DNA of 64,000 nucleotides from an uncultured Gammaproteobacteria bacterium (GTDB taxonomy: Bacteria > Patescibacteriota > Microgenomatia > UBA8517): positions 7,255 to 71,254 of the forward strand of contig CAZAXL010000005.1 in assembly GCA_964489145.1 (NCBI GenBank), in the 5' to 3' direction. The notes below the pieces were generated by a model, which worked only from the letters and a program-made list of their open reading frames with translations, made no database searches and was not told the DNA's origin. Within the stretch, counting starts at the first letter, position 1; each line of letters opens with the position of its first letter. The translations under genes were made by a program, and so were the position numbers. This document shows positions 1 through 64,000 of the stretch, piece by piece.

Positions 1-27
1 AAGTGTTAGGCAGGTGACCATATAAAA

Positions 28-246
28 ATGGATCAAAATACTAAAAAGAAAATCAGATTGGAAGATCTTCCGGATTTGCTCACCGTTCGTGAAGTGAGCG
101 AGCTTCTCAGAGTTTCTCCTTTAACTATCAAGCGTTGGGGAAAAAGAGGAAAACTTCCCGCAATCCGCATTAACTCCAGAGGAGATAGGCGCTATAAGAA
201 AGAAGCCGTACTTTGGTTACTAGGAATGCAATCCAAGGAAGAATAA
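28..246 (+). CDS. Excisionase-family helix-turn-helix DNA-binding protein (MerR/Xis-like HTH)
   Basis: 72 aa. Motif 'LLTVREVSELLRVSPLTIKRWGKRGKLPAIRI..GDRRYKKEAV' fits the excisionase-type HTH pattern. ATG 7 nt from window position 21. Confidence 0.55.
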   Translation: MDQNTKKKIRLEDLPDLLTVREVSELLRVSPLTIKRWGKRGKLPAIRINSRGDRRYKKEAVLWLLGMQSKEE

Positions 247-351
247 ACCCTCAATAATTACTAATTATAAATTTAAAATTACGAATAAAATTAAAAATTA
301 GAATTTCTAAATTCGAATTTGATTTAAAATTTTAAATTCGAAATTCATCAA

Positions 352-2160
352 TTAGTCCAATTTAATTTGTAAATTCCAGAAATGTGAGTACAGCGAATCC
401 TTTTTCTTGAGTAGGCTCTCATGAGTTCCCACTTCTTTTATTCGGCCGTGTTCCATAACCACAATTTTATCTGCTCTCATAATAGTTGAAAGCCTATGGG
501 CAACAATTATAGTGGTTTTTCCGGCACGAGCCTTCCAGAAAGCCTCCTGAATCAGCTTTTCGGATTCGCTATCAAGCTGGCTTGTAGCCTCGTCAAAAAC
601 AACAATATCGGGGTCACTTAAGATCATTCTTGCGATTGCCAATCTCTGTTTTTGGCCTCCGGAAAGCTTAACTCCGCGCTCGCCGACTTCGGTATCGTAT
701 TTTTTGGGCAAACTTTGGACAAAGTCATCAATATTGGCTATTTTTGCGGCCTCCCTGATTTCGGACAGCTTCGAGTGGTCTTTTCCATAGCCGATGTTAT
801 ATGCAATGGTGTTATTGAAAAGTATCGGTTCTTGGGGAACAATTCCAATAAACCCTCTTAAAGTATCTTTTGTAAAATCCTTAATATTTATGCCGTCAAT
901 CATAATACTGCCGGATGATAAGTCGAAAAATCTCATCAGAAGTTTGACCAAACTGGTTTTCCCGGATCCGCTTCGTCCAACAAGGGCCACAGACTGACCC
1001 TGGTCAATTTTTAGGTTAATCCCATCGATTGCATTTTTAACCCTATTTTTGTATGCGAATTTGACATTATTAAACGTCACTTCGCCATGAATATGACCAG
1101 GTCTTACCTCGGAGGTATATTCTCCCTTGTTTCCTGCGGGATAAACATGGCCGACCTTTATCGGCTTTTCCGGATCTTTTACGTCAATTTGATAATCTAA
1201 AAGTTCAAAATACTTCTTAATATCGGCAAGATTGGTCGATATCTCCCTAAGTCCATAAATTAGATCAAAAAGTTTGGGAAAGAACATACTTACGTAGCTG
1301 ATTATTAACACAAAATCTCCAATTCCAATGCCACCTGCCTTTATCAAATTTAAGGAAAAAGCCAGTACCAGAAAAATAGAAATGTTTACAAGGGAGCCAA
1401 CGCTCATGTCGATCATTCTGTAAGTCCAAAAATGTCTCCAAAGGAACCTTTTCCAGGTTTTGAATGTGTTTTTGAGACGGTTTTGTTCCCAGCCCTCCTT
1501 GGCAAAGAGCTTCACAGTCTCATAATTTATAAGGTTGTCGGTGATAATTCCCGATATTTGGTCTTCCCATTCGTTGAATTCGTTACGTGTTTTGATGTTG
1601 TAGCCGGCCAAATATTTAGTAGCTACCAGGGTTAGCAGGAAGGAGCCTACAAATATAAGGATGAACCTGTAGTCGATTTGGATGAAAAAGTAGCCCATGA
1701 CGGTAAATCCAATGACAATTTCCCACATTCTTTGGTTGAGCCGGTCATAAAGACCCCAAAAAGCATTATCTCCGCGTTTGAAAGCACTAATTAAAGCTCC
1801 GGTGCTTTTTCCGGAATGGAAGGAAAAATCCAATTCCTGAACGTACTTAAATATCGCTCTTCTAATATCAATAGATGTATCTATAGCGACAATATCACCC
1901 AAAAGATATTTGAGGTTGGCAAATATAAGACCGGCAAACTGGGTGGCAATATAGATTAGGATCAACTTATAAAGGTAGTCAAGGTTGCCATCCTGCAGGG
2001 CATTTACAAACAGCTTGAAAAAATAGGGAGTAATGAGTTCAAACACGTAGGCAAAGGTGGTGGCAATCATTGCCAGGATAAACCACCACTTATGTTTCCA
2101 AATAAACGAATAAAATCTTCTGATAATTTTTAACATTTTTATAATTTCACAAGACGCCAC
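352..2160 (-). CDS. ABC exporter, fused permease + ATP-binding domains (MsbA/ABCB-type)
   Basis: 602 aa. N-terminal 6-TM region, Walker A 'GRSGSGKTS', ABC signature 'LSGGQKQRLAIARM', Walker B 'IVVFDEATS'. Confidence 0.85.
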   Translation of the reverse strand: MASCEIIKMLKIIRRFYSFIWKHKWWFILAMIATTFAYVFELITPYFFKLFVNALQDGNLDYLYKLILIYIATQFAGLIFANLKYLLGDIVAIDTSIDIRRAIFKYVQELDFSFHSGKSTGALISAFKRGDNAFWGLYDRLNQRMWEIVIGFTVMGYFFIQIDYRFILIFVGSFLLTLVATKYLAGYNIKTRNEFNEWEDQISGIITDNLINYETVKLFAKEGWEQNRLKNTFKTWKRFLWRHFWTYRMIDMSVGSLVNISIFLVLAFSLNLIKAGGIGIGDFVLIISYVSMFFPKLFDLIYGLREISTNLADIKKYFELLDYQIDVKDPEKPIKVGHVYPAGNKGEYTSEVRPGHIHGEVTFNNVKFAYKNRVKNAIDGINLKIDQGQSVALVGRSGSGKTSLVKLLMRFFDLSSGSIMIDGINIKDFTKDTLRGFIGIVPQEPILFNNTIAYNIGYGKDHSKLSEIREAAKIANIDDFVQSLPKKYDTEVGERGVKLSGGQKQRLAIARMILSDPDIVVFDEATSQLDSESEKLIQEAFWKARAGKTTIIVAHRLSTIMRADKIVVMEHGRIKEVGTHESLLKKKDSLYSHFWNLQIKLD

Positions 2161-2348
2161 AAAACCCTTTTCGACAAGCTCAGAGCTATAGCCTTACGGG
2201 GTTGTTTTGGCGGCGAAACCCAATTATAAGCTCAACTTAAGTTGATATTCAAGAAGTACTTTATGCATACCAAAGATCTAGCCTTGCAGGTAGAGATTTT
2301 TAAGCCAGTTTGTGCTACAATATACATACTTTCAAAAAGTTTACTTCC

Positions 2349-3233
2349 ATGCGAAAACTAATTGGTTTGCTATTTGCTATAGTCTTGGTATTGGCCGTGT
2401 CAGGCTCGTTGCCTGTAGTGGCTGTGACTTCCAGTCCAGTTCCGTCTCCCACACCAACCGCAACCCTAGAACCTACTCCCATTGCTCCTCCAGTTGATAT
2501 TACCCAAAAAAGTATGGAATCTCTGGGTCCTTTGGAAAGACTTTTGGAAAGTCAGGAGTTAGGGTCTGTTTGGCCATTTAACCCTGTTAAATATGCCATA
2601 AGAGGGGCCATTGATGCCGGAGTTCCTGCAAATACACTAGTCCTTTTGCTTCTTCTGCCGATTGTTACTTTTGTTATAGCTTTTTCGCGTAATGTTGTGG
2701 GTATCAGAGGATTTGGTATCTTCCTACCTGCGGCTCTTTCTGTCGTGTTTGTGGCCACAGGTCCGGTTGTGGGAATTGGGCTTTTTTTGGTGATTGTTGC
2801 AGTCTCAACTCTTGTTCGTATGATACTTCGCAAACTGAAAGTAAAACTCCAATATCTCCCGAGAATGTCATTTATTTTTTGGGCAGTGGTTTTTGCTGTC
2901 TTGGGGGTATTGTTCTTAGCGCCAGTCCTAAATTTTCCGTCTCTTGCCAACGTTTCAATCTTTGCCGTACTTGTCCTGATTCTTCTGGCAGAAGAGTTTA
3001 GCCGGGTTCAGCTTGGAAAAAGTGCCAAAACGGCAGCCAACCTTACTTTTGAAACATTAATTTTGTCTTTAATTTCCTATCTTTTCCTTACACTCCATCC
3101 ACTAAGGGAGTACGTGCTTCTAAGACCCGAGATTTCCTTAATCTCAGTTGCAATAGCCGACCTGGTGCTCGGAAAATACACCGGACTTAGGGTTATGGAA
3201 TTTTATCGTTTTAGAAAACTTATACGAAGTTAA
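2349..3233 (+). CDS. Polytopic (about 7 TM) membrane protein with Pro/Thr-rich extracytoplasmic N-terminus, 7TM-transglutaminase-associated-like
   Basis: Signal/TM 'MRKLIGLLFAIVLVLAV', then 'SSPVPSPTPTATLEPTPIAPP', then multiple hydrophobic helices. Immediately upstream of the ATP-grasp genes. The ORF track starts at 2310; the internal Met at 2349 is more plausible. Confidence 0.45.
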   Translation: MRKLIGLLFAIVLVLAVSGSLPVVAVTSSPVPSPTPTATLEPTPIAPPVDITQKSMESLGPLERLLESQELGSVWPFNPVKYAIRGAIDAGVPANTLVLLLLLPIVTFVIAFSRNVVGIRGFGIFLPAALSVVFVATGPVVGIGLFLVIVAVSTLVRMILRKLKVKLQYLPRMSFIFWAVVFAVLGVLFLAPVLNFPSLANVSIFAVLVLILLAEEFSRVQLGKSAKTAANLTFETLILSLISYLFLTLHPLREYVLLRPEISLISVAIADLVLGKYTGLRVMEFYRFRKLIRS

Positions 3234-3252
3234 ATATTAAAAGCTCTCACTT

Positions 3253-4545
3253 ATGAAAGTCTCATCTATTCTTGGTCTAAATGCCCGTACTCAACTTTTT
3301 GCGTACAAGTACAATACCAAACGTGGCAAAAATATTGCTGATAGCAAGATTCAGTCAGCCAGGGTGCTTAAAAAGGCAAAAGTAGCTCGTCCTAAAATTT
3401 ATAAAAAATTTATCGATCCCAGGCAAGTTATGGAATTTGACTGGAATGCCCTTCCACCCAAATTTGCCTTAAAGCCCAGCCGTGGTATGGGGGGGGAGGG
3501 AATTATAGTTGTAAAAAGAAGACTTAAAGATGGGGGATGGTTAACTACTCAAAAAGAGAGAATAAAGGTCGATGATCTCAAACTCCACACACTGGATATT
3601 TTGGAAGGAGCCTATTCGATGGGAAACGTTCCTGACGTTGCCTTTATACAGGAATATATAGGGCGTGCTAAAGTCTTCCGAAGGTGGGCATATCGCGGAA
3701 CTCCTGATATACGTATTATTATTTTTAATAAAATTCCGGTGATGGCGATGCTCAGGCTTCCCACTAAAGAATCCGGTGGACGTGCCAATTTACATCAGGG
3801 GGCAATTGGGGTTGGGGTTGATATTGCTACAGGGATTACAACAAAAGCCATTTGGCATGGAGAGGAAATTGTGTTCAAACCGGGGACAGAGAGGAAGCTT
3901 CGGGGAATAAAAATACCCGGTTGGAATTTGATTTTGGAGACAGCTATCAAAGCGCAGGAGGTATCTCATTTGGGCTACTTGGGAGTAGACATTGTAATTC
4001 ACCCCGAAAAAGGCCCAATGATATTGGAACTTAATGCCCAGCCAGGGCTTCAAATACAGCTTGCAAATGGAGAGGGTCTTAAAAAAAGACTTGAAAGGGT
4101 GGAAGACCTTGAAGTTACTGATGCTGAACATGGAATCAGGATTGCAAGGGCTCTTTTTGCGGGTAGGTTTGAAAATAGAAAAGCTTTAGAGGAGGGAATT
4201 AAAACAATCAAAAATGATGAAGTAATTAAAATAGTACTTCCCAACAAGCGAAGGGTTGAAGTTATGGCCAAGGTCGATACAGGAGCATGGAGAAGCTCAA
4301 TAGATAAAACTTTTGCAGAGAATAATGGTCTTTTGCAAAAAGATAATATTCTTTGGACAAAAGTTTTTAAAAGCGCTTTAGGATCCGAGGAAAGGGCGGT
4401 TATTAATATTAGTTTTTACTTGGCGGGAAGACGGATTAATACAATAGCATCGGTATCAAACAGAAAAGGTTTGAAAAAGATCTTTATTATTGGACGACGT
4501 GACCTTCAGGGGTTTTTAGTTAAAGTAGACGATGTTGCAAAATAA
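3253..4545 (+). CDS. ATP-grasp amidoligase (alpha-L-glutamate-ligase/RimK-related) fused to C-terminal retropepsin-like aspartyl-protease domain
   Basis: 430 aa. ATP-grasp core 'KPSRGMGGEGIIVV...YIGR...ILELNAQPG'. C-terminal 'KVDTGAWRSSID' is a D-T/S-G-A aspartyl-protease motif. Confidence 0.7.
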   Translation: MKVSSILGLNARTQLFAYKYNTKRGKNIADSKIQSARVLKKAKVARPKIYKKFIDPRQVMEFDWNALPPKFALKPSRGMGGEGIIVVKRRLKDGGWLTTQKERIKVDDLKLHTLDILEGAYSMGNVPDVAFIQEYIGRAKVFRRWAYRGTPDIRIIIFNKIPVMAMLRLPTKESGGRANLHQGAIGVGVDIATGITTKAIWHGEEIVFKPGTERKLRGIKIPGWNLILETAIKAQEVSHLGYLGVDIVIHPEKGPMILELNAQPGLQIQLANGEGLKKRLERVEDLEVTDAEHGIRIARALFAGRFENRKALEEGIKTIKNDEVIKIVLPNKRRVEVMAKVDTGAWRSSIDKTFAENNGLLQKDNILWTKVFKSALGSEERAVINISFYLAGRRINTIASVSNRKGLKKIFIIGRRDLQGFLVKVDDVAK

Positions 4546-5470
4546 AAATAGGCAAGAAATTATGAAAAAAATATTAATTTTAGTAGGAGTGATGGGACCT
4601 AAAAAAGAAGTTCTTGTTCAAGATATTGCCTCAAGAATTGGTAAAGATACAGATATTACTTTGGCGGAATTTTCGGATTTGTATTTTTCCATTTCGGACA
4701 AGAATATTTATGTCGAGATCGCAGGGACGCCAATTACCAATTTTGATTTGGTTTATTTCAGACGGGCAGGGGGAGGTTTTTCAATTGTTGCTGCTACACT
4801 TGCCACCTGTCTTAAAGCAAAAAACATCAAGTTTATAGATTCTTCGTGGGGTGAAATAGGGCCCTTAGGAAGTAAGTTTACGTCTTTGGTAAAACTCTGC
4901 GTAGAAGGGCTTCCGATAATTAAAAGTATCTATGTAAGGCAAAAACAAATAAATAAATATAACGAGAGGATTGTCAAAGAATTGGGTCTTCCACTGGTAG
5001 CAAAAGAGCTTTCAATGCAAAAGGGAAAAGGGGTATATAAGATAGAATCTATCCTGGATTTTGCAAAACTTCCGGCAAAATCTTCAAGCGATTCGGATAA
5101 TCAGTTTCTTTTTCAAGAATATAAAAATTTGGGAGACGAATACAGACTATTGGTTTTAGGACGAAAGGTTCGTGTTTGGGAGAAAAAGATTTTAACTGTC
5201 AACGGCGAATTTCGCCACAACGTTTCTTTGGGTGCCAGAGAAGAATTTTTGGATATAGAAAAAATCCCAGATGACCTTGCGAAGATTGCAGAAGATGCGG
5301 CTATTAAGTTAAATTTACAAATAGCAGGAGTTGATGTTGCGGCAGATAAAAATACCGGTAAATACTATCTGATTGAAGTTAATAGAGGGCCGGGATTTAC
5401 TTACGACACTGAAGTGTCACCCGAGATGGATGAAATTGCTAAATTTTTAAAAGAGGAAACGGAAAAATAA
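4532..5470 (+). CDS. RimK-like ATP-grasp ligase
   Basis: 312 aa. 'LPLVAKELSMQKGKGVYKI', 'YRLLVLGRKVRVWEKK', 'IAGVDVAADKNTGKYYLIEVNRGPGF' match the RimK/GSH-synthetase-like ATP-grasp fold. Overlaps the upstream gene by 14 nt. Confidence 0.7.
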   Translation: MLQNKNRQEIMKKILILVGVMGPKKEVLVQDIASRIGKDTDITLAEFSDLYFSISDKNIYVEIAGTPITNFDLVYFRRAGGGFSIVAATLATCLKAKNIKFIDSSWGEIGPLGSKFTSLVKLCVEGLPIIKSIYVRQKQINKYNERIVKELGLPLVAKELSMQKGKGVYKIESILDFAKLPAKSSSDSDNQFLFQEYKNLGDEYRLLVLGRKVRVWEKKILTVNGEFRHNVSLGAREEFLDIEKIPDDLAKIAEDAAIKLNLQIAGVDVAADKNTGKYYLIEVNRGPGFTYDTEVSPEMDEIAKFLKEETEK

Positions 5471-5477
5471 CATTTAA

Positions 5478-6428
5478 ATGAAACAAATTAAAATCGGGAT
5501 AATGTTTTCCAAAGATTTTACAGGGAATGAACCACTTAGCCATATTGTGGTTAAGCTTCCTGTTTATAAGAGGTTTCTTGAACTTTGCCAGGCGGAAGGT
5601 TGGAAAGTATATGTCTTAACCCGCAAAACTTATGTTGGCAACGGAACTTTTAAAGGCGCTTGGCATTTTGATAATGGAAAATTCTTTAAAGTTTTAGATC
5701 CAGTCAAAATCGATTTAGTATATGACAGGTCGGGTGGGGTAATGTTACCGCCGTCTGGGGATGAAAGTTTGATTTGGGTTAACAGGAGAGACTTTAAGCT
5801 TTTAGCATGGGACAAATGGGCAGCCTTCAATATCATTGGTGAATACATGCCACAAACTTTTATTATTGAGGACAGAAAGAAGCTGTCAAAAATTCTCACT
5901 CAAATTAAAAGCGATTGTGTAGTTCTTAAGCCACTTAACGGACTCAAAGGAATCGGAATTTTTATCGGACCAAAAAAAGAAGCACTGAATTTTAAATTTA
6001 ACGAAAGGTACAACCGTTATATTGCTCAGGGGTTTGTAGACACGGGAAGTGGAATCCCCGGCATTACTTTGGGGCTACATGACCTCCGAATTGTGATAGT
6101 AAATGGCAAACCGGTATGGTGTCATGTTAGAGTTCCGGCTGATGGAAGTCTTTTGGCAAACGCTGCACAGGGGGGAAATATTACAGAAATAGATTACGAT
6201 AAAATTCCGGAATCTATCAAAAAAATTGTTGGTAATATTACAACATTTTTTTCATGGAAATATGATAACCCAATTTATAGTTTGGATTTTGGGGTTGGAA
6301 AAAACGGCAAACCCTACATTTTTGAAATAAATGACCAAATGGGTTTTCCAAAATGGGAGATGGATAAAAAAGATATGTTTTTACAGGAACTTGTAGAGAA
6401 TTTTAAGACAAAGCTTCAAAGGAGCTAA
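5478..6428 (+). CDS. ATP-grasp family ligase (RimK/YheC-D-like)
   Basis: 316 aa. 'VVLKPLNGLKGIGIFI', 'GFVDTGSG', 'LRIVIVNGKPVWCHVR', 'YIFEINDQMGFP' match the ATP-grasp C-terminal half. Confidence 0.6.
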   Translation: MKQIKIGIMFSKDFTGNEPLSHIVVKLPVYKRFLELCQAEGWKVYVLTRKTYVGNGTFKGAWHFDNGKFFKVLDPVKIDLVYDRSGGVMLPPSGDESLIWVNRRDFKLLAWDKWAAFNIIGEYMPQTFIIEDRKKLSKILTQIKSDCVVLKPLNGLKGIGIFIGPKKEALNFKFNERYNRYIAQGFVDTGSGIPGITLGLHDLRIVIVNGKPVWCHVRVPADGSLLANAAQGGNITEIDYDKIPESIKKIVGNITTFFSWKYDNPIYSLDFGVGKNGKPYIFEINDQMGFPKWEMDKKDMFLQELVENFKTKLQRS

Positions 6429-6562
6429 AAAAACTCCATCATTTAAATTCCGTACAATTGGTTTTAGTTGTATATATCGAGATAATTTTTTATTCTAAAG
6501 ACAACGACAATCTTTAAGTTTTTATACTCCTAATAAAATACGAAGATACATTTCTTACTCAA

Positions 6563-6597
6563 CAAAAAATCCCGCCTTTTTGGCGGGACCTTTTGTT
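6563..6597. terminator. Bidirectional Rho-independent terminator between the ATP-grasp cluster (+) and rplL (-)
   Basis: Hairpin 'CCCGCC-TTTTT-GGCGGG' flanked by an A-run on one side and a T-run on the other. Confidence 0.6.
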
Positions 6598-6660
6598 GTA
6601 GGAACTTATAGTTCCTCAGCTTTCACTGTAGAACTATCAATAACCTCAAATTAATTAAAG

Positions 6661-7065
6661 TTATTTAAGTTCCACTTTTGCTCCTGCTGCTGTAAGTTTG
6701 TCGGAAGCTGCTTTAGCGTCTTCTGCTTTAGCGTCTTTCAAAACTTCGGCCGGAACAGTGTCAGTCATTCCTTTGGCGTCCATTAAGGTTAGGTTGGGAT
6801 TGATTTCCCTTAAAGCCTTAATAACTGCAATTTTATTTGCACCGGAGTCGGTCATGACGACTGTTTTATTAGCACTTCCGGTATCTTCTGCTGGAGCTTC
6901 TCCTGCGGCTGCTGGGGCTGCTGCTGCAACCGGAAGCGCTGCGGAAACACCAAGCTTGTCTTGCAAAGCTGTGACTAATTCGGAAAGTTCCAAAACAGAA
7001 AGTTTAGAAACTTCCTCCACAATCTTTTCAACTTTTTCTGATACTTTTTTAGATTCTTCTGCCAT
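6661..7065 (-). CDS. rplL: 50S ribosomal protein L7/L12
   Basis: 134 aa. Ala-rich hinge and a conserved C-terminal domain 'KIAVIKALREI...AEVLKDAKAEDAKAASDKL..AGAKVELK'. Confidence 0.95.
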   Translation of the reverse strand: MAEESKKVSEKVEKIVEEVSKLSVLELSELVTALQDKLGVSAALPVAAAAPAAAGEAPAEDTGSANKTVVMTDSGANKIAVIKALREINPNLTLMDAKGMTDTVPAEVLKDAKAEDAKAASDKLTAAGAKVELK

Positions 7066-7086
7066 TTAATGATTCACCTCCGATCC

Positions 7087-7623
7087 CTATTTTTTACTGG
7101 CTGTGTCTAACACATAAACCAGTTTCTGCAAATTTGCATTCAATGTACCAACCAAGCCATATTCCACACCCATTAAAGTACCAAGGAACTGACCAAGAAG
7201 TGCATCGCGTCCTGGAAGAAGCGAGATTTGAGAGAGAGATTGAGAATCCTGGAATAATCCTTCAACAATACCGATTTTAAATTTCGGAACTGATTCGCCG
7301 GCTGCGCTGACAAATTCTTTAGCAAATTTTCCTAAAACTTGAATTGGGGCAACAGGATCGTCGGTTGCAATAATAAGAGCGGTTTGACCGGAAAGAATTT
7401 CGCCGGTTAGATTTTTATTGTCAAATCCTGCCGCATCGCCGGCACGGGAGAGGAGCGTGTTTTTAACAACAACCATTTTTCCACCAACTTTAGCCAGTCT
7501 TCTTTTAAGTTCTTGTTGGGGTTTAACGGCAAGTCCTGCGTAATTGACAAGGATTACCGACTTGGCGTCTTTTAGCTCAACTTTTAAATTGTCTACAAAT
7601 ACTATCTTTTCCAATTTTTTCAT
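7087..7623 (-). CDS. rplJ: 50S ribosomal protein L10
   Basis: Start taken at the internal Met 'MKKLEKIVFVDNLK'; the ORF track extends to 7656. L10 family similarity and position upstream of rplL. Confidence 0.9.
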   Translation of the reverse strand: MKKLEKIVFVDNLKVELKDAKSVILVNYAGLAVKPQQELKRRLAKVGGKMVVVKNTLLSRAGDAAGFDNKNLTGEILSGQTALIIATDDPVAPIQVLGKFAKEFVSAAGESVPKFKIGIVEGLFQDSQSLSQISLLPGRDALLGQFLGTLMGVEYGLVGTLNANLQKLVYVLDTASKK

Positions 7624-7640
7624 ATTTTTATATTTTGTCC

Positions 7641-7665
7641 AAAAAAAATCGCGCACGAGGCGCGA
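7641..7665 (-). terminator. GC-stem hairpin + U8 (attenuator/terminator) 18 nt upstream of the rplJ start
   Basis: Minus-strand sense 'TCGCGC-CTCGT-GCGCGA' followed by TTTTTTTT. Confidence 0.45.
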
Positions 7666-7758
7666 AAATCGCTTTTGCCTCGGTATGACTTATGCCAGTT
7701 TTTTCCTGGAGCATACTTTCTTAGGACAGGGGTATTATCTAATTTTTGAAGCGCAAAG

Positions 7759-7995
7759 TCAACTGGGATTATCGATTTGACTCTTTTTTAATTTTTCAAT
7801 TCTTCTTTGGGCATCCAATTTTTCCTGTAGTCTAGTTGGGTTTAGTTTAGCCACATCAAACTCTCTCTGAATTGAGTCGGGAGTTTCCAGCACCTTGGTG
7901 GTTAAAATCGGTTTTTGGAGCAATTGATTAAAGGCTCTTTCCGTCGATTCTTCTGTCATTTGGTTATAGTTTATCAAAAAACCAAAATTCATCAA
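7759..7995 (-). CDS. Hypothetical 78-aa ORF in the rplA-rplJ spacer (possibly non-coding leader)
   Basis: ORF only, no recognisable domain. It lies where L10-leader/attenuator RNA is expected. Confidence 0.2.
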   Translation of the reverse strand: MMNFGFLINYNQMTEESTERAFNQLLQKPILTTKVLETPDSIQREFDVAKLNPTRLQEKLDAQRRIEKLKKSQIDNPS

Positions 7996-8005
7996 ATCCC
8001 AAAAG

Positions 8006-8788
8006 TTATACCTTAACTTTCACTGATGGGCCCATTGTGGCTTTGATGTATGCTTTTTCGATTTGTTTTGTACCTCCAAAAGCCTTAAGAATAGCTTCAA
8101 GATTTTCAACCAACTCTGAATCCGCCTGAATTGTTTTGCCGACTACAGTGTGTACAAGGGGGGCTTCTCTTTCTGTTTTTAACGTAACCGTTGCAGTTGA
8201 AAACGACTTAACCTTTTTGGGATCGTTTATTAAAGTTCCATTTTTGGGATTTGGCATAAGGCCTTTAGGTCCTAAAAGTTTTGCGAATGGGACAAGTTTT
8301 GGCATCATATCGGGGGTTGCTACTAAAATATCAAAATCAATTTTTCCAGCTTGCAATTTAGTAACAGTGGCATCTGATGCCACTTCGACTTTCTTAACCC
8401 GGCCCGCCTGATGGGGAAGAGTAATCTGGATGGATGTTCCCGTCTTTTTGACAACAAGGTGTAGTTCCATTGTTCCGTCAAATTTTGAATAAGAAGTTTC
8501 CTTTACGAGTTTGACTGCTTCAGAAACTTTGTACAATTTTTCATGATCAAATTTAGCTTTAGACTGCCTGTATTTTTTACCCCTTATGCGTTCAATCTTT
8601 TTTGATTTTTTAGTGGCTTCGGTTTTTTGAGCTCCTTCTTCAATAATTGGGGACTCTTCGCCGGGCGCTGCCTCAACCACTTTGACTCTTTGACCACCTT
8701 TAAGTCCGGCCAAATGAACCTTTTCTTGTTCTTTTTCTTTCTTTTTATTGGAGTCTTCTCCGACAAACGCTGTTTTCATTTTTCCCAT
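8006..8788 (-). CDS. rplA: 50S ribosomal protein L1 with about 60-aa Lys/Glu-rich N-terminal extension
   Basis: 260 aa. L1 core 'KFDGTMELHLVV...LGPKGLMPNPKNGT'. The extra N-terminus is 'GEDSNKKKEKEQEK...'. Confidence 0.9.
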   Translation of the reverse strand: MGKMKTAFVGEDSNKKKEKEQEKVHLAGLKGGQRVKVVEAAPGEESPIIEEGAQKTEATKKSKKIERIRGKKYRQSKAKFDHEKLYKVSEAVKLVKETSYSKFDGTMELHLVVKKTGTSIQITLPHQAGRVKKVEVASDATVTKLQAGKIDFDILVATPDMMPKLVPFAKLLGPKGLMPNPKNGTLINDPKKVKSFSTATVTLKTEREAPLVHTVVGKTIQADSELVENLEAILKAFGGTKQIEKAYIKATMGPSVKVKV

Positions 8789-8845
8789 ATTATTTATATA
8801 ATCCTTCGGCTACTGCCTCAGGATCTCGCTTTCCTACGAAAGCTC
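8786..8845 (-). promoter_or_regulatory. Conserved stop-hairpin-SD-AT spacer-start cassette (copy 1, rplK/rplA junction)
   Basis: Minus sense 'GAGCTTTCGTAGGAAAGCGAGATCCTGAGGCAGTAGCCGAAGGATTATATAAATAATATG'. Near-identical to the def/fmt junction. Confidence 0.5.
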
Positions 8846-9262
8846 GACTTTCACTCCCATACTTCTTGCTGTTCCTTCAACAATTCTGGCTGCCGCTTCA
8901 ACGTCGGTTGTATTTAAATCAACCATTTTTTCCTCAGCAATTTTTTTGACCTGCTCGTGAGTTATTGTTCCTACTGGTTCTCTCGGGGTTTTACCGCTTC
9001 CTTTTTCAATTCCCAAAGCCTTTTTAATCATGTCGGAAACAGGGGCTTTCTTGATTATAAAATCGAATGATCTGTCTTCGTAAATAGTGATGACCGCGGG
9101 GACAACTTGTCCTTTCATGTCTTTTGTTTTGTCGTTGTACTGTTTGACAAAATCCATGATGGCAACTCCGTGCTGCCCAAGAGCTGTTCCTACGGGAGGA
9201 GCAGGGGTAGCCTCAGCCGCCTTAAGATTGATTTTAACTACTGTTTTGATCTTTTTTGCCAT
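8834..9262 (-). CDS. rplK: 50S ribosomal protein L11
   Basis: 142 aa. 'PPVGTALGQHGV', 'KTPREPVGTIT'. Confidence 0.95.
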   Translation of the reverse strand: MAKKIKTVVKINLKAAEATPAPPVGTALGQHGVAIMDFVKQYNDKTKDMKGQVVPAVITIYEDRSFDFIIKKAPVSDMIKKALGIEKGSGKTPREPVGTITHEQVKKIAEEKMVDLNTTDVEAAARIVEGTARSMGVKVELS

Positions 9263-9399
9263 TTTAACTTAGTTGGAAAGACACAGGGAAACCGGTTATG
9301 AAGTTTCGACCTGGTGGTCTACCTCAGATTTAACCGAGGTAAGGGCATTGTATCATTGGAAAGTTGCGGAGTAAAGTAGAATTATTGTAATATATACGT

Positions 9400-9618
9400 A
9401 TGTCAGAAGACGCCAGTGAAAAAGTTGATTGGATAATACCAGTCGCTAAGGATGTACCAATAGGAAGTGTTTCTTCATCTAAGCTGTCTAAGGCGGCTGA
9501 GCAACACGGAGTAAGACTTGATATCAAAACCGGAAAAGACGGAAAAATCGTAGCAGATATTTACCAAGAGGTTGTTGAAGGTATGCCTGCTCCGAGAAAA
9601 AACCCAACAAAACCTTAA
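9400..9618 (+). CDS. Hypothetical 72-aa protein (antisense to ribosomal operon)
   Basis: ORF only. Confidence 0.25.
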   Translation: MSEDASEKVDWIIPVAKDVPIGSVSSSKLSKAAEQHGVRLDIKTGKDGKIVADIYQEVVEGMPAPRKNPTKP

Positions 9619-9911
9619 GTGTGTCGTTTTCCGCCAAGAAGTTCTCCTGTAACTCTCACACCTTCTTCCCTTTTATAAACTCTTCCTTCCGGCGGATCTC
9701 GGCTTACTGTACGATGGAATCTAGCACCTTTAATTCGGAAAGGTGTATCTTTATCCTCCAGCCCCTGAACAGTGAACAGATCATTTTTGTAGGATTTTGT
9801 CTGCGCAATGCCAACTACTTGATAATGGGTGTCTTTCCAAATAACAACGTCAAGAACTGTAGGATAATCTGGAGAATCGGATCCCTCTTTTTTATTTAAA
9901 TTTTCAGACAT
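9615..9911 (-). CDS. Hypothetical 98-aa protein between nusG and rplK
   Basis: ORF co-oriented with the operon. Its start overlaps the nusG stop. No recognisable domain. Confidence 0.4.
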   Translation of the reverse strand: MSENLNKKEGSDSPDYPTVLDVVIWKDTHYQVVGIAQTKSYKNDLFTVQGLEDKDTPFRIKGARFHRTVSRDPPEGRVYKREEGVRVTGELLGGKRHT

Positions 9912-10540
9912 TAAACTTTCTGAATTTGTAGAAAATCAAGCTCAACCGGTGTTTCGCGGCCGAAAATTGAAACCAAAACTTTGACTTTACCTTTTTCCTC
10001 ATCAATTTCATGGATTGTTCCAAGAAAATCCGAAAAAGGACCGTCGACGATTTTAATAGCCTCACCAACACTAAATTTAGTCTTAAATCTGGGAGCGGGA
10101 GAGCTAATAAATTTCTGGATGTTTGCAACTTCAGCATCGGAAAGAGGGGTGGGTTTATTTCCTGCTCCTACAAATCCTGTAATTCCGGCAGTTGTCCTGA
10201 CGGCAAGCCAAGTCGGATCATCCAAAATCATCTTTACAAGAAGATATCCCGGAAAGATTTTTTCCTTGATGGTTGCTTTTTTACCACTTCTGATAATAAC
10301 TCTGTCTTGTGTCGGAACCAACATTTCAAAAACCCTACCTTCCAGGTTCATGGTTTCAACTCTCTGGCGGAGGGTGTCCATGACACGTACCTCATGGCCC
10401 GAAGAGGTATGAACCACATACCACTTTGCTTTAGGATCGGTTGTTTGGGCAAGGATCATGTGGCCCTGGATCTTTTTATGTCCGATACCTCTTTCTGCTA
10501 CTCCTGCAACTGTTTCTTGCTGTTTTGTGTCTTCGTTCAT
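9911..10540 (-). CDS. nusG: Transcription termination/antitermination factor NusG
   Basis: NGN 'KWYVVHTSSGHE', 'IFPGYLLVKM', KOW 'FSVGEAIKIVDGPFSDFLGTIHEID'. Confidence 0.9.
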   Translation of the reverse strand: MNEDTKQQETVAGVAERGIGHKKIQGHMILAQTTDPKAKWYVVHTSSGHEVRVMDTLRQRVETMNLEGRVFEMLVPTQDRVIIRSGKKATIKEKIFPGYLLVKMILDDPTWLAVRTTAGITGFVGAGNKPTPLSDAEVANIQKFISSPAPRFKTKFSVGEAIKIVDGPFSDFLGTIHEIDEEKGKVKVLVSIFGRETPVELDFLQIQKV

Positions 10541-10548
10541 AGTTATGT

Positions 10549-10734
10549 TTATTTAGTCAATATTCTTGTCAAAACTGTTGTGAACAAATAATCGAGTCCT
10601 CCTACGTAAAATCCAACAATTACCGAAACCAAAAGGACGATACTCGTAAGTCTGACGACTTCATTTTTCTTTGGCCAGGTAACTTTGGAAAGTTCACTTC
10701 TTACTTCTGAAAAGAAAGTAACGACCGATTTCAT
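10549..10734 (-). CDS. secE: Preprotein translocase subunit SecE
   Basis: 61 aa. 'FFSEVRSELSKVTWPKKNEVVRLTSIVL' plus one TM. Upstream of nusG. Confidence 0.8.
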   Translation of the reverse strand: MKSVVTFFSEVRSELSKVTWPKKNEVVRLTSIVLLVSVIVGFYVGGLDYLFTTVLTRILTK

Positions 10735-10797
10735 CTAGATGTGAATTGTATCAAATTATTCTGAAGCGCACAAGATAGATTGCCTCTCGGTGTATAA

Positions 10798-11193
10798 TTG
10801 GCCATGGGAGCTGAAAGTGAGAAAAGACCCATCCGATTTGAGGATGAAAAGAAGCCTAAGTTTAAAATTGCCGAGGGTTCGTGGGAATCTGTTTTGGTTG
10901 GACTGAAGGGTGAGTACCCGGAAAGTGTATTTGGTGTTGCAGATATGGATTATTGGGAGGAAATTGAAGAGAAGGCGACGATGGGTCTGAAGAAAGCCTG
11001 TTTTCAGTATTTTCTGGCCGGGGTAGGGCACGTAACATTAGCCGGAAGGGTAGTAAACAGCAATCCGGCAATAAGGGTTAAAATCAGTCTTGGTGAAATG
11101 TCTACAGGAGAACGGAATGAATTAGTAGACAGGTTTGCCACTTTTTTGTATGACAGGTATCCCAGAAAGTATAGGGAACGGATCAAAAAATGA
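10798..11193 (+). CDS. Hypothetical protein
   Basis: 131 aa. Start codon overlap (ATGA) with rnhB. Confidence 0.4.
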   Translation: MAMGAESEKRPIRFEDEKKPKFKIAEGSWESVLVGLKGEYPESVFGVADMDYWEEIEEKATMGLKKACFQYFLAGVGHVTLAGRVVNSNPAIRVKISLGEMSTGERNELVDRFATFLYDRYPRKYRERIKK

Positions 11194-11873
11194 ATCTTCC
11201 GGATTTTTCCTTCGAAAAGACAGTCTCTAAAAAAGGATACAGAATTATTGCCGGCATAGATGAGGTTGGAAGAGGTTGTTTTGCGGGACCGGTGGTCGCG
11301 GCGGCTGTCGCTTTCGCTCCAAATTCGAAATTCAAATTTCTAATTTCTAATAAATTTCCCAATAAAAAAATAATTATTAATGATTCTAAAAAATTGGCTC
11401 CGAAACAGAGGGAACTGGCTTCGTTCTGGATAAAAAGGAATGCACTTTGCTATGGAATCGGGTGGGCGAGTGTTGCTCAAATTAATAAATTTGGAATCAA
11501 AAAAGCCAGTGAGATAGCTTTTAGGAAAGCGATAAAAAACTGCGGGATCGAGATAAATTATATTTTAATTGATGCTTTTTACGTTCCTTATGTAAGAGGG
11601 TTGCGCCGAAAGAATCAAAAACCGATTATAAAAGGGGATACTAAATCAATTTCAATTGCTGCGGCCTCAATCATAGCCAAAGTTTACCGCGATGAGCTTA
11701 TGACCAAGCTGTCTAAAAATCGTAAATACAAAAAATACGGGTGGGATAAAAATAAAGGCTACGGCACGCTTATTCACAGAAATGCTATCCAAAAATACGG
11801 ACTGACCAGATTGCACAGAAAGAAATTTGTGGAAAGCTATTTTAATAACTCCTCTTTTTCTCAAGCTCGATAG
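11190..11873 (+). CDS. rnhB: Ribonuclease HII (with AT-rich in-frame insertion)
   Basis: 'GIDEVGRGCFAGPVVAAAV', 'NDSKKL'. About 13 extra residues 'NSKFKFLISNKFP' are encoded by a repeat-like AT-rich tract. Confidence 0.9.
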   Translation: MNLPDFSFEKTVSKKGYRIIAGIDEVGRGCFAGPVVAAAVAFAPNSKFKFLISNKFPNKKIIINDSKKLAPKQRELASFWIKRNALCYGIGWASVAQINKFGIKKASEIAFRKAIKNCGIEINYILIDAFYVPYVRGLRRKNQKPIIKGDTKSISIAAASIIAKVYRDELMTKLSKNRKYKKYGWDKNKGYGTLIHRNAIQKYGLTRLHRKKFVESYFNNSSFSQAR

Positions 11874-12036
11874 AGTGGGCGATGCGATACTTGGCCTCTT
11901 TTCTTCTTTCAGCCGGTTTTTTGTAGTGTTCGCGGTCGCGATACTCCTGCATAACACCCTCGACTATGGTTTTTTTACGAAAGCGGGCAATAAGTTTGTC
12001 ATCGCTTTCTCCTTTTTTCTTTTTAATAATAAACAT
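11842..12036 (-). CDS. rpsU: 30S ribosomal protein S21
   Basis: 64 aa, basic. 'KKPAERRKEAK' is the S21 signature. Confidence 0.8.
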   Translation of the reverse strand: MFIIKKKKGESDDKLIARFRKKTIVEGVMQEYRDREHYKKPAERRKEAKYRIAHSIELEKKRSY

Positions 12037-12137
12037 ATTTTGAATATATCCCCGCTTATGCGGTAAACATAAATTTAAATCGCCTCCTTCCTGGTGATAC
12101 TAGCTTGTAATTTTAACATATGTTATGATTTCTTGTA

Positions 12138-13145
12138 ATGTCTAAAAAAGTGGCACTAATTACAGGAATTACCGGCCAGGACGGGAGTTACCTCGCAGAA
12201 CTTCTTCTTAAGAAAGATTATGTTGTTACAGGGATTGTGAGAAAAACCAGTAATATGGCTTATGCCAACATTTCCCATATTCAAGAAGAGTTAAATTTGA
12301 TTCAGGCGGATTTACTGGACCCGATTTCAATTCGTGAGGCGTTGCAAAAATCTAAACCCGATGAAGTTTATAATCTGGCGTCTCAAAGTCACCCCGCGGA
12401 AAGCTTCAGACAACCGATTCATACAGCAGAGATTACCGCAATTGGTGCCCACAGAGTGTTGGACGCAACTCTGGATGTTGTTCCAAAATCAAGATTCTAT
12501 CAAGCCAGCAGCAGCGAAATGTTCGGGTGGGTGAGAGAAATTCCTCAAAACGAAGAGACACCATTTAATCCGGCCAATCCCTATGCGGCTTCAAAGCTTT
12601 ATGCTCATGCCATGACCAAAATATATAGGGAAAGCTATAAAATGTTCGCTTCAAACGGAATTTTATTTAATCACGAATCTCCCCGAAGACACCTTGGTTT
12701 TGTAACCCAAAAAGTGACATACGCTGCAGCCTGCGCAAAACTTGGAATTAAAAGTTCTGAACATCTCAATGAAGAAGGTGAGCCGATTGTCAAAAACGGA
12801 AAAGTGGCTCTTGGAAATCTCCAGGCAAAACGCGATTGGGGATTTGCCGGAGATTATGTTGAAGCCATGTGGCTTATACTGCAGCAGGACAAACCGGACG
12901 ATTTCGTAATCGGAACCGGGGAAACCCACACAATTCAGGAACTTTGTGAGGAATCATATAGCTATGTGGGACTTAACTGGAAAGATCATGTTGTAGTTGA
13001 TGATAGATTTATTCGTCCGACAGAAACGGGGCCATTGGTTGGTGACCCGACAAAGGCAAAGAAAGTGTTGGGTTGGACTCCGAAAACGACTTTTAAAGAA
13101 CTGGTTCACTTGATGGTTAATGCACAAATTGCAAGATTAAAGTAA
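12138..13145 (+). CDS. gmd: GDP-mannose 4,6-dehydratase
   Basis: 'ALITGITGQDGSYLAELLL', 'YAASKLYAH', 'NHESPRR'. Confidence 0.9.
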   Translation: MSKKVALITGITGQDGSYLAELLLKKDYVVTGIVRKTSNMAYANISHIQEELNLIQADLLDPISIREALQKSKPDEVYNLASQSHPAESFRQPIHTAEITAIGAHRVLDATLDVVPKSRFYQASSSEMFGWVREIPQNEETPFNPANPYAASKLYAHAMTKIYRESYKMFASNGILFNHESPRRHLGFVTQKVTYAAACAKLGIKSSEHLNEEGEPIVKNGKVALGNLQAKRDWGFAGDYVEAMWLILQQDKPDDFVIGTGETHTIQELCEESYSYVGLNWKDHVVVDDRFIRPTETGPLVGDPTKAKKVLGWTPKTTFKELVHLMVNAQIARLK

Positions 13146-13568
13146 TTCCATCTTCTTAATTATTTCTGATGTGGAGGGGGATTTAATTTTTGATATTTCA
13201 ACAACTTTGGCTCCGGCTATTTTTGCCTGTTCCTGCTTTTTGTTAAGAATTGGATCGCTTTTTGTTACTGCAATTATTGCAGGACGGGTTTTAACTATAA
13301 GTTTTAAATAATCCCTATCCGTCATTTTATCTTTTAAGATTATTACTTGATCAACAAACTTTAGTGATTTAAGAATTTCCTTTCTTTGTTTTTGTGAATG
13401 GATGGGCCGCCCTTCACCCTTTAGTACCCTTATTCTTTTATCCGATTCTATGGCAACAACCAAGTAATCTCCTAAAGATTTTGCCTTTTTCAAAAAATAG
13501 ATATGTCCGTAGTGGAGGATATCAAAACACCCGCCGGTCAAAATTACTTTAATTTTTGATTTTGTCAT
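13137..13568 (-). CDS. Cytidylyltransferase-family nucleotidyltransferase (HldE domain II / TagD-like)
   Basis: 'ILTGGCFDILHYGHIYFLKKAKSLGDYLVVAIESD...LKGEGRP'. Confidence 0.7.
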   Translation of the reverse strand: MTKSKIKVILTGGCFDILHYGHIYFLKKAKSLGDYLVVAIESDKRIRVLKGEGRPIHSQKQRKEILKSLKFVDQVIILKDKMTDRDYLKLIVKTRPAIIAVTKSDPILNKKQEQAKIAGAKVVEISKIKSPSTSEIIKKMELL

Positions 13569-14199
13569 ATGTGTCCACAGCGAATTTTACGGCCAAATCA
13601 ACGGTCTCATCAAGTCTGCTGTCAAGATTTTCTATAAGGGTGGCTTTCTTTTGAAGTATATCCAAATAAATTTGATCTTGATCGTCACGGACTTTGTATT
13701 CTGCCGGGTCATATTTATCAAGATCTCTTATTTTTCTTCTTTCGGTAATAACTTCCTTTGGTGCAGTTACAAAAAGCACAATTGTATGATCCTGAAGCAG
13801 GTGTACCTTTTCAGGAAAAATTCTTTGGAAAAATTTACCCGAAGCAACTTCAGCCGCGCGGGAAGGGTCAATTCTCCAAACTAAATTTTCACCGGCCAGA
13901 AGCCTCTCAATCTCGATCTTAGGAGTTGCTTTATTTGATGTTCCATATTTTGTGATTGGTTCAACAAGTTCGTCATCCTTGGCCATTTTTTGAAGTTGAG
14001 CACTACTTACAAAATGATATTGAATTCCGTCTGTCTCGCCGGGTCGGGGAGGACGGTCCGTACAAGTAACCACTTTTTTAAGGTTAAATTTTTGGACAAG
14101 GGGATTTTTCAAAAATTCATCCATGACAGAATCCTTTCCGGCGCCGGATGCGCCAGTAAATATGATTAATACCCCGATTTCCACAACAAGATTATACAC
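13549..14199 (-). CDS. gmk: Guanylate kinase
   Basis: P-loop 'TGASGAGKDS', 'TDRPPRPGETDGIQYHFVS', 'YGTS'. Confidence 0.75.
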   Translation of the reverse strand: MYNLVVEIGVLIIFTGASGAGKDSVMDEFLKNPLVQKFNLKKVVTCTDRPPRPGETDGIQYHFVSSAQLQKMAKDDELVEPITKYGTSNKATPKIEIERLLAGENLVWRIDPSRAAEVASGKFFQRIFPEKVHLLQDHTIVLFVTAPKEVITERRKIRDLDKYDPAEYKVRDDQDQIYLDILQKKATLIENLDSRLDETVDLAVKFAVDTYDKIKN

Positions 14200-14241
14200 C
14201 AGCTTCTATTTTTTCTTTTTACTATTTGTTAATATATATTT

Positions 14242-15318
14242 ATGCCCACTGCCAAAAACGAAGACGAAGCGCAAGTAAAAAAAACCTCCTCAAAAGAAAA
14301 GATTAAACTTAATATCGACAAAGAAACACTTAAAAAGTTCAGACTTGTGGTAGTGGCCTACTCAAGCGTTCAAAGAGAACATTTTGCTACAAAGGACGCC
14401 TATGAAGCCGAGATTGAAGTGGAAGAGAGAGCCATTGAAGTTTCCGAAGAAATTAGAAAATTAGGTGTTCCGGTCAGGACTCTTCCCGGAGATCAATACT
14501 TTTATACAAATCTGCTGGTAGATAAGCCCGACTTGGTTGTTAATCTTGTTGACACACTTAAAGGGCGGGATCAGTTGCAGCCTTCAGTACCTGCCGCTCT
14601 TGAGTTGGCAAATATTCCCTATACAGGCGCAGGAATGGAGGGGCTTATCATTGGGAATAACAGAAATCTCACAAAAAGACTTCTTATGGCTTACGACATT
14701 CCAACACCTCCATTCCAGTTTATTAGACGTGCCGGAACCAATATCGATGAAGATTTAGGGGTTCCTCTGATAGTGAAACTTAACGAGGGCGGGGGAAGCG
14801 TGGGAATTAATAACAACGCAGTCAAAGAAACCGAAAGAGCTGCAAAACTTAGGGCAAATAATATGATTTCCACATATCATTTCCCTGTAATTGTTGAGAA
14901 GTTTGTGGATGGTCCGGAAGTAACGGTTGTTGTTTTTGACGATGGAGTGAAACGCCACGTCTTTATGGCTCAGAAAAAGTTTGGCATAAAGCCGGATGGT
15001 AAGCATGAATTTACGAGTATTGAGTCATATAACAGTTGGAAAGCTTATAAATATCTCCCGGTAGACGAAAATAATAAGTTTGAGATTACAAAACTTGCAG
15101 TTAGGGCTTTTGGAGGGCTTCAACATAAAGATTATGCTAAATTTGATGTACGGGTTGATGCTGACACAGGAATCCCATATTTTACGGATAGCAATCCCAA
15201 TACAGCCTTTGGGCCGGATAGGGGTCTTCCTATGACGGAGGTTTTGGCTATGAATGGGGTTGAGTTCTCCGACGTCTTGGCCAGTCTGCTTTCAAAATAC
15301 GCCAAAAATCTTTCTTAG
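14242..15318 (+). CDS. D-Ala-D-Ala-ligase-like ATP-grasp enzyme
   Basis: 358 aa. 'VNLVDTLKG', 'IPYTGAG', 'LIVKLNEGGGSVGI', 'YAKFDVRVDADTGIPYFTDSNPNTAFG' is Ddl-family topology. Confidence 0.7.
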   Translation: MPTAKNEDEAQVKKTSSKEKIKLNIDKETLKKFRLVVVAYSSVQREHFATKDAYEAEIEVEERAIEVSEEIRKLGVPVRTLPGDQYFYTNLLVDKPDLVVNLVDTLKGRDQLQPSVPAALELANIPYTGAGMEGLIIGNNRNLTKRLLMAYDIPTPPFQFIRRAGTNIDEDLGVPLIVKLNEGGGSVGINNNAVKETERAAKLRANNMISTYHFPVIVEKFVDGPEVTVVVFDDGVKRHVFMAQKKFGIKPDGKHEFTSIESYNSWKAYKYLPVDENNKFEITKLAVRAFGGLQHKDYAKFDVRVDADTGIPYFTDSNPNTAFGPDRGLPMTEVLAMNGVEFSDVLASLLSKYAKNLS

Positions 15319-15364
15319 CATACACCTGGACAAATCCCAGTTTGAGTCGTAAAATAGACCGATT

Positions 15365-16024
15365 ATGGAACTCGAGAAAAACATTAAAACCAGGAAATTG
15401 CTTCAAAGGCTTCTTAAGCTTGAGGACAATGTTGTTGGCAAGCCTTTTCCGGGCATGAAGCGTGTCAGGCAAATTTCCAGCTATCACTGTGGCCCGGCCG
15501 TTATTGTGGAATTGTTTTCATTTTTGGGAAAAAATATTTCGCAAATTGCAATTGTTAGGTCTTTGAGAGCCAAAAACAAAATCAGACAGTTGGGTCTTAC
15601 CATTCACGACCTGGCTCGTGCCACCAATATCCTGGGTAAAAAGGAGGTTGTCTTTTGGTGGAAACACCGATCTGCAATCAATGACATCTCTTTGGCTATA
15701 AATAAATATGGCTATCCGGTTGGGGTGGAATGGCAAGGCGTCTTTTACGAAGATGAAGATGAAGACAATGGGCATTATGCGGTTATTACTAAAGTTGATA
15801 AGAAAGCCAATTATTTGAGGATTTGTGACTCCTATTCCGATTTTGCCGGAGTGGACAGAAGATTTCGAATCAAAGATTTTGAGAAAAGATGGTGGGATGT
15901 AAACGAAGTAAAAATCTCAGGAAGGACGAAAACAAGAAAAATTAAGGATATAAGAATGATGTTTGTGATTACTCCAAAGGGCGAAACCTGGCCCAAAAAA
16001 CTTCATATGGTCAAAGCTTTATAA
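15365..16024 (+). CDS. Papain-like (C39/BtrH_N-like) cysteine peptidase/acyltransferase
   Basis: 'QISSYHCGPAVIV' gives Gln-x5-Cys. A later 'NGHYAVITKVD' supplies the His/Asp. Nested between two ATP-grasp genes. Confidence 0.45.
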   Translation: MELEKNIKTRKLLQRLLKLEDNVVGKPFPGMKRVRQISSYHCGPAVIVELFSFLGKNISQIAIVRSLRAKNKIRQLGLTIHDLARATNILGKKEVVFWWKHRSAINDISLAINKYGYPVGVEWQGVFYEDEDEDNGHYAVITKVDKKANYLRICDSYSDFAGVDRRFRIKDFEKRWWDVNEVKISGRTKTRKIKDIRMMFVITPKGETWPKKLHMVKAL

Positions 16025-16053
16025 AACTGTTAGATTATTCTTTAGTATACTAA

Positions 16054-17088
16054 ATGAACGTTGCTCTCACTTATAATGTCAAGAGAAATAAACCTTCAGT
16101 TGGTTTAGAAAAGCAGATTGATATTGAGTTTGATACTCCCCAAGTCACCCAGGCGGAAAAAGAGGCAATTGAAAGTTTTGGTCACAAAGCTTTTCTGGTG
16201 GAGGCCGACGAGAATGCTTTTCTAAAATTAAAAAAGTTAAAAGGAAAAATTGATATTGTTTTTAATGTAGCCGAAGGCCTTTGGGGGGAAGCTCGGGAAA
16301 CCCAAATTCCTATGATTTGTGAGATTTTAAGAATTCCTTATACCCATTCAGGTCCGACTACACACACAATTTCTCTCGATAAGTCTTTTACGAAATTGGT
16401 TTTACATGGGGCCAATGGAATAAATGTTCCCGATTCCCGTGTAGTTAGGGGTAGGGATTATATTATTCCGGATAGTTTAAAATTTCCTCTAATAATAAAG
16501 CCGAACTCTGAGGGATCCAGTAAGGGGGTAATGGATAAAAATGTGGTCAGAAACAGAAAAGATCTGAAAAGTAGAATTGAAGTAACATCCGAAAATTTTG
16601 CCAAGGAAGTTTTGGTTGAGGAGTATATAGAAGGCCGGGAATTTACAGTCGCAATTATTGGTAATGGAAACCCCAGAGTTTTACCGATTATTGAACAGAA
16701 GTTCGATTTCTTACCCAAGGGGATGAATAAAATTGCCAGTTTTGAACTTAAATGGCAATATGAAGATTCTTTGAGAGATTTGCACGACGCTTATGATTGT
16801 CCGGCGAAGATAGATAAAAAACTTGAGGAGGAAATAGAGAATACATCGAGAGAGATATTCAAGCTTTTAGACGTTCGGGACTGTGCCAGAATTGATTATA
16901 GGTTAGATCAAAATGGCAAGCTTTTCTTTTTGGAGATAAACACGCTTCCGGGAATTAATCCAAGTCCTGACGAAATTTCCTATTTTCCTATCGCGGCAAG
17001 AACTGCAGGAATGAGCTTTACAGAAATGGTGGGGGAGATTTTGAATCTTGCGTGTGAAAGATATGGAATTAAGTTCGACAGATCCTAG
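16054..17088 (+). CDS. D-Ala-D-Ala-ligase-like ATP-grasp enzyme
   Basis: 344 aa. 'VFNVAEGLWGE', 'LIIKPNSEGSSKGV', 'EEYIEGREFTVAIIG', 'ARIDYRLDQNGKLFFLEINTLPGI'. Confidence 0.75.
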   Translation: MNVALTYNVKRNKPSVGLEKQIDIEFDTPQVTQAEKEAIESFGHKAFLVEADENAFLKLKKLKGKIDIVFNVAEGLWGEARETQIPMICEILRIPYTHSGPTTHTISLDKSFTKLVLHGANGINVPDSRVVRGRDYIIPDSLKFPLIIKPNSEGSSKGVMDKNVVRNRKDLKSRIEVTSENFAKEVLVEEYIEGREFTVAIIGNGNPRVLPIIEQKFDFLPKGMNKIASFELKWQYEDSLRDLHDAYDCPAKIDKKLEEEIENTSREIFKLLDVRDCARIDYRLDQNGKLFFLEINTLPGINPSPDEISYFPIAARTAGMSFTEMVGEILNLACERYGIKFDRS

Positions 17089-17235
17089 TATATAAACTTC
17101 AAATGGCAGGCTTTAGTATCCCAGCTTCGGACAATTTAGCACAAAGTAAGCTCGTTTGAAATAGATAGAATTAACCAGTTTCTTAACCCTCAACCAGCAA
17201 TTGCTTTCAACATATTAAAAAGTTAAAATTCCGTT

Positions 17236-17787
17236 ATGGCTGAAAGACTTGCTGAAAGGATAAACGAAATTGCTTCAGAATATCCAACTTCGCCCGTTGC
17301 ACCAGAATTTATAAGTAGAACCAAAGAAGGTGAATTAACTAGAGATGAAAATCCATATTCCCATTTTTGTGTTTATTTTGCGGGTTTTGACCGCGAAGCA
17401 GGAAAAGTCTTTATTGGCCATCATAAGAAATCAGGATTGTGGCTTTTTAATGGTGGGCATATAGACAAGGGAGAAACACCCGAAGAAGCCTTAGAAAGGG
17501 AGATGGGTGAAGAATGGGGCGTAAAAATTGATTTACAAAGTATTGGTAAGCCAAAATTGCTGACAATAACTCCAATTCAACATCCAACAATAAAATGTAA
17601 GCGACATTTTGATATTTGGTATTTTATTCCTCTCTCAGAGATAGATTTTAAGCCTGACCAAGCCTTATTAGATACGGAGTTTTATACAACCGACTGGAAA
17701 GGTATAGAAGATGCTAAAGCTTTGATTATCGACATGGCTACTCTTAAAGGAATCTCAGAATTTGAAAAGATTTTTAGTAAGAAATAA
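17236..17787 (+). CDS. NUDIX hydrolase
   Basis: Nudix box 'GGHIDKGETPEEALEREMGEEWGV'. Confidence 0.8.
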   Translation: MAERLAERINEIASEYPTSPVAPEFISRTKEGELTRDENPYSHFCVYFAGFDREAGKVFIGHHKKSGLWLFNGGHIDKGETPEEALEREMGEEWGVKIDLQSIGKPKLLTITPIQHPTIKCKRHFDIWYFIPLSEIDFKPDQALLDTEFYTTDWKGIEDAKALIIDMATLKGISEFEKIFSKK

Positions 17788-17907
17788 CTTCAATGTTCAA
17801 TTCCTCTCAGGGTTTAGGATGGTCTGATATAGTTTTTTGAGGCTAAATAATTTACAGGAAGTCGTAAATGATGTTAGAACTTATTACGCTCTTCTTCAAG
17901 AGCCTTG

Positions 17908-18447
17908 TTATATTCCAGTACTTTTATGATTCTTACCGCGACTTCTTTGTTGTGCTTCAAAAACACTTGTGCATATCGATAACGCGATTTCCATTTCGGA
18001 TGATTGGGGTCTAATATTATCCCAGTCAATATCTTTTATTGGCGCAAAATTTGCTAAAAATTTCATTATTTTTATTTCACCTGGATCATTTTCATTATCA
18101 TAAAATACCCAAAAATCATAGCCTGGGTGATCGAGGTATACAGAAGTGATATTTGTTCCAAACTTAGTCAGGACATACTCATTCTTGGTTTTTGGCTTAT
18201 ACACCTCTAAATATACGGTTTCTTGTCCCTTATCTTTTATTCCCGAGGTTCCCAGTTCGATAAAAGCGCCACCAACTAGGGGAATTTTCAAAGGTTTACC
18301 TAACTCCATATTATTCTCACTTAAAGTTGCGGGTAAGAGATCTCTTTCATCCCATATGCCTTGGACGACGGAATAGATCTTGCTCATTTGTCGATCACTT
18401 ATCTTGGGAGGTTCTTCTACCTCTATCGTGTTTTCACCCTCGCTCAT
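17908..18447 (-). CDS. Hypothetical protein
   Basis: 179-aa ORF. Starts 2 nt downstream of tRNA-Trp. Confidence 0.4.
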   Translation of the reverse strand: MSEGENTIEVEEPPKISDRQMSKIYSVVQGIWDERDLLPATLSENNMELGKPLKIPLVGGAFIELGTSGIKDKGQETVYLEVYKPKTKNEYVLTKFGTNITSVYLDHPGYDFWVFYDNENDPGEIKIMKFLANFAPIKDIDWDNIRPQSSEMEIALSICTSVFEAQQRSRGKNHKSTGI

Positions 18448-18448
18448 T

Positions 18449-18522
18449 TGGCAGGGGCGGAGGGAATTGAACCCCCATTAACGGTTTTGGAGACCGCTGT
18501 TCTGCCGTTTAACTACGCCCCT
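18449..18522 (-). tRNA. tRNA-Trp (anticodon CCA), CCA encoded
   Basis: Cloverleaf read by eye. Acceptor AGGGGCG/CGCCCCT, anticodon loop CTCCAAA, T-loop TTCAATT. Confidence 0.85.
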
Positions 18523-18570
18523 TTATCGACAACTATTAATTTTACCTTATGTAGCTTGTGAGGGCAAAGG

Positions 18571-18621
18571 AAGGAAAAATAAAGGGCGTTTCTACACAAA
18601 AATTTCTTGTATAAAAACGCC
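18571..18621 (-). terminator. Possible stem-loop terminator after the 114-aa ORF
   Basis: 'GGGCGTTT...AAACGCCC' 8-bp stem with a long loop, followed on the minus strand by a T-rich tract. Weak. Confidence 0.3.
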
Positions 18622-18642
18622 CAAATAAATGGTGCCTAGAAT

Positions 18643-18987
18643 TTATTTTTCGGCAGATAGTTCTGCTATAAATTTCTTCTGGGCTTCTGAAACAAACCTA
18701 CAAATTGGGTCATAATCAACATTCGAATTTTTGTATGCATTACAAATATCATTGCGAATGTCATCAAATAACCGACTAATCAGGTTGACCAAACTTTCAT
18801 TTGGCTTGTTGTTGCCTTGACTGGAAAAGGGATGCCCATTTCTGGTAACTGTGATTTTGGCTGACCAGTCCCAAAGGGTGATTGACTGACGTCCCTTGAC
18901 TGCTTCAATATATATCTCGACCTTACTTTCCTTTCCGCCAGCCCGATTTTCCAAAATGCCTTTTTCTGACAAACTTTTCCGTGACAT
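18643..18987 (-). CDS. Hypothetical protein
   Basis: 114-aa ORF. Confidence 0.35.
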   Translation of the reverse strand: MSRKSLSEKGILENRAGGKESKVEIYIEAVKGRQSITLWDWSAKITVTRNGHPFSSQGNNKPNESLVNLISRLFDDIRNDICNAYKNSNVDYDPICRFVSEAQKKFIAELSAEK

Positions 18988-19129
18988 TTCCTTTTCCTCC
19001 TCAATGTGTAAGTGCGAATTTTTTCACCGCAATTGGTGAATGGGGGAATGATATCCCAAACAGCTTCGAAAGTCAATTAACTATAAGGTATGTAAGGATT
19101 TTTGGATTAAGTAGCTTTAATGGTATACA

Positions 19130-19597
19130 ATGTGTCCCAAACGAATGGCAAACATTGAATTACAATCACAGTCACAAATTAATTATGAGTTGGTAGGAAA
19201 AAAGCTATTATCGGGAGAGGTTATGAATGATGTGGAGAAAAATTCTGTTTTTGGAATCGCAACAAAATTTGCCTCAGATTTAGTTGATGATAAGGCAGAC
19301 TCTCTACGCGGACTATCGCAACAAAGCCAAGATGTGAGAGATCACATGAATGTGATAGTGCTGGACAGATTGGTTTCTTTATATCAGAGCGGTTCTACTG
19401 TAATGTTTGAAAATCTGAAAAAGACGGTATGTGATTCACTTTTAATTAAAAAAAATAGATTGTCCGATGAAAGGCTATACGCTTTTCTAAGCTCCAGCCT
19501 TGACCAATACTTTGGAAATGAAATAAGCAGCGAAGTCAAAAAGGGTATGGACTTCATCCGTGAAACAGTTGAGCTCATTGTTCCCACTAAAATCTGA
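19130..19597 (+). CDS. Hypothetical protein
   Basis: 155-aa ORF. Confidence 0.35.
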   Translation: MCPKRMANIELQSQSQINYELVGKKLLSGEVMNDVEKNSVFGIATKFASDLVDDKADSLRGLSQQSQDVRDHMNVIVLDRLVSLYQSGSTVMFENLKKTVCDSLLIKKNRLSDERLYAFLSSSLDQYFGNEISSEVKKGMDFIRETVELIVPTKI

Positions 19598-19607
19598 CGG
19601 TTGTCAA

Positions 19608-19799
19608 TTACTTTAGTTTTGAAGATTCCTTGTGAATCTGAACTTTCCTGCAATTGTGACAGTATTTCTTCAGTTCAAGTTTTGAGTCTTTTTTTCCTTT
19701 TAACTCCATATTAACTTTGTTTCTTTCTGTAATATAATTTTGGTTTTTGCAAACAGAACAAATCAAAGCCACAATTTCTCTAGCACCTTTTTTAGCCAT
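19608..19799 (-). CDS. rpmG: 50S ribosomal protein L33
   Basis: 63 aa. Zn-ribbon 'CSVCKNQNY...CHNCRK'. Confidence 0.85.
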   Translation of the reverse strand: MAKKGAREIVALICSVCKNQNYITERNKVNMELKGKKDSKLELKKYCHNCRKVQIHKESSKLK

Positions 19800-19851
19800 G
19801 GGGATATTCTAGCAAATTATATGTGAATAGTGAATAGTGAATAGTAATTTG
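19800..19851 (-). promoter_or_regulatory. Putative rpmG promoter: three tandem 'TATTCAC' heptamers + TATAAT
   Basis: Minus sense 'TATTCACTATTCACTATTCACATATAATTTGCTAGAATATCCCCATG'. Confidence 0.4.
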
Positions 19852-19923
19852 AGCCTGAGGTGAGGATTGAACTCACGACCCCGTACTTACCAAGTACGTG
19901 CTCTACCACTGAGCTACCCAGGC
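19852..19923 (-). tRNA. tRNA-Thr (anticodon GGT)
   Basis: GCCTGGG/CTCAGGC acceptor, D-arm GCTCAGTGGTAGAGC, anticodon loop TTGGTAA, T-arm GTGAGTTCAATCCTCAC. Confidence 0.85.
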
Positions 19924-19983
19924 GAGTCACCGAACCTGGGTAGAGAAAGTGGCAAGATTTTCTTACCACTGAGCTACCCAGGC
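19924..19983 (-). repeat. Self-complementary partial copy of the tRNA-Thr(GGT) 5' half directly upstream of the tRNA
   Basis: A 22-nt copy 'GCCTGGGTAGCTCAGTGGTAAG' plus its complement 'CTACCCAGG' form a long hairpin abutting the mature 5' end. Confidence 0.6.
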
Positions 19984-19995
19984 AAATAAAACAAG

Positions 19996-20080
19996 TGCTG
20001 AGGTCAGGATTCGAACCTGAGTAGCCCTTTCGGACGCGAGATTTACAGTCTCGTGCGTTTGACCGCTCCGCCACCTCAGC
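19996..20080 (-). tRNA. tRNA-Tyr (anticodon GTA), long variable arm
   Basis: Anticodon stem-loop CGAGA-CTGTAAA-TCTCG, T-arm TCAGGTTCGAATCCTGA, 85 nt. Confidence 0.85.
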
Positions 20081-20084
20081 GCTG

Positions 20085-20156
20085 AGCCGACGAGAGGATT
20101 CGAACCTCTGACTTGCTGTTTACAAAACAGCTACTCTACCACTGAGTTACGCCGGC
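20085..20156 (-). tRNA. tRNA-Thr (anticodon TGT)
   Basis: GCCGGCG acceptor, D-arm ACTCAGTGGTAGAGT, anticodon loop TTTGTAA, T-arm AGAGGTTCGAATCCTCT. Only 4 nt from tRNA-Tyr. Confidence 0.8.
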
Positions 20157-20226
20157 AAGCGTATATCCGGCGTAACATTGTTTTTCTCAGTGGCCAAGCT
20201 ATTGCTTACCACTGAGTTACGCCGGC
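20157..20226 (-). repeat. Self-complementary partial copy of the tRNA-Thr(TGT) 5' half directly upstream of the tRNA
   Basis: 'GCCGGCGTAACTCAGTGG...CCACTGAG...TTACGCCGG' is a nested inverted repeat of 9 + 8 bp built from this tRNA's own 5' sequence. Confidence 0.6.
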
Positions 20227-20264
20227 GCTAATGAATTATATCAATAAATGAAGCTATTTACGAG

Positions 20265-20420
20265 GAAAAAAGACCCTGCCTCAAAAAGTCCGGCTGCATT
20301 CCTGGATAAACCAGGTGGGTAAGCTGCCTTCCTCAGCATGAAAGCTTTGGTTGGACTCCGCTTTCCCAAAGCACTTTTATTTGATCAGGAAATTTAAACC
20401 GAACACTTTTCGACAGGGTC
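20265..20420 (-). ncRNA. Candidate about 155-nt structured RNA / structured 3' UTR downstream of the M50 gene
   Basis: Long-range 7-bp closing helix GACCCUG...CAGGGUC followed by U6. Internal hairpins GCUUUGG/CCAAAGC, CCUGG/CCAGG, GCUG-AGGAAGG-CAGC. Confidence 0.2.
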
Positions 20421-20448
20421 CACATTAATTATATCAGAGGTGCACAAG

Positions 20449-21099
20449 TCAGATGGATGAGAACCCGGGAATAAGAAGTTTGAGAAAAATATTAATTACG
20501 GGACTAATAACAAGTGTAGCCAAGGAACTCCCACCGAAAATGGGAAAGATTAAAGCCAGGATCAGAATCATTCCAAACTTGTCCAAAAAATCACCAAAAG
20601 CCTTGGCCTGTTTATTGGGAAGAAGGCCGGTGAGGATCTTAGTGCCGTCAAGGGGACCAATCGGGATTAGGTTGAAGATTGCAAGAACAATATTGAATTC
20701 GATAACGTAGAAAAACATTGCAAAAATGTTTGTGTTGGGAAAGACCGTTAAAATGATTCTCAAGAATATGGATAAAACAAGTGCGAAAGAAATGTTCGCA
20801 AGAGGTCCTGCAAGAGAGATAAGTGCCAGATCTTTTTTTGGATGCTGAAGATTGTACGGATCGACGGGTACCGGTTTTGCCCAACCGAAAAGAAAAGGTG
20901 AGCGGAGTATCAAAAGAGTCAGGGGAAGGATAATACTGCCAACAATATCGATATGAGAAATTGGGTTAAGAGTAAGGCGTCCCATGATTCTTGCAGTTGG
21001 GTCTCCCAACCTTTCAGCCACAAGTCCGTGGGCGACTTCATGCAAAATAATTGCCAGGGCAAAACCCATAATTCCGATTATTAGTATTAGGATATCCAT
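20449..21099 (-). CDS. Site-2-protease-family (M50) zinc metalloprotease, membrane
   Basis: 'HEVAHG' HExxH in TM1, multiple TM helices, 'LIPIGPLDG'. Confidence 0.8.
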   Translation of the reverse strand: MDILILIIGIMGFALAIILHEVAHGLVAERLGDPTARIMGRLTLNPISHIDIVGSIILPLTLLILRSPFLFGWAKPVPVDPYNLQHPKKDLALISLAGPLANISFALVLSIFLRIILTVFPNTNIFAMFFYVIEFNIVLAIFNLIPIGPLDGTKILTGLLPNKQAKAFGDFLDKFGMILILALIFPIFGGSSLATLVISPVINIFLKLLIPGFSSI

Positions 21100-21150
21100 T
21101 GCGGTTTAAAGTAGTTAATAGTATAATCTACGGAAGCTAAAAATAAAAAT

Positions 21151-21414
21151 ATGGCATATATTTGCGACAATTGCGGAAAAGGAACAGTCCATGGCCGTCA
21201 GAGCACACACGGCAGAGGCGTTGCTGGAAAAAGATGGAAGAAAAGAGCACAGAAGACACCTCGATTATTTAAGCCCAATCTCCAAAAGATTGCTGTGGTA
21301 GTTGCCGGCAAAAAAACTCAAATGAAGCTTTGTGCAAGCTGTATTTCCAAGTTCAGAAAGATCGGAAAAATTAAAAAACCTCAAGCAGCTTCCTCAAAAG
21401 CTGCCTCTTTGTAA
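21151..21414 (+). CDS. rpmB: 50S ribosomal protein L28 (C-terminal extension)
   Basis: 'CDNCGKGTVHGRQSTHG....KRWKKRAQKTPRLFKPNLQK' is the L28 pattern. Confidence 0.8.
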   Translation: MAYICDNCGKGTVHGRQSTHGRGVAGKRWKKRAQKTPRLFKPNLQKIAVVVAGKKTQMKLCASCISKFRKIGKIKKPQAASSKAASL

Positions 21415-21431
21415 GCAAAGCTTGGCCCTGC

Positions 21432-22304
21432 TCAGCAGAATCGCATCGCATTGTAACCTTCTTTAAATTGTTTCCAGGTTACAGGCTCTTTGCCTTCCAG
21501 TTGAACTTCGTCCAGAACCAGTTTTTCGTCTTCAAGATGTACTTTTAATATTTTTAATCTCTTATTCTTTTCATCCGTGGTTGATAAACGGATAAATGTC
21601 CAAGCTCCCGGCCAGGGGTACATGGCTCTTACTAACTTTTCAATCTCAGCCGGAGTTTTTTTATCTATGTTGAAAAAGCCATCCTCCTTTTTCATAATTT
21701 TTGTGAATGTCGCCTCTTTGTCGTTCTGTGCCTTTAAATTAATTTTACCCCGGATGTAAGGTTCCAGTAGCTCAACTAAAACGTCAGCCGATTTTTCAAA
21801 TAGGCGATTTCTTAAAGTTTCCGCGGTATCGTCTGTAAGTATTTCTTCTTTTGATTGAGAGATAATTGGTCCATGATCCATTTTTTCATCCATTTTAATA
21901 ATTGAAACACCTGTAATTTCATCCCCATTGGCAATGGCAGCGGGAACCGGAGAGGCACCTCTGTATTTTGGCAAAAGAGAGGGGTGAATTACTAAAATTC
22001 CTTGGGAAAAAAGATCGATGACATCTTTTTTGATAATTTCCCCATATGATGCCAGTATTCCCAGGTTAGCGTCAGGGGGACTATCAATCAGATCATTCGC
22101 AGAATAATAAATTGGAATTTTATGCTCATGCGCCCATTTATCGATGGGAGAATATGCAAGAATTTGCTTTCTGCCGATGGGCTTTGGTGGCTGAGTTACA
22201 ACGGCAGTTATGGGAGATTTTCCCGGCCCGGTCACAAATTTTTTGTGAATCGCAGTCAAAATCGGCAGAACGTAAACTGGTGTACCAAAGAAAACTATTT
22301 TCAT
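21432..22304 (-). CDS. fmt: Methionyl-tRNA formyltransferase
   Basis: 'MKIVFFGTP', 'SLLPKYRGASPV'. def lies immediately upstream. Confidence 0.9.
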   Translation of the reverse strand: MKIVFFGTPVYVLPILTAIHKKFVTGPGKSPITAVVTQPPKPIGRKQILAYSPIDKWAHEHKIPIYYSANDLIDSPPDANLGILASYGEIIKKDVIDLFSQGILVIHPSLLPKYRGASPVPAAIANGDEITGVSIIKMDEKMDHGPIISQSKEEILTDDTAETLRNRLFEKSADVLVELLEPYIRGKINLKAQNDKEATFTKIMKKEDGFFNIDKKTPAEIEKLVRAMYPWPGAWTFIRLSTTDEKNKRLKILKVHLEDEKLVLDEVQLEGKEPVTWKQFKEGYNAMRFC

Positions 22305-22361
22305 ATATTTATATATCCCTTCGGCCGTTGCCTCAGGATTTCGCTTTCCTACGAAAGCTCA
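22302..22361 (-). promoter_or_regulatory. Conserved stop-hairpin-SD-AT spacer-start cassette (copy 2, def/fmt junction)
   Basis: Minus sense 'GAGCTTTCGTAGGAAAGCGAAATCCTGAGGCAACGGCCGAAGGGATATATAAATATATG'. Confidence 0.5.
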
Positions 22362-22882
22362 ATCTCCTCCCATTCATCACCCTCAACTTTGTAGAGAGGT
22401 TTCCCCTCGCTTAAAAGATGGTCTATAAAAAGAATTCCCTCAAGGTGGTCAATTTCATGCATAATTATTTGGGCGTGGAAACCCTCAAAAGTTTCCGTTA
22501 ATGTTTTTCCTTTTTCGTCTAAATATTTAATTGTTACTTTAGCAGCACGTTTTAAAGGACCGTAGTAATAGGGAAGTGAAAGACATCCTTCAAGGATTTC
22601 TTTCTTGCTCTGCCTGGCTTTAGCGGAGTGGGATTGGCTTCCTACTTTTACGATTTCCGGATTAATGACAACTTTTTCAAAATCTTTATATTTAGCCACA
22701 AAAATCCTTAAATTTTTTCCTATTTGGGGGGCGGCAAGTCCGACACCTTCCGGGTCTTTTTGTATACTCAGCGTATCTCTAAGGTCTTTTATAAGATCCT
22801 TAATCTTTTTATCGATCTTAGGAACCGGTCTAGATTTCTTTCGCAAAATAGGGTTATTTGAGAGGACAATTTTTCTAATCAT
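22349..22882 (-). CDS. def: Peptide deformylase
   Basis: 'GLAAPQIG', 'EGCLSLP', 'HEIDHLEG'. Confidence 0.9.
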   Translation of the reverse strand: MIRKIVLSNNPILRKKSRPVPKIDKKIKDLIKDLRDTLSIQKDPEGVGLAAPQIGKNLRIFVAKYKDFEKVVINPEIVKVGSQSHSAKARQSKKEILEGCLSLPYYYGPLKRAAKVTIKYLDEKGKTLTETFEGFHAQIIMHEIDHLEGILFIDHLLSEGKPLYKVEGDEWEEIELS

Positions 22883-22925
22883 ACCCGAATTATATCAAAA
22901 AATCGGCCAATCTGGAAGAAAAGCT

Positions 22926-24950
22926 TTAATTAATACTTTCCAGATATTGTTTTGACATGGAGTCTGTGGGGTCTATATTTGTCAGTATATATTCAAGTTG
23001 GGTTCTTGCTTCTGAGTTTTCCTTTGCGTCAATGAGGAGAATGGCATAAGCAAGTCTGGCATCCTTATAATTTGATTTTAACTCAACAGTCTCCTTGAGG
23101 GTTTGAAGCGCTAAATCATTTTGTCCGATTCTGGAATAAATTAAACCTAAGTTGTAGCGGATTTTAGCATCAGTTGGCGCCTGCATGGCTGCAGCAACAA
23201 GAACATCTCTGGCATTCAAGAGATAATTCGGATCAATTACGGAAAGCATAACAAAAACCCCAAACTCCATTCTTTTGAGATTTAAATTTGCCGGAGAAAG
23301 ATTGACTGCCTTAATGGAGTTATCAATCGCAGCCTCGGTCAATTGTAAAGTTGTTGTAGACTCTTTCGCCTGGTTATAGGAAAGGGCAAGATTGGTATAT
23401 GATTTCGCGAGCTCTGCATAATAAATGCTTTGATCCGGCTCCAGTTTTATTGCTTTGTTTAAGTATTGTGACGCAAGGTCCTGTCTTCCTACTTTGTTGT
23501 AGCTAAGACCTTTTGCATAAAGATAGTCTACATACCAGTATCTGGAGGTGGTGAAGAGAAAATAGGCGGCGATAGAGATTAAAACCCAGTTTAAAACTTT
23601 CTGATTCGGGGTTAAATTCATTTTTTGTTCCTTTTTCAATACATCTTCCATAGCGAGAATCACTGAAAAAGCAGGGTACAGGAAAAATAAAAGCTGTATT
23701 GGTATTACGGAAAACCCGAAAAAGTTAGTGATAAGAATTGAAATATATCCGGAGATAAATGCGGTGGACATTAAAGAATTGGAATGAAAATTTTTGACCA
23801 TCAAATAAATTGAAAACCCGATCATTGTCAGGTAAGCGATGATACCCACGACCCCCGTATTTGCAAGAAAATTGAGATATTCATTGTGTGCTTTATTGTA
23901 AATAAAATCCCACTCGCTGGTCATGTTGTGTGCGGCTGGGCGGTAGAGATAGTAAGAATAGGCAAAAGTTTCGACACCACTTCCGAATATAGGATAGTGT
24001 TTCCAAACATCGATCGCACCCTGCCAAACAATTTTTCGGATTGTTCCGGATTCGGTTCCGCCGGTTTCCAAAGCTGTTGCTCCTGTTTGAGTAGATATTG
24101 CCGGTTGGATGTTCTGAGACCCCTCAATGATCTTAAAAATACTTGGTGTAAACTGGGTTCCAAAAATTAAAGCTGCAACCGCCAGGAGCATATTAGAAAT
24201 GAGAAACTTTTTAAGATATTTAAATCTACTTTTTAAAAATATAATTCCCCAGAATACAATTTCGGCCACAGCGAAACCAAGAATTCCAGAACGCGAACCT
24301 GTAAAAAGCAAGACCGTAAAAAAGAGCAAACTGAGAAGATAAGGAACCGTCGAGGAAAAAGTAATTTTGTTCTTATCCAGCTTAAGTACTAATACCCAGG
24401 TTATTGGTATTAAAGCGGTAAGCCATGCGGCTAACCAATTGGGCTGTCCCAACGTCGAGAAAACCCTTTGTTGAACAGCCTGCTGCCAAATATCTTTATC
24501 GATTCCAAGACGTTCCAGAACGCCGTAGATAGAAACAATTACCGCCGAGCCAAGTGTAATATTAATTAATTTTTTGGCATCACTCTTATCAATATTTGAA
24601 ACAAATGCCCAGTAAAGAAGTAAATAGGAGAGAGTAGATAAAAGCCCGCCGTTAAATCTTGAATAATACCCGAGCCAGGAAGTTTGGGGATCAATTGATA
24701 TAAGCGTTGAAATTAACTGCGACCCCAAAAAAACAATGAGAGGGATGTCTAATATTGTGCGACGAAAGATAAGTTTTCTTTCTGAAACCATTCGCATTGC
24801 CCAGAAAGTGACTATTAAAATGGTTAAAAAGTATGTAATTACTATTTTGTTAAACTCAAAAAGTTCAGATGTGTAAGGCCACAAAATTAACGGCACCAGA
24901 AAAAGAAGAATTCCAAAAAGAGATAAAATTATTTTTTGAAATGATTTCAC
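22926..24950 (-). CDS. Large polytopic membrane protein with C-terminal TPR repeats (O-antigen-ligase/Wzy_C-like)
   Basis: 674 aa. About 12 TM helices, then TPR-like 'NLGLIYSRIGQNDLALQTLKETVELKSNYKDARLAYA'. Confidence 0.55.
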   Translation of the reverse strand: MKSFQKIILSLFGILLFLVPLILWPYTSELFEFNKIVITYFLTILIVTFWAMRMVSERKLIFRRTILDIPLIVFLGSQLISTLISIDPQTSWLGYYSRFNGGLLSTLSYLLLYWAFVSNIDKSDAKKLINITLGSAVIVSIYGVLERLGIDKDIWQQAVQQRVFSTLGQPNWLAAWLTALIPITWVLVLKLDKNKITFSSTVPYLLSLLFFTVLLFTGSRSGILGFAVAEIVFWGIIFLKSRFKYLKKFLISNMLLAVAALIFGTQFTPSIFKIIEGSQNIQPAISTQTGATALETGGTESGTIRKIVWQGAIDVWKHYPIFGSGVETFAYSYYLYRPAAHNMTSEWDFIYNKAHNEYLNFLANTGVVGIIAYLTMIGFSIYLMVKNFHSNSLMSTAFISGYISILITNFFGFSVIPIQLLFFLYPAFSVILAMEDVLKKEQKMNLTPNQKVLNWVLISIAAYFLFTTSRYWYVDYLYAKGLSYNKVGRQDLASQYLNKAIKLEPDQSIYYAELAKSYTNLALSYNQAKESTTTLQLTEAAIDNSIKAVNLSPANLNLKRMEFGVFVMLSVIDPNYLLNARDVLVAAAMQAPTDAKIRYNLGLIYSRIGQNDLALQTLKETVELKSNYKDARLAYAILLIDAKENSEARTQLEYILTNIDPTDSMSKQYLESIN

Positions 24951-25016
24951 AATTCATTTTAGCACACGACACCTCATAGACCCTTTGCAACTTTTCGTTA
25001 AATAGGTATACTCCTG

Positions 25017-26105
25017 TTGCTACTATATATGAAGATAATGAATCCTATCGATAGGTTTTTGGGAATTTTCTCACATGACATCGGCATTGATTTGGGGACG
25101 GCAAACACGCTGGTTTATGTCAGAGGAAAAGGAGTTGTTATAAGAGAACCCTCGGCCGTGGCCAGACATAAAAAAACAAAAGAAATTTTGGCAATCGGGA
25201 CCTCAGCCAAAAAAATGATGGGCAGAGCCCCCGTAACTATTGAAGTGGTAAGACCTTTAAGAGGTGGTGTTATTGCAGACTTTGATGCGACCGCCGCCAT
25301 GCTTTCCCACTATATTAAAAAAGTTCATGAAACAGAAAGTACTTTTCCAAAAATTCCGAGACCAAGAGTCGTAATCGGAATTCCTTCAGGAGTAACTGAA
25401 GTTGAAAGAAGAGCTGTTGCTGAGGCTGCAATTGATGCAGGAGCCCGGGAGGCCAATTTAATTGAAGAACCTATGGCTGCCGCAATTGGCGCGGGTCTTT
25501 TAGTTGAAGGGCCGGAAGGAAATTTTATCGTTGACATTGGAGGAGGAACCAGTGAAATTGCCGTAATTTCACTTGGTGGAATAGTTTTGGGAAGGAGCAT
25601 CAGAATTGCCGGAGACGAAATGGATGAGGCGATAATTAATTATGTAAGACTGAAATACTCGCTGCTTTTGGGTCAACCAACCGCAGAGGCTGTCAAAATA
25701 GGAGTCGGCGGAGTAGAAATAGGTGAAGACAAAGACGCACAAAAGGAAACAAAACTTACTGTTGTTAGGGGGCGTGATCTTGAAACAGGACTTCCGAAAT
25801 CCATAAAGCTGACAAGCGAAGAAATTCAAGAGGCTCTGAGTCCCATTCTGCAGGAAATAGTCGGTAACATTGTTGATACTATCGAAGAGACACCGCCGGA
25901 GCTAACCGGTGATATTATGAAAAAAGGAATTACCCTGGCAGGGGGCGGGTCGCTTATTCCCGGGATAGATAAAGCTATATCTGAAGCTGCAAAAATGCCG
26001 GTTTATGTTGCGGATGATCCTTTGACATGCGTGGTCAGGGGTTGTGGAATCTGTCTTGAGGACAATGGTTTATTAAAAAGAATAAGAGTCACTAAAGGTC
26101 TTTGA
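25017..26105 (+). CDS. mreB: Rod-shape-determining protein MreB
   Basis: 'DIGIDLGTANTLVYV', 'VVIGIPSGVTEVERRAV', 'DIGGGTSE'. Confidence 0.9.
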   Translation: MLLYMKIMNPIDRFLGIFSHDIGIDLGTANTLVYVRGKGVVIREPSAVARHKKTKEILAIGTSAKKMMGRAPVTIEVVRPLRGGVIADFDATAAMLSHYIKKVHETESTFPKIPRPRVVIGIPSGVTEVERRAVAEAAIDAGAREANLIEEPMAAAIGAGLLVEGPEGNFIVDIGGGTSEIAVISLGGIVLGRSIRIAGDEMDEAIINYVRLKYSLLLGQPTAEAVKIGVGGVEIGEDKDAQKETKLTVVRGRDLETGLPKSIKLTSEEIQEALSPILQEIVGNIVDTIEETPPELTGDIMKKGITLAGGGSLIPGIDKAISEAAKMPVYVADDPLTCVVRGCGICLEDNGLLKRIRVTKGL

Positions 26106-26136
26106 AAATTGTAAGTTGTTAATTGATAATTAAACT

Positions 26137-27771
26137 ATGCATTCTTTATCTTCGGACAAATCTCAATCATGGTTATCATGGTCTTTAAGAGGGGTTTTGA
26201 TACTTCTGTTTATGGTTCTTGTAGCAAAACTTATAGAAGTGCAGGTGATAAAGGGTAGCTACTTCAGAAATCTTTCTGAAGAAAATAGGATTAGGCGTGT
26301 AGTTATTCCTGCATCAAGAGGAAAAATCTTGGCACGCGGAGGAGAAATTTTGGCTGGAAATACGGAAAACAAAAAACGCATTGAATTTACGGATACCGGA
26401 GGTTTTATCCTCTCTGAGGATTTGACCGGGGCGGTAGAAGAGGAAGTGGTAACCGACTATAAAAGATATTATCCGATGGGTGATAAATTTTCCCATGCTT
26501 TGGGGTATTTGGCGCAAGTCGGTGAGAATGAGGTAAATAAAATAAACCCTGATTGTCCGGAAAAAGGTCCAATATCTTCAGATTCTTTAATTGGGAAAAC
26601 AGGGCTGGAAGAGGAGTATGAGTGCCTTCTTTCCGGTACCCACGGCGAGGAGATTATTGAAGTTGATGCGTCCGGAGATAAACTTAGAATACTCGGTAAA
26701 AAAGATCCTGTTCCGGGACAGGATCTGCAGACAACAATTGATTATGGACTCCAAACGGAAATTGCAAATGAAATGAACGGCAAAAAGGGTGCTGTTATTG
26801 TTACCGATACGACAGGACGAATTTTGGCTTTTTATTCTTATCCATCATTTGATCCAAATATTTTCATTAACAAGGGTAACAACGACGAAATAAGTTCCCT
26901 GTTAAATGATGGCAATCTGCCCTTTTTTAATAGGGTGATAAGCGGCACCTTTCATCCCGGATCCGTCTTCAAACCACTCGTATCAATTACAGCTCTTGAG
27001 GAAGGAGCGATTGATAAAAACTTTATCTATAACGACCAGGGCGTAATAACAATAAACAATTATTCCTATTCAAATTGGTACTTTAGTGAATATGGGCGGA
27101 CCGAAGGATCAATAGACCTGACAAAGGCGATAGCGCGTTCAACAGACACGTTTTTCTATGCTATTGGACAAATGGTTGGACCGGATGCAATTGCCAAATG
27201 GGCAAATACTTTTGGCCTTGACAGTCAAACCGGAATTGACATTCCCGGGGAGGTAAAAGGATTAATACCAACCCCATCCTGGAAAGAACTGACGAAAAAT
27301 GAACCCTGGTTTTTAGGAAACACTTATCACATGTCAATCGGACAGGGAGATGTTTCTGTGACCCCTGCCGAGATAAATACATATATTTCAGCTGTCGCCG
27401 CAAACGGAAATTTGTGTCAGCCAAAATTTAATGAATCATTACCGGCTAAATGTAAAAAAACAGGGGTTAGTAAACAAAATCTTGACTTAGTGAAAGAGGG
27501 AATGAGTAAAGCCTGTTCTCAAGGGGGAACGGCGTATACTTTTTTTGATTTTTCAGAAAAACACGGAGGGATAAATGTTGCTTGCAAGACTGGAACCGCA
27601 GAGGTTGGTACAGACGGGACACCACACGCCTGGTTTACTTTTCTTGCCCCTATCGATAAACCCCAAATTGTTGCCACTGTTTTGATTGAAAAAGGCGGCG
27701 AGGGCTCATCCGCCGCTGGGCCCATCGCCCGCAAAATTGCAGACTACTACTACGCTTCTTTTGCCAATTAG
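26137..27771 (+). CDS. mrdA: Penicillin-binding protein 2 (transpeptidase)
   Basis: N-terminal TM, 'GSVFKP' (SxxK), 'SNW', 'KTGTAE'. Confidence 0.85.
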   Translation: MHSLSSDKSQSWLSWSLRGVLILLFMVLVAKLIEVQVIKGSYFRNLSEENRIRRVVIPASRGKILARGGEILAGNTENKKRIEFTDTGGFILSEDLTGAVEEEVVTDYKRYYPMGDKFSHALGYLAQVGENEVNKINPDCPEKGPISSDSLIGKTGLEEEYECLLSGTHGEEIIEVDASGDKLRILGKKDPVPGQDLQTTIDYGLQTEIANEMNGKKGAVIVTDTTGRILAFYSYPSFDPNIFINKGNNDEISSLLNDGNLPFFNRVISGTFHPGSVFKPLVSITALEEGAIDKNFIYNDQGVITINNYSYSNWYFSEYGRTEGSIDLTKAIARSTDTFFYAIGQMVGPDAIAKWANTFGLDSQTGIDIPGEVKGLIPTPSWKELTKNEPWFLGNTYHMSIGQGDVSVTPAEINTYISAVAANGNLCQPKFNESLPAKCKKTGVSKQNLDLVKEGMSKACSQGGTAYTFFDFSEKHGGINVACKTGTAEVGTDGTPHAWFTFLAPIDKPQIVATVLIEKGGEGSSAAGPIARKIADYYYASFAN

Positions 27772-27809
27772 CCCTTTTCTCGGAAAGTATTTGGTTCTAA
27801 TCTGGTATT

Positions 27810-28895
27810 GTGACAGAAAGTGAATATCTAACCGCAATTTGTGCATTTACTTATTTTGGACCTGCCAGGGTGAGACTTTTGACGTCATATTTTAAGAGCC
27901 CCAAAAAAGTATGGGAAAGCACTTTGGGAGAGCTTACCGAAGTCGGTTTGCCTGAAAAGAAAATAATAGAGTTTTTAAGTTTTCGGAAAGATTTTAATAT
28001 TAAATCTTATTTTCAAAGGCTAACAAAGTTAAATATAAAAGTTACGACATTTTTAGATAATAAATTTCCCGAAGTTTTTAAAGCCTTGGATGGGGCGCCC
28101 GTTGTCTTGTATTACCGCGGATCACTCAACGGTTTGAGAACAAATTCAGTTGCAATTGTAGGGACACGGAGAATGACTTCTTATGGAAGGGAAGTTACCG
28201 AGAAGTTTTCTTCAGAGCTCTCCTCATTTGGTGTAACAATAATTTCCGGTCTTGCCAGAGGAGTGGATACGACGGCGCATAAAGCCTCTCTTTTGGCGGG
28301 TGGTATCACAATTGCCGTATTGGGAAATGGTTTAGACAGTGTCTATCCTCCTGAAAATAAAACCCTGGCAGAGGAGATTATCCAAAAAGGCGGAGCAGTT
28401 ATCAGCGAGTACCCGCTTGACTATCCCGCACTTCCTGTTAATTTTGCCGTCAGAAATAGAATTGTTTCCGGACTTGCAACATGTGTCCTGGTAATTGAAG
28501 GGGCGGAAAAAAGCGGAACGCTTTTAACAGCATCTCACGCAGCCGAACAAGGCAAAACTGTATTTGCGATTCCGGGACAGATTACATCACCTCTTTCAAA
28601 AGCCCCGTTTTATCTTCTGAAAAACGGAGCAAAAATGGCGACTGAAACTCGGGATATTTTAGACGAGCTTGATATGGAGGTAAAAGTTGATAAGGAAAAA
28701 ATGAAAAAAGTTGTACCGGATACACCCGAGGAGGCTAAACTTATAGAACTTTTGGAAAACGAAACCCTACACCTTGACGAGCTTGTTAGAATAACAGGTA
28801 TCCAAACCTCCGAGATTTCTGCTAGACTGACTATCATGGAAATGAAAGGGTTAGTCAAGAGTTTAGGAGGCGGAAAATACAAGCGAAGCTTGTAA
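27810..28895 (+). CDS. dprA: DNA-processing protein DprA (Smf)
   Basis: 'VAIVGTRRMTSYGREV', 'IISGLARGVDTTAHKASL', C-terminal wHTH. Confidence 0.85.
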   Translation: MTESEYLTAICAFTYFGPARVRLLTSYFKSPKKVWESTLGELTEVGLPEKKIIEFLSFRKDFNIKSYFQRLTKLNIKVTTFLDNKFPEVFKALDGAPVVLYYRGSLNGLRTNSVAIVGTRRMTSYGREVTEKFSSELSSFGVTIISGLARGVDTTAHKASLLAGGITIAVLGNGLDSVYPPENKTLAEEIIQKGGAVISEYPLDYPALPVNFAVRNRIVSGLATCVLVIEGAEKSGTLLTASHAAEQGKTVFAIPGQITSPLSKAPFYLLKNGAKMATETRDILDELDMEVKVDKEKMKKVVPDTPEEAKLIELLENETLHLDELVRITGIQTSEISARLTIMEMKGLVKSLGGGKYKRSL

Positions 28896-28914
28896 AGCTG
28901 AAGCATTATAAATT

Positions 28915-30879
28915 ATGGAATTGATAATAGTTGAGTCACCAACAAAAGCCAGAACTCTGGGCCGTTTTTTGGGTGGATCATATGTTGTTGAGGCAACTGC
29001 GGGACATATTAAAGACTTACCAAAAAGCAAACTCGGAATAGAAGTAGAAAATAATTTTAAACCGGATTTTGCTGATATTCCAAAGAAAAAAGATATTATC
29101 AAAAATCTCAAAACCGAAGGGAAAAAAGCAAAAATTGTTTATTTGGCAACTGACCCTGATCGTGAAGGAGAAGCTATTGCGGAGCATGTTGCTGAGATTT
29201 TAAATGCGGACTCCAAGATAAAACGCATTGTTTTTCACGAAATCACAAAAGAAGCGGTTGAGAAAGCAATTCAAAACCCCAGAGAAGTTGATAAAAACCT
29301 AGTTGATGCACAAATCGCAAGAAGGGTATTGGATCGGCTCGTGGGATATAAACTTTCACCGCTACTTTGGAAAAAAATAAGACGGGGTCTTTCGGCCGGA
29401 CGTGTGCAGTCTGTTGCAGTTAAGCTTATTGTGGAGAAAGAGCGGGAAATCAAAGCTTTTAAGTCGGAAGAATATTGGGAAATCTATTCAAAGGTAAAAG
29501 GTGAAAGGCAAGAAATAAAAGATTTTGATATCGAGCTGGTCAAAATAAATGAGAAAATTGCTGAAGTTAAAAATAAAAAGGATGCCGATGGAATCATTTC
29601 AGATTTGGAAAAGGCCAAATACACAGTGTTTGATGTAAGAAAAAAAGAGGTTTCCAAAAATCCATATCCACCGTTTACGACTTCCACAATGACCCAGGCA
29701 GCTGCCCGTATCTTTGGTTGGTCTTCTAAAAGAACAATGTCGATAGCTCAGAAACTTTACGAAGAGGGACTGATTACATACCACAGGACGGATTCCTTTA
29801 ATCTTTCAAGCCAGGCGGTGGATACTGTCCGAAAATATATCGAAAAAGAATTTGGCCGAAATTATTTGCCGGATTCTCCCAGGATTTATAAAACTCAATC
29901 AAAAGTTGCGCAGGAGGCACACGAAGCCATAAGGCCAACAGATATAAATTCCAAATTGCAAATTACGGATGACAAATGGGGTCACGATGAAGAGACTCTT
30001 TATAAACTTATTTGGTCGCGCTTTGTTGCTTGCCAGATGAACCCGAGCCTTTATGACGAGACGGTTATCGATGTTGCGGCTGAACCCGGAAATTATTTAC
30101 TGCGCGCGGGTGGACAAATAATGAAATTTGACGGTTGGAGAAAAGTAATTCCGGCAAAGCTTGAAGTTGACAGTGTTGTTAAATTACCGGAGGTCTCAAA
30201 AGATGAAAAGTTGGATCATATAAAGACCTGGGGTGAACAGAAATTTACACAACCTCCGGCAAGATATAACGAGGCCTCTCTTATCAAAACTTTGGAAAAG
30301 TTGGGGATTGGCAGGCCTTCGACTTATGCGCCGACTATATCTACGATACAGATCAGAAACTATGTCGAAAAGACCGAAGGTAAGTTTTTTCCAACCTCAA
30401 TCGGCGAGGCGGTAAATGACTTTTTGGTTAAAAATTTTACGGACGTTTTTGAATATGAATTTACTGCCGGAATGGAAGATAGTCTTGATAAAGTGGCTAA
30501 CGGAGAGGTCAAATGGACCGGAATAATTAAAGATTTTTACAAACCCCTTGCAAGTAAAATCGGAATAGTTGATAAAAAAGCCGAGAGGGTAAAAATAGAA
30601 ACAGAAAAACTTGGTAAAAAGTGCCCCGAATGTAAGGAGGGGGAGCTAGTTATCCGTATCGGTAGGTTTGGAAAATTTATATCCTGTTCCAGATTCCCCG
30701 ACTGCAAATATACAGAAAAATATCTGGAAAAGGTTGGTGTTAAGTGTTCCGAATGCAAGATAGGCGATGTAATTGTTAAGAAAACATCAAAAGGCAGAAA
30801 ATTTTTCGGATGTTCACGCTACCCTGAGTGCAAATATGCTTCCTGGAGAAGTCCCAAAAAAGAAGAATCTTCAAGTTAA
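28915..30879 (+). CDS. topA: DNA topoisomerase I
   Basis: TOPRIM 'ELIIVESPTKARTL', 'YLATDPDREGEAIAEH', two C-terminal Zn-ribbons 'CPECKEG...CSRFPDC' and 'CSECKIG..CSRYPEC'. Confidence 0.9.
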   Translation: MELIIVESPTKARTLGRFLGGSYVVEATAGHIKDLPKSKLGIEVENNFKPDFADIPKKKDIIKNLKTEGKKAKIVYLATDPDREGEAIAEHVAEILNADSKIKRIVFHEITKEAVEKAIQNPREVDKNLVDAQIARRVLDRLVGYKLSPLLWKKIRRGLSAGRVQSVAVKLIVEKEREIKAFKSEEYWEIYSKVKGERQEIKDFDIELVKINEKIAEVKNKKDADGIISDLEKAKYTVFDVRKKEVSKNPYPPFTTSTMTQAAARIFGWSSKRTMSIAQKLYEEGLITYHRTDSFNLSSQAVDTVRKYIEKEFGRNYLPDSPRIYKTQSKVAQEAHEAIRPTDINSKLQITDDKWGHDEETLYKLIWSRFVACQMNPSLYDETVIDVAAEPGNYLLRAGGQIMKFDGWRKVIPAKLEVDSVVKLPEVSKDEKLDHIKTWGEQKFTQPPARYNEASLIKTLEKLGIGRPSTYAPTISTIQIRNYVEKTEGKFFPTSIGEAVNDFLVKNFTDVFEYEFTAGMEDSLDKVANGEVKWTGIIKDFYKPLASKIGIVDKKAERVKIETEKLGKKCPECKEGELVIRIGRFGKFISCSRFPDCKYTEKYLEKVGVKCSECKIGDVIVKKTSKGRKFFGCSRYPECKYASWRSPKKEESSS

Positions 30880-31403
30880 CCTTTTTGATTTTTGTATTTA
30901 ACTATCTCTTTGAATTTATATTCTAATTTAACACCGGCTTTTCTAAACATCTTTTCTGACTCCCCACCTGTATGATATTTTTTTTCAGCATAAATTCTTT
31001 TTATTCCGGAGTTGATTAAAAGCATTGCGCAAATCCGGCAGGGGGTCATTCTGCAATATACGGTTGCTCCGTCTATGGCAACCCCGCGTTTAGCCGCCTG
31101 GCAGATTGCATTTTGCTCTGCGTGAACCGTCCTGACACAATGACTTGAGATGGTGCCATCTTCATTAAAAGCACGTCTAAGATCATGTCCGGCTTGGTCG
31201 CAATGTGGAAAGCCGATCGGGGAGCCAACATAACCCGTTGCTAAAATTTGCTTGTCTTTTGCTATAACACATCCGCTTCTACCCCTATCACAGGTCGCTC
31301 TTTTGGAAACGGCATCCGCAACCTCCATGAAATAATCATCCCAAGTCGGACGGGTATATTTTTCTTTAATTGATTTTGTTGATGGTTTTTTCGATTTTGT
31401 CAT
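30876..31403 (-). CDS. dCMP deaminase (ComEB-type)
   Basis: 'RPTWDDYFMEVA', 'HAEQNAI', 'PCRICAMLL'. Start taken at the internal Met; the ORF track extends to 31448. Confidence 0.85.
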   Translation of the reverse strand: MTKSKKPSTKSIKEKYTRPTWDDYFMEVADAVSKRATCDRGRSGCVIAKDKQILATGYVGSPIGFPHCDQAGHDLRRAFNEDGTISSHCVRTVHAEQNAICQAAKRGVAIDGATVYCRMTPCRICAMLLINSGIKRIYAEKKYHTGGESEKMFRKAGVKLEYKFKEIVKYKNQKG

Positions 31404-31917
31404 ACAGATCTTCAATGCTGTCATTGTTATCAAATTTATAATCGGCAATCAATATGCATTTTGATAAATTCTGAGCATTTGGATCGCGTGATTGTTTTTC
31501 TTTTTCTTCCTGTAGTTTAAATTCTTCGAATGTGACATTGTCTTTTTCGGAGCCGCGGGATTTTACTCTTTCATATCTTGTCATTTGGTCAGCATCAACC
31601 ACAAAAAGATAACCCCCGTTGTTTTTAATAAATTCTGCTTCTTTAGGATTTCTGATACTTTCTATAATCGCGTTTGCACTTTCCTTTTTTGCTTTTTCAA
31701 AAAGTTTTTTGACAATAAAATCGGGTCCGTATGTAGTTCTTATTTCATTGGCAATTTCCCGCATACCGTTCCTATCAACAGTTCTGCCTTGTCTGACTAA
31801 TTCCTCAGTTAAATATTCCGACACGGAGTAGTGTTTGAAGTTTCTACTGGCTACTAGAAAGTCGACCACGGTTCCTTTACCTGCACCGAGTGTTCCCGTG
31901 ATACCGATAATTAACAT
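31366..31917 (-). CDS. P-loop nucleotide/nucleoside-monophosphate kinase (dNMP-kinase/CoaE-like)
   Basis: 'IIGITGTLGAGKGTV' Walker A, about 180 aa. Next to dCMP deaminase. Confidence 0.5.
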   Translation of the reverse strand: MLIIGITGTLGAGKGTVVDFLVASRNFKHYSVSEYLTEELVRQGRTVDRNGMREIANEIRTTYGPDFIVKKLFEKAKKESANAIIESIRNPKEAEFIKNNGGYLFVVDADQMTRYERVKSRGSEKDNVTFEEFKLQEEKEKQSRDPNAQNLSKCILIADYKFDNNDSIEDLYDKIEKTINKIN

Positions 31918-32059
31918 TCTGTATATTAATATATTATGATAAAATCTTTTGCAATAGCATCCTCCGCAAACTAAAGTTTGCGGTTTTCCTTGAGGGAGGA
32001 TGATATATCAGGTTCAATTCCTCCACGAATTAGAAATTCGTGGTATCCTTGAAACCGTT

Positions 32060-32398
32060 ATGGGATTTTCAGATTTTGATAAATATCAAAAAGAATGTGG
32101 AAAAACTGCCGTCTATCCCAAGATCGGAGAAAGATTTGTCTATCCGCTCCTGGGCTTACAAGGGGAAACAGGTGAAGTTTCGGAAAAAATCAAAAAACTT
32201 TTCAGGGACGAGGGAGGAAAACTTAGTGAGGAAAAAAGACAGGAAATTGCAAAAGAGTTGGGGGACGTTCTTTGGTATTTGGCCCAGCTTTCCAAAGAGA
32301 TTGGAATAAAATTTTCAGATGTTGCCAGGGGAAACTTAAAAAAACTTGCCTCAAGGAAAGTGCGGGGCAAACTTCATGGGAACGGCGACAATAGGTAA
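32060..32398 (+). CDS. MazG-like nucleotide pyrophosphohydrolase
   Basis: 'LQGETGEVSEK', 'ELGDVLWYLAQL'. Internal Met start; the ORF track begins at 32000. Confidence 0.7.
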   Translation: MGFSDFDKYQKECGKTAVYPKIGERFVYPLLGLQGETGEVSEKIKKLFRDEGGKLSEEKRQEIAKELGDVLWYLAQLSKEIGIKFSDVARGNLKKLASRKVRGKLHGNGDNR

Positions 32399-32517
32399 AC
32401 CTGAGACCCTGCTTGTAGAGTGAATTGGTAAATTTTTACTTATTGACAGTGCACTTGGGTAATTGATAAAACTCTGCAAGGACAATGGTGGAAATTGAAG
32501 GATCCGGGTCTAATTAA

Positions 32518-33285
32518 ATGATTGAGAATCTTGAAGGAAGAGAAAAATTAGGAAAAAAATCCTTAGTCATCGGACTGGTTGGATGTCTTGCCAGTGGAAA
32601 GACCACCCTCTCTGAAGAACTCGCTCGAAGGTGGGGAATTGAACCAATTGAAGAAAACTACCCCGCCAATCCGTTTTTGGAAAAGTTTTATGAAGACCCC
32701 AACAAGTACAGCTTCAAGTCCCAAGTGTTCTTTTTATCTTCAAAAGTCGAACAACTTAAAAGCATTGATAAAAGTAAAGTTTCCCTAATTGATCCGGAAT
32801 TAAATATGGATTTTATTTATGCCAAAACCCATTTCAAGATGGGTTGGATGAATGAAAACGAATGGAATTTATATCAAAACATTTTTTTTACAATCACGAC
32901 CAAAGACAGTTTGATTTATCCTGACATGCATATTATTGTTACCGCAGATCAGGAAGAACTAAAACAACGGATAGTTGATAGAGGAAGAAATTATGAGATG
33001 TGGATCTTGAAAAATTATCCGGAATATTTGGAAAGATTGTCAGAATCGGTGAATGAATGGGGAATGAGGGGAGAGAATAACTCCTATAAATTTATTGCCA
33101 ATACGTCAGCCGGGGGATCGTCCGGTAGCGTTGAACAGTTGGCTGACAGAATTGAGAGCCACATTTGTCGCGAATTTGGGACAAACGGAAAGTTTGTTTT
33201 ACCTAAAATTAAGCCGGCGTTTGTGCTAGAAAACCACGATATTTTTCCCGGAAGTGGCGGTGATGTATCAAGATTAAGAAGATGA
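32518..33285 (+). CDS. Deoxynucleoside kinase (dAK/dGK family)
   Basis: 'IGLVGCLASGKTTL', 'EENYPANPFLEKFYEDPNKYSFKSQVFFL'. Confidence 0.75.
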   Translation: MIENLEGREKLGKKSLVIGLVGCLASGKTTLSEELARRWGIEPIEENYPANPFLEKFYEDPNKYSFKSQVFFLSSKVEQLKSIDKSKVSLIDPELNMDFIYAKTHFKMGWMNENEWNLYQNIFFTITTKDSLIYPDMHIIVTADQEELKQRIVDRGRNYEMWILKNYPEYLERLSESVNEWGMRGENNSYKFIANTSAGGSSGSVEQLADRIESHICREFGTNGKFVLPKIKPAFVLENHDIFPGSGGDVSRLRR

Positions 33286-33935
33286 AAGAAAGAGAAAAAT
33301 TCATTGTTTTTGAAGGAATCGGAGGAAGCGGCAAAGGGACTCAGATAGAACTTGCAAAAAATCTCCTTGAAAGAAACGGGATTAAGGCAATCTACACGAG
33401 GGAGCCGGGTGGAATTGAACCGGCGGAAGAAATTAGAGAATTAATTTTTGAACTCAGAGACAAGAAACTTATAAAAGCGGAGGGACAGTTGGTACTATTT
33501 TTTGCCGCTCGAAAGCTTTGGGTTGATGGCGTGATTGCACCAAACTTAGACAAAGGAGTGAATGTTTTAACGGATAGATGTCACACATCAACGGGTGCTT
33601 ATCAGGGCCATGCCGAAGGCGGAGATCAAAAGCAAATTTTGGCAATTGCCGATGTAGTTTTGGGAGATTATAAGCCCGATGCTGTAATACTTCTTGATAT
33701 TTCAAAGGAAACCTCCATTGAGAGGCGTGGTAACAACGTAAACGGTGATCCGTTTGATAAAGAATCTTCGGAATATTTCGACCGACTTATAGCAGGGTAC
33801 AGAGAAATGGCCAAAACAGGATGGGGAGGTCTGAAATGGTATGTTGTTGATGGTGAGGCCAAACCTGAAAAGGTAGCTGAATCTGTCACCAAAGTCCTTG
33901 AAGAGATTTTCGAAAGGAAGCTTGAGCGTCTATAA
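33282..33935 (+). CDS. tmk: Thymidylate kinase
   Basis: 'FIVFEGIGGSGKGTQ', 'REPGG', 'DRCHTSTGAYQG'. Confidence 0.9.
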   Translation: MKEREKFIVFEGIGGSGKGTQIELAKNLLERNGIKAIYTREPGGIEPAEEIRELIFELRDKKLIKAEGQLVLFFAARKLWVDGVIAPNLDKGVNVLTDRCHTSTGAYQGHAEGGDQKQILAIADVVLGDYKPDAVILLDISKETSIERRGNNVNGDPFDKESSEYFDRLIAGYREMAKTGWGGLKWYVVDGEAKPEKVAESVTKVLEEIFERKLERL

Positions 33936-33944
33936 TAGTTAGAT

Positions 33945-35246
33945 ATGGTTATAATCTCCGATTTAATTAAAGAAGAACAGAAGCGTCAGGAGGAGACTCT
34001 CATGATGATTCCGTCGGAAAATTATGCTTCAAAAGAGGTTCGTGAAGCTGTTGGGTCTGTCCTTATGAACAAATATTCCGAGGGCTACTCCGGCAGGCGC
34101 TACTATCAAGGTAACAAAATTATCGACGAGATTGAGACGTTTGCGATTGAAAAAGCGAAGGAACTTTTTAAAGTCGAACACGTAAATGTCCAACCGTATT
34201 CCGGTTCTCCCGCAAATGCAGAAGTTCTTTTTGCACTACTTAATCCGGGTGACACAGTAATGGGACTTAGACTTTCTTCAGGTGGGCATCTGACTCACGG
34301 GCACCCGGATATAACTTTTTCTGGAAGATTTTATAAATCGGTTCAGTTTGGGACCAAAGACGATGGAATTATTGATTATAGCGAGGTTGAAAATCTGGCC
34401 AGAAAGGAAAAACCGGCACTTATGATAATCGGTACAACTGCGTATCCGTTAATTCTTGACTGGAAGAAGCTGGGAGAAATTGCCGATTCAGTTGGATCGT
34501 GGCTGGTAGCAGATATCTCCCACGTTTCAGGTTTAGTTTTGGCAGGAGAATATCCTTCTCCGGTTCCGTTTGCCCATATTGTCACAACCACAACACACAA
34601 GACACTAAGGGGCCCGAGAGGAGCAATGATTATGGTTACCAAAAAAGGAATCGAAAAAGATCCTGAAACAGCCTCTAAAATAGATAAAGCGGTTTTTCCA
34701 GGACTTCAAGGTGGGCCTCACAATGGTACAACTGCCGGTATTGCACAGGCCTTAATCGAGGCAGATTCTGGGGACTTTAAGAAATATGGAAAACAAATTG
34801 TTGCTAATGCCAGATATCTGGCAGAAGAACTTAAAAACGGGGGACTTACATTGGTAACCGGTGGAACCGAATGTCATTTGATGGTCATTGATCTGAGACT
34901 AATTGGACTATCCGGCAACATTGCCGCTGAAGCGCTGGAAGCAGCAGGAATTATTGTTAACAGAAACTCAGTTCCAAATGACCCGGCGCCTCCGTTTTAT
35001 CCATCCGGTATCAGACTCGGCACTCCCGGTATTACAACCCGTGGGATGACCGAATCTGAAATGAAAATTATATCCGGTTGGATTTTAAAAGTTCTTGATC
35101 ATCTTAAAGGTGAGAAACTGCCCGAGGTAAAAGAAAAAAGAGGAGAATATATTAAATCTTTTAGAATTAAAGTTGCCAATGATGAGTTCTTAAAAAATAT
35201 CGCTTCCGAGGTCAGGGACTTATGTAAAAAATTCCCCATGCCCTAA
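33945..35246 (+). CDS. glyA: Serine hydroxymethyltransferase
   Basis: 'MIPSENY', 'NKYSEGY', 'TTTTHKTLRGPRG'. Confidence 0.95.
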   Translation: MVIISDLIKEEQKRQEETLMMIPSENYASKEVREAVGSVLMNKYSEGYSGRRYYQGNKIIDEIETFAIEKAKELFKVEHVNVQPYSGSPANAEVLFALLNPGDTVMGLRLSSGGHLTHGHPDITFSGRFYKSVQFGTKDDGIIDYSEVENLARKEKPALMIIGTTAYPLILDWKKLGEIADSVGSWLVADISHVSGLVLAGEYPSPVPFAHIVTTTTHKTLRGPRGAMIMVTKKGIEKDPETASKIDKAVFPGLQGGPHNGTTAGIAQALIEADSGDFKKYGKQIVANARYLAEELKNGGLTLVTGGTECHLMVIDLRLIGLSGNIAAEALEAAGIIVNRNSVPNDPAPPFYPSGIRLGTPGITTRGMTESEMKIISGWILKVLDHLKGEKLPEVKEKRGEYIKSFRIKVANDEFLKNIASEVRDLCKKFPMP

Positions 35247-35301
35247 GAAGGTGATCCTTTCTTGTCTGCATTTAGCCTCAGAATGTAATATAATACGGGT
35301 T

Positions 35302-36096
35302 ATGGCAATAATTTTTGATGGCAGAGCCTTTGCGGCGGAAAAAGAATCCTCTTTAGGTATCAGAGTTTTGGGGCTTAAGGCAAGAGGGGTTTATCCCAAA
35401 CTGGCGTCAATTTTGATTGGCGATAATCCTGCAAGTGAGCTTTATGTAAATCTGAAGAAAAAAGCTGCCGAAAGGATAGGGGCGGAAATAGACGTATATT
35501 TTTTGCAGGAAAACTCCAAGTTCTCCGAAATTTTACAGTTAATAGAGTCATTAAATAACGACGATAATTTTAACGGAATAATGATTCAACTTCCGCTTCC
35601 GGAATCACTTTCTGAATTTAAAGAAAAGATACTTGGTGCGATTGATCCCGGCAAAGACATCGATGGTTTAAGATATGACAGTCAATTTTTACATCCAACG
35701 TCAAAAGCTGTTATTGATATTCTCAAAGAAGCTGAAAAATCTTTAAAAACCGATCCAAAATCTGTGTGTGTTGTCGGTGCCACCGGAATGGTGGGAACAC
35801 CTCTTGTAAAAGAATTAAGAAAAGAGGGCTACACTGTTGCCGAGGTAAATACCGAAACGGAAAATCTGACGGAAAAACTCAAAACATCGGAAGTTGTCGT
35901 AAGTGCAACAGGGGTTGCACACTTGATTAAGTCGGACATGATAAAAGACGGTGCTATTGTTATAGATGTGGGTTCACCAAAGGGAGATGTTGACCCCTCA
36001 GTATCGGCAAAAGCCAGCTTTTTTACACCCGTGCCCGGAGGAGTAGGTCCCGTAACGATTTCCTGCCTGTTGGAAAATCTGATTCTGGCTTGCTAA
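35302..36096 (+). CDS. folD: Methylene-THF dehydrogenase / methenyl-THF cyclohydrolase FolD
   Basis: 'IFDGRAFAAE', 'LASILIGDNPASELYVNLKKK', 'PVPGGVGPVT'. Internal Met start; the ORF track begins at 35251. Confidence 0.9.
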   Translation: MAIIFDGRAFAAEKESSLGIRVLGLKARGVYPKLASILIGDNPASELYVNLKKKAAERIGAEIDVYFLQENSKFSEILQLIESLNNDDNFNGIMIQLPLPESLSEFKEKILGAIDPGKDIDGLRYDSQFLHPTSKAVIDILKEAEKSLKTDPKSVCVVGATGMVGTPLVKELRKEGYTVAEVNTETENLTEKLKTSEVVVSATGVAHLIKSDMIKDGAIVIDVGSPKGDVDPSVSAKASFFTPVPGGVGPVTISCLLENLILAC

Positions 36097-36243
36097 TTTA
36101 ATACCCTTCATATATAATTTGACCCTAGTGAGAGTCACACATCGATCGTGCTTTCTGGATAACTTCCGATCGATGGCGGAAAAAGAAAGCCGAAGGTCCT
36201 GAGTGGTGAGTATAGTCGAACCATCGAAGGACAATGATTTTAA

Positions 36244-36942
36244 ATGTCTAAAATAAATATTTCACTTGAAGATTTGATGGATGCGGGGGCCCATTTCGGG
36301 CACCAAACCAAGCGCTGGAATCCCAAAATGGAGGAGTATCTTTATGGACAAGAGGAAGGTGTCCACATCTTTGATCTGACAAAAACTAAACCCCTAATTG
36401 AAGAAGCTTTGGAGTTTTTGGCAAAGTCTGCCAAAGAAGGAAAGAAAATATTAATTCTTGGAACTAAAAAACAAATTAAAGATAAAGTGGCAGAAGTTGC
36501 AGAAAAAGTCGGAGTTCCTTATGTTAATGAAAGATGGCTTGGTGGAACAGTTTCCAACTTTGGTCAAATGAAAAGATCCATCGATAAGATGGAAGAGATG
36601 AAAGAAAATCTCGCGACCGGTTTCTACAACAAATACACCAAAAAAGAAAGACTTCTTATTGACCGTGAAATCATACGACTTGAAAAATTTTTCGGCGGCA
36701 TAAAATCCTTGACTGGTGTTCCCGATGTTCTTTTTGTGATTGATACTAAGAGAGAATCAGCCGCAGTCCGTGAGGCAGCTGAAAGAAAAATTCCTGTAGT
36801 GGGAATAGTAGACAGCAATGCAGATCCGGACCTTATTGATTATCCGATTCCAATGAATGACGACGCCAGCAAAGCCCTGACATATATTTTGGATTTGGTG
36901 GGACGGGCTATCGGACAAGAAAAAACGCAGACCGAAAAGTAA
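36244..36942 (+). CDS. rpsB: 30S ribosomal protein S2
   Basis: 'LMDAGAHFGHQTKRWNPKM', 'VDSNADPD'. Confidence 0.95.
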   Translation: MSKINISLEDLMDAGAHFGHQTKRWNPKMEEYLYGQEEGVHIFDLTKTKPLIEEALEFLAKSAKEGKKILILGTKKQIKDKVAEVAEKVGVPYVNERWLGGTVSNFGQMKRSIDKMEEMKENLATGFYNKYTKKERLLIDREIIRLEKFFGGIKSLTGVPDVLFVIDTKRESAAVREAAERKIPVVGIVDSNADPDLIDYPIPMNDDASKALTYILDLVGRAIGQEKTQTEK

Positions 36943-36944
36943 AA

Positions 36945-37397
36945 ATGGCCAAAATAGACATTGAACTTATTAAAAAACTCAGAGAAGAAACAGGAGTTGC
37001 CATAATTCGCATCCGTGAAGTTTTGGAAGAGGTTGGCGGGGATAAAAAAAAGGCACTAGAGGTTCTTAAAAAAGAAGGGTTTGAAAAAGCTTCGAAGCGT
37101 GAGGGAAGAAGCACTTCCGAGGGAAAGGTTTTTGTTTACACACACCACACAGGAAAAGTTGTTGGTATAGTGGAACTTCTTTGCGAAACTGATTTTGTCG
37201 CCCGAAATGAGCTTTTTGAAGCATTAGGAAAAGACCTTGCTATGCAGGTTGCCTCAATGGGAGAAGCTGATTTGGAAAAACAGGATTTTGTAAAAGACTC
37301 CGGCAAAAAAGTTTCGGATTTAATTAAGGAACTTATTGCCAGGACAGGGGAAAACGTTCGCTTGGGCCGGGTTTTTCGTGTAGAATTAGGAAAGTAG
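36945..37397 (+). CDS. tsf: Elongation factor Ts (short, 150-aa form)
   Basis: 'LIKKLREETGVAIIRIREVLEE', 'LCETDFVARN'. Confidence 0.85.
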   Translation: MAKIDIELIKKLREETGVAIIRIREVLEEVGGDKKKALEVLKKEGFEKASKREGRSTSEGKVFVYTHHTGKVVGIVELLCETDFVARNELFEALGKDLAMQVASMGEADLEKQDFVKDSGKKVSDLIKELIARTGENVRLGRVFRVELGK

Positions 37398-37411
37398 TAC
37401 AATTCCACAAA

Positions 37412-37966
37412 ATGGAGGAATCTTCGATACGTTCTAAAATGCAGTCAACTCTAGACGTTGTTGCTTCTGATATTTCAGGGATAAGAACCGGTAGGGCATC
37501 TTCGGCGCTTGTAGAAAATATTGTTTGCCCTGCATATGGCGGAACACAAAGATTAAAAGTTATGGAACTTGCCTCGATTTCTACTCCGGATCCTACTCAG
37601 ATAATTATTAACCCTTGGGATAAATCCATAATCGGAGACATTAAAAAGGGAATAGCCGAGGCCGGTATTGGTCTTAATCCCTCTATCGATAGCGAGGTAA
37701 TAAGAATTATTATTGCTCCAATGACCACGGAAGACAGAGAAAAGTATGTCAAACTTCTCTCCGGAAAACTTGAAAATGGCAAAGTTGCAATACGTCAAGT
37801 AAGGGGAGACGAGATGCATGAAATTAAAAATAAATTTGAGGCAAAAGAAATTACGGAAGATGATAAATTTTTGTTTGAGAAAAAACTTCAGGAAATTACC
37901 GATGAATTTGTCAGTAAGATTGAGGAGATGGGTGGGAAGAAAAAAGCCGAACTTCTTCAGATATAA
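37412..37966 (+). CDS. frr: Ribosome recycling factor
   Basis: RRF length (184 aa). 'GIRTGRASSALVENI', 'LSGKLENGKVAIRQVRGD'. Confidence 0.9.
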   Translation: MEESSIRSKMQSTLDVVASDISGIRTGRASSALVENIVCPAYGGTQRLKVMELASISTPDPTQIIINPWDKSIIGDIKKGIAEAGIGLNPSIDSEVIRIIIAPMTTEDREKYVKLLSGKLENGKVAIRQVRGDEMHEIKNKFEAKEITEDDKFLFEKKLQEITDEFVSKIEEMGGKKKAELLQI

Positions 37967-38030
37967 CATTTTTCCCATGCCCATGATCTTCTTGCTTCTG
38001 TGTGATACCTAATACATAATACATCCATAT

Positions 38031-39143
38031 ATGTTGGTCTCTATTTTTGTTTTTATACTTGTGCTTTCGGTGTTAATTATATCCCATGAATTCGGACACT
38101 TTATTGTTGCCAGAAAGTCAGGAATAAAAGTTGAAGAATTTGGCTTCGGACTTCCTCCAAGACTTTTCGGCAAGAAGATAGGTGAAACTGTCTACTCGAT
38201 TAATGCCCTTCCTTTTGGTGGTTTTGTAAGGCTTCACGGTGAACAGGAGGAGGATGGGGAAACAAATACTAAACGTTCATTTTTGCATAAAAGCAAAAAA
38301 GTAAGAGCCATGGTTGTAATTGCCGGAGTTGTTATGAACTTTCTTTTGGCAATTATAGTTTTTGCAATTGTTTACTCATTCTCCGGAATACCCCGAGACG
38401 GAGGAAAAGTAAAAGTAATTGACGTAGCATCGGGGTCTCCCGCGGCAAATGCCGGAGTTGTAGTTGGTGATATTATTACTAAAGTTGGCGGTGAAACAAT
38501 CGTTCTGTCGGACGAGTTTATTGCAAAAACAGCCACTTATAAGGGTAAAAGGGTAACCTATGAGGTACAGAGGGATACAAACGGTCAGACAAAAACCCTG
38601 ACAGTTAGCCTTATTCCCAGAGAGAATCCACCCTCCGGCGAAGGATCGGTTGGGGTGACGATTACAACAATGGAAATTTATTATCCGCCTGTGCTGCTCA
38701 GGCCTTTTTATGGAATTTATTACGGATTTAAGGACGGCATTTTTTGGGGTAAAACCATTGCGACGGGGCTGTGGGGTCTGGTATCCGGCGTTTTTGAAGG
38801 AAAGACCCCCCAAGGGGTTTCAGGGCCGATCGGGATTTATGCGGTGACCACAGAGGCCTCAAAAGGCGGTTTTCTGACTCTTCTCAATTTTGTCGGTATT
38901 CTTTCCGTCAACTTGGCGATTTTGAATGTTATACCTTTCCCGGCGCTTGATGGAGGAAGACTCTTGTTCATAGGAATTGAGACGGTTACCAGAAAAAAAG
39001 TTTCCAGAAAAGTTGAAGCAACAATTAACAACATAGGCTTTCTCCTGCTTTTGACTCTTCTTCTGGTAATTACAGTCGGGGATGTGCGAAGACTCGTGAC
39101 AAACGGTGGAATTGACGGATTCATTAACTCGTTGGGAAAATGA
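38031..39143 (+). CDS. rseP: RseP-type intramembrane zinc metalloprotease (M50 with PDZ)
   Basis: 'HEFGHFIVAR', PDZ segment, 'LNVIPFPALDGGRL'. Confidence 0.85.
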   Translation: MLVSIFVFILVLSVLIISHEFGHFIVARKSGIKVEEFGFGLPPRLFGKKIGETVYSINALPFGGFVRLHGEQEEDGETNTKRSFLHKSKKVRAMVVIAGVVMNFLLAIIVFAIVYSFSGIPRDGGKVKVIDVASGSPAANAGVVVGDIITKVGGETIVLSDEFIAKTATYKGKRVTYEVQRDTNGQTKTLTVSLIPRENPPSGEGSVGVTITTMEIYYPPVLLRPFYGIYYGFKDGIFWGKTIATGLWGLVSGVFEGKTPQGVSGPIGIYAVTTEASKGGFLTLLNFVGILSVNLAILNVIPFPALDGGRLLFIGIETVTRKKVSRKVEATINNIGFLLLLTLLLVITVGDVRRLVTNGGIDGFINSLGK

Positions 39144-39156
39144 TACAATAGGCTCG

Positions 39157-40386
39157 ATGAAACAATCACAACTTTTTCCAAAAACAAGAAAAGAAGCCCC
39201 GAAAGACGCACAAAGTTTAAACCACAAACTTCTGGTTCGCGCGGGATTTATTGACCAGTTGATGTCCGGAAGTTGGACTCTTCTTCCACTTGGGCTTAGG
39301 GTTGTTACAAAAATAAATCAGATTATCAGAGAAGAGATTAATGCGGTTGGTGGTCAGGAAATGCTCATGCCTCTTCTTCATCCGAAAGAAATTTGGAGTG
39401 AAACAGGAAGGTGGGATAAAGCTGACGAGATAATGTATAAATTATCCGATACCAGGAAAAAAGAATATGTTTTGTCTTTCACACATGAGGAAATAGTAAT
39501 GGATTTGCTTCGCAAAAATATCAAAAGCTATCAGGATCTGCCGGTCGCCATCTATCAGCTCTCAACCAAATTTAGAAATGAGGCAAGAGCCAAAAGCGGA
39601 ATATTAAGAGGGAGAGAATTTATGATGAAAGACCTTTATTCTGCACATGCAAATGAAGAAGACATGATGAATTATTACGAGAAGGTAAAAGGAGCTTATG
39701 TAAAAATTTTCAAAAGACTAGGATTTGATTTTAAAGTCGCTGAGGCCTCAGGAGGGGTTTTTACCGAAAGACACACCCACGAATTTCAGGTAATCGGCGC
39801 AAATGGCGAAGACACAATCTTTACTTGTAATAAGTGTGATTATTCCGTAAATAAGGAAATATTCGAGGGAAACGAGGGAGAAAAATGTCCAAAATGTAAA
39901 GAGGGAAAAATTGAAAAAATTGAAGGAACAGTGGAGGTTGGAAACATTTTCCCTCTGGGAACTTGGTATGCAGAACGGATGCATGTTTATTACACAGACG
40001 AAAAAGGACTTAAAAAACCAATTTGGTTTGCCAGTTATGGAATCGGACCCACACGTGTTATGGGAACCTTAGTAGAAGTGTCACACGATGACAAAGGAAT
40101 TATTTGGTATCCGCAAATCGCCCCATTTGACATTCACTTAGTGGAACTTCCGGGAGGAAATGGAAAAAAGATATACGAAAAATTGAAAGAAAACAATATC
40201 GATGTTTTGTGGGACGATCGGGATGTTGCCCCGGGAGAAAAGTTTGCAGACGCGGACCTTATCGGAATTCCTGTTCGCTTAGTTGTATCGGCACGTAATG
40301 GAGATAAGATTGAGTGGAAGGAAAGAAAAACAGACGCATCCGAACTTTTGGGTTTTGATGAGGTCATTAAACGACTTAAAAAATAA
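39157..40386 (+). CDS. proS: Prolyl-tRNA synthetase (short, no editing insertion)
   Basis: 'LLVRAGFIDQLMSGSWTLLPLGLRV', class II motifs, Zn 'CNKCDY...CPKC'. Internal Met start; the ORF track begins at 39106. Confidence 0.9.
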   Translation: MKQSQLFPKTRKEAPKDAQSLNHKLLVRAGFIDQLMSGSWTLLPLGLRVVTKINQIIREEINAVGGQEMLMPLLHPKEIWSETGRWDKADEIMYKLSDTRKKEYVLSFTHEEIVMDLLRKNIKSYQDLPVAIYQLSTKFRNEARAKSGILRGREFMMKDLYSAHANEEDMMNYYEKVKGAYVKIFKRLGFDFKVAEASGGVFTERHTHEFQVIGANGEDTIFTCNKCDYSVNKEIFEGNEGEKCPKCKEGKIEKIEGTVEVGNIFPLGTWYAERMHVYYTDEKGLKKPIWFASYGIGPTRVMGTLVEVSHDDKGIIWYPQIAPFDIHLVELPGGNGKKIYEKLKENNIDVLWDDRDVAPGEKFADADLIGIPVRLVVSARNGDKIEWKERKTDASELLGFDEVIKRLKK

Positions 40387-40707
40387 ATGGAAGATTGTGT
40401 TTTTTGTAAAATTGTAAAAAAAGAACTTCCGTCCGATAAAATTAAAGAAACAGATAATTTAATCGCGATTAACGATATAAATCCACAGGCAGATACACAT
40501 ATCTTAATTATTCCCAAAAGGCACATTAAGGATGTAAGTGAATTAGACGATTCACTTTGGACGGAAATCAAAAAATTGGGGTTGGAACTGATGAGAGAAA
40601 AGGGTATAACTAACTTTAGGATGACGACGAATGCGGGGAACGCGGCTGATGTGCACCACATGCATATGCATCTGTTGGGTGAGATCTCGAGTGATCAGAA
40701 AATATGA
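40387..40707 (+). CDS. HIT-family nucleotide hydrolase
   Basis: 'HILIIPKRH', histidine triad 'HHMHMHLLG'. Confidence 0.85.
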   Translation: MEDCVFCKIVKKELPSDKIKETDNLIAINDINPQADTHILIIPKRHIKDVSELDDSLWTEIKKLGLELMREKGITNFRMTTNAGNAADVHHMHMHLLGEISSDQKI

Positions 40708-41141
40708 TTGCACAAACCTTACAACAAAGAATTGGTGAGTCGATGAAAGCCCACGATGAAGTAAGAACTTCTACTTTGAGGCTTCTTCTTTCCGCCTTTA
40801 ATTACGAAAAGATTGAGAAACAGCATGAACTGACGGATGAGGAAGAACTTGCAGTTATAAAGCGTGAAGCAAAAAAAAGAAAAGAAGCGGTTGAGATGTA
40901 TAAAAATGTGGGATCTTCCGACCGTGCCCAAAAAGAAGAAGATGAGCTAAAAATCCTTCAGGAATATTTACCTCCGGAAATGGGTGATGAAGAACTTGCA
41001 AAATTGGTTGATGAGGCGGTTGCCGAAATCAAACCTGCAGGAATGGGTGATATGGGGAAAGTAATCGGATTCGTCAAAGGTAAAGCACCAAACGCTGACG
41101 GGGGAAAAATTGCCCAACTGGTAAAAGGAAAACTTGGTTAA
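40704..41141 (+). CDS. GatB/YqeY-domain protein
   Basis: 145 aa, 'MGDMGKVIGFVKGK' C-terminal YqeY motif. Confidence 0.8.
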   Translation: MIAQTLQQRIGESMKAHDEVRTSTLRLLLSAFNYEKIEKQHELTDEEELAVIKREAKKRKEAVEMYKNVGSSDRAQKEEDELKILQEYLPPEMGDEELAKLVDEAVAEIKPAGMGDMGKVIGFVKGKAPNADGGKIAQLVKGKLG

Positions 41142-41159
41142 GGCGGAGCTTCGTATATC

Positions 41160-41549
41160 ATGATAAAAGTTTTAATTACTAAACAATCTAATTATCCGGT
41201 TAAGTCATTGGTCATCAAAAAAAAGCTGGCGGAATTTTTTACAAAAAAAGGAATTGTTTCCGATGCTGAAGTTTCTGTAGCGATAGTTGGAGAAAAAAGA
41301 ATGCTTGAGATAGGGAAAAAGTTTTTGAATGATAAAAAACTTCACAATGTTTTATCGTTTGTAACCGAGGAAACAAAGGGAGGATTTGTCTATCCGCCGA
41401 ACGGAAAAATTCATTTGGGTGAGATTATTGTCTGCTACCCGCTGGCAGTTAAAGAGGCGATTGAGGAAAATATACTGATTGATCAAAGAGTCTATGAACT
41501 GATAGAACATGGGGCAATGCATTTAATGGGAATTCATCACAAAGAATGA
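41160..41549 (+). CDS. ybeY: rRNA maturation endoribonuclease YbeY-like
   Basis: 'HGAMHLMGIHH' matches the YbeY H3xH5xH zinc motif. Confidence 0.65.
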   Translation: MIKVLITKQSNYPVKSLVIKKKLAEFFTKKGIVSDAEVSVAIVGEKRMLEIGKKFLNDKKLHNVLSFVTEETKGGFVYPPNGKIHLGEIIVCYPLAVKEAIEENILIDQRVYELIEHGAMHLMGIHHKE

Positions 41550-43048
41550 CACTTTATTTAAAATACCGCCCAAAAAATTTAGATGAACTGGATGAAACTT
41601 CTGTTAGCGAATCTCTTAAAAAAATAGTTTCCAAAAAATCCATTCCCCACGCATTTTTGTTTGCAGGACCAAAGGGTACAGGTAAAACTTCGGCTGCAAG
41701 AATTCTTGCCAAAATAATTAACTGCCAGGACTTAAAGGGGTATGACCCTTGTGGTAAATGCGAGCAATGCACCTCAATTGTCAAAGGAAGCAACCTTGAT
41801 GTTGTGGAAATGGACGCTGCATCCCATCGTGGAATTGATGATGTCCGGGTCCTGCGGGACGCGGTCAAGCTTACTCCGGTATCCGGTAAAAAGAAAATTT
41901 ATATTATTGATGAGGTGCACATGCTGACTGCCGAAGCAAGCAATGCTCTTTTAAAAACCCTAGAAGAACCTCCCGAACATGTGGTTTTTATTTTAGCGAC
42001 AACTAACCCGGAAAAATTAATTGGAACAATCCGTTCCAGAACCACATTAATTCCTTTTCGAAAGGCGAGTATTCCCGAAATAATAAGATCTCTTAAAAGA
42101 GTGGTTGATGGGGAGAAAATAAAAATTGAGGAATCGGCACTAAAACTTATTGCTGAAGCTTCAGACGGATCATTCAGGGACGCAATTAAGATGTTGGAAC
42201 AGTTAACGGCAGAAGAAAAAGAACTTACCGAGGAATCTCTTGAAGAGTTTCTCTTTAAAAATAAATCTTTTGATTTGGATAATTTTACAAAACTCCTTAC
42301 AGCAAAAGATTTGAAGAAACTTCTTTCGGAGGTCGAGGAACTGGGCACAAAAGGAGTAACGATAGAAATCTTTTTGGAATCTTTAATAAAAAAATTAAGA
42401 AGCAGCCTTTTATCCAAAGTCGGCGTCGGAAATGACAACTTGGAAAATTTATCAAAGGCCGAGCTCATTACCCTCATCGATCTTCTAACCGGGGCTTTTC
42501 GGGAAATTGGATCAAGTCCTGTTGAAGAACTGCCTTTGGAGCTGGCACTTATTTCCTGGTGTGGCGAAGAAGAAAAAGATGATAATGAAGGCGAAAAAGG
42601 TGAATCCAAAGAGACCCCTAAGGCAGAGGAGATTAAAGAAGAAAAAGATGACAAGGTCGGATCTGAAACTGAATTTCAGGAAAGTCTGCCGGGTGAAATG
42701 TTGGAAATTCGAGACGATGTGTGGAAGAATATTTTAGTTCTCGTTAAACCGGTTAATGCCACAATGGAAGCCCTTCTTCGTGCCGCTAAGCCAATTTCTT
42801 ACAACGGAAAAATTCTCACCCTGGGCGTTTATTATAAATTTCACAAAGAGAGGATCGAGGAAGCACGTCACAGAAAAACTCTGGAGGAAATTGTCGCAAA
42901 AGTGCTGCAATCACCGACAAAAGTAAATTGTGTACTGGTCGAGCCGCCACCCAAGAAAATTGTTGAAGAGACAAAAATAGAAACCATTTTAACCGAAGGA
43001 AAAGACAAGGATATTGTTGAAATTGCCGAAAAAATATTCAGCAATTAG
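41546..43048 (+). CDS. dnaX: DNA polymerase III subunit gamma/tau
   Basis: 'FLFAGPKGTGKTSAARILAK', 'CGKCEQC', 'YIIDEVHML', 'SFRDA'. Confidence 0.9.
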   Translation: MTLYLKYRPKNLDELDETSVSESLKKIVSKKSIPHAFLFAGPKGTGKTSAARILAKIINCQDLKGYDPCGKCEQCTSIVKGSNLDVVEMDAASHRGIDDVRVLRDAVKLTPVSGKKKIYIIDEVHMLTAEASNALLKTLEEPPEHVVFILATTNPEKLIGTIRSRTTLIPFRKASIPEIIRSLKRVVDGEKIKIEESALKLIAEASDGSFRDAIKMLEQLTAEEKELTEESLEEFLFKNKSFDLDNFTKLLTAKDLKKLLSEVEELGTKGVTIEIFLESLIKKLRSSLLSKVGVGNDNLENLSKAELITLIDLLTGAFREIGSSPVEELPLELALISWCGEEEKDDNEGEKGESKETPKAEEIKEEKDDKVGSETEFQESLPGEMLEIRDDVWKNILVLVKPVNATMEALLRAAKPISYNGKILTLGVYYKFHKERIEEARHRKTLEEIVAKVLQSPTKVNCVLVEPPPKKIVEETKIETILTEGKDKDIVEIAEKIFSN

Positions 43049-43106
43049 TAGCCAACTTTAAATTTAAAATTGTAATTTGTAATTTTACGAAGTAAAATCG
43101 GTATAT

Positions 43107-43382
43107 ATGTTTGACAAAGTTAGGAACCTGGCAAATATGCAGCGTCAGGCAAAAGAGCTGCAGAAAGAACTTGAGAAAATTATCCAAACCGAGGAAAAAC
43201 ACGGTTGGACTGTTTCTGTGACGGGGGATCAAAAACTTCGCTACATCAAAAATGGTGATGAAGATATGAAAGAGTTGACAGAACTTATAAATGAAGCAAT
43301 GAAGAAAGTTCAAAAAGAATCAGCAAGGAAAATGATGGAAATGGGAGGTGGTTTGGGCGGGCTTCTGGGTGGACTAAAGTAA
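43107..43382 (+). CDS. ybaB: Nucleoid-associated protein YbaB/EbfC
   Basis: 91 aa, 'MQRQAKELQKELE', Gly-rich C-terminus. dnaX-ybaB-recR synteny. Confidence 0.85.
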   Translation: MFDKVRNLANMQRQAKELQKELEKIIQTEEKHGWTVSVTGDQKLRYIKNGDEDMKELTELINEAMKKVQKESARKMMEMGGGLGGLLGGLK

Positions 43383-43399
43383 TCTGCTAGAATAACATT

Positions 43400-44008
43400 A
43401 TGAAAATAGCGCGCCCGATTGGAGCACTTATTGAATCTTTTCAAAAACTTCCCGGAATTGGACCAAAATCGGCCCAGAGGCTAACTTATTATCTTCTCCA
43501 TGTTCCCCAGCGAGAACTTGACGATTTCTCGGAAAGTATTTCAAGACTTAAAAAAGATACGGTCCTTTGCTCGGTTTGTAAAAATGTGAATGAGACCGAT
43601 CCCTGTTCAATTTGTTCAGATAACAGCCGCGATCACTCGGTGGTGATGATTGTTGAAGAACCCCTGGATGTTCTGGCTTTTGAAAGAATGGGTAGATTCA
43701 AGGGAGTTTACCATGTCTTGCATGGTGCTATTAATCCGTTGGAAAATATTGGTCCCGATGAAATTTATATACAGGATCTTTTAAATAGGGTAAAAGACAA
43801 TAAAGATGGCATAAAGGAGGCTATAATTGCCACAAACCCAACAATGGAGGGTGAAGCAACAAGCATGTTTCTGATGAAGCAGTTAAAAATTAATAATTCA
43901 GAGGTAAAAATTACAAGATTGGGAATGGGGATCCCAACCGGTGCCGATCTGGAGTATGCCGATGAAGTAACTTTGGCCCGCGCGCTTGAGGGAAGGAGGG
44001 AATTGTGA
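43400..44008 (+). CDS. recR: Recombination protein RecR
   Basis: HhH 'LPGIGPKSAQRL', Zn 'CSVCKN...CSIC', Toprim. Confidence 0.9.
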   Translation: MKIARPIGALIESFQKLPGIGPKSAQRLTYYLLHVPQRELDDFSESISRLKKDTVLCSVCKNVNETDPCSICSDNSRDHSVVMIVEEPLDVLAFERMGRFKGVYHVLHGAINPLENIGPDEIYIQDLLNRVKDNKDGIKEAIIATNPTMEGEATSMFLMKQLKINNSEVKITRLGMGIPTGADLEYADEVTLARALEGRREL

Positions 44009-44012
44009 TCAT

Positions 44013-44549
44013 ATGGGTACTGCCAAAAACACACAACAACTTGCCCAGGATCTGGCAAAGCAAATTGCACAGGAGCCACTGGAAATATTAAGGGAAGCGG
44101 GAAAACAGGTTGCCGGTGGTGAGCAGGATACAAAAAGCCAAGATATTATACAACCTCCGGATATCCAGAGTTCTGAAAGCCGGCCCAAAACCACCCATTA
44201 TCAAAACGAACTTCAGGATAAAGCCAAATCAAGCCGTAGAATAGAGGCTCTTAATCAAGAGATTGCAGACATTCGTAAACAGGATTTATTCAACGATCTT
44301 CAAAGTAGAATTACAGAAGGGGAAGATATTCCACTGGAAAATTATACGGAGCTTTCTATGGAGCAAAGACAGGTTTTGAAAGCTCAAGAAGAGGCTGTCA
44401 AAAACCGGATCGACAAGGAACAAAATACGGGATTGAACGAAGTTCCTGCTATTCACTCAAAACCAAGCCGCCGGTTTGGTGCCTGGCAAAGACATGAAGC
44501 GGAAAAACAGCAAACCAGAGTCGAAAAGCCAATACCTCCATCGGGATAA
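44013..44549 (+). CDS. Hypothetical charged coiled-coil protein
   Basis: ORF only. Start shifted to the Met after the recR stop. Confidence 0.35.
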   Translation: MGTAKNTQQLAQDLAKQIAQEPLEILREAGKQVAGGEQDTKSQDIIQPPDIQSSESRPKTTHYQNELQDKAKSSRRIEALNQEIADIRKQDLFNDLQSRITEGEDIPLENYTELSMEQRQVLKAQEEAVKNRIDKEQNTGLNEVPAIHSKPSRRFGAWQRHEAEKQQTRVEKPIPPSG

Positions 44550-44587
44550 CAATTAACAATTATCGATTAACAATGTAAAATGATCTC

Positions 44588-45997
44588 ATGGCAGATATTT
44601 TTTTAACCAATACACTAACTCACAAAAAAGAAAAATTTACACTAATCAATCCTCCCAAGGTTGGAATGTATACCTGCGGCATGACAGTTTACGACTACGC
44701 TCACATCGGGCATGGCAGAAAATATGTTACGGACGACATTCTTAAAAGAGTGCTTACTGTAAATGGTTATGAAGTTGAACATGTTCAAAATGTTACCGAT
44801 GTCGGACATTTGGTGTCCGATGCGGATGAAGGGGAAGATAAACTGGAAAAGGGAGCAGCTAAACAGGGTAAAACAGTTTGGGAAGTTGCAGAATTCTTTA
44901 CTAATAATTTCTATGAATCGATGGATAAACTGAACATAGAAAGACCCAATGTTATTTGTAAGGCTACAGACCACATCAAGGAGCAAATTGAACTGGTACA
45001 AAAATTAATGGATAAAGGGTTTGCTTATGATACCCCTGAAGCGGTTTATTTTGATATTTCAAAATTTCCTAAATACGGTGGGGCTTTCGGACAAAAACTT
45101 GAAGATAAAAAAGTTGCGGTAAGAGGCGAAGTCCAAACAGGGGAACACAAGAAAAACCCCGCTGATTTTGCCCTTTGGTTTAAAAGAATGGGCAGATTTC
45201 AAAATCACACCATGCATTGGGATTCACCCTGGGGGGATGGGTTTCCCGGCTGGCATATAGAATGTTCCGCGATGAGCATGAAATATTTGGGAGAACAGAT
45301 TGACATTCACACCGGCGGGGAAGATCACATAAGCATTCATCATCCCAATGAAATTGCCCAGAGTGAAGCATCAACGGGCAAAACTCCCTTTGTAAAATAC
45401 TGGCTGCATACGGCATTTTTGATGGTTGATGGACGCAAGATGAGTAAGAGCTTGAATAATTTTTACACAGTGGAGGATGTAGAGAAAAAGGGATTTGACC
45501 CGCTGGCCCTCAGATATCTTTATTTAGGAGCGCACTATCGCGACCCCCTGAATTTTACTTGGGATTCACTGGAAGCTTCTCAGACGGCACTTTCAAAACT
45601 TAAATCTCAAATTTCCCAGCTTCACCAAAGTTCCGCCGGGGAGTCAAATCGAACTGTTTTGTCAGAGGACAAGGAAATGAAAATTGAGGAATACAGAAAC
45701 GAATTTTCAGAGGCAATCAATGACGATTTAAATACTGCCAGGGGATTGGCGGTACTATGGTCAATGCTTGGCAGTAACATTCCGTCCGGAGATAAATACG
45801 ATTTAGCCATGAGTTTTGATGAAATATTGGGACTGAAATTGAATGAAACAAAAAGTATCGAAATCCCGGAAAATATCTCCTCTCTGATGGAGGAAAGAGA
45901 CAGACTTCGAAGCGAAGGAAAATTTGAAGAGGCAGATAAGATACGTGACCGAATAAAAGATGCCGGCTTTGATGTAAATGATAAATCGTTAAAATAA
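44588..45997 (+). CDS. cysS: Cysteinyl-tRNA synthetase
   Basis: '[19 protein letters not shown]', 'KMSKS'. Confidence 0.95.
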
Positions 45998-45998
45998 A

Positions 45999-46646
45999 AT
46001 GAAACTTTCTGCCGTAATTTTTGATATGGACGGGACAATTTTAGAAGATGAGGACGAATACGGAAAAGCATTTAACAAAGTTCTTAAAAACTTAAATGTT
46101 GATTCAAAGACGGACGCTCCTCAGGAAAAGGGAATTGGAGTTAAAGAAAACTGGGATCTCCTTATTAAAAAATATTCCATAAATACGGATAAAACTCCTG
46201 AATCCCTAGCCAAAGAAACTCAGAATGCATACCTGGCTAGTATTAGCGAGGTAACGGTAAGAGCAGGGTTTGATGATTTTCTTGAAAAATTAAAAGACAG
46301 CGGAGTACGGGTTGCGCTTGCCACCTCAAACATTTGGGAACAGACAGATAAGATATTAGATACGGTCAACTTACAGGATGCCTTTGATGTCATAACGACA
46401 TCTGATGAAGTTCTTTACAACAAACCCGATCCTGATATTTTTACTGTAACGGCCGATAAGCTTGGTATTGAAAAGCATGAATGTTTGGTTATAGAGGATT
46501 CACCTTCAGGAGTCGAGGCGGCAAGGCGTGCCGGAATGAAAGTTGTTGCCATTTTTTCCGGCGGGGATTTACAAGCTCTTTCAAAAGCAGATTTGGTGGT
46601 TGAAGGATTTTCCGAAATTACAGCCCAAGCGATAGACCAGTTGTGA
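45999..46646 (+). CDS. HAD-superfamily hydrolase (beta-phosphoglucomutase-like)
   Basis: 'VIFDMDGTI', 'ALATSN', 'EDSPSGVEAARRAGM'. Confidence 0.8.
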   Translation: MKLSAVIFDMDGTILEDEDEYGKAFNKVLKNLNVDSKTDAPQEKGIGVKENWDLLIKKYSINTDKTPESLAKETQNAYLASISEVTVRAGFDDFLEKLKDSGVRVALATSNIWEQTDKILDTVNLQDAFDVITTSDEVLYNKPDPDIFTVTADKLGIEKHECLVIEDSPSGVEAARRAGMKVVAIFSGGDLQALSKADLVVEGFSEITAQAIDQL

Positions 46647-46668
46647 GATAATGAATTAATATTAAGTT

Positions 46669-47286
46669 ATGGAGCAAAATAATCAGCCAAGCTTTAACGT
46701 TGTAACAACTAACAAGCCAAGTAAAAACACCAAACAGGGTTTGATAATAGGTGCTTTAGTTGTTGTCTTTTTGGCTATAGCTGTTGTCGCTGGAGTCATT
46801 CTTGTCAGACAGCAGCAAGATATTAGGGAAAAGGCAGAAGCAGTTCTTGTTTGCCCTGCAGCCGAAGCTTGTCCTGTCGCAGGGGATCCAACTTTATTAA
46901 AAAGCTGCTATTCAGCGGATGCGGGGGATCCTCCGCGGGATATAAGCTGTTCAACGATTGCCAACGTCGGTGCCACAACTTTTTGCGGTTCAACAAATTT
47001 TTGCTGTCCGTCGCTGGGTGCTTCTTGGACCACAGATTTAACGATGTGTTCAACACCAAGCCCGACGCCGACACTAACTCCGACACCATCCGCAACCGCA
47101 ACCGCGACTGCCAGTGCAACGCCTACAGAAACTGCAACCTCTTCTGCAACCTCTTCTGCAACACCCCAAGCTACAGGCTCGGCAACACCGGCCCCGATTC
47201 CTGTAACAGGAATGAGTTGGCCAACAATAGTTGGAACAGCAGTGGGAATATTGGTAATAATTGGGTCAATTCTTCTGGTGCTCTAG
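46669..47286 (+). CDS. Cys-rich cell-surface protein with T/S/A/P linker and C-terminal 'IPVTG'+TM sorting-signal-like tail
   Basis: N-terminal TM, 9 Cys in about 100 aa, 'TPSPTPTLTPTPSATATATASATPTETATSSATSSATPQATGSATPAPIPVTG', then a hydrophobic C-terminus. Confidence 0.5.
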   Translation: MEQNNQPSFNVVTTNKPSKNTKQGLIIGALVVVFLAIAVVAGVILVRQQQDIREKAEAVLVCPAAEACPVAGDPTLLKSCYSADAGDPPRDISCSTIANVGATTFCGSTNFCCPSLGASWTTDLTMCSTPSPTPTLTPTPSATATATASATPTETATSSATSSATPQATGSATPAPIPVTGMSWPTIVGTAVGILVIIGSILLVL

Positions 47287-47777
47287 TGGAGTTTGATTTT
47301 TTTAATTGAAAATTTATCCCCCTTCGCGAATACCCCGGGCGTTAGCTCGTGGGTAAGCGAAGTGTTTTCGCTTCGGAGGGATTCCACTCCAGACGAAGCT
47401 GGGGAGAAGATACCCCGACCGTAAGGCTGGGGAGCTTCATTGACAACTATCCCTACATGGTCAATTAAAGGAAAATGACTTTTTATTTCGGTTTGAAATT
47501 TCTCAGCAAGATTTGAAGTATAGGAACCGAATCCGGCGTTTTCAGATTGTTTGCAAAGCCTGTCTTCCCATTCATGGATAATATTAAGGATTTCGGCGCC
47601 GATTTTATTAAATTCCTCCTGATTTTTCTCTTGGTCAATTGAATATTCGAAATGCGCTTTGGTGAATTTATTAAAGGCATCTTTATTTTCTGAAACCATC
47701 TTGTCGAAATACACCTTGTATTTGGTCATATGGGAAATTTTGTCTGAAAACGGAGAGAAAATCAACCACAAAAACAT
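47283..47777 (-). CDS. Hypothetical protein whose 3' end reads through repeat copy A
   Basis: 164-aa ORF. The last about 50 codons are encoded by the repeat, so the true C-terminus is uncertain. Confidence 0.35.
   Translation of the reverse strand: MFLWLIFSPFSDKISHMTKYKVYFDKMVSENKDAFNKFTKAHFEYSIDQEKNQEEFNKIGAEILNIIHEWEDRLCKQSENAGFGSYTSNLAEKFQTEIKSHFPLIDHVGIVVNEAPQPYGRGIFSPASSGVESLRSENTSLTHELTPGVFAKGDKFSIKKIKLH
47313..47439. repeat. About 127-nt dispersed structured repeat, copy A
   Basis: About 90% identical to 62285-62414. Conserved hairpin AAGCGAA-GTGTT-TTCGCTT. Confidence 0.8.
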
Positions 47778-47820
47778 TTTCAGCTGGTTTTAAGACTGTG
47801 GGGTATAATATAGTCTCATT

Positions 47821-48471
47821 ATGAGAATTTTAGTAATTGAAGATGAGCATAAAATCGCAAACTCCATAAAACGCGGTTTTGAACAGGAAACGTGGGCTAC
47901 CGATGTTGCCTATGATGGTGAGGAAGGCTACGACCTGGCCTCAACAGAGGATTATGACGTTATAGTGCTGGACTTGATGCTTCCAAAAATGCCTGGCATC
48001 GAGATATGTAAAAAATTGAGAAAAGCGGGCAACCACACCCCAATACTCATGCTTACGGCAAGGGGTGCGGTTGGGGACAGAGTCGAAGGTCTGAACAGCG
48101 GAGCTGACGACTATCTTGTTAAGCCATTTGCATTTGAAGAGCTTTTGGCAAGAGTTAGGGCACTTGTCAGGCGTCCAAAAGAAACTCAAAGCTCAGAATT
48201 AAGAGTTAACGATTTGGTTTTGAACACGAATACTTTTGAAGTAAAAAAGAATGGTAAAAATATTGAACTTTCCAGAAAAGAATTTGCAATTTTAGAGTAT
48301 TTAATGAGAAATTCCGGGAAGGTGGTTTCTAAAGAAAATATAATTGCCCATGTATGGAATTACGAAGCGGATATTCTACCAAACACGGTAGAGGTTTTTG
48401 TTGGCTATCTTCGCGACAAGCTCGGTAACGATTTAATTCATACCGTAAGAGGTTTCGGATATAAGGTTTAG
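47821..48471 (+). CDS. Two-component response regulator, OmpR/PhoB family
   Basis: Receiver 'ILVIEDE...VIVLDLMLP', wHTH 'LSRKEFAILEYLM...GFGYK'. Confidence 0.9.
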   Translation: MRILVIEDEHKIANSIKRGFEQETWATDVAYDGEEGYDLASTEDYDVIVLDLMLPKMPGIEICKKLRKAGNHTPILMLTARGAVGDRVEGLNSGADDYLVKPFAFEELLARVRALVRRPKETQSSELRVNDLVLNTNTFEVKKNGKNIELSRKEFAILEYLMRNSGKVVSKENIIAHVWNYEADILPNTVEVFVGYLRDKLGNDLIHTVRGFGYKV

Positions 48472-48484
48472 TAATTCTTAATAT

Positions 48485-49516
48485 ATGTTTAAAGAGGCCC
48501 GTATAAAATTAACCGCTTGGTACTCGGTCATTATTATGATTGTAAGTCTTTCTTTTTCCGGGATTATTTATGTTGGTATAAATATGGAACTTGTCCGGAT
48601 AGATAATGTTCAGAAGGAAAGAGAGGCTAGACTTGATGATTTAAGAAAATTTCTAATTCAAAACAGCCTTCCGTTTCCGCAGGAAACACAGTCTTTCGAG
48701 ATAGAAACAGTAGAACACGCGAGACTTAGGGTCGTTTATGCACTTGGTCTTATTAATGTCTCAATTTTGGTTATTTCAGGGATTGGTGGGTATTTTTTGG
48801 CGGGTTTGACACTGGACCCTATTTCCAAAATGGTTAAGGAACAAAAGGAATTTGTCAGTAATGCCAGTCATGAACTTCGTACACCACTAACTTCGCTTAA
48901 AACTGAGATTGAAGTGGCCTTGCGTGATAAGAAGCTAAGCCTGATGCGGGCTAAAAATATTTTAAAGAGCAATCTGGATGATATAAACAGTATGCAAAAA
49001 CTTTCCAATTATCTTCTGAAACTGCACAGATTTGAGAATTCCGAAGTTGATATGAAAATGGAAAAAATTGATCTTGGAAAAGTAACCTTAAAAGTAATTA
49101 AAAGCAAAGGTTCTTATGCCAAGCAAAACAAAATTAAGATTGTCAAAAATATCACTAAGGTTTATGTGAATGGCAACGAGGAATATATAACCGAGCTTGC
49201 AAGTATTCTTATCGAAAATGCCATAAAGTATTCGGGAAAAGCTAAAAAAATAGAAGTTTCAACCAAAAAAGGCGGATTTTTGGTTGTCCGCGATTTCGGA
49301 ATAGGGATCGCAAAAAATGACCTTCCTCATGTTTTCGACAGATTTTACAGGGCAGACTCTTCAAGATCAAAAGAAAACGCCGAAGGCTTCGGTCTTGGTC
49401 TTTCTATTGCCAAGTCGATTACTGAAAAGTTGGGAGCAAAAATCAGAGTTCAGAGTAAGATGGAAAACGGAAGTACTTTTAGCGTGCAGTTTGCGTCAAA
49501 TTTCGGTACCGTTTGA
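48485..49516 (+). CDS. Sensor histidine kinase
   Basis: 2 TM, HisKA 'SHELRTPLTSL', HATPase 'VRDFGIGI', 'GFGLGLSI'. Confidence 0.85.
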   Translation: MFKEARIKLTAWYSVIIMIVSLSFSGIIYVGINMELVRIDNVQKEREARLDDLRKFLIQNSLPFPQETQSFEIETVEHARLRVVYALGLINVSILVISGIGGYFLAGLTLDPISKMVKEQKEFVSNASHELRTPLTSLKTEIEVALRDKKLSLMRAKNILKSNLDDINSMQKLSNYLLKLHRFENSEVDMKMEKIDLGKVTLKVIKSKGSYAKQNKIKIVKNITKVYVNGNEEYITELASILIENAIKYSGKAKKIEVSTKKGGFLVVRDFGIGIAKNDLPHVFDRFYRADSSRSKENAEGFGLGLSIAKSITEKLGAKIRVQSKMENGSTFSVQFASNFGTV

Positions 49517-49855
49517 TAAAGAAATATTAATTCTGCGGATCACCTCATGGCCAAACTCATTAATTAAATTTTCTCTGATTTCAAAAAGTACCGGTTCGGT
49601 AGGGACCAGGTCTTCCTCATCCGTTTTGGGGTGGGTGATGTCTATTTTGATGCTCTTTATAATATCGTCAGGTACGTTACCAATAACAAGGGGGAACATC
49701 AGCAGCTTTCTAAATATTTGCAATTCTTCTTGTTGTCGGGCAAAATCTTCTATCTCCCTGATTCTGTCAAAATTTTCAACGAGTAAATGGCTTATTATAG
49801 GGGAGCAACCCCAATCGTGTTTTTGATTAAGATTTTGTCTACGTTCTTGGCTCAT
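49496..49855 (-). CDS. Hypothetical protein
   Basis: 119-aa ORF. Confidence 0.35.
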   Translation of the reverse strand: MSQERRQNLNQKHDWGCSPIISHLLVENFDRIREIEDFARQQEELQIFRKLLMFPLVIGNVPDDIIKSIKIDITHPKTDEEDLVPTEPVLFEIRENLINEFGHEVIRRINISLSNGTEI

Positions 49856-49935
49856 GCTGCCATTCTACCACATGGCTGCAAGAAATAATTAAAAATGCTT
49901 GCGGTTTTACTGAACACTGTTATAGAATTACTTAG

Positions 49936-50367
49936 ATGAAAGAGAAGTTTTTTAATTGGATTAAGGTTCTGGCGGCAGTAGGAATTATTCTTGCGCTTTT
50001 TCTTCTTTGGGAGCAAATTTTCCGCCCCAGTTTTCAGCCCTGCAACATAAACGCTATGGTTAACTGTGACGCCGTTATAAGTGGGGAAGTGTCAAAAACT
50101 TTGGGAATTCCGACACCCCTCATCGGTCTTGTTGGCTACATAATAATTCTTTTCGCGGCATTCAAGAAAAACGCCAAATTGGTTTTAGGAATGGCTGCCT
50201 TTGGCCTGGCATTCTGTCTTTATATTGCCTACCGTGAGCTATTCCAACTTCATGTAATTTGTCCTGTCTGTGTTCTCTGTCAACTGGACATGATAACAGT
50301 ATTTATCTTAGGAATTATCCTTAACCGTAAAGCTTCAAAGCCAACCCCAACAGATCCTATAGCTTGA
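49936..50367 (+). CDS. Vitamin K epoxide reductase (VKOR) family thiol-oxidoreductase
   Basis: 4 TM. Loop Cys pair 'PCNINAMVNC', then 'CPVC' at a TM start. Confidence 0.6.
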   Translation: MKEKFFNWIKVLAAVGIILALFLLWEQIFRPSFQPCNINAMVNCDAVISGEVSKTLGIPTPLIGLVGYIIILFAAFKKNAKLVLGMAAFGLAFCLYIAYRELFQLHVICPVCVLCQLDMITVFILGIILNRKASKPTPTDPIA

Positions 50368-50483
50368 CAATTTAGACTTATAGTGTTAGAATTTTGCCCA
50401 TCTAGGCGTGCGCCTGGAATGTGGTTGGTTAGCACATTAAGCTTTAAATTTCAAAAACTTTTTGGTCCTAAAGGAGGACAAAA

Positions 50484-50849
50484 ATGGAAAGCAGAAAGTT
50501 AAGTCCGGCAGTAAGGATAGTACTGATTGTAGTTGGTTTATTGATAATTGGCTTAATTGCCTTATCAGCATCTGGTATCCCTGTTTTTGCAGCTGGGGAA
50601 TGCAAAGCCCCCGAGGGGTATTTGTTGATCGAAAACAGAATGGCCGCTGACTTGGCTGGAAACCCTGTATATATTGTACGAGGGATAGGAGCCACCGGCG
50701 AAGGCGTCTCTGTGAATCGGAAGTTCTACATTCCTCAATGTGGATCAAGTGATCCGTCAATAGAGGAAGTCGGAAACGTTTTTGTCTGGTTAGACGGTAG
50801 ACAGGTTTTACTACTGTCTGGATCGGTCGGAAGAGACACCTCTCAATAG
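50484..50849 (+). CDS. Small membrane-anchored/secreted protein with two Cys
   Basis: Strong SD 'AAAGGAGG' 7 nt upstream. N-terminal TM. Preferred over the overlapping minus ORF. Confidence 0.45.
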   Translation: MESRKLSPAVRIVLIVVGLLIIGLIALSASGIPVFAAGECKAPEGYLLIENRMAADLAGNPVYIVRGIGATGEGVSVNRKFYIPQCGSSDPSIEEVGNVFVWLDGRQVLLLSGSVGRDTSQ

Positions 50850-50988
50850 TTTTTGAAATATGTTTTTCAAATACCGGAGCTCTAAGCTTCATCTTTGTTT
50901 TTTAAAAGATGATGTTTATCTCCGGTTTTTTGTGGAAAAATTGCATACGGAGAAAAATCTGGTATAGTACGGGCGTAAGGAGAAATCC

Positions 50989-51753
50989 ATGAGTTCTGAA
51001 CAACAAAGAGGCACCGACAATCAAGACATTGCTCACACACTGGCTCTTTTTCTGTCCGGAAAAATTAAAAGGGAAGATATGGGTGAGAATAACCAGATGG
51101 TACTGGATTTTTATCTTGGGGTAATGTCGGATGATCCCAGGTTTGCCGAGCGAGTCAATCTCATAAAAAATCAAATGATTGAGAAGGACAAAAAAATTCC
51201 ACTTTACACACCCGGAGAACTCGGAAGGGCAAAAGACCACAAGAAACGTAAAAAATCATCGGGAGAAAAAGCTTTCCAACCCGCTTTTTGGGAAGAAACC
51301 AGCCTTAAAAATATATCAGAATCGGAGCTTGAAGGTTTCTACGACCCGGAAAAATATTTAATGAAATTACACAAGTCTTCCTCTCGAGGTTTTAATCAGG
51401 GCTACGAAAGATTGTTAAGAAAAGACGTCCAGGACAGAAAAAACCAATTAAGAAATTCGATTGATTTACCCGTAGCCAGAGGCAAGAATTCCCATGTAAA
51501 CGATGATTTTTACAAATTTTTGGTTAGGAGAGTTTGTACTTTTGACACATTTGAAATCTTTAACGAATATGATCGCGCAATTGATAGAATTTCACCGGAA
51601 TTGAATCTAAAAATAGAACAAGTAAAAGATTTGGTTGATGAGCTTTTGAACCAGGGGCTAAACCGGCGCGAGAGATTTGAAAGATTTGATCAGTTTACCA
51701 AGGAATATAAAAAAGAATGGAATATGGAAGTCGACTTAAATTTTCGGGGTTGA
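50989..51753 (+). CDS. Hypothetical protein
   Basis: 254-aa ORF, charged. Confidence 0.4.
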   Translation: MSSEQQRGTDNQDIAHTLALFLSGKIKREDMGENNQMVLDFYLGVMSDDPRFAERVNLIKNQMIEKDKKIPLYTPGELGRAKDHKKRKKSSGEKAFQPAFWEETSLKNISESELEGFYDPEKYLMKLHKSSSRGFNQGYERLLRKDVQDRKNQLRNSIDLPVARGKNSHVNDDFYKFLVRRVCTFDTFEIFNEYDRAIDRISPELNLKIEQVKDLVDELLNQGLNRRERFERFDQFTKEYKKEWNMEVDLNFRG

Positions 51754-51758
51754 TATCT

Positions 51759-52745
51759 TCATGGGTTTTTGGGTTTATAATACACACCACGGGTAGAACC
51801 CATTTTTTGGATAAAACCTTCTTTTGCCAGTCTCATTAAATCGTAGCGCAGAGTTCTTTCGTTAACATTTTTAAATCTCCTTCTGATGCTGTCGAAGTTG
51901 GTCATTTTTTGGTCATTTATAAGCTGTAATATTTCACCCCTTCTGGGTAAAAGCGCGTCGTAGCTTTCAACTTTTTGTTTTTTGAGCACCAAATCTTTTG
52001 CCTCTGTGGCCGCCTCGGCAATCAATTCGAGCATAAATTCCAGGTAATTTGTAGTATCGCGCTCCGGCTCTTCAAGCATTTTGTAATAAGTCTCGCGTTT
52101 TTTATCGACCTTTTCCTCAAATGGTAAAATTCCTTTAAGTCCATAATCATTTTTTGTCAGCACCATCAAGATAAAAAGTCTTCCGACTCTGCCACTGCCA
52201 TCCGTAAATGGATGTATTTTTTCAAAAACAAAGTGAGAAAGAAGTGCCTTAACGGGAATAAGGGTTTCTTTATTGCTGTTGGCATATTTCAAAAGTCTTT
52301 CAATCAGCTTGGGTATTAAACTAGGAGGGGGAGCATGATAGACAACAGTCCCTGCAGTTGTGAATATACCTTCATGCTTCTTTCTGAATTTTCCCAATTC
52401 TTCATATTCAATCCCTTTCATAACGATTGAGTGCAAAGTCAAAATGTCTTTTACGGAAATATCTTTTTTGTTCCTTTCCTGAATCCAATTTATTGCTTTT
52501 AAGATATTTTCTATTTCAACTCTCTTTTTGTCTTTTGAGGAAAGCCTTGAATAATCATCCAGGAGTGTGGGATTACCCTCAATTCTTGCCGAAAAAACGG
52601 AACTTTTCAAAGTTGACTTGCGCCTGATGTTTAATTCAACTTCGGGGGGAATTGATATATTTTCAACAATCTCTTTGGCAGCCTCTATTTTAGATAGAAG
52701 TTTAGAGGTATTAGTATTGAGAAAATATTTTGGAGGAATCAACAT
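51759..52745 (-). CDS. Fic-family protein (class II, internal inhibitory helix) with C-terminal wHTH
   Basis: Fic motif 'HPFTDGSGRVGR', N-terminal 'SARIEGN' of the [S/T]xxxE[G/N] type, C-terminal 'LMRLAKEGFI'. Confidence 0.8.
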   Translation of the reverse strand: MLIPPKYFLNTNTSKLLSKIEAAKEIVENISIPPEVELNIRRKSTLKSSVFSARIEGNPTLLDDYSRLSSKDKKRVEIENILKAINWIQERNKKDISVKDILTLHSIVMKGIEYEELGKFRKKHEGIFTTAGTVVYHAPPPSLIPKLIERLLKYANSNKETLIPVKALLSHFVFEKIHPFTDGSGRVGRLFILMVLTKNDYGLKGILPFEEKVDKKRETYYKMLEEPERDTTNYLEFMLELIAEAATEAKDLVLKKQKVESYDALLPRRGEILQLINDQKMTNFDSIRRRFKNVNERTLRYDLMRLAKEGFIQKMGSTRGVYYKPKNP

Positions 52746-52919
52746 TGCCTAATACTACCAGATATTTCCAGATGTTGCCATATATTGCCAAAAACGAAAG
52801 AGGGGTTTATTAAATAACAAATCAAGCCCCATAACGCACAGTATCTTTTTTGTGCGCTTTGTTTAACAACTCCGAAATGACCATCGACAAGTACTTCAAC
52901 TAGTTGTAACATATGAAGT

Positions 52920-53114
52920 ATGATAACTCACAATAAAAACTTCACTTTAGCAAGTAAAAACATCAAACAAAGAGTAACGCTTTTCGTTAATCCTTCAATT
53001 TTGAAGCATGCTAAAGCCCAGGCTGTTGTTGAAGACTTAAGTTTAACTGTGCTTGTAGAAAAAGCATTAATGAAATATTTACCTAGGGTAACAGTGATTA
53101 AGGGGGGTGAGTAA
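52920..53114 (+). CDS. Hypothetical small protein
   Basis: 64-aa ORF. Confidence 0.25.
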   Translation: MITHNKNFTLASKNIKQRVTLFVNPSILKHAKAQAVVEDLSLTVLVEKALMKYLPRVTVIKGGE

Positions 53115-53502
53115 TATGACAGAAATTGTAAGAGAGACAGTAAGAACAGAGAATGAAGTTGCATCAACCCCGGTTAATGCAGAAGTAAGCGGTACTCAAA
53201 CTGCAGCACGTTTAATCTATTTTCTGTTTGGAATACTTGAAGTACTTTTGGCCTTCCGTTTAATTTTTAAGCTTGCAGGTGCAAGTCACGGAAGCGCTTT
53301 TGTAAATTTAATTTATAGTCTAACCGGAATTTTTATCTTGCCTTTTACCGGAATATTCCGTCAGGCGGTAGCAACCGGAGTAGAAACAACAGCAATTCTT
53401 GAGCCGGCAACGGTAGTTGCCATTATCGTCTACGCTGTTTTGGCGTGGGGAATCGTGGCTTTAGTGAGAATAATTTCCGGTGAAAGGAAAGAAGCTGATT
53501 AG
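53107..53502 (+). CDS. Small membrane protein (YggT-like)
   Basis: Hydrophobic repeats 'LIYFLFGILEVLLAFRLIF' and 'LIYSLTGIFILPF'. Confidence 0.4.
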   Translation: MSNMTEIVRETVRTENEVASTPVNAEVSGTQTAARLIYFLFGILEVLLAFRLIFKLAGASHGSAFVNLIYSLTGIFILPFTGIFRQAVATGVETTAILEPATVVAIIVYAVLAWGIVALVRIISGERKEAD

Positions 53503-53528
53503 TTTGATTTAATAAGGAGGTGATATAT

Positions 53529-53666
53529 ATGGGGATATTAGACATTATCATTATTATATTAATTATTGGTTGGTTGGGAGGATTTTCTTTCCGTGTCGGC
53601 GGAAGCCTGATTCATTTACTACTTGTCATTGCAGTTATTGTTCTTGTTGTCCGTCTTTTAAGTTAA
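53529..53666 (+). CDS. lmo0937-family small membrane protein (45 aa)
   Basis: Not in the ORF track because it is under 60 aa. SD 'AAGGAGG', 'MGILDIIIIILIIGWLGGFSFRVGGSLIHLLLVIAVIVLVVRLLS'. Confidence 0.5.
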   Translation: MGILDIIIIILIIGWLGGFSFRVGGSLIHLLLVIAVIVLVVRLLS

Positions 53667-53742
53667 TTTAAAGTAAAAGAACTTGTGAACAAACTACAGG
53701 AGTTAAGTACGACGGAGATAGTAACTTAGAGTATAATAAAGT

Positions 53743-54087
53743 ATGTTGATTTTAATTTTATTTTTGGTTATTGGTTCATTTGTTGTATATGTATCAAGAT
53801 TTAATTTTACCCCGGTTACGGTTAATCTGGGATTTTATACATTCCCGGATATTCCTCTCTTTTATGTAATTATCGGCGCACTTCTTACAGGTTTGGTGAT
53901 TTCATATTTGGTTTATCTGGTTCGTTCTATTTCTACATCCTTTGCGTTACGTGGTAAAAATAAGGAAATTAAAAAAGAGAAAGATGTTGTACTTGAGTTA
54001 ACCAAACGTGTTCACCAGTTGGAGTTGGAAAACGAAAAATTGAAGCACGGTTCCAGCGGCGAAGCCGAAGACACAAACTCTTTGTGA
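53743..54087 (+). CDS. LapA/DUF1049-like membrane protein
   Basis: 2 TM plus a C-terminal coiled-coil 'LELENEKLK'. Confidence 0.45.
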   Translation: MLILILFLVIGSFVVYVSRFNFTPVTVNLGFYTFPDIPLFYVIIGALLTGLVISYLVYLVRSISTSFALRGKNKEIKKEKDVVLELTKRVHQLELENEKLKHGSSGEAEDTNSL

Positions 54088-54548
54088 AAAACCTCTTAGC
54101 TAAAATCTACAAAGCAATGCATCTCCCTAAAGGTATGCAACTATTTGTCATGCGCTTTTTTCAGGACCAATTTTTAATCGGTGTTACCGGTATAATTTTT
54201 AATGAAAAACAGGAAATTCTTCTTTTTAAGCATACCTATCGTTCACACGCATGGGCTTTGCCCGGCGGCTATTTAAAATCCGGCGAACACCCGCGCGAAG
54301 CACTGGAGCGGGAAATCAAAGAAGAGTCGGGTTTTACTGTAAGCGTTGATGAGCCTCTGAAAACCCGAACCGACCGCGACAATGCCCGACTGGATATGTG
54401 TTACACGGGAATCTTAATCGGTGGCGATTTTACTCCAACTCACGAAGTCTCCGAATATGGTTTTTTTAATCAAGACAATCTTCCTCTTCTCAGGAAAAAT
54501 CAGGTTTTTTTAATTGATGAAGTTTTAAGGCAGCGACGCTCACCATAA
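54084..54548 (+). CDS. NUDIX hydrolase
   Basis: 'LPGGYLKSGEHPREALEREIKEESGF'. Confidence 0.8.
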   Translation: MKNLLAKIYKAMHLPKGMQLFVMRFFQDQFLIGVTGIIFNEKQEILLFKHTYRSHAWALPGGYLKSGEHPREALEREIKEESGFTVSVDEPLKTRTDRDNARLDMCYTGILIGGDFTPTHEVSEYGFFNQDNLPLLRKNQVFLIDEVLRQRRSP

Positions 54549-54650
54549 GATTGAAAATAGACGATTCGAACTCACTATATATTTTTAGACTCGGGTGTTG
54601 AGCGAAGCTTGCCACTCAGCTTTATCCGAACTTCATGATAAAATTCAAAC

Positions 54651-55646
54651 ATGAGTTTATCTGTAGGAATTGTTGGTTTACCAAACGTAGGGAAAAGCAC
54701 ACTTTTTAATGCTCTTCTCAAAAAGCAGCAGGCTTACGTTGCGAACTTCCCATTCGCAACGATTGAGCCGAATATTGGGATAGTTCCTGTTCCTGACGAA
54801 CGGCTTTCAGAGCTAGCTGAAATAACAAAAAAATCCGAAAGTATGGCCAATCTTCCTCCTGAAGTTCCAGCCACGGTTGAATTCGTAGATATCGCAGGGC
54901 TAATCGCAGGCGCAAGTAAAGGCGAGGGATTGGGAAATAAGTTCCTAAGCCATATCAGGGAAACCAGCGCGATTTGCTACGTTTTAAGAGCCTTTACCGA
55001 CCCCGATATCATCAAGCAGGGGGTAAAAAACCCAAAAACCGACTTGGAAGTTTTAAAATTGGAACTTGATTTGGCAGATGCGGAAACAATAGAAAATCAC
55101 AAAAAAAGGAAAGAACAGGACCCCGAAAACCTCCCGCTATTTTCAAAGAAACCCTTTTTGATTGTGCTGAATGTAGATGAAGCCGATTTGAAGAATTCCG
55201 GCAGTTTGGAAGATAAATATGCAGAGGAGCTGGGGGTAGATAAAAATCAGGTTGTGATAATTTCTGCCAGAACCGAGGCGGAACTTTCGGAACTCTCACC
55301 CGAAGACCAAAAAGCATATTTGGCCGATTTGGGGGTTGAGAAATCAGGCCTTGAGCGTTTAATCCAAAAAGCATTTGCTACGCTTGGTTTAATAACATTT
55401 TTAACAGCGGGAGAAAAAGAAGTTAGAGCTTGGACCATTCCGGCAGGGATCAGCGCCCAAGAAGCGGCCGGAGTAATTCATACGGATTTCATTAAGAAGT
55501 TTATTAAGGCTGACGTTGTTGCTTTTACCGATTTTGTAACACTTGGCGGTTGGAAGGCGGCTCGCGACGCCGGAAAAGTAAGGAGCGAGGGGCGGGATTA
55601 TACAATGAAAGACGGGGAAGTTGTGGAATTTAAGATTGGGGCATAA
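54651..55646 (+). CDS. ychF: Ribosome-binding ATPase YchF
   Basis: 'VGIVGLPNVGKSTLFNAL', 'FVDIAGL', C-terminal TGS. Confidence 0.9.
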   Translation: MSLSVGIVGLPNVGKSTLFNALLKKQQAYVANFPFATIEPNIGIVPVPDERLSELAEITKKSESMANLPPEVPATVEFVDIAGLIAGASKGEGLGNKFLSHIRETSAICYVLRAFTDPDIIKQGVKNPKTDLEVLKLELDLADAETIENHKKRKEQDPENLPLFSKKPFLIVLNVDEADLKNSGSLEDKYAEELGVDKNQVVIISARTEAELSELSPEDQKAYLADLGVEKSGLERLIQKAFATLGLITFLTAGEKEVRAWTIPAGISAQEAAGVIHTDFIKKFIKADVVAFTDFVTLGGWKAARDAGKVRSEGRDYTMKDGEVVEFKIGA

Positions 55647-55650
55647 CTAA

Positions 55651-55692
55651 TTTCTAATTGCTAATTTCTAATTTCTAATCTATAATCTGAGC
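55651..55692 (+). promoter_or_regulatory. Tandem 'CTAATTT' repeats + TATAAT 6 nt before the rpsF ATG
   Basis: 'CTAATTTCTAATTGCTAATTTCTAATTTCTAATCTATAATCTGAGC-ATG'. Confidence 0.4.
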
Positions 55693-55980
55693 ATGAATAA
55701 ATACGAATTAACCTTAGTTTTGGACGGCAAGGCGGGAGCTGTCAAAAAAAAGAAAGTAATCGAAACTTTAGAAAAAGTTTTGGCTATTTTTAAGGGATCA
55801 ATCAAAGAGTCTAAAGATTGGGGAGTAAAAGAACTTGCCTACAAAATCGGAAAAAGTGAGACCGGGCTTTACCTATTCTTCGAAATTGAACTTGATCCCA
55901 AAGGAGCTAAGTCATTAAATGATAAACTAAGAGTAGATCCTGATTTAATTAGGTTTTTACTAATAAATAAAAATAAATAA
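55693..55980 (+). CDS. rpsF: 30S ribosomal protein S6
   Basis: 'MNKYELTLVLD', 'GLYLFFEIE'. Confidence 0.9.
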   Translation: MNKYELTLVLDGKAGAVKKKKVIETLEKVLAIFKGSIKESKDWGVKELAYKIGKSETGLYLFFEIELDPKGAKSLNDKLRVDPDLIRFLLINKNK

Positions 55981-56490
55981 ATGGCACGAAGTTTAAACAA
56001 GGTAATGCTAATCGGAAATCTCACGAGAGATCCTGAAATGCGTTATACCCCCCAGGGAACCGCGGTTTGTACTTTCGGGGTTGCTACAAACAGAAACTGG
56101 ACAACGGAAAGCGGAGAAAAGAAAGAAGACGTAGAGTTTCATAATGTTGTGGCCTGGAATAAATTGGCCGAGATTTGTACACAGCTTTTAAAGAAAGGCA
56201 GAAAAGTCTACGTTGAAGGCAGGCTCTCAACACGTTCTTGGCAAGGTACTGACGGAACCCAAAAACAAAGAACAGAAGTGGTGATAAGCGACATGGTTAT
56301 TTTGGATAAAAAGGAAGATTCGGGAGACTCTGGAATTGATATTCCTGAACCTGAAGTGGAGCCTCAAGTTTCACCCGAGGAAGTCTCTGCCAAAAAACCC
56401 GCAAAAAAGTCCGGTAAATCTGAAACCGCCTCCACCGAGGTAAAAGAAGAAAAAACAGAAGAACCTGGTGATGAAGATATCCCATTTTAA
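55981..56490 (+). CDS. ssb: Single-stranded DNA-binding protein
   Basis: 'LNKVMLIGNLTRDPE', acidic 'DEDIPF' tail. Confidence 0.9.
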   Translation: MARSLNKVMLIGNLTRDPEMRYTPQGTAVCTFGVATNRNWTTESGEKKEDVEFHNVVAWNKLAEICTQLLKKGRKVYVEGRLSTRSWQGTDGTQKQRTEVVISDMVILDKKEDSGDSGIDIPEPEVEPQVSPEEVSAKKPAKKSGKSETASTEVKEEKTEEPGDEDIPF

Positions 56491-56509
56491 TTTAGAATTT
56501 ATTGAAAGT

Positions 56510-56767
56510 ATGGCAAAGAAAAAAGACAACAAAAAAAGAAGAAGACAAATTGAGATAGTAGTTCCCCGGAATTGCCCTTTTTGCAAAAGCAAAACCATGC
56601 CGGACTATAAAGAAGTTGATGTGCTTGCGAGATATATGAATGATCGCGCAAAAGTGTTGGGAAAGTCCAGAACCGGAATTTGTGCCAAACATCAAAGAAG
56701 AATTTCCTTGGCCATTAAAAGAGCAAGGCACCTAAGTCTTCTTCCTTACACCCCGTCGTTGGACTAA
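56510..56767 (+). CDS. rpsR: 30S ribosomal protein S18
   Basis: 'CPFC', 'MPDYKEVDVLARYMNDRAKVLGKSRTGICAKHQRRISLAIKRAR'. Confidence 0.9.
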   Translation: MAKKKDNKKRRRQIEIVVPRNCPFCKSKTMPDYKEVDVLARYMNDRAKVLGKSRTGICAKHQRRISLAIKRARHLSLLPYTPSLD

Positions 56768-56822
56768 TCTCCATTAAATTTAAGTCTTGAGTAGATCAAA
56801 TCTTAAGGGTAATATGTATTTT

Positions 56823-58058
56823 ATGTCTGCAAAGATTAATTTTCTAAAGGCCAGAAAAATAATACTGTCGGTGTTTATCTTGGTTGCTGTTTTTACCGGC
56901 GGGTATTTTCTCGGCGTAGAGGGTTATAAAGCCGAAGTAACAAAGGCACTGAACGTTACGGTTAGTAGGCAGCTTCCTCCCGACAAGAACATAGACTTTT
57001 CTCTTTTTTGGCAGGTTTGGGATTTGATGACCCAAAAATATTACGATAAATCCAAGCTTATTCCATCTCAAATGATTTACGGAGCAATTGAGGGAATGGT
57101 TGCCTCAGCCGGGGATCCTTATACCACCTTTCTTCCTCCGGTACAGAATAAAATTGTAAACGAGGACTTGAGCGGATCTTTTGGTGGGGTTGGAATAGAA
57201 ATAGGCTATAGGGGGGGACACTTGGCGGTAATAGCTCCTCTTCACGGTACCCCTGCCGAAAAAGCCGGTGTTAAAGCGGGGGACTTCATAGTGAAAATTA
57301 CCGATAAGGCAAAAAATGTGGATTTGGATAGCACTAACATGAGCACCAGCGATGCAGTTACTTACATTAGGGGTGTTGCTGGAACAAAAGTCACTTTGAC
57401 CCTGGTGCGCGAAGGGGTACCCGATCCGATTGTTGTTGAATTATCCAGAGAAAAAATCAACGTTCCCTCTGTCACCTTGACATGGATTGGTGATGAAGGG
57501 AACATCGCTGATATTAAAATCAGTAAATTCGGTGCGGAAACCAAAGGTGAGTGGAATAAAGCAGTATCTCAAATTTTGGAAAAGAGCGATGTAAAAGGAG
57601 TGATAGTTGATCTTAGGAATAATCCCGGCGGCTATCTTCAGGCGGCTGTCGATCTGGCCTCGGATTTTGTTCCGATAGGAACAACAGTGGTTATTCAACA
57701 AAACGGTGACGGGACCAGGCAAGAATATAAATCAAATTCTTTACCAAGACTTGAAAATTACCAGGTGATTATCCTTATAAACGGAGGAAGCGCTTCAGCG
57801 TCCGAAATTTTGTCCGGTGCCCTGAGAGACAATAAAGGAATTAAGCTTGTTGGCGATAAAAGCTTTGGAAAAGGAACAATACAAGAGCCAATTGATATAA
57901 ACGGTGGCAGCGGAATACATGTAACTACCGCAAAATGGCTGACTCCGGACGGAACCTGGATTCATGAAAAAGGACTGATTCCTGATGTGGAAGTGGCCAA
58001 TGCCGATGACGCGACGGAAGACATCCAACTTAATGCGGCAATAAAACTCTTTAATTAG
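56823..58058 (+). CDS. ctpA: Carboxyl-terminal processing protease (S41) with PDZ
   Basis: 'GVGIEIG', PDZ, 'VDLRNNPGG', 'GGSASASE'. Start uncertain; the ORF track begins at 56787. Confidence 0.85.
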   Translation: MSAKINFLKARKIILSVFILVAVFTGGYFLGVEGYKAEVTKALNVTVSRQLPPDKNIDFSLFWQVWDLMTQKYYDKSKLIPSQMIYGAIEGMVASAGDPYTTFLPPVQNKIVNEDLSGSFGGVGIEIGYRGGHLAVIAPLHGTPAEKAGVKAGDFIVKITDKAKNVDLDSTNMSTSDAVTYIRGVAGTKVTLTLVREGVPDPIVVELSREKINVPSVTLTWIGDEGNIADIKISKFGAETKGEWNKAVSQILEKSDVKGVIVDLRNNPGGYLQAAVDLASDFVPIGTTVVIQQNGDGTRQEYKSNSLPRLENYQVIILINGGSASASEILSGALRDNKGIKLVGDKSFGKGTIQEPIDINGGSGIHVTTAKWLTPDGTWIHEKGLIPDVEVANADDATEDIQLNAAIKLFN

Positions 58059-58105
58059 CTGTTGTATTAATTGACTGATAACAGCCGTTAAACGATAATT
58101 GGGTT

Positions 58106-59248
58106 ATGAAAAAGATTGGTTTGAAAAAAATCTTGGTTTTTGTGGCGTTGATAACAGTGGTTATAGCTGCAGCAACCTCCGGTGCGGTAGCCGATAGACT
58201 TTTTGGATTTAAACTCCTGGACAAATTCTTTCCCAAGCTTTCCGGTGTCGTTCAAGAGAGAATAGTTACGGAAAGCAGTGACGTTGTTGAGGTTGTCAAA
58301 AAGGTCGGACCTTCAGTTGTAACTGTTTCGGCCACAGCTCCGGTAAGACAGGTAATTCAATTTTCACCGTTCAGTGGTTTTACAAGCGGTACACAAGGTG
58401 GAAAAGAGCAGGATATCGGGAGCGGCTTTGTTGTTTCCTCCGATGGCTTGATAATAACCAATAAACATGTAGTTGCCGATGCCACCTTGAGTTATAAAGT
58501 GTCAACATCGGACGGCAAGACATATGATGTCGGACAGATAAGCCGGGATCCGAATAATGATATTGCTGTAATTAAAATTGATGCCTCGGGACTTACTCCG
58601 GTTGATCTGGGTGATTCCTCAAATTTGCAAGTGGGGCAGTTTGTAATTGCAATAGGAACCGCCCTGGGAGAGTTTAGAAATACTGTTACAACGGGAGTTA
58701 TTTCAGGACTTGGGCGTGGAATTGATGCAGGGAACAGTTTTCAGGGTTATGTTGAACGGTTGGATAATGTAATTCAGACAGATGCAGCCATAAATCCGGG
58801 TAATTCCGGCGGTCCGCTTTTAAACTCGGCAGGCCAGGTAATCGGAATAAATGTGGCAGTAGCCGAGGGGGCCAATAACATTGCTTTTTCGATCCCAATA
58901 AATACGGTAAAAGAAGCCTTGAATGTATTTAAAACCACCGGAAAGTTTCCTGCCAAGGCCTATCTCGGAGTTGGGTATCAGGTTATTTCTCAACAAATTG
59001 CACTCCTTAATCAGGTGCCTCAAGGAATGTATGTTGTAAATGTGGTTTCTGATTCTCCCGCAGAAAAAGCCGGAATTCAGGTGGGGGATATAATTTTCAA
59101 AATTGATGGAAATGCGGTTGGGGACAATAGCGAGGCTTTGAGTACGATAATTTCCGGTAAAAAACCCGGAGATGCAATCTTACTTGATATTTGGAGAAAT
59201 GGAGAAACCAAGAACGTTAATGTTACTCTAACAGAAATAGCTCAGTAA
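58106..59248 (+). CDS. htrA: HtrA/DegP family serine protease with PDZ
   Basis: 'ITNKHV', 'DIAVIKI', 'GNSGGPLLN'. Confidence 0.9.
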   Translation: MKKIGLKKILVFVALITVVIAAATSGAVADRLFGFKLLDKFFPKLSGVVQERIVTESSDVVEVVKKVGPSVVTVSATAPVRQVIQFSPFSGFTSGTQGGKEQDIGSGFVVSSDGLIITNKHVVADATLSYKVSTSDGKTYDVGQISRDPNNDIAVIKIDASGLTPVDLGDSSNLQVGQFVIAIGTALGEFRNTVTTGVISGLGRGIDAGNSFQGYVERLDNVIQTDAAINPGNSGGPLLNSAGQVIGINVAVAEGANNIAFSIPINTVKEALNVFKTTGKFPAKAYLGVGYQVISQQIALLNQVPQGMYVVNVVSDSPAEKAGIQVGDIIFKIDGNAVGDNSEALSTIISGKKPGDAILLDIWRNGETKNVNVTLTEIAQ

Positions 59249-59250
59249 AA

Positions 59251-59964
59251 TCACTGAATACTCCGGGTTAGTTCTACGACCTTTTCCAATTCACCGTCCA
59301 TAATAGCCTCAAGTTTGCCCCAATTTTTACCGATTCTGTGGTCAGTGAGCCTGTCCTGGGGAAAATTGTAAGTGCGTATTTTTTCTGACCTCATTCCACG
59401 GCCTATAACTGAACGATAGCCGGCAACAGTGCGCATTTTCTCGGCTTCCTGGCGCTCCCAAAGACGGGACCTGAGCAGGGAAAGCGCTATTTGGCGGTTT
59501 TGCTCTTGGAACCTCTCCTCGCGGGCTTCTGCGACGGTACCGGTGGGTTTATGGACAAGTCTCACTGCTGTTGAAACTTTATTTACGTTCTGGCCTCCGT
59601 GGCCTCCGCCTGTGGTAAAGCTCCATTCCAGGTCATTGGGGTTTATCTGAATTTCGGTTTCTTTAATTTCGGGAAGTACAACCACTGTAGCAGTGGATGT
59701 GTGGATTCTACCTCTTTTTTCGGTTACAGGTACTCTTTGCACACGGTGTACACCGGATTCGTTTTTGAGGCTGTCAAAAGCTCCAAACCCTGAAATTTTT
59801 ATAGTATTGTCAGATACGGAGTATACTTTCCAGCCAATTTTCACGGCAAAACGTATATACATGCGAAGTAAATCTTGCCCCCAAAGCTTAGCCTCGTCAC
59901 CGCCAGTGGCACCCCTGATTTCTAAATAGACTACCTGGAGTTGATTATTATTCATACTGCCCAA
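59251..59964 (-). CDS. prfA: Peptide chain release factor 1, lacking N-terminal domain 1
   Basis: Begins at 'YLEIRGATGGDEA'. 'PVTEKRGRIHTS' is the RF1-type PxT motif; 'GGQNVNK' is the GGQ. 237 aa. rpmE abuts upstream. Confidence 0.75.
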   Translation of the reverse strand: MGSMNNNQLQVVYLEIRGATGGDEAKLWGQDLLRMYIRFAVKIGWKVYSVSDNTIKISGFGAFDSLKNESGVHRVQRVPVTEKRGRIHTSTATVVVLPEIKETEIQINPNDLEWSFTTGGGHGGQNVNKVSTAVRLVHKPTGTVAEAREERFQEQNRQIALSLLRSRLWERQEAEKMRTVAGYRSVIGRGMRSEKIRTYNFPQDRLTDHRIGKNWGKLEAIMDGELEKVVELTRSIQ

Positions 59965-59970
59965 ATCCGA

Positions 59971-60276
59971 TTATTTACCCCTGAGCTCGGCAAGCGATTC
60001 CGGCCTGGTTGCTTCTTCTTGAAGTTTCTTAAGTTTTTTAACCATTCTCTTCTCGGTTTTTGTGATATGTTTTTTGGCACCTGCCATTCTGGCTTTAAAG
60101 GCGTCGACTCTACCTGCGGTGTCTACGAACTTCATCTGTCCTGTATAGAAAGGATGACAGTTATAACAGACATCAACACGAATTTCAGGAACGGTTGCTC
60201 CCGTTGTAAATACGTTGCCGCAAGCACAAGTGACCTTGGCTTCAGGGAACCATTTTGGGTGAATTGTGGCCTTCAT
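59971..60276 (-). CDS. rpmE: 50S ribosomal protein L31
   Basis: 'MKATIHP', 'CACGN...CYNCHPFYTG'. Confidence 0.9.
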   Translation of the reverse strand: MKATIHPKWFPEAKVTCACGNVFTTGATVPEIRVDVCYNCHPFYTGQMKFVDTAGRVDAFKARMAGAKKHITKTEKRMVKKLKKLQEEATRPESLAELRGK

Positions 60277-60279
60277 AAC

Positions 60280-61194
60280 TTAGGAATTATACCTTTTTTT
60301 CTTCACTTGGGCAAGGGTAACCCCAGCCGCTATTAGAAGGCCTCCGACGATAAAAGGCGTACCGATTTTCTCTCCCAGCCAAAAAACCGACAATGGTGCG
60401 CCGAAAAGAGGGTAGAGGTAGCTGATAAGGTTGACCTCTCCGATCTCGATTGTCTTTTCGGCTTTGTGCCAGAGAAAGTAAGCCAGAGTTCCGGATAAAA
60501 GTGCCATATAGAAAACTCCAAGGTGATACCTTACGGGTGTGGTAAGAATCTCCGAGATAATGTTTTTCCCCGAATTTACGGCAAAAACAATAGGCAACAT
60601 AGTAATAAAACCGATAATAAAAGATATATTTGTAGCAAAAACAGCATCAACATTGTCCCTGAGAATTATTTTGGCAAATATTGCGGTTACCGCACCAACC
60701 ATCACGGAGGCTAAAACTAAAAGATTTCCTTCGAGCCCACCGAAGCCATTATTAAGTTTAAGTATGGGCTCAACTATAGTAATAAGAGTTCCCATAAGTG
60801 CAATCAGAATTCCAACACTTTCCCTTTTGGTGATATGTTCCTTTAGGAAGAAAACTCCGGCAACGGCAATAACAATGGGGGACGCGGCAGAAATTAAGTT
60901 GGAATTAATTGAGGTGGTCTTGTCGATGCCCAGGAAAAGAAGTCCAATCGAAACCGTTGAGAGTAAAAACCCATTTAAAAGTGTTATGGCCAAAATTTTA
61001 GGTTTTTTGGGAAACTTTATGCCGGTAAATGCAAAAATGGCAAAGGCAACGATTGCCGAAATAAAAAATCTGTAGGTTAAAAAGACGGCGGAGGAAAAAC
61101 CCTCCAGGGTATATTTAATGATAGGACCGGCGCTTCCCCAAATGACGGCAACTATAAGAAGTTCTATATAAACGCGTTTTCGGGCAGGGCTCAT
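60280..61194 (-). CDS. EamA/DMT-family transporter
   Basis: 10 TM, duplicated EamA halves. Confidence 0.8.
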   Translation of the reverse strand: MSPARKRVYIELLIVAVIWGSAGPIIKYTLEGFSSAVFLTYRFFISAIVAFAIFAFTGIKFPKKPKILAITLLNGFLLSTVSIGLLFLGIDKTTSINSNLISAASPIVIAVAGVFFLKEHITKRESVGILIALMGTLITIVEPILKLNNGFGGLEGNLLVLASVMVGAVTAIFAKIILRDNVDAVFATNISFIIGFITMLPIVFAVNSGKNIISEILTTPVRYHLGVFYMALLSGTLAYFLWHKAEKTIEIGEVNLISYLYPLFGAPLSVFWLGEKIGTPFIVGGLLIAAGVTLAQVKKKRYNS

Positions 61195-61195
61195 A

Positions 61196-61238
61196 GCACT
61201 AATTATGAATGATGAATTACAAATTATGAATAGGGAGC
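61196..61238 (-). promoter_or_regulatory. Direct 'ATTCATAATT' repeats with a CATAAT box 8 nt before the EamA ATG
   Basis: Minus sense 'TATTCATAATTTGTAATTCATCATTCATAATTAGTGCT-ATG'. Confidence 0.35.
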
Positions 61239-62144
61239 TTAAATTAAGTCGATGATACGGTCAATTCCGAATGAAAAACCAACCGCGGGAATAGTACGGC
61301 CGGCAAACATTCCAATCAGATTGTCATAACGTCCTCCGCCACCCACAGAAAGTCCTCCCGAAGTTTTATCCAGTTTAAGCTCAAAAATTGTCGAGGTGTA
61401 GTAGTCCAAACCCCGAGCAAGAAACGGATTGAAGACAAAATCAACATTTTCTTTGAACCCTTTAATTTTAAGTTCTTCGAAAATTTTAGTCAGTCTCTCT
61501 GTTTTATCGGATTTTTCCAGATCGGCAAACATGTTTTCGGCATCGTCCAAATTAATTTCTTTTAAGAGTGCGACAACCTGGTCACGCCCGATTTTATCAA
61601 TTTTATCAATTGATCTGATTCCTTCTTTGGAAAAGCCGATTTTGTCAAAAAGTTCACGGTCATTTACTTGCAAAATGGCATCAGTTAGTCCGATAGCACG
61701 CGATCCCTCGATTGTTGCAGAAATTACCTTTACATCTTCGGAAACATCACTTGACCCTACAGAATCAAGGTCGAACTGAGTAAACTCTCGCTTACGGCCC
61801 TTTTGGGGATTTTCCCCTCTAAAAACTTGGCCTATTTGGTATCTGGAAAAAGTTGGTTTAAGAAGACCAATATTATTGGCAATAAAACGGGCCAAAGGAA
61901 CAGTTAAATCATATCTTAAAGCAAGTTCCCTTCCGCCTTTGTCTTCAAATTTATAGATCAATTTTTCGTCTTCGCCGTATTTTCCCAGAAGAGTATCTGC
62001 AAACTCGACGATTGGGGTTTCAAGCGGTTCAAAACCATATTTTTCGAGAATAGGGGCAATAGCGTTTATCATAAAACGCCTTTTCTTGGCCTCGGCGGGT
62101 AAAATATCGCCAAAGCCTTTTGGTGTAACAGGACCCTTTTGCAT
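61239..62144 (-). CDS. Histidyl-tRNA-synthetase catalytic-core protein without anticodon-binding domain (HisS/HisZ-like)
   Basis: 'RYDLTVPLARF', 'FRGENPQKGRKREFTQFDLD', 'GGGGRYDNL', 'GFSFGIDR'. Ends at 301 aa. Confidence 0.7.
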   Translation of the reverse strand: MQKGPVTPKGFGDILPAEAKKRRFMINAIAPILEKYGFEPLETPIVEFADTLLGKYGEDEKLIYKFEDKGGRELALRYDLTVPLARFIANNIGLLKPTFSRYQIGQVFRGENPQKGRKREFTQFDLDSVGSSDVSEDVKVISATIEGSRAIGLTDAILQVNDRELFDKIGFSKEGIRSIDKIDKIGRDQVVALLKEINLDDAENMFADLEKSDKTERLTKIFEELKIKGFKENVDFVFNPFLARGLDYYTSTIFELKLDKTSGGLSVGGGGRYDNLIGMFAGRTIPAVGFSFGIDRIIDLI

Positions 62145-62284
62145 AATAGTTATTATATATCAGTTTGAGAGTAATAAAAAACCTCCCGGTCTTTGTCCCG
62201 ACAAATATCGGGACAAGGAACGAGAGGTTTGACTCACAAAGGGGCATTATATCAGTATTTAAGAAAACTGCAAGTATTTGGCCC

Positions 62285-62414
62285 TTTATCCCCCTTCGCG
62301 AATACCCCGGGCGTGAGCCCGCGGGTAAGCGAAGTGGTTTCGCTTCGGAGGGATTCCGCTCCCGACGAAGCGCTGGGAGAAGATACCCCGACCGTAAGGT
62401 CGTGGGGAGCTTCA
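62285..62414. repeat. About 130-nt dispersed structured repeat, copy B
   Basis: About 90% identical to 47313-47439. Its last 3 nt form the TGA stop of the minus-strand gene 62412..63392. Confidence 0.8.
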
Positions 62415-63392
62415 GTCCTCTTTAAGAAGATTGAAAAGCGAACGTGTAAGAGCCGGAGTGCCTGTCATGTCGGAAACCATAACCAAAGTGTCCGATGAAG
62501 AAATATCAGCCAGCTTGATTTGTTTTATTTTCCCGTCAGAAAAAGATTCGATGCTTGTGTTTTTATCGGGTGTAATGGTTGTTGTCTGGCCTTCTTTTTC
62601 AGAAACAAGAGTCAGGGATTTTTTGGTGACATCATTAACTTTTTGTATCGATACACTGATTTTTGTCTCGACAGGGGAGTCTGTAACAAGAATTCTTTGG
62701 GCATCGAGTACATCGTCTCCGTCAACGTATCCCATCGCAACTATAAAATCTCCGATTGCAATATCTGTCAGTTTTACAGTTTTATTATTTGTTCCTTTGG
62801 TGTTTACAACGACAACATCCGATCCACCTGTTTCGATTTGCTGGATTTGTCTGTCGGTGGTTTTTATTTGAATTGTCGAATCGGCAATATCAGTCACAGT
62901 TCCGATATAGGCCTTGGGCGGATTTCCCGCCTGGGTAATTTTTTGGGCTACGGTTTCATTTTCGTCTGTTGGTGTTTGGAAAGAAGCCGAATATACGGTA
63001 AAAATTTCTTGTGTTGCAACATTTCCCTGTAGGTTTACCGAAGAAACTTTGATACTGTTAATTCCGGAGACAAGATCCACTTCTTTTGAAAAAGTTCCGT
63101 CATCAAGACTCTCCGTGAGGTAGTCTCCTTTTTCTGTTGAAATAACGACCAATGTTAAGGGTTTTGTAATACCGGAAATGCCTATAGAGCCTGATGTAAC
63201 AACATCGAAATTTTCAGGTTTATTAACAGTAATCATAAACTGACCGACGCTACCCTGGGAATTGGGGGTAGGTGTTGGTGCATTTTTGGATGTTATAGAT
63301 GAACGAACTCTCCAAGCACCAAATCCGATTATGAGTCCAAATAAAATTCCGATAACCCCAGCCCAAAGCAATTCTTTTCTCATTGAAACCAC
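62412..63392 (-). CDS. Hypothetical secreted/membrane-anchored protein
   Basis: N-terminal TM 'LLWAGVIGILFGLIIGFGAW', then a T/S-rich beta-like domain. Confidence 0.4.
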   Translation of the reverse strand: MVSMRKELLWAGVIGILFGLIIGFGAWRVRSSITSKNAPTPTPNSQGSVGQFMITVNKPENFDVVTSGSIGISGITKPLTLVVISTEKGDYLTESLDDGTFSKEVDLVSGINSIKVSSVNLQGNVATQEIFTVYSASFQTPTDENETVAQKITQAGNPPKAYIGTVTDIADSTIQIKTTDRQIQQIETGGSDVVVVNTKGTNNKTVKLTDIAIGDFIVAMGYVDGDDVLDAQRILVTDSPVETKISVSIQKVNDVTKKSLTLVSEKEGQTTTITPDKNTSIESFSDGKIKQIKLADISSSDTLVMVSDMTGTPALTRSLFNLLKED

Positions 63393-63519
63393 AATATAGT
63401 GTAAGATTCATTTTAAGTCAAATGTAAGAGGCGTTTTAAGTCAAGCCTGGTAGGAGTTAGGGTATTGATTAGGTTTTCCGGATTTGCTAGAGTGCACTGA
63501 GAATTACTAATACGCAATA

Positions 63520-64000
63520 ATGGAAATAACTTATTTAGGACATTCAAGCTTTAGGATTAAAACCAAATCTGCTACGGTTATTACAGACCCTTTTGATCCC
63601 AAAATGGTCGGCCTGAAAAATTCAGGGGGAGAGGCCGAAATAGTTACCGTTTCCCATCAGCACTCTGACCACAATTCTATTGAAAAAATTTCGGGAGTTA
63701 AAAAGGTGATTGAAGGACCGGGCGAGTATGAAATAAAAAGCGTTTCAATAATCGGATATCAATCGTTTCATGATGACAAAAAAGGGGAGGAACGAGGCAA
63801 AAACACCATTTATGTGTTTGAGACGGAGGGGCTTAGAATTGCACATCTAGGGGATTTGGGACATGCGCTGAGTGATGATTTGGTAAGCGAAATGGGGTCA
63901 ATAGATATTTTGATGATTCCTGTTGGGGGATTCTATACAATCGGTCCCAAAGAGGCAGTGGAAATAGCCTCGAAAATTGACCCTTATTTTATTTTACCGA
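63520..64000 (+). CDS. MBL-fold metal-dependent hydrolase (UPF0173-like), 3'-truncated by window end
   Basis: 'MEITYLGHSSFRIKT', 'VSHQHSDH'. The ORF runs off the window. Confidence 0.6.
   Translation, partial: MEITYLGHSSFRIKTKSATVITDPFDPKMVGLKNSGGEAEIVTVSHQHSDHNSIEKISGVKKVIEGPGEYEIKSVSIIGYQSFHDDKKGEERGKNTIYVFETEGLRIAHLGDLGHALSDDLVSEMGSIDILMIPVGGFYTIGPKEAVEIASKIDPYFILP

What the first reader, a model, noticed from the sequence alone, without database searches (positions are those of the whole stretch)
2310..6428. ATP-grasp peptide-modification cluster: 7TM protein + ATP-grasp::retropepsin fusion + two further RimK-like ATP-grasps
Four co-directional, tightly spaced or overlapping genes. A Pro/Thr-rich polytopic membrane protein comes first. 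Then a 430-aa ATP-grasp whose C-terminus carries a retropepsin-type D-T-G-A motif. Then a RimK-like ATP-grasp, then a third ATP-grasp. The 7TM + RimK-related amidoligase + retropepsin-like protease association is a known but functionally unsolved system. The protease has previously been labelled a putative zinc protease. Here the ligase and protease are fused and two extra ligases are added. That suggests multi-step, possibly iterative, amino-acid ligation onto a peptide, protein C-terminus or envelope substrate. No obvious precursor peptide gene is visible. The cluster is convergent with rplL, and the RimK substrate S6 is encoded elsewhere.
Basis: partly seen in the sequence, partly recalled or inferred. 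Interest (0 to 1): 0.75.

Follow-up and report, generated by a model that had tools for sequence, protein, structure and literature searches.

The report
Rlo-like ligase-protease cluster in Woesebacteria
Four adjacent genes in a Woesebacteria (candidate phyla radiation) genome encode a seven-helix membrane protein, an ATP-dependent amino-acid ligase fused to a retrovirus-type protease, and two more ligases; this is a rearranged version of the recently named but biochemically unsolved Rlo system of Pseudomonas and most likely builds, trims and hands over a short acidic peptide at the membrane.

Summary
Four co-directional genes (2349-6428, + strand) encode:
- a 7TM_transglut membrane protein (E 9.6e-27);
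- a 430-aa ATPgrasp_ST/RloC-type ligase (E 1.2e-65). Its C-terminal 110 residues model as an RloA/RimB-type retropepsin fold, with invariant D342-T-G-A and the Arg/Lys residues that bind poly-Glu in RloA;
- two RimK-like ATP-grasps.

The cluster is a variant of the RloABC system (P. aeruginosa, 2025), with four differences:
- the protease is fused behind the cytoplasmic ligase and is not secreted;
- the membrane protein has lost the inactive transglutaminase ectodomain;
- accessory ligases are added;
- the host is a CPR bacterium.

The fusion is not unique. At least 249 species-level genomes carry it, and every informatively named source is Patescibacteria. The 7TM + fusion pair is constant. 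The downstream cassette varies: 0-4 ligases from at least 6 orthogroups, a methyltransferase and peptidases.

Single-chain relatives (7TM-ligase, and protease-7TM-ligase) fix the topology and tie the parts together. rplL adjacency is lineage synteny only. S6 lies in the window but lacks an acidic tail, and no precursor peptide was found.

Best reading: membrane-coupled synthesis, trimming and hand-over of an acidic oligo-/poly-peptide. This is inferred, not shown. It is a new variant of a known, unsolved kind.

The parts
2161..2348 (.). Divergent intergenic region between the ABC exporter gene and gene A; presumed promoter region
   Evidence: No Rfam family match. Conserved at the nucleotide level only in the closest relatives. 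The small ORFs here are not conserved.
2349..3233 (+). Gene A: RloB-like membrane protein without a transglutaminase domain (294 aa; an upstream TTG at 2310 is possible)
   Evidence: PF14402 7TM_transglut 9.6e-27. NF052267 RloB matches only profile positions 312-507 of 508. Directly upstream of the fusion gene in 75 of 78 related loci.
2349..2426 (+). A residues 1-26: N-terminal signal or anchor helix
   Evidence: Hydropathy peak at residues 8-26. Helix 2-17 in the AF2 model.
2427..2627 (+). A residues 27-93: variable Pro/Thr/Ser-rich linker followed by a conserved 45-residue extracytoplasmic segment (DITQKS...GVPANT). It occupies the position of the TGase, PKD or protease ectodomain in relatives.
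   Evidence: Alignment A3. Ectodomain swaps in relatives.
2628..3173 (+). A residues 94-275: seven transmembrane helices
   Evidence: AF2 helices 94-116, 125-137, 139-162, 169-189, 204-221, 226-248 and 250-274. Residues conserved across phyla lie mostly on the cytoplasmic face.
3174..3230 (+). A residues 276-294: invariant basic amphipathic C-terminal helix (YTGLRVMEFYRFRKLI); proposed docking element for the ligase
   Evidence: Invariant in A3. The R..E..RF motif is conserved across phyla and runs directly into the ligase in the single-chain proteins P0262, P0238 and L089.
3253..4167 (+). Gene B residues 1-305: RloC-type ATP-grasp ligase domain (no pre-ATP-grasp domain; conserved N-terminal ILGLNxR motif)
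   Evidence: PF14397 1.2e-65 and TIGR02291 6.5e-79. Foldseek matches to RimK 4iwx/5zct at about 1e-7. K74, D152/R154, R168, R177/N179, D246 and E259/N261 are invariant; one search agrees where it resolves them.
4201..4527 (+). Gene B residues 317-425: RimB/RloA-type retropepsin-like protease domain (stop codon at 4543-4545)
   Evidence: Model pLDDT 73-89. Foldseek matches 9g58_A at 3.2e-6, plus 9g59_A and 2pma_B. The profile matches 9g59 at 1.1e-6 and 9g58 at 9e-5. D342, T343, G344, A345, R381, R404, G414 and R415 are conserved in at least 95% of 79 sequences.
4276..4287 (+). Codons for the catalytic D342-T-G-A345 motif
   Evidence: Translation gives KVDTGAWRS.
4562..5470 (+). Gene C: RimK-like ATP-grasp ligase with a pre-ATP-grasp domain (orthogroup g0; alternative start at 4532)
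   Evidence: PF08443 5.3e-12 and TIGR00768 8.9e-17. K148, E202-x-R204, GEFRHN, D257 and E272-x-N274 are present. g0 is present in 37 of 80 loci.
5478..6428 (+). Gene D: glutathione-synthetase/RimK/YheCD-like ATP-grasp ligase (orthogroup g2)
   Evidence: GSH-S_ATP 5e-12, RimK 1.7e-9 and YheCD 8.7e-9. 1gsa matches at 9.1e-5. K151, D202-x-R204, R218, N227..GG, D269 and E283-x-N285 are conserved, but Leu replaces the Arg two residues before N227. g2 is present in 16 loci, always after g0.
6570..6588 (.). G+C-rich hairpin with an A-run before it and a T-run after it; likely a shared bidirectional terminator for the cluster and rplL

Best explanation
This is a membrane-coupled, ATP-dependent amino-acid ligation system of the Rlo type, rearranged in CPR bacteria.

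Proposed mechanism (all steps inferred unless marked otherwise):
1. The RloC-type ligase domain of B lacks the usual acceptor-binding pre-ATP-grasp domain. It docks through its conserved N-terminus onto the conserved cytoplasmic face and C-terminal helix of the 7TM protein A.
2. There it makes alpha-peptide bonds repetitively. The most likely product is an acidic, glutamate-rich oligo- or polymer, as RimK makes.
3. The retropepsin-like domain fused to the ligase dimerises and cuts acidic stretches of that product. This sets chain length and/or creates new primers that stimulate synthesis. RimB does this for RimK, and the cryptic peptidase site of cyanophycin synthetase does it for cyanophycin.
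4. The RimK-like ligases C and D add further residues to a carboxylate of the same molecule, as priming or capping steps. This set is swapped between species, so the product is lineage-specific.
5. The 7TM protein passes or presents the product to the outside of the membrane.

Shown here: domain identities, catalytic-residue conservation, gene linkage, fusion-derived topology and cassette variability.
Not shown: any enzymatic activity, the identity of the product, or export.
For: **Family and fold**
- PF14397, TIGR02291 and PF14402 hits.
- The AF2 model plus Foldseek matches RimK and RloA.
- Profile-to-PDB hits to RloA2, RloA and DUF785.

**Active sites**
- D342-T-G-A and G414-R415 are conserved in at least 95% of 79 fusions; D417 is invariant in the 21-sequence alignment.
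- The ATP-grasp Lys, Arg and Mg-ligand residues are invariant in B and conserved in C and D.

**Acidic substrate**
- K340, R381 and R404 align with RloA K46, R114 and R137.
- In RloA these residues coordinate poly-Glu, and mutating R114 or R137 abolishes cleavage and complementation (PMC12239564).

**Physical coupling and topology**
- A precedes B in 75 of 78 loci.
- Single chains exist for TGase-7TM-ligase (P0262), 7TM-ligase (L089, P0239) and anchor-protease-7TM-ligase (P0238).
- The residues of the 7TM module that are conserved across phyla lie mainly on the cytoplasmic face and C-terminal helix.

**Substrate crosses the membrane**
- The protease is periplasmic in Pseudomonas (PMC12239564) and extracytoplasmic in P0238.
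- It is cytoplasmic here, while the ligase is always cytoplasmic and the 7TM protein is the only membrane component.

**A protease helps a polymerising ligase**
- RimB raises RimK ATPase activity about 4-fold and is needed for poly-Glu formation (PMC11957791).
- The RimBK hybrid is an active protease.
- Cyanophycin synthetase has a primer-making peptidase site (PMC9262961).

**Peptide chemistry in the cassette**
- At least 6 RimK-like orthogroups occur in varying combinations.
- The cassette also holds a methyltransferase, MATCAP-type and C45-type peptidase genes, and GNAT or Peptidase_C25-like neighbours.

**Genetics in Pseudomonas**
- Loss of rloB or rloC suppresses the loss of all three RloA proteases. 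This fits a ligase/7TM product that must be cleaved.
Against: - No activity has been shown for any RloC-type ligase, so glutamate specificity is an extrapolation from RimK and from the protease's basic channel.
- With the protease in the cytoplasm the system needs no export to be self-consistent.
- The ATP-grasp half of the B model is of low confidence, with mean pLDDT 60 for the whole protein.
- D lacks one Arg of the R-x-N motif.
- The window sequence itself scores below the Pfam and NCBIfam cut-offs for PF05618, TIGR02291 and RloA3.
Confidence: 0.45

Rival explanations
1. Reversible post-translational tailing of a protein, as in RimK-RimB or the tubulin code. The ligases add residues to the C-terminus or a side chain of a specific cellular or membrane protein, the fused protease removes them, and the 7TM protein only localises or regulates the enzymes.
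For: - RimK/RimB glutamylate and de-glutamylate S6, and the RimBK hybrid exists (PMC11957791).
- Distant CPR relatives fuse the ligase-protease unit to a MATCAP-type carboxypeptidase, the family of the tubulin detyrosinase.
- D has YheCD and weak TTL similarity.
- The cluster sits next to rplL-rplJ in 68 of 80 Woesebacteria loci.
Against: - S6 in this genome is 95 aa and ends LINKNK, with no acidic tail. L7/L12 ends VELK.
- rplL adjacency disappears in more distant relatives that keep the 7TM + fusion core.
- The obligate 7TM partner and the extracytoplasmic protease in other lineages are not explained.
- The recurrent cassette protein c3 shows no conserved acidic C-terminus.
- The Pseudomonas study found no genome-encoded poly-acidic substrate.
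Confidence: 0.2
2. Cell-envelope modification. The ligases build or decorate a peptide on a glycan or lipid-linked envelope precursor (peptidoglycan, teichoic-like polymer, S-layer glycan), and the 7TM protein flips or presents it.
For: - Pfam describes PF14397 as 'sugar-transfer associated'.
- One relative fuses the unit to a YdjC-type carbohydrate deacetylase (P0126).
- Glycosyltransferase and PBP genes are neighbours in some loci.
- Rlo mutants show defects in cell shape, beta-lactam sensitivity and hypo-osmotic growth.
Against: - No glycosyltransferase, Mur-type or polyprenyl-linked enzyme belongs to the conserved core.
- The neighbours listed above are not conserved.
- The protease's basic channel points to a poly-acidic peptide and not to a stem peptide.
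Confidence: 0.15
3. Signal-regulated intracellular polymer metabolism. The 7TM protein is a receptor with a swappable ectodomain that switches the cytoplasmic ligase on or off. The product (for example poly-Glu as an osmolyte or glutamate store) stays inside and is turned over by the fused protease.
For: - The ectodomain position is highly variable: TGase, PKD, protease or a Pro/Thr linker. This is typical of sensors.
- The conserved residues are on the cytoplasmic face.
- In this lineage both the protease and the ligase are cytoplasmic.
- Glutamate acts as an osmolyte, as discussed in PMC12239564.
Against: - In Woesebacteria the ectodomain is reduced to a low-complexity linker plus 45 residues, which is a poor sensor.
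- In Pseudomonas and in P0238 the protease is outside the membrane while the ligase is inside, which requires the substrate to cross.
- This reading does not explain the species-specific ligase cassettes.
Confidence: 0.1
4. RiPP-type maturation (graspetide-like). The ATP-grasps modify a ribosomally made precursor peptide, the protease removes its leader, and the 7TM protein or the ABC transporter exports it.
For: - The gene content (ATP-grasps + protease + membrane protein + adjacent ABC exporter) superficially resembles RiPP clusters.
- Foldseek also lists the graspetide ligases PsnB and MdnB.
Against: - No conserved small ORF lies in or beside the cluster.
- The TIGR04187 match is only 17.5 bits against a cut-off of 350.
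- The best family and fold matches are RimK/RloC-type alpha-ligases.
- The ABC gene is upstream in only 23 of 80 loci.
Confidence: 0.05

Closest known systems
RloABC system of Pseudomonas aeruginosa (Lormand et al. 2025, mBio, PMC12239564); the same association was first predicted computationally by Iyer et al. 2009 (not readable here)
   Same: The same three modules are present. These are a PF14402 7TM module, a PF14397/TIGR02291 ATP-grasp ligase without a pre-ATP-grasp domain, and a PF05618 retropepsin-like protease with DTGA and the Lys/Arg residues used for poly-Glu binding. The genes are adjacent and co-directional.
   Different: - The protease is fused to the C-terminus of the cytoplasmic ligase and has no signal peptide; RloA is secreted.
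- The 7TM protein lacks the inactive transglutaminase ectodomain.
- Gene order is 7TM, ligase::protease; Pseudomonas has rloA-rloB-rloC.
- One to four accessory RimK-like ligases and other enzymes are appended.
- The host is CPR/Patescibacteria, whereas RloB was reported as 96% proteobacterial.
- The window proteins score below the NCBIfam cut-offs for RloB, RloA3 and TIGR02291.
RimK-RimB and the RimBK hybrid (Little et al. 2025, JBC, PMC11957791)
   Same: A cytoplasmic ATP-grasp alpha-ligase is physically coupled to a RimB-type retropepsin, in one polypeptide in RimBK. In that system the protease trims poly-Glu and stimulates the ligase. C and D are RimK-like with a pre-ATP-grasp domain.
   Different: - The domain order is reversed: ligase then protease here, protease then ligase in RimBK.
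- The ligase is of RloC type and not RimK type (44.6 bits to TIGR00768 against 265 bits to TIGR02291).
- There is an obligate 7TM partner.
- The S6 of this genome has no acidic tail.
Cyanophycin synthetase CphA1 with its cryptic primer-generating peptidase site (Sharon et al. 2022, PMC9262961)
   Same: It is an ATP-grasp-containing polymerase for a non-ribosomal poly-amino-acid that carries its own endopeptidase activity, which cuts product into primers.
   Different: The peptidase fold and polymer chemistry are unrelated, and there is no membrane partner. This is an analogy of logic only.
Tubulin tail-editing enzymes (TTL/TTLL ATP-grasp ligases with MATCAP and other carboxypeptidases); own knowledge plus the Pfam PF08014 name
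   Same: ATP-grasp ligases add residues to acidic C-terminal tails and dedicated peptidases remove them. CPR relatives of B are fused to a MATCAP-family domain.
   Different: The window cluster has no MATCAP gene. No target protein is known. The resemblance is functional analogy.
Poly-gamma-glutamate synthesis complex PgsBCA/CapBCA with the CapD/PgdS hydrolases (own knowledge; mentioned in PMC12239564)
   Same: It is a membrane-associated machine that makes an anionic glutamate polymer, moves it out of the cell, and is paired with a dedicated hydrolase.
   Different: The ligase belongs to a different family (Mur-ligase-like PgsB), the linkage is gamma and not alpha, and no component is homologous.

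Membership tests
Rlo system (RloA/RloB/RloC) | ATP-grasp ligase of the PF14397 / TIGR02291 (RloC) type | tested here: met
   PF14397 scores 221.9 bits (cut-off 31.4). TIGR02291 gives 6.5e-79 at 265 bits, which is below its equivalog cut-off of 314. B therefore belongs to the family but is not an equivalog.
Rlo system (RloA/RloB/RloC) | Membrane partner with the PF14402 7TM module | tested here: met
   94.5 bits (cut-off 25) over residues 111-304 of the 307-aa ORF. Seven helices in the AF2 model.
Rlo system (RloA/RloB/RloC) | Inactive transglutaminase ectodomain on the 7TM protein (RloB) | tested here: not met
   No Transglut_core hit. NF052267 RloB matches only profile positions 312-507, at 66.7 bits against a cut-off of 900. 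A Pro/Thr linker plus a 45-residue segment occupies that position.
Rlo system (RloA/RloB/RloC) | Retropepsin-like protease that is secreted (has a signal peptide) | tested here: not met
   The fold and DTGA are present. However, the domain is the C-terminal part of a soluble 430-aa protein with no N-terminal hydrophobic segment. NF052264 RloA3 scores 19.9 bits against a cut-off of 210.
Rlo system (RloA/RloB/RloC) | Basic substrate channel: equivalents of RloA K46, R114 and R137 | tested here: met
   K340, R381 and R404 align with these positions through the 9g58/9g59 alignments. The offsets D+66 and D+89 in 9g58 equal the published numbering. R381 and R404 are conserved in at least 95% of the 79 fusions, and K340 in at least 80%.
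Rlo system (RloA/RloB/RloC) | Role in hypo-osmotic tolerance, biofilm formation and cell shape; rloB/rloC loss suppresses protease loss | not testable with these tools
   This needs genetics, and the organism is uncultured.
RimK / RimB (S6 glutamylation) and the RimBK hybrid | RimK-family ligase (TIGR00768 / PRK10446) | tested here: inconclusive
   Pfam RimK is above its cut-off for B, C and D (39.4, 46.2 and 38 bits against 21). TIGR00768 gives 44.6, 61.3 and 43.7 bits, all below its cut-off of 143.4, and PRK10446 gives 28 bits or less against 331.
RimK / RimB (S6 glutamylation) and the RimBK hybrid | Substrate S6 with an acidic (Glu) C-terminus | tested here: not met
   The rpsF product (55693-55980) ends ...RFLLINKNK.
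RimK / RimB (S6 glutamylation) and the RimBK hybrid | Hybrid with the RimB domain N-terminal to RimK | tested here: not met
   Here the protease domain is C-terminal (residues 317-425) to the ligase. RimBK has residues 1-163 as the protease.
Clan AA retropepsin-like peptidases (PF05618, RimB-like/DUF785) | D-T/S-G-A catalytic motif, flap hairpin and C-terminal G-R-x-D/N motif in a retropepsin fold | tested here: met
   - D342-T-G-A, hairpin 366-390 with invariant G377, and G414-R-R-D417.
- Foldseek matches 9g58, 9g59 and 2pma.
- The profile search also reaches ApRick and Ddi1.
- PF05618 scores 20.4 bits for the window sequence (cut-off 27), but the family is recorded for many close relatives and scores 37 bits in P0127.
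Clan AA retropepsin-like peptidases (PF05618, RimB-like/DUF785) | Homodimer forming one active site | not testable with these tools
   Only monomer prediction was available.
ATP-grasp superfamily | ATP-binding Lys, Gly-rich loop, D/E-x-R strand, and the Mg-binding D and E-x-N | tested here: met
   - B: K74, D152-x-R154, R177-x-N179, D246 and E259-x-N261 are invariant.
- C and D: equivalent residues are conserved.
- D has Leu in place of the Arg two residues before N227.
Graspetide / RiPP ATP-grasp maturases | Adjacent precursor peptide gene and a maturase-family HMM match | tested here: not met
   No conserved small ORF. TIGR04187 scores 17.5 bits against a cut-off of 350.
Anti-phage defence systems (PADLOC) | Any component matching a defence-system model | tested here: not met
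   No hit at E of 0.01 or below for any of the four proteins.

The most novel reading that the evidence does not exclude
The constant 7TM + ligase::protease core is a previously unrecognised kind of polymer synthase-translocase. The ligase polymerises an acidic alpha-peptide directly into or onto the 7TM module, which threads it across the membrane. This would explain why the cognate protease can sit on either side in different lineages. The swappable set of RimK-like ligases, methyltransferase and carboxypeptidases would then write a species-specific peptide 'tail code' on the cell surface of CPR episymbionts, for example for host attachment or recognition. It would also identify the long-sought product of the Rlo system of Pseudomonas and Vibrio.
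Probability: 0.2. Interest if true: 0.8.

Novelty: new variant of a known kind. Interest (0 to 1): 0.55.

Why it matters
The Rlo system affects osmotic tolerance, beta-lactam sensitivity, biofilm formation and cell shape in Pseudomonas aeruginosa, and it is strongly induced by VxrAB in Vibrio cholerae. Its chemistry is still unknown: there is no known product, acceptor or role for the 7TM protein.

The CPR variants act as natural experiments that constrain the answer.
- The protease is covalently tied to the ligase, so it almost certainly acts on the ligase's own product.
- Single-chain 7TM-ligase and protease-7TM-ligase proteins fix the topology and show that the three parts work as one machine.
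- The protease can sit inside or outside the membrane. This argues that the product spans or crosses the membrane.
- The variable ligase, methyltransferase and carboxypeptidase cassettes indicate a peptide whose composition is tuned between species.

The system was described as essentially proteobacterial. Its presence in at least 249 species-level genomes of tiny, streamlined CPR bacteria suggests an important and probably envelope-related function there. The compact two-domain enzyme is also a convenient target for in-vitro reconstitution.

Tried and rejected
- **Ribosomal link.** rplL-rplJ lie downstream in 68 of 80 Woesebacteria loci. The adjacency is lost in Parcubacteria-type relatives that keep the core. 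S6 and L12 have no acidic tails. I rejected this as lineage synteny.
- **Precursor peptide.** All ORFs of 20 aa or more in and around the cluster were listed. The three intergenic candidates and both intergenic regions are conserved only in the nearest relatives, at the nucleotide level.
- **Carrier or acceptor protein.** The recurrent acidic cassette protein c3/c10 has no conserved acidic C-terminus, so a LysW-like carrier is not supported. It is also absent from the window.
- **Riboswitch or leader RNA.** No Rfam match in 1-10000 at E of 0.1 or below.
- **Defence system.** No PADLOC hit.
- **c6 HExxH protein as a MATCAP homologue.** Only a weak pairwise match aligning the HExxH motif (E 0.012) and no Pfam hit. 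I left this as tentative.
- **Iyer et al. 2009 (PMC3268129).** The paper is not held.
- **Literature on ATP-grasp or RimK in Patescibacteria.** None of the 12 listed papers mentions Patescibacteria.
- **Promoter and terminator scans.** Counts in the region were no higher than in shuffled sequence. Only the 6570-6588 hairpin is convincing by position and sequence.

Full report
**1. What is in the sequence**

Between 2310 and 6428 on the + strand there are four consecutive ORFs.

- On public contigs that carry the identical proteins, gene callers start the first gene at the ATG at 2349 (294 aa) and, on two of the three contigs read, the third at the ATG at 4562 (302 aa). The conservation of their N-termini in relatives agrees.
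- With those starts the gaps are 19, 16 and 7 nt.
- The cluster is flanked upstream by a divergently transcribed ABC half-transporter (352-2160, - strand).
- Downstream it is flanked by the convergent rplL-rplJ-rplA-rplK-nusG genes.
- A G+C-rich hairpin at 6570-6588, with an A-run before it and a T-run after it, sits between gene D and rplL.
- The closest named relatives are Woesebacteria/Microgenomates. Locus L056 (Woesebacteria UBA8517) has 99% identical L7/L12.

**2. Identity of the four proteins**

| Gene | Best matches |
|---|---|
| A | PF14402 7TM_transglut, 9.6e-27; matches only the C-terminal 7TM part (profile positions 312-507 of 508) of the NCBIfam RloB model; no transglutaminase hit |
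| B | PF14397 ATPgrasp_ST, 1.2e-65, residues 14-284; TIGR02291, 6.5e-79; only 44.6 bits to the RimK family model |
| C | RimK-like: PF08443, 5.3e-12; TIGR00768, 8.9e-17 |
| D | GSH-S_ATP, 5e-12; RimK, 1.7e-9; YheCD, 8.7e-9; E. coli glutathione synthetase 1gsa, 9.1e-5 |

Protein A:
- Hydropathy and an AF2 model (pLDDT 70-87 in the membrane part) give an N-terminal anchor helix.
- A Pro/Thr/Ser-rich linker of variable length follows, then a conserved 45-residue segment, seven transmembrane helices and an invariant basic amphipathic C-terminal helix.

Protein B:
- It has no pre-ATP-grasp domain. It has instead a strongly conserved N-terminal ILGLNxR segment.
- Its last 110 residues give only sub-threshold HMM hits (PF05618, 5e-4; RloA3, 4.8e-4).
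- In the AF2 model this part is a confident beta-domain (pLDDT 73-89). Its Foldseek matches are P. fluorescens RloA (9g58_A, 3.2e-6), P. aeruginosa RloA2 (9g59_A) and the Legionella DUF785 protein (2pma_B). The N-terminal part matches RimK, ArgX and LysX.
- A profile of this domain from 23 relatives finds 9g59 (1.1e-6), 9g58 (9e-5) and 2pma, then the rickettsial retropepsin ApRick and Ddi1.

Catalytic residues:
- D342-T-G-A, G377, R381, R404 and G414-R415 are conserved in at least 95% of 79 fusion proteins that share as little as 59% identity. D417 is invariant in the 21 closer sequences.
- The ATP-grasp catalytic residues are invariant in B and conserved in C and D, except that D has Leu where the R-x-N arginine normally sits.

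**3. What is already known**

- The NCBIfam names led to Lormand et al. 2025 (PMC12239564). [quoted passage not shown]
- The triple protease mutant is sensitive to hypo-osmotic medium and defective in biofilm formation, shape and beta-lactam tolerance. Deleting rloB or rloC suppresses these defects.
- RloA cuts runs of 8 or more glutamates. K46, R114 and R137 line a basic channel, and R114A and R137A abolish function.
- The physiological substrate and the activities of RloB and RloC are unknown.
- The related cytoplasmic pair is RimK/RimB. RimB trims poly-Glu from S6, raises RimK ATPase activity about four-fold, and is needed for poly-alpha-glutamate formation. A natural RimB-RimK hybrid (protease at the N-terminus) is an active protease (PMC11957791).
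- In the HMMER alignments, 9g58 has its two arginines at D+66 and D+89. This matches exactly the published RloA numbering (D48, R114, R137). They align with R381 and R404 of B, and K46 aligns with K340.
- The fused domain therefore keeps the catalytic aspartate and the residues that recognise poly-glutamate.

**4. How the window differs from Rlo**

- The protease is fused behind the cytoplasmic ligase and has no signal peptide.
- The 7TM protein has no transglutaminase domain.
- Two RimK-like ligases follow the fusion gene.
- The host is a CPR bacterium, whereas RloB was reported as 96% proteobacterial.
- The domain order is the reverse of RimBK, and the ligase is of RloC type, so this is an independent fusion.

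**5. Distribution and conservation**

- The fusion has thousands of homologues. The best 120 are all 419-446 aa.
- A scan of one genome per species found 249 genomes that encode it. The 80 best share 59-95% identity over the best-matching segment. Those with informative names are Woesebacteria, Microgenomates or Patescibacteria. Many MAG titles read 'uncultured Gammaproteobacteria', which I take as a labelling artefact.
- In these loci A lies directly upstream of B in 75 of the 78 with a full-length B. At least two of the other three (L065, L079) begin within about 170 nt of the B gene.
- rplL-rplJ follow downstream in 68 of 80 loci, and the ABC gene is upstream in 23.
- The stretch between B and rplL is variable. 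It holds 0-4 ATP-grasp genes from at least six orthogroups:
  - g0 (the window's C) in 37 loci;
  - g1 in 29;
  - g2 (the window's D) in 16, always after g0;
  - g3 and g4 as a pair in 13;
  - g5 in 11;
  - a fused two-domain form in 3.
- It also holds a SAM methyltransferase (26 loci), an unknown protein c3/c10 of about 200 aa (14), an HExxH protein (4), a 790-aa ATP-grasp protein (5), and a C45/AAT-type protein with DUF3541 (2).
- The g3 and g4 groups carry the classical RimK GEFR[AS]N..GG motif.

**6. More distant relatives**

- An exhaustive search of 50%-identity representatives gave 1714 hits (409 below 1e-30). The architectures found were:

| Architecture | Size | Example |
|---|---|---|
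| Ligase + retropepsin | 430-520 aa | P0122, P0132 |
| Ligase + retropepsin + MATCAP/DUF1704 carboxypeptidase | about 790 aa, many | P0127 |
| Ligase + retropepsin + YdjC | 688 aa | P0126 |
| TGase + 7TM + ligase in one chain | 880 aa | P0262 |
| 7TM + ligase | 538-576 aa | P0239, L089 |
| Anchor + retropepsin + 7TM + ligase | 657 aa | P0238 |

- The named sources of the fusions are a Rifle-aquifer 'uncultured bacterium', Candidatus Jacksonbacteria, Candidatus Gracilibacteria and 'Patescibacteria group'.
- In two such genomes the 7TM protein carries PKD domains where RloB has its TGase domain. It still directly precedes the fusion gene. It is followed by three ATP-grasps plus a second MATCAP gene in one genome, and by a GNAT in the other. 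It is not near rplL in either.
- Elsewhere a TGase-7TM + ligase pair is followed by a Peptidase_C25-like protein.
- In the MATCAP-bearing triple fusions the DTGA motif is often altered or lost. In the two-domain fusions it is mostly kept. In the window's lineage it is invariant.

**7. Inferences**

- P0238 has one anchor helix, then the protease, then seven helices, then the ligase. An ATP-dependent ligase must be cytoplasmic, so the 7TM module is N-out/C-in and that protease is outside, as in Pseudomonas.
- The same topology applies to A: its Pro/Thr linker is outside and its basic C-terminal helix is inside.
- Residues of the 7TM module that are conserved from Proteobacteria-type to CPR-type proteins lie mostly at the cytoplasmic ends of helices and in the C-terminal R..E..RF helix. 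That helix is contiguous with the ligase in the single-chain forms.
- I therefore infer that the ligase docks on the cytoplasmic face of the 7TM protein.
- The ligase is always inside, the 7TM protein is the only membrane component, and the cognate protease is outside in some lineages and inside in others. The simplest reading is that the ligase's product is present on both sides, meaning it is passed through or presented by the 7TM module.
- The covalent ligase-protease link, the RimB/RimK precedent and the primer-making peptidase site of cyanophycin synthetase (PMC9262961) suggest that the fused protease sets chain length and/or generates primers.
- The swappable RimK-like ligases, methyltransferase and carboxypeptidases point to a peptide whose ends are edited in a lineage-specific way.
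- None of these steps has been demonstrated. I put the whole model at about 0.45.

**8. Rivals**

- A RimK-like protein-tailing system (0.2) is supported by the MATCAP fusions and the ribosomal neighbourhood. It is weakened by the short, non-acidic S6, by the loss of rplL linkage outside Woesebacteria, and by the obligate membrane partner.
- An envelope-polymer modification (0.15) fits the Rlo phenotypes, the Pfam 'sugar-transfer' label and a YdjC fusion. No glycan or lipid enzyme is part of the core.
- A sensor-regulated intracellular polymer (0.1) fits the variable ectodomain. It does not fit the extracytoplasmic proteases.
- A RiPP pathway (0.05) lacks a precursor gene and family support.

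**9. Dead ends**

- The 7TM model has no informative structural neighbour.
- afdb50 was unavailable.
- There was no Rfam match and no PADLOC match.
- The c3 cassette protein is not an obvious acidic carrier.
- The c6 HExxH protein is only weakly MATCAP-like.
- The Iyer 2009 paper could not be read.
- None of the 12 listed papers from a search on ATP-grasp or RimK systems mentions Patescibacteria.

**10. Verdict**

- It is not a new kind of system. It is a new, widespread variant of the Rlo/Rim family found in CPR bacteria.
- Its value lies in the constraints it places on an unsolved mechanism: topology, coupling of ligase and protease, a substrate that probably crosses the membrane, and combinatorial accessory ligases. 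It also offers a compact enzyme for reconstitution.
- Interest is 0.55.

Noticed in passing
window 15365-17088 (+): There is a second ligase + peptidase pair in the window. A 219-aa Peptidase_C39-like protein (1.7e-5) lies directly upstream of a 344-aa D-Ala-D-Ala-ligase-like ATP-grasp (Dala_Dala_lig_C, 3.7e-37). This could simply be Ddl with a neighbour, or another peptide-ligation module.
   Followed up: partly
window 55693-55980 (+): rpsF (S6) is only 95 aa and ends ...LINKNK. It lacks the acidic C-terminal tail that RimK extends in E. coli and Pseudomonas. It is followed by ssb and rpsR as usual.
   Followed up: yes
window 352-2160 (-): An ABC_membrane + ABC_tran half-transporter is transcribed divergently from the cluster. 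The same gene is upstream in 23 of 80 related loci, so it is not part of the constant core, but it could serve as an exporter in some lineages.
   Followed up: partly
L004, L005, L007, L008 and many other loci: Many species-representative MAGs that carry this Woesebacteria-type locus, with syntenic rplL/rplJ 60-87% identical, are titled 'uncultured Gammaproteobacteria bacterium isolate binchicken_.../SRP...'. One is titled Alphaproteobacteria and one Woesearchaeota. These look like placeholder or wrong taxonomic labels in the records.
   Followed up: no
L084 3474-5876 (P0127) and about 40 other representatives of about 790 aa: In other CPR lineages the ligase-retropepsin unit is further fused to a MATCAP/DUF1704 metallocarboxypeptidase domain, the family of the eukaryotic tubulin detyrosinase. 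In these proteins the DTGA motif is frequently changed (DTGR, DTSR) or the Asp is lost (NTGR, ATGR). This suggests the retropepsin domain becomes a binding module when another peptidase is present.
   Followed up: partly
L019, L023, L057 and other loci (c1); L059, L013 and other loci (c3): A SAM-dependent methyltransferase (26 loci) and an unknown protein of about 200 aa with no Pfam match (c3/c10, 14 loci) are embedded between the accessory ligases in many Woesebacteria clusters. Neither is present in the window.
   Followed up: partly
L088 3391-7993; L089 2253-7801: Further core variants exist outside CPR-type loci. One is TGase-7TM + ligase followed by a 677-aa Peptidase_C25-like protein. 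Another is a 7TM::ligase single chain followed by a separate transglutaminase-core protein and preceded by a 914-aa prenyltransferase/terpene-cyclase-repeat protein.
   Followed up: no
window 7759-7995 (-): A 78-aa ORF lies between rplJ and rplA, in the position of the L10 leader. It is called as a gene (66-77 aa, no Pfam hit) on the identical public contigs. It may be spurious or a small lineage-specific protein.
   Followed up: no

Follow-up and report, generated by a model that had tools for sequence, protein, structure and literature searches.

A divergent D-Ala-D-Ala ligase-family enzyme and a C39-like cysteine enzyme form a conserved two-gene unit in bacteria of two phyla

INTRODUCTION

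Several described systems combine an amide-forming ligase with a peptidase or acyl-transferring cysteine enzyme. In peptidoglycan-precursor remodelling of the VanA/VanX type, a Ddl paralogue altered at its site for the second substrate operates with a zinc peptidase. The thiotemplated butirosin- and closthioamide-type systems, BtrJ/BtrH and CtaD/CtaG, comprise an ATP-grasp amide ligase and a CA-clan Cys-His-Asp enzyme able to transfer; they need carrier proteins, a PCP being present in 95% of loci, often with a PLP decarboxylase (PMC7183216). In glutathionylspermidine synthetase/amidase (GspSA), and in glutathione synthetase with phytochelatin synthase (PCS), an ATP-dependent amide ligase is coupled, in some cases by fusion, to a papain-clan cysteine amidase or transpeptidase whose substrate is what the ligase has made. 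Furthermore, GNAT-fused C39-like peptidases of the DUF3335/PF11814 type have been placed with ATP-grasp enzymes in predicted peptide-synthesis systems, which, as cited, are themselves uncharacterised (Iyer et al., 2009, cited in PMC10318531).

The present study concerns a window, that is, the whole analysed stretch of 64,000 nucleotides, assigned to an uncultured Gammaproteobacteria bacterium (GCA_964489145.1, CAZAXL010000005.1:7255-71254). A preliminary description of positions 12138-17088 had proposed that a pair of ligases of the D-Ala-D-Ala ligase (Ddl) family flanks a papain/BtrH-like peptidase and that, together with sugar-nucleotide genes, they transfer an aminoacyl or peptidyl unit onto a sugar.

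RESULTS

Layout of the locus

The gene positions of the preliminary description were reproduced exactly, as follows.

12138-13145, plus strand: GDP-mannose-4,6-dehydratase-family gene, probably gmd (GDP_Man_Dehyd PF16363, E 2.6e-114)
13137-13568, minus strand: small cytidylyltransferase-family gene (CTP_transf_like PF01467, E 4e-16)
13549-14199, minus strand: kinase-like P-loop gene (weak N-terminal guanylate-kinase match, PF00625, 50.8 bits)
14242-15318, plus strand: ligase A, 358 aa (Dala_Dala_lig_C, 55.9 bits)
15365-16024, plus strand: C39-like gene, 219 aa (Peptidase_C39 PF03412, 25.1 bits)
16054-17088, plus strand: ligase B, 344 aa (Dala_Dala_lig_C, 128 bits)

The gmd product aligned over its full length with TIGR01472 (382 bits against an equivalog cutoff of 415), and the cytidylyltransferase was rfaE-domain-II-like (115 bits, below the cutoff of 181). 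The product of 13549-14199 aligned well with guanylate kinase over the N-terminal P-loop half only and did not reach the equivalogs TIGR03263 (67 bits vs 160) and NF011325 (77 vs 263); the name gmk, given to this gene earlier, is thus not established. The kinase-like and cytidylyltransferase genes form a minus-strand two-gene operon (13137-14199), divergent from ligase A across a 42-bp spacer, and are probably neighbours outside the module described below. The sugar-nucleotide genes therefore lie upstream of the ligases as described, but not in one direction, since only gmd is on the plus strand. Among the 37 window ORFs scanned, no mur gene was found, in agreement with the preliminary description, and no ddl besides A and B was seen in the window. 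MreB and PBP2 are encoded approximately 10 kb downstream of the locus.

Ligase A and the C39-like gene occur together

Besides the window, a ligase and a C39-like gene stood back to back in approximately 140 loci of candidate-phyla (Microgenomates) bacteria and Chloroflexi. In a search with the peptidase, A lay directly upstream of a C39-like gene in 79 of 80 genome loci; in the reciprocal search with A, a C39-like gene lay downstream in 64 of 66 metagenome loci, a contig end explaining one of the two A-only exceptions. The pooled adjacency, 143 of 146 informative loci in two phyla, is far beyond chance. The genome loci came from Woesebacteria, Shapirobacteria, Gottesmanbacteria, Roizmanbacteria, Paceibacterota and Anaerolineae/Chloroflexota. 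The gap between the two genes was at most 60 bp in 61 of 64 loci, with frequent overlaps, and in P0392 both are fused in one polypeptide. The adjacency and the fusion bear out the earlier proposal that ligase and peptidase are functionally coupled.

No third gene cluster (at least 70 aa) spanned all lineages, and no small ORF of 18-110 aa within 700 bp of the module was conserved across lineages. Neither a conserved carrier protein (PCP/ACP) nor a conserved precursor peptide was found at the loci, and no ABC exporter was fused to the module or conserved nearby.

Ligases A and B differ from canonical Ddl

The following motifs were located in ligase A.

14401-14424: YEAEIEVE
14542-14565: NLVDTLKG
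14776-14808: KLNEGGGSVGI
14995-15030: DGKHEFTSIESY
15130-15147: DYAKFD
15187-15216: DSNPNTAFGP

A is very highly conserved, with 54-90% identity across 79 genome loci. It scored below the canonical Ddl cutoffs (97.8 bits vs 243 for NF002378; 88.8 vs 245.65 for TIGR01205) and reached 26-38 bits on the VanA-G NCBIfam exception models, the cutoffs of which are 495-775, while a PDB profile search with A matched Ddl/VanA-type ligases only (best E 5e-20). Public annotations label both A and B D-alanine-D-alanine ligase.

For site comparison, we took the substrate-site residues of Escherichia coli DdlB to be E15, H63, S150, K215, Y216, R255, S281 and L282, using the numbering of the established structural literature. 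In an alignment whose register varies around the omega-loop, A keeps E15 and carries H63D, S150G, R255K and E270D, has S or a gap in place of K215, and shows no conservation at S281/L282. A thus retains the subsite-1 residues E15/E17/V18 of Ddl, its subsite-2 residues S150, K215, R255 and S281 are substituted, and the residues that bind the second amino acid's carboxylate are gone. AF2 gave only a poor model of A (pLDDT 56), so our proposals on its pocket are read from the sequence alignment alone. Within the Ddl family of ATP-grasp enzymes, A is deeply divergent, and it belongs to the core of the module.

B also scored below the canonical cutoffs (189.5 bits vs 243 for NF002378; 160.3 vs 245.65 for TIGR01205) and at most 118 bits on the VanA-G exception models (cutoffs 495-775). 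It retains K97, K144, E148, S150, S151, E180, E187, K215, R255, D257, E270, N272, G276 and S281, with the substitutions H63E, Y216W and L282Y; position 15 is D or Q, according to the alignment register. B lay within 3.5 kb of A in all six contexts examined and occurred in 17 of 160 related loci. It is a near-canonical yet distinct Ddl-family ATP-grasp enzyme and a lineage-restricted accessory.

The canonical Ddls of module-bearing CPR genomes (loci L041 and L049) scored 334-345 bits against the NF002378 cutoff of 243 and kept all of the DdlB residues listed above. In a neighbour-joining (NJ) tree, which is indicative only because three canonical Ddls were sampled, canonical Ddl, B and A formed three separate clades, that of A being deep. 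The curated cutoffs, the tree with its three canonical Ddls and the site substitutions all place both ligases outside canonical Ddl. They are paralogues, as the preliminary description held, but not a close pair (approximately 25% identical), and the idea of two ligases flanking a peptidase as one unit did not hold, the real unit being A and the C39-like gene.

The C39-like protein has a papain-like fold and an intact catalytic set

The following sites were located in the C39-like gene.

15470-15472: oxyanion Gln, Q36
15488-15499: C42-G-P-A
15728-15739: EWQG
15749-15778: acidic loop and His, EDEDEDNGHY (H137 at 15773-15775)
15827-15829: D155
15890-15898: WWD

The protein passed the Pfam cutoff for PF03412 (25.1 bits; cutoff 22) and fell below that for PF13529 (18.3 bits; cutoff 24), and 15365-16024 had no Pfam match to BtrH_N (PF14399) or PF11814. 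Of the earlier label "C39/BtrH_N-like", the C39 half is thus retained and the BtrH_N half is not. The Gln-x5-Cys...His signature is real: Q36 (97%), C42 (100%), H137 (100%) and D155 (99%) were conserved over 72 family members. The papain-like fold was confirmed. In structure comparisons, C39, Pei and PCS folds scored above CtaG; the model superposed on the PCS-like Alr0975 over 169 residues, and the fold and Q-x5-C motif aligned with the leader peptidases ComA and PCAT1. The gathering score of phytochelatin PF05023 was not reached, a weak match below the cutoff occurring in one homologue only. EWQG, the acidic loop and WWD are family-specific motifs beyond the ComA and PCAT1 C39 domains. The acidic loop beside the catalytic His is invariant, a sequence feature that suggests a cationic substrate. 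With the above-cutoff PF03412 match, the confirmed fold and the conserved residues, the product of 15365-16024 is, as first described, a papain-fold Cys/His enzyme; it is stand-alone and soluble, a predicted peptidase or transacylase at the core of the module.

Accessory enzymes and genomic contexts

In some lineages, the C39 domain carried a fused GNAT domain at its N or C terminus; in other loci, GNAT stood alone upstream of A, and the window and most loci had none. The fused GNAT is a member of Acetyltransf_3, the family of RimJ and RimL. In L123, a different third ATP-grasp gene overlaps the C39 stop codon. In Shapirobacteria, the order is ddl / alr-murF-A-C39, the murF stop overlapping the A start, and a textbook Ddl passing the curated cutoff is also encoded in the genomes that bear A-C39. 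In L054, L055 and L060, the gene immediately before the module encodes a VanW and PG_binding_4 protein; in L039, the gene immediately after it encodes a class A PBP. Such cell-wall neighbours were seen in independent lineages, but were confined to three or four small clades. Other neighbours were mutually unrelated (ion exchanger, P-type ATPase, CarD, DEAD helicase, tRNA synthetase and IS605 TnpB). In Woesebacteria, the module lies in a region rich in ribosomal-protein genes, a synteny of this one lineage.

Sugar genes are linked to the module in close relatives

Among loci whose upstream sequence reached 4 kb or more (34 close, 39 intermediate and 20 distant), gmd was present in 22, 6 and 0, respectively, and the cytidylyltransferase gene in 27, 1 and 0, respectively. 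MFS and other genes stand between gmd and A in relatives, and no sugar genes were found in the Chloroflexi loci. The sugar-nucleotide linkage put forward earlier is therefore confined to the Woesebacteria-type synteny and is not a trait of the module; gmd is a regional synteny neighbour, and the sugar genes beside A and C39 are mostly bystanders. In L006, a gmd orthologue (76% identical) preceded by an FdtA-like gene overlaps the start of the B orthologue, so that B specifically may have a sugar link.

DISCUSSION

In the present study, ligase A and the C39-like gene were found to be coupled; both products are non-canonical and cytoplasmic, with the catalytic set intact, and together they are an uncharacterised two-enzyme unit. 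Compared on sequence and gene context, rather than antibiotic response, the unit resembles VanA/VanX in combining a Ddl paralogue altered at the second-substrate site with a peptidase, in residing with a canonical Ddl in Shapirobacteria genomes, in being a self-contained cassette in variable contexts common to two phyla and in having a VanW-family neighbour in one clade. However, the peptidase here is a papain-fold cysteine enzyme instead of zinc VanX or VanY, A also replaces K215 and R255, and VanH, VanT, VanX, VanY and VanRS were not among the annotated neighbours. The pairing of ligase and Cys-His-Asp enzyme recalls BtrJ/BtrH and CtaD/CtaG, but the locus has no carrier and no BtrH_N, and its ligase is of another family. 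Likewise, the unit shares its coupled and fused arrangement with GspSA and with glutathione synthetase plus PCS, though the GspSA amidase is a CHAP domain, the C39-like protein has no significant sequence membership in the phytochelatin synthases, and thiol or polyamine genes are missing nearby. The systems of Iyer et al., as cited in PMC10318531, have the same three domain types, and here GNAT and C39 are found fused in either order next to an ATP-grasp gene; as far as they are described there, they differ in their RimK-type, rather than Ddl-type, ligase and in PF11814, where the window protein matches PF03412 and PF13529, and GNAT is missing here from the window and most loci. Unlike the C39 domains of the exporters ComA and PCAT1, the protein here is stand-alone and cytoplasmic, with neither transporter fusion nor precursor peptide.

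Transfer by a BtrH-type enzyme of an ATP-grasp-built aminoacyl or dipeptidyl unit to a sugar or glycan, as the preliminary description envisaged, has the established papain-fold transacylases with ATP-grasp partners as precedent (PMC7183216), and gmd and the cytidylyltransferase gene near A in Woesebacteria-type loci, as well as the gmd-B overlap behind an FdtA-like gene in L006, are in keeping with it. However, no carrier protein or other third gene is conserved, where 95% of CtaD/BtrJ-type loci have a PCP (PMC7183216); BtrH_N is not matched and CtaG is outscored by C39, Pei and PCS folds; the ligases are of the Ddl family; and the sugar genes, absent from all 20 distant loci and from Chloroflexi, include a cytidylyltransferase gene that, with the kinase-like gene, runs on the opposite strand. 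We therefore consider such transfer improbable. Lacking a conserved precursor peptide, a RiPP/graspetide cluster, with ATP-grasps acting on a ribosomally made precursor and the C39 peptidase cutting off its double-glycine leader, is scarcely credible: the alignment of fold and Q-x5-C with ComA and PCAT1, and the two ATP-grasp genes in the window, as in microviridin clusters, have to be set against the lack of a conserved small ORF near the module or a fused or conserved ABC exporter, ligases that are Ddl-type and not the RimK-type of graspetide clusters, and one core ligase instead of two. That A or B is simply the D-Ala-D-Ala ligase of the organism, with an unrelated peptidase next door, would agree with the public annotations, with the nearly complete Ddl catalytic residues of B and with the lack of a further ddl in the window, but is very unlikely given the textbook Ddl alongside A-C39 in Shapirobacteria, the scores below cutoff and separate clades of A and B, the adjacency in 143 of 146 loci over two phyla with a fusion, and the rarity of B (17/160 loci).

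Antagonism between ligase and peptidase is known for the RimK and TTL systems. By this precedent, A might add to a protein tail (RimK-/TTL-like), the papain-fold enzyme remove the addition (vasohibin-/RimB-like) and a RimJ/RimL-type GNAT acetylate the target, and the Acetyltransf_3 family of the fused GNAT, the ribosomal-protein-rich surroundings in Woesebacteria and the very high conservation of A would suit such a role. Ddl-family enzymes, however, are small-molecule ligases with closed active sites, A keeps the alpha-amine ligand E15, the ribosomal context is the synteny of one lineage, and no candidate target gene is conserved; we thus doubt this strongly. A channelled two-step enzyme producing a small-molecule peptide or amide (thiol, osmolyte or polyamine conjugate) outside the cell wall is less improbable than these readings, though still unlikely. 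In one form, the cysteine enzyme would transpeptidate the amide made by A, like PCS with glutathione; in another, it would be an amidase/glutaminase subunit feeding amine or ammonia to the ATP-grasp site, as CarA does for CarB. The strict 1:1 co-occurrence, gene overlaps and natural fusion, the loss from A of the residues binding the second carboxylate, the invariant acidic loop suggesting a cationic substrate and the self-contained module in varied contexts all favour it, and the fusion and strict coupling are no less expected of a channelled enzyme than of an antagonistic pair. However, no ATP-grasp enzyme is known to have a papain-fold amidotransferase subunit, the phytochelatin match is below the cutoff, no thiol-metabolism or polyamine genes lie nearby, and the contexts with murF, alr and ddl speak for another role.

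Considering these results, we propose, with about an even chance of being right, that in this unit a ligase and a thiol-amidase work as a pair in the cytoplasm on a short amino-acyl amide, which may be a peptidoglycan-precursor peptide; which substrates it uses, which way the peptidase step runs and how it connects to the cell wall are what we infer. In this scenario, A and the C39-like enzyme would be expressed from a translationally coupled two-gene operon, and soluble A would activate a carboxylate to an acyl-phosphate with ATP and join it to an amine as an amide. As A keeps the subsite-1 residues, its donor is probably a small amino acid whose alpha-amine is free; as those of subsite 2 are replaced, the acceptor would be other than D-Ala. 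The Cys-His-Asp enzyme may then form a thioester acyl-enzyme on the compound made by A, or on a competing one, which would be hydrolysed (editing or turnover) or pass its acyl group to another amine (transpeptidation). If the ligase made and the hydrolase broke the same bond, the result would be a futile cycle, so their specificities would have to differ. Some lineages add a further amide-forming enzyme, namely B (in the window), a GNAT or a different third ATP-grasp, which makes a short non-ribosomal peptide or an amino-acyl amide the most likely product. Synthesis of a short peptide, followed by its trimming or transfer, is the probable task of the unit. The alr-murF and ddl, VanW/PG_binding_4 and PBP contexts in independent lineages favour a cell-wall role; their restriction to a few small clades and the mutually unrelated neighbours of other loci count against it. 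The most likely arena would be the cytoplasmic peptide stage of peptidoglycan-precursor synthesis, where the unit, possibly with a role in the cell wall, may follow a logic like that of VanA plus VanX, an alternative ligase and a peptidase beside the normal Ddl.

Results

Genes at and around the ligase module

All six ORFs of the preliminary description, which had read them as a Ddl-like ligase pair flanking a BtrH-like peptidase and linked to sugar-nucleotide genes, were found in the window:

12138-13145 (+): probable gmd, GDP-mannose-4,6-dehydratase-family protein (PF16363, E 2.6e-114; TIGR01472, 382 bits, cutoff 415)
13137-13568 (-): small cytidylyltransferase-family protein (Pfam/NCBIfam)
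13549-14199 (-): guanylate-kinase-like P-loop protein, a weak match well under equivalog cutoffs (Pfam/NCBIfam)
14242-15318 (+): ligase A, Ddl-family ATP-grasp (Pfam/NCBIfam)
15365-16024 (+): C39-like protein of 219 aa, between A and B (Peptidase_C39, 25.1 bits; gathering score 22)
16054-17088 (+): ligase B, second Ddl-family ATP-grasp (Pfam/NCBIfam)

The kinase-like and cytidylyltransferase genes (window 13137-14241) overlap by 20 bp as a minus-strand operon, whose start is separated from the start of A by 42 AT-rich bp. Neither protein reached any NCBIfam equivalog cutoff, and instead of gmk and an HldE-like enzyme the two could be a small P-loop kinase and a small nucleotidyltransferase of other pathways, such as CoA or cofactor steps. 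Predicted promoters and terminators over 11.8-18.6 kb were no more numerous than expected from shuffling. Judged by its nearest homologues, the host is a Woesebacteria-type CPR bacterium. MreB and PBP2 genes lie approximately 10 kb downstream of the module (A plus the C39-like gene), and the host therefore makes peptidoglycan; approximately 8 kb of further host sequence beyond the window contained no cell-wall genes.

A second ATP-grasp system, unrelated to the module, occupies 352-6428 and is predicted to be a peptide-ligase cluster of the Iyer/Aravind type:

352-2160 (-): ABC exporter
2310-3233: 7TM_transglut protein
3253-4545: ATPgrasp_ST (E 1e-65)
4532-5470: RimK-like ATP-grasp
5478-6428: GSH-S/RimK-like ATP-grasp

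Downstream of B, a Nudix gene (17188-17858; ORF 17236-17787) shares 89% nucleotide and 90% protein identity with the Nudix gene (approximately 10028-10582) of related loci L149-L155 from another lineage, where it lies 1.7 kb downstream of a GNAT-type module. The A gene of those loci is only 68% identical to window A at the nucleotide level, and the remainder of the locus is unrelated; the shared Nudix gene could stem from a recent transfer, or could have some unexplained connection with the module. The window Nudix protein gave a weak PADLOC match to PDC-S07. A tRNA-Trp gene and a tRNA Thr-Tyr-Thr cluster (18449-18522, 19851-20156) are also found downstream of the module, and a Fic-domain protein is encoded at 51759-52745.

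Ligases A and B compared with canonical Ddl

Against the Ddl subfamily model (cutoff 243), A scored 97.8 bits and B 189.5 bits. General CPR divergence does not account for the low scores: the Shapirobacteria loci L041 and L049, which contain A and the C39-like gene, also encode Ddls of 282-287 aa with scores of 345 and 334 bits and with no change at the DdlB substrate residues. In the distance tree, which included three canonical Ddls, canonical Ddl, B and A were set apart, with B as the sister clade of canonical Ddl and A as a deep branch. Residues were compared with an Escherichia coli DdlB sequence numbered according to the structural literature. In this numbering, A retains E15, E17 and V18 of subsite 1 together with the Mg/ATP ligands, carries S150G and R255K, shows Ser or a gap in place of K215 and lacks equivalents of S281 and L282. 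B is nearly canonical; it differs in H63E, Y216W and L282Y and has D or Q at position 15. MAFFT had suggested that the omega-loop of A is deleted, which was revised because HMMER pairs Ddl Y216 with Y263, a residue invariant in A.

Searched against solved structures, the profile of A matched Ddl and VanA alone, and after them L-amino-acid ligases and PurD. The AF2 model of A, built on a shallow alignment of 24 sequences all at least 70% identical, had a pLDDT of 56, too poor to serve for fold searching or an analysis of the pocket. On these sequence comparisons, neither A nor B is a canonical Ddl.

The C39-like enzyme

The Q-x5-C-G-P-A motif of the C39-like protein was aligned by HMMER with the ComA leader peptidase, and Q36, C42, H137 and D155 were 97-100% conserved across 72 sequences from both phyla, as were the family-specific EWQG and WWD motifs and an acidic loop abutting the catalytic His. 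This loop (window 15749-15766) is invariant, and larger in GNAT-fused forms; A has a Lys-rich N-terminal tail of variable length (window 14242-14340), and a charge complementarity of the two partners is possible from their sequences. In fold comparison, the C39-like protein scored 16.0 with the pseudomurein endoisopeptidase PeiR, 15.8 with the ComA peptidase domain, 15.3 with both PCAT1 and the phytochelatin-synthase-like Alr0975 (169 aligned residues, the longest alignment), 15.1 with a Bacillus anthracis C39-like protein and 11.7 with the BtrH_N protein CtaG. No signal peptide or TM segment was found in the C39-like protein. A and the C39-like protein are both cytoplasmic, and both look catalytically competent.

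A and the C39-like gene as the conserved unit

Scanning a genome collection with the C39-like profile gave 80 loci. Their sources were Woese-, Shapiro-, Gottesman- and Roizmanbacteria and Paceibacterota, together with many Anaerolineae/Chloroflexota that had not been expected. Of these loci, 79 encoded an A-type ligase with 54-90% identity to window A as the nearest upstream gene, in the same orientation; the remaining locus is truncated at a contig end. Identity of A was 80-92% within Woesebacteria and 54-65% against Chloroflexi copies. In the reciprocal scan of metagenome contigs with A-specific motifs, 64 of the 66 loci with sufficient downstream sequence had the C39-like gene, and in one of the other two the contig ends within that gene. 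The gap between A and the C39-like gene was 60 bp or less in 61/64 loci, with frequent overlap, and the representative protein P0392 (524 aa) has both domains in a single chain. When approximately 1,300 neighbouring ORFs were clustered all-against-all, A and the C39-like protein were the sole families common to all three lineage groups; outside Woesebacteria, the genes flanking the module were unrelated to each other. The ligase and the Cys peptidase are coupled as a pair. The conserved unit is thus not a ligase pair flanking a peptidase, as had been described: B was found in only 17 of 160 scanned loci, mostly of Woesebacteria type, and in all 6 contexts examined no more than 3.5 kb from A.

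The family is small, with 366 clusters (50% identity) at E <= 1e-3 among 1.84 billion representatives. No copies were found in IMG/VR viral contigs scanned with both profiles, and small-ORF clustering near the module for a precursor peptide or carrier protein returned only antisense shadows of neighbours and rpmG. A defence-system role was considered and dropped after PADLOC gave no match for A, the C39-like protein or B.

The C39-like gene is duplicated in tandem after A in L054 (9340-10609), and a Chloroflexi locus (L043, 7531-8832) has an IS605 OrfB/TnpB-type gene as the immediate upstream neighbour of its module, which would fit movement of the cassette from one phylum to another. Many module-bearing contigs (L011, L015, L019, L021, L038, L047 and others) are deposited as 'uncultured Gammaproteobacteria' or 'Pseudomonadales', probably a mislabelled MAG taxonomy because their gene content and synteny match Microgenomates.

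Accessory partners and sugar-related genes

In one sub-lineage, a GNAT (Acetyltransf_3) is fused to the C39 N-terminus and a second GNAT lies upstream of A; other representatives carry a GNAT of the same family at the C39 C-terminus. GNAT-C39-like fusions have been noted earlier as possible peptide-ligase systems (PMC10318531). In L123, a different third ATP-grasp gene overlaps the C39 stop codon. A MurF-like ligase precedes A in four Shapirobacteria loci, including L041, where the murF stop overlaps the A start, alr lies upstream of murF and a canonical ddl is divergent from them. Three related loci encode a protein with VanW and PG_binding_4 right before the module, and one other locus has a class A PBP right after it. 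Partners of these kinds suggest that amino acids are the substrates of an amide-bond chemistry.

Among loci whose upstream sequence reached 4 kb or more, grouped by identity of their A to window A, gmd and the cytidylyltransferase gene occurred in 22/34 and 27/34 close loci and in 6/39 and 1/39 intermediate loci, respectively, and both in 0/20 distant loci. The sugar-related genes follow overall synteny and not the module, and the proposed sugar-nucleotide linkage of the module held only within Woesebacteria-type synteny. In L006 (GCA_030647365.1, 3497-9622), the position of C39 after an A-like ligase is taken by a 442-aa protein and a 178-aa M42-like fragment. Next come an FdtA-like gene, a gmd orthologue (76% identical) overlapping the start of the B orthologue, and GNAT genes. 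The 442-aa protein had no Pfam hit, no C39-profile match and no meaningful PDB match. The gmd-B overlap is the sole datum favouring a sugar link, and it does so for B, not for the core module.

Discussion

The module is a widespread, unannotated unit of two genes with lineage-specific add-ons, not a sugar-tailoring cluster. An ATP-grasp ligase with a papain-clan enzyme is a known theme, of which the A-C39 module is a new form. Two observations that would have counted against the preliminary description were not made: A and B lie outside canonical Ddl in the tree, and the Cys and His of the C39-like protein are 97-100% conserved. The system first described is real and wider than it had appeared; its framing as sugar tailoring was mistaken.

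Considering these results, we propose the following reading, to which we give about an even chance: the pair is a unit that makes a short peptide and then trims or transfers it. A would join a small amino acid having a free amine to an acceptor other than D-Ala; the C39-like enzyme would form an acyl-thioester on the product of A, or on a competing one, followed by hydrolysis or transfer; and B, a GNAT or the third ATP-grasp may append a further residue or acyl group. A narrower version that we favour, at distinctly less than even odds, has the pair acting on cell-wall precursors, with a logic similar to that of VanA/VanX.

The main rival to the make-and-trim-or-transfer unit is a channelled ligase-transpeptidase or amidotransferase, which accounts no less well for the fusion and the strict coupling. 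Butirosin-type, RiPP and protein-tail readings are less likely, and by clustering of neighbours and of small ORFs the module is without a carrier protein or precursor peptide; less likely, too, is that the pair is 'just Ddl', and a true Ddl stands alongside it in at least some carriers. We consider it improbable that the pair is a new carrier-independent peptide-forming machine, for which two versions can be drawn. In one, the ATP-grasp would make a sacrificial amide, from which the fused or coupled C39-type Cys enzyme would form a thioester acyl-enzyme and re-ligate the acyl group onto another acceptor, so that a Ddl-type ligase would have taken on the logic of phytochelatin synthase. In the second, the papain-fold protein would be a novel amidotransferase subunit supplying the nucleophile to the ATP-grasp enzyme.

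CPR genomes are tiny, about 1 Mb. Retention of the pair in such genomes, together with the high identity of A, implies strong selection on an undescribed function. The public label 'D-alanine-D-alanine ligase' on A and B inflates peptidoglycan-pathway reconstructions for these uncultured lineages. Since the module is small, soluble and of two genes, direct in vitro testing is feasible. Should the pair act by editing or diversifying the stem peptide of peptidoglycan, there would be consequences for cell-wall chemistry across a large uncultured bacterial group and for antibiotic and lysin susceptibility there. A channelled ligase-transpeptidase would be a new carrier-free, non-ribosomal way to amide bonds, and a carrier-independent machine would mean that CPR bacteria and Anaerolineae have a step in cell-envelope or small-peptide biosynthesis that had not been recognised.

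Follow-up and report, generated by a model that had tools for sequence, protein, structure and literature searches.

Small dispersed repeats (SDR) were reportedly described from heterocystous cyanobacteria by Elhai and colleagues in Genome Research in 2008. Like the elements studied here, SDRs are a few tens of nucleotides long, form a conserved hairpin with paired changes, occur dispersed, nested in their own copies or in tandem repeats, and have no known encoded protein. They differ from our elements in sequence and in phylum, and we know of no report of SDRs in tRNA D-loops or duplicating the 5' part of a tRNA. Fungal mitochondria harbor double-hairpin elements and mobile GC clusters, which are 25-80 nt long and consist of two adjacent hairpins. 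They resemble our elements in size, adjacent hairpins, variation among close strains, and intergenic or structural-RNA sites (for yeast GC clusters, see PMC4478555). The fungal elements are also mobile-looking units with very short target duplications. Unlike the present family, they are organellar, unrelated in sequence, and lack a tRNA-specific long form. REP/REPIN sequences (PMC3116915, PMC3733652) are mobilised by RAYT transposases, are extragenic, typically number hundreds per genome, and have a linked RAYT gene. They resemble our elements as short imperfect palindromes in many copies with a conserved tetranucleotide beside the hairpin, and differ in that REPs do not copy flanking tRNA sequence. 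By analogy, the cyanobacterial SDRs and the mitochondrial double-hairpin elements and GC clusters appear closest to the present elements, in size, hairpins, nesting, and the lack of a protein, with REP/REPIN next. All three groups differ from the elements reported here in sequence and host, and none has a form that duplicates a tRNA 5' end.

Repeated tRNA fragments are also found in other settings. Partial tRNA duplications at the att sites of integrative elements affect the 3' end and lie on either side of kilobases of cargo; in the Escherichia coli tyrT operon, the tRNA-linked repeats are units of 178 bp. In both, as here, a fragment of a tRNA gene is repeated beside the intact gene, whereas here it is the 5' 20 nt that are repeated, at a distance of 60-70 nt and with a palindrome between them. 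Quasipalindrome template-switch mutagenesis and deletion between direct repeats that flank palindromes, as studied in E. coli by Lovett and others, are known DNA routes to complementary arms and to exact loss between 20-nt repeats. These processes are mutational and do not constitute an element family, and they leave a conserved core and its spread to new sites unexplained. A literature search for hairpin elements at tRNA 5' ends, which included the review PMC3184786, found no description.

Here we analyze two hairpins, designated E1 and E2, that lie in front of two tRNA-Thr genes. We propose, with a probability of roughly 0.55, that they are two members of a Microgenomates/CPR family of palindromic ('double-hairpin') insertion elements, which are very small and associated with the TGGTA of the tRNA D-loop.

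Two hairpin elements in a tRNA operon

The window (the whole 64-kb stretch of DNA that was analyzed) contains four tRNA genes, all on the same strand (Table 1). E1 and E2 share one plan, in which a 20-nt copy of the tRNA 5' end is followed by a palindromic core, the complement of the acceptor strand of that same tRNA, and a linker of 10-11 nt. The direct and inverted repeats of both elements were also recovered by a repeat finder, and BLAST of the tRNAs against the window detected the two 20-mers as the only extra fragments of these tRNAs. An exact 20-nt repeat inside 70 nt is far beyond chance. The predicted folds were -31.1 kcal/mol for E1 (z -5.9) and -33.5 kcal/mol for E2 (z -6.9), and none of 200 shuffles reached the stability of either; folded as DNA, the elements gave z values of -5.2 to -6.7 on both strands. 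Rfam 15 covariance models showed no overlap with E1 or E2 even at E <= 1, and only the four tRNAs matched.

Table 1. Features of the tRNA operon, of E1 and E2, and of the third family copy, in window coordinates.
Feature	Position	Strand	Sequence or remark
tRNA-Thr(UGU), anticodon TGT	20156-20084	minus	ARAGORN and Rfam, 71.1 bits; complete, CCA not encoded
tRNA-Tyr(GUA)	20080-19995	minus	ARAGORN and Rfam; 3 nt 3' of tRNA-Thr(UGU); without element
tRNA-Thr(GGU), anticodon GGT	19923-19851	minus	ARAGORN and Rfam, 66.1 bits; complete, CCA not encoded
tRNA-Trp	18522-18449	minus	fourth tRNA of the window
Putative extended -10 box of the tRNA operon	20235..20243	minus	TGATATAAT; promoter predicted from sequence
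E1 hairpin element, 60 nt	19924..19983	minus	between tRNA-Tyr and tRNA-Thr(GGU)
E1 copy of tRNA nt 1-20	19983-19964	minus	GCCTGGGTAGCTCAGTGGTA; 20/20 identity
E1 core	19963-19951	minus	AGAAAATCTTGCC; then ACT, then TTCT
E1 anti-acceptor	19943-19935	minus	CTACCCAGG
E1 linker	19934-19924	minus	TTCGGTGACTC; then tRNA-Thr(GGU)
E2 hairpin element, 70 nt	20157..20226	minus	5' of tRNA-Thr(UGU)
E2 copy of tRNA nt 1-20	20226-20207	minus	GCCGGCGTAACTCAGTGGTA; perfect 20-nt match
E2 core	20206-20192	minus	AGCAATAGCTTGGCC; then ACTGAG 20191-20186
E2 internal loop	20185-20176	minus	AAAAACAATG
E2 anti-acceptor	20175-20167	minus	TTACGCCGG
E2 linker	20166-20157	minus	ATATACGCTT; then tRNA-Thr(UGU)
Third family copy, 42-bp insertion at rpmB (L28)	21415..21456	plus	directly after the stop codon

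These results agree with the original prediction, which had noted the tRNA 5' copy before tRNA-Thr(GGT) (22 nt when one gap is allowed), the complement in the spacer that makes a long hairpin abutting the tRNA, and the same architecture built at tRNA-Thr(TGT) from that tRNA's own sequence. It had also held that the two elements are not copies of each other. This is right for the arms, each of which follows its own tRNA, but E1 and E2 have in common the core CTCAGTGGTAAG..CTTG(G)CCACT and are therefore one family and not independent inventions. tRNA-Tyr between them has no element here, as had been stated, but carries one in other genomes (L100, L107). E1, E2, and a third family copy near rpmB described below were identical in five independent assemblies of the same strain (99.3-100% identity), which rules out an assembly artefact as their source.

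The E2 copy begins 8 nt downstream of the putative -10 box, and tRNA +1 is at this same distance from the box in alleles without E2. The box is conserved in the relatives L121, L122, and L136; a consensus promoter scan passed over it because no -35 fits. As the upstream 20-mer occupies the tRNA +1 position relative to this box, the element is probably included in the transcript. The transcript of the window would then start at about G1 of the E2 copy, and the element-free alleles would give an almost leaderless tRNA transcript. We rejected the idea that E1 and E2 act as an internal promoter or terminator, since the consensus scan found no such signal within either element. Downstream of the locus is rpmG, and upstream are genes for an M50 peptidase, rpmB, fmt, and def. 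The M50 protein places the organism in Candidatus Woesebacteria (Microgenomates, CPR), with GW2011_GWD2_40_19 as the best named relative. Comparison of nine ORFs around the locus with Pfam revealed neither a transposase nor an integrase, nor a nuclease or other gene that could be identified as mobilising the elements.

Presence and absence at orthologous loci

Syntenic loci of about 12 lineages of Woesebacteria were fetched through homologues of the M50 peptidase, and the tRNAs were located in each. The Thr(TGT)-Tyr-Thr(GGT) set was present at every locus, E1 in 2 of 11 lineages, and an E2-like element in 2 of 12. Three relatives 92-96% identical to the window (L121, L160, L216) had an E1 identical in sequence and no E2. 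Neither element was found in L136 or in L122, where the Tyr-to-Thr spacer is just 10 nt, and both were absent in all of the more distant lineages sampled. Compared with L121, L122, L136, L160, and L216, E2 is an exact 70-bp indel, and each absence of E1 or E2 shows as a precise gap with the 20-nt repeat at its borders. Over about 12 kb at about 92% identity, the only non-coding indels of at least 15 nt were E2 and the insertion at rpmB.

A similar pattern was seen for a 97-nt E2-like element that is present in L125 and L127 and missing from L126, with about 350 nt of aligned flank around the gap being 100% identical. In L125, both arms of the element follow the C17 D-loop variant of its own tRNA. 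The tail of the L125/L127 element, with its non-tRNA linker GGATATGCCTT, shows homology to the tail of E2 (alignment score 7 vs -6.8 +/- 3.3 for shuffled sequences, 0/2000), and homologues of E1 were found elsewhere in Microgenomates (L052, L144, L155, L162, L191, L197). Because E1 and E2 have homologues in distant genomes, they could be old and repeatedly lost, and the long form need not have been mobile recently. We conclude that E1 and E2 are genuine and stably present in the strain, that other species do without them, and that they predate the species.

The third copy of the family in the window is the 42-bp insertion after rpmB. It reads TTGTA/AGCAAAGCTTGGCCCTGCTCAGCAGAATCGCATCGCATTGTA/ACC, with the direct repeat TTGTA(A) on its flanks and ends of the form TTGTA/AGCAAAGCTTGGCC...CATTGTA/ACC. 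The insertion contains the exact 17-nt core GTAAGCAAAGCTTGGCC and takes the place of the final codons of fmt, a convergent gene. Neither the close relatives L121, L122, L160, and L216 nor the distant L123 and L136 have the insertion, so we regard it as a derived gain. No stable fold was found for this copy, and hairpin formation is thus not a property of every copy. A second apparent match to the core in the window, at 28880, is the end of a conserved ORF and was put down to chance. With the rpmB gain and the clean-bounded presence and absence at orthologous sites, the family behaves in this respect as expected of mobile elements.

The core unit and its family

Family members were searched for with regular expressions and BLAST. 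Copies with the common core number three in the window and dozens in Microgenomates contigs, at both tRNA and non-tRNA sites. The family unit can be written as TA/AGC-NNN-GCT-TG(G)CC-X-loop-X'-GG/TA, in which the middle TG(G)CC has a possible partner in the GGTA at each side and the X/X' stem shows paired variation. Many contigs have the core as an insertion of 24-30 nt within the D-loop of a truncated tRNA copy lying upstream, with GGTA/TGGTA at its borders, as in ...CAGTGGTA[AGCAAAGCTTGGCCAATCAGAATTGGTA]GAGC...; a homologous tRNA-Ile 5' half without the core was found in L099. Nested or doubled units occur in L162, L174, and L217, and tandem arrays of 23-24 nt in L155 and L194, the former being an orthologue of E1 upstream of Thr(GGT)-rpmG. 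The core also occurs at non-tRNA sites after ...TA (L138, L199, L214, L217, L248). Direct repeats flank every copy, with lengths of 2 nt (TA), 5-6 nt (TTGTA/TGGTA), or 20 nt; such a variable length of the apparent target duplication fits no known transposition chemistry. The terminal inverted repeats that define MITEs were not found, as the ends are AGC... and ...GG and the inverted repeats lie inside the element or include flank sequence. A phage origin of the core was rejected, since the three matches from a scan of viral contigs were all coding and had no adjacent tRNA.

Two collections were scanned with patterns that both demanded D-loop sequence. In the genome scan, covering one genome per species, we looked for a second copy of the D-loop located 45-73 nt before a tRNA and found at least 120 loci, mostly CPR among the matches listed. 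Those listed comprised several classes of truncated tRNA copies, one of them with exactly the architecture seen in the window. The metagenome scan required a D-loop plus the core. Together the scans yielded at least 34 distinct long-form elements. Among the matches listed, their hosts were Woesebacteria, Daviesbacteria, and other Microgenomates, and their sites were upstream of tRNAs for Thr(TGT/GGT/CGT), Ile(GAT), Gly(GCC), and Lys, the Lys members being contributed by the metagenome scan. All long-form elements listed had the same core.

The arms of the elements follow the adjacent tRNA. In about 80% of the short elements listed, the copy matched its own tRNA at 20/20 positions, though acceptor stems vary between lineages (at least six variants for Thr(GGT) alone). 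In the 34 listed members, the 3' arm paired with nt 1-10 of its own tRNA at a mean duplex energy of -8.2 kcal/mol vs -5.1 kcal/mol with other acceptors (permutation p = 2e-4, and the same with only the 17 distinct acceptors), in line with the match to cognate tRNAs that had been claimed for E1 and E2. The pairing of the 3' arm ranged from -17.8 to -2.3 kcal/mol across the family. E1 (-17.8) and E2 (-16.1) were the strongest among the members listed, and the lower stem was weak or essentially missing in several to many others. This wide range is as expected for decay and re-templating, not for strict selection.

Origin and possible role of the elements

E1 and E2 are in our reading probable small palindromic insertions, and the characteristic site of the family unit would be the TGGTA of the tRNA D-loop. 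At intact tRNA genes the element takes its long form, since a complete gene follows it. In this form, the first 20 tRNA nucleotides stand both before and after the core. The upstream 20-mer, the core, and the complement of the acceptor/D-stem make up a long hairpin, with the complete tRNA following after a linker of 8-15 nt. Duplication of the tRNA 5' end leaves the gene whole, and the element probably becomes part of the transcript as a leader that can be removed, a 5'-terminal hairpin of 60-70 nt that RNase P would cut off. Recombination or slippage between the 20-nt direct repeats may lead to exact loss of the element, and conversion between these close repeats may keep the copy identical to the tRNA. 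The 3' arm may be kept complementary by palindrome-templated correction or by its origin as a tandem partial copy of the tRNA. Such conversion and templating at the DNA level would explain the cognate match without any RNA function, and the elements may well be nearly neutral. The original prediction had listed a gene-conversion footprint among its options; this comes close to one part of the explanation proposed here. Persistence of so readily deletable an element across Microgenomates needs re-insertion or some benefit.

The source of the duplicated tRNA sequence was assessed from the repeat boundaries. In 18 of the 34 listed elements, the repeat stops exactly at tRNA +1, and in the other 16 it runs 1-12 nt into the flank. 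Integration at tRNA genes is well known and leaves part of the gene duplicated. A footprint of an integrase at an att site, or one left by a mature tRNA that was reverse-transcribed and put into the gene encoding it, would suit the repeats that start at the mature +1, and also locus L194, where a tRNA-Ile 5' half and matching 3' halves bracket a complete tRNA-Ile. We rejected the att-site version because it is the 5' end and not the 3' end that is duplicated, and because just 40-50 nt separate the repeats, with no cargo and no integrase among the nine ORFs scanned around the locus. The reverse-transcription version was also rejected because a copy of a mature tRNA cannot include the non-transcribed or leader flank entered by 16 of the 34 listed repeats, which rules it out as the general source. 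Taken together, a footprint of this kind is highly improbable. Simple fold-back synthesis on the D-stem was rejected by inspection, as it predicts a hairpin that is capped by the D-arm and continues into the complement of the upstream flank, unlike E1 and E2. The flank-entering repeats instead point to an origin of the long form by DNA-level tandem duplication of the 5' part of the gene, and sometimes of the whole gene, together with the core.

Such duplication could be the entire story, with E1 and E2 as decayed tandem duplicates of tRNA-Thr that lost their interior and kept the acceptor strands, shared the core by common descent of the Thr/Ile/Gly leaders, and were repeatedly deleted, precisely between the direct repeats, without any mobility. 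The extension of repeats into the flank fits this account, as do the many other classes of truncated tandem tRNA copies in CPR genomes and the homologues of the E1 and E2 tails in distant genomes. In L052, the 3' arm is a real tRNA 3' end (TCAGGCTC) and the linker copies the upstream flank at 11 of 12 positions, and several E1-like tails elsewhere consist of a real tRNA 3' end plus spacer (..CAGGCTCA..TTC; ..GCTCA + about 8 nt + TTC). In the window, however, no flank duplication is seen for E1 or E2 (5/12 and 3/12 matches). Tandem decay explains the long forms but not how, in this lineage alone, the 17-nt core came to follow the stop codon of rpmB, and it does not account for the other cores at non-tRNA sites, the insertion into a conserved tRNA-Ile 5' half, or the nested and array forms. 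We therefore judge decay without mobility unlikely as a full explanation.

A different view is that the hairpins are functional pre-tRNA leaders under selection at the RNA level, serving as a processing site, a protective stem-loop at the 5' terminus, or a three-way switch whose 3' arm has the copy and the real tRNA 5' end as alternative partners and thereby controls folding and RNase P access. Several features speak for this. The folds of E1 and E2 are strong and statistically unusual, their interrupted helix of about 20 bp resembles RNase III substrates, and both elements are fixed in the population of the window strain. An alternative fold exists for the E2 precursor: in its predicted minimum free energy structure, the tRNA 3' strand is paired to the copy, and the true 5' end to the 3' arm (-65.0 vs about -60.7 kcal/mol). 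Across the family, the apex stem shows paired changes (AAGC/GCTT, AAGG/CCTT, AACC/GGTT, AAAC/GTTT, AAGA/TCTT), a U.G wobble (GGTA opposite TGCC) is invariant, TACC never being seen in the bacterial members listed, and folds of the sense strand are 2.9 kcal/mol more stable than those of the antisense strand (p = 8e-6). The invariant wobble, the sense bias, and the paired apex changes would indeed also fit selection on RNA, and to these may be added the covariation of the 3' arm with the cognate acceptor. The paired changes and the own-acceptor match are, however, also given by palindrome templating of DNA and by common descent, and the wobble is shared by descent.

The distribution of the elements argues against such a role. 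Conservation at orthologous tRNA loci, which is expected of a functional leader, was not found for E1 or E2, as most of these loci lack them, including those of close relatives with identical tRNAs. Many members of the family have a weak or missing lower stem, the same core stands in arrays and in contexts without a transcribed leader, and the elements contain no terminator or promoter signal of their own. The original prediction had argued for a maintained leader structure, with a possible role in processing control or as an insulator or terminator, and had named tRNA loci of relatives without the duplication as evidence that would speak against it. Such loci are largely what we found, with exact indels and with the core also present where no tRNA follows, and the argument for a maintained structure was not supported. 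A selected leader is in our view quite improbable. We thus return to small palindromic insertions as the preferred reading of E1 and E2. As a more tentative proposal, somewhat short of an even chance, the family may be an undescribed class of double-hairpin mobile elements of about 26-70 nt in CPR/Microgenomates that encode no protein and have the universally conserved TGGTA of the tRNA D-loop as their home; they could spread between strains and species by homologous recombination with the near-invariant tRNA sequences as arms and would be lost exactly and without a scar, in a cycle of gain and loss.

If the proposed reading is true, E1 and E2 represent a new kind of very small repeated element, tied to a tRNA site, in the poorly known mobilome of CPR bacteria. 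It would account for the truncated tRNA 5' fragments directly upstream of tRNA genes in CPR genomes, fragments that can confuse tRNA annotation and the discovery of intergenic RNAs. Elements of the E1/E2 type are a natural system for the creation, homogenisation, and deletion of palindromes and direct repeats in small genomes. They probably turn a nearly leaderless tRNA transcript into one with a structured leader of 60-70 nt, and the alleles with and without them provide a natural comparison for RNase P dependence and pre-tRNA misfolding. If the hairpins are instead functional, they would represent a new type of self-templated leader.

Features neighbouring the tRNA genes

A conserved, predicted structured non-coding RNA of ~150 nt, with its own -10 box and a U-run, lies in the interval that separates the M50 peptidase gene from the promoter of the tRNA genes. 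Its long closing stem is formed by GACCCUGUC...GGCAGGGUC, and the hairpin ACCCACCUGG is invariant. The alignment fold of seven lineages contained 40 pairs, 8 of which carried compensatory changes. The Rfam 6S model matched the window copy weakly (19 bits versus the 46 needed) and matched none of the relatives' counterparts at E<0.1. This is probably a divergent 6S-like RNA.

On the other side of the cluster, three tandem heptamers (CTATTCA) sit just upstream of the TATAAT/TAGAAT region that precedes rpmG, and they are kept in two close Woesebacteria relatives with a syntenic locus (L121 and L122). A strong hairpin between an ORF of unknown function and tRNA-Trp, whose sole match was a microRNA model at chance level, is probably a terminator.

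Coordinates of the features described in this part
Feature	Location	Strand	Context
Predicted structured RNA	window 20272-20421	-	M50 peptidase gene/tRNA promoter
Three tandem heptamers CTATTCA	window 19823-19845	-	tRNA-Thr(GGU)/rpmG
Strong hairpin	window 18577-18626	-	ORF of unknown function/tRNA-Trp
42-bp insertion with family core	window 21415-21456	+	immediately 3' of rpmB stop codon
Nested tRNA-Ile arrangement	L194:6400-6900	+	

Other classes of upstream tRNA fragment

Among the matches listed, Bacteroidales (Maribellus, Rikenellaceae, Prolixibacteraceae) carried a different conserved leader upstream of tRNA-Gly(CCC) genes (L015, L020, L021, L024, L029-L031, L041, L054, L063, L069, L084, L089, L091, L092, L108, L118). 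In it, a duplicate of tRNA nt 1-21 precedes a GC-rich hairpin, which is followed by a copy of the 3' strand of the anticodon stem and of the variable loop; the hairpin stem shows paired changes (TCCGCC/GGCGGA, TCCCGAG/CTCGGGA).

Further classes were found in CPR loci among the matches listed (L001, L008, L061, L087, L104, L115; L022, L037, L043, L049, L072). In one class, the conserved motif TTCACCCCGTTAGA comes after a tRNA 5' half that extends as far as the anticodon loop, and another class terminates in a foreign tRNA-like 3' end (CCCCGCACCA); in some CPR loci (L033, L055, L061), truncated copies are arrayed in tandem. Contigs that carry DPANN archaeal labels (Nanoarchaeota, Woesearchaeota, Pacearchaeota; L007, L062, L086) harbor a similar 20-nt 5' copy and a partial complement upstream of tRNA-Thr, with the perfect complement TACCACT in place of TGCCACT in L086.

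Many third-party MAGs titled 'uncultured Gammaproteobacteria' (L009, L052, L053, L068, L082, L105, L107, and others, among the matches listed) had tRNA leaders and gene content of the Microgenomates type, and their taxonomic labels look wrong.

The insertion at rpmB and arrangements of tRNA genes

The insertion next to rpmB carries the core of the hairpin-element family, GTAAGCAAAGCTTGGCC, and has TTGTA(A) on both sides. The convergent fmt gene has a rewritten and shortened C-terminus as a result (290 aa versus 293 aa in relatives).

In the contig L194, a tRNA-Ile 5' half (acceptor GGGTGCG), whose D-loop holds a five-unit core array, precedes a hairpin and then a different tRNA-Ile that is complete. 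Beyond the complete gene lie matching tRNA-Ile 3' halves, either one or two of them (..GCGCACCC). The inner, complete tRNA-Ile is bracketed by the short inverted repeats CAAAAATTGC / GCAATTTTTG. This looks like one tRNA gene split in its anticodon loop by another.

Compared with window 19851-20156, many relatives (L123, L125-L127, L130-L135) have Thr(TGT) and Tyr flipped as a pair with respect to the M50 gene, and their Thr(GGT) is relocated beyond a queuosine-synthesis gene. This tRNA cluster is a rearrangement hotspot.
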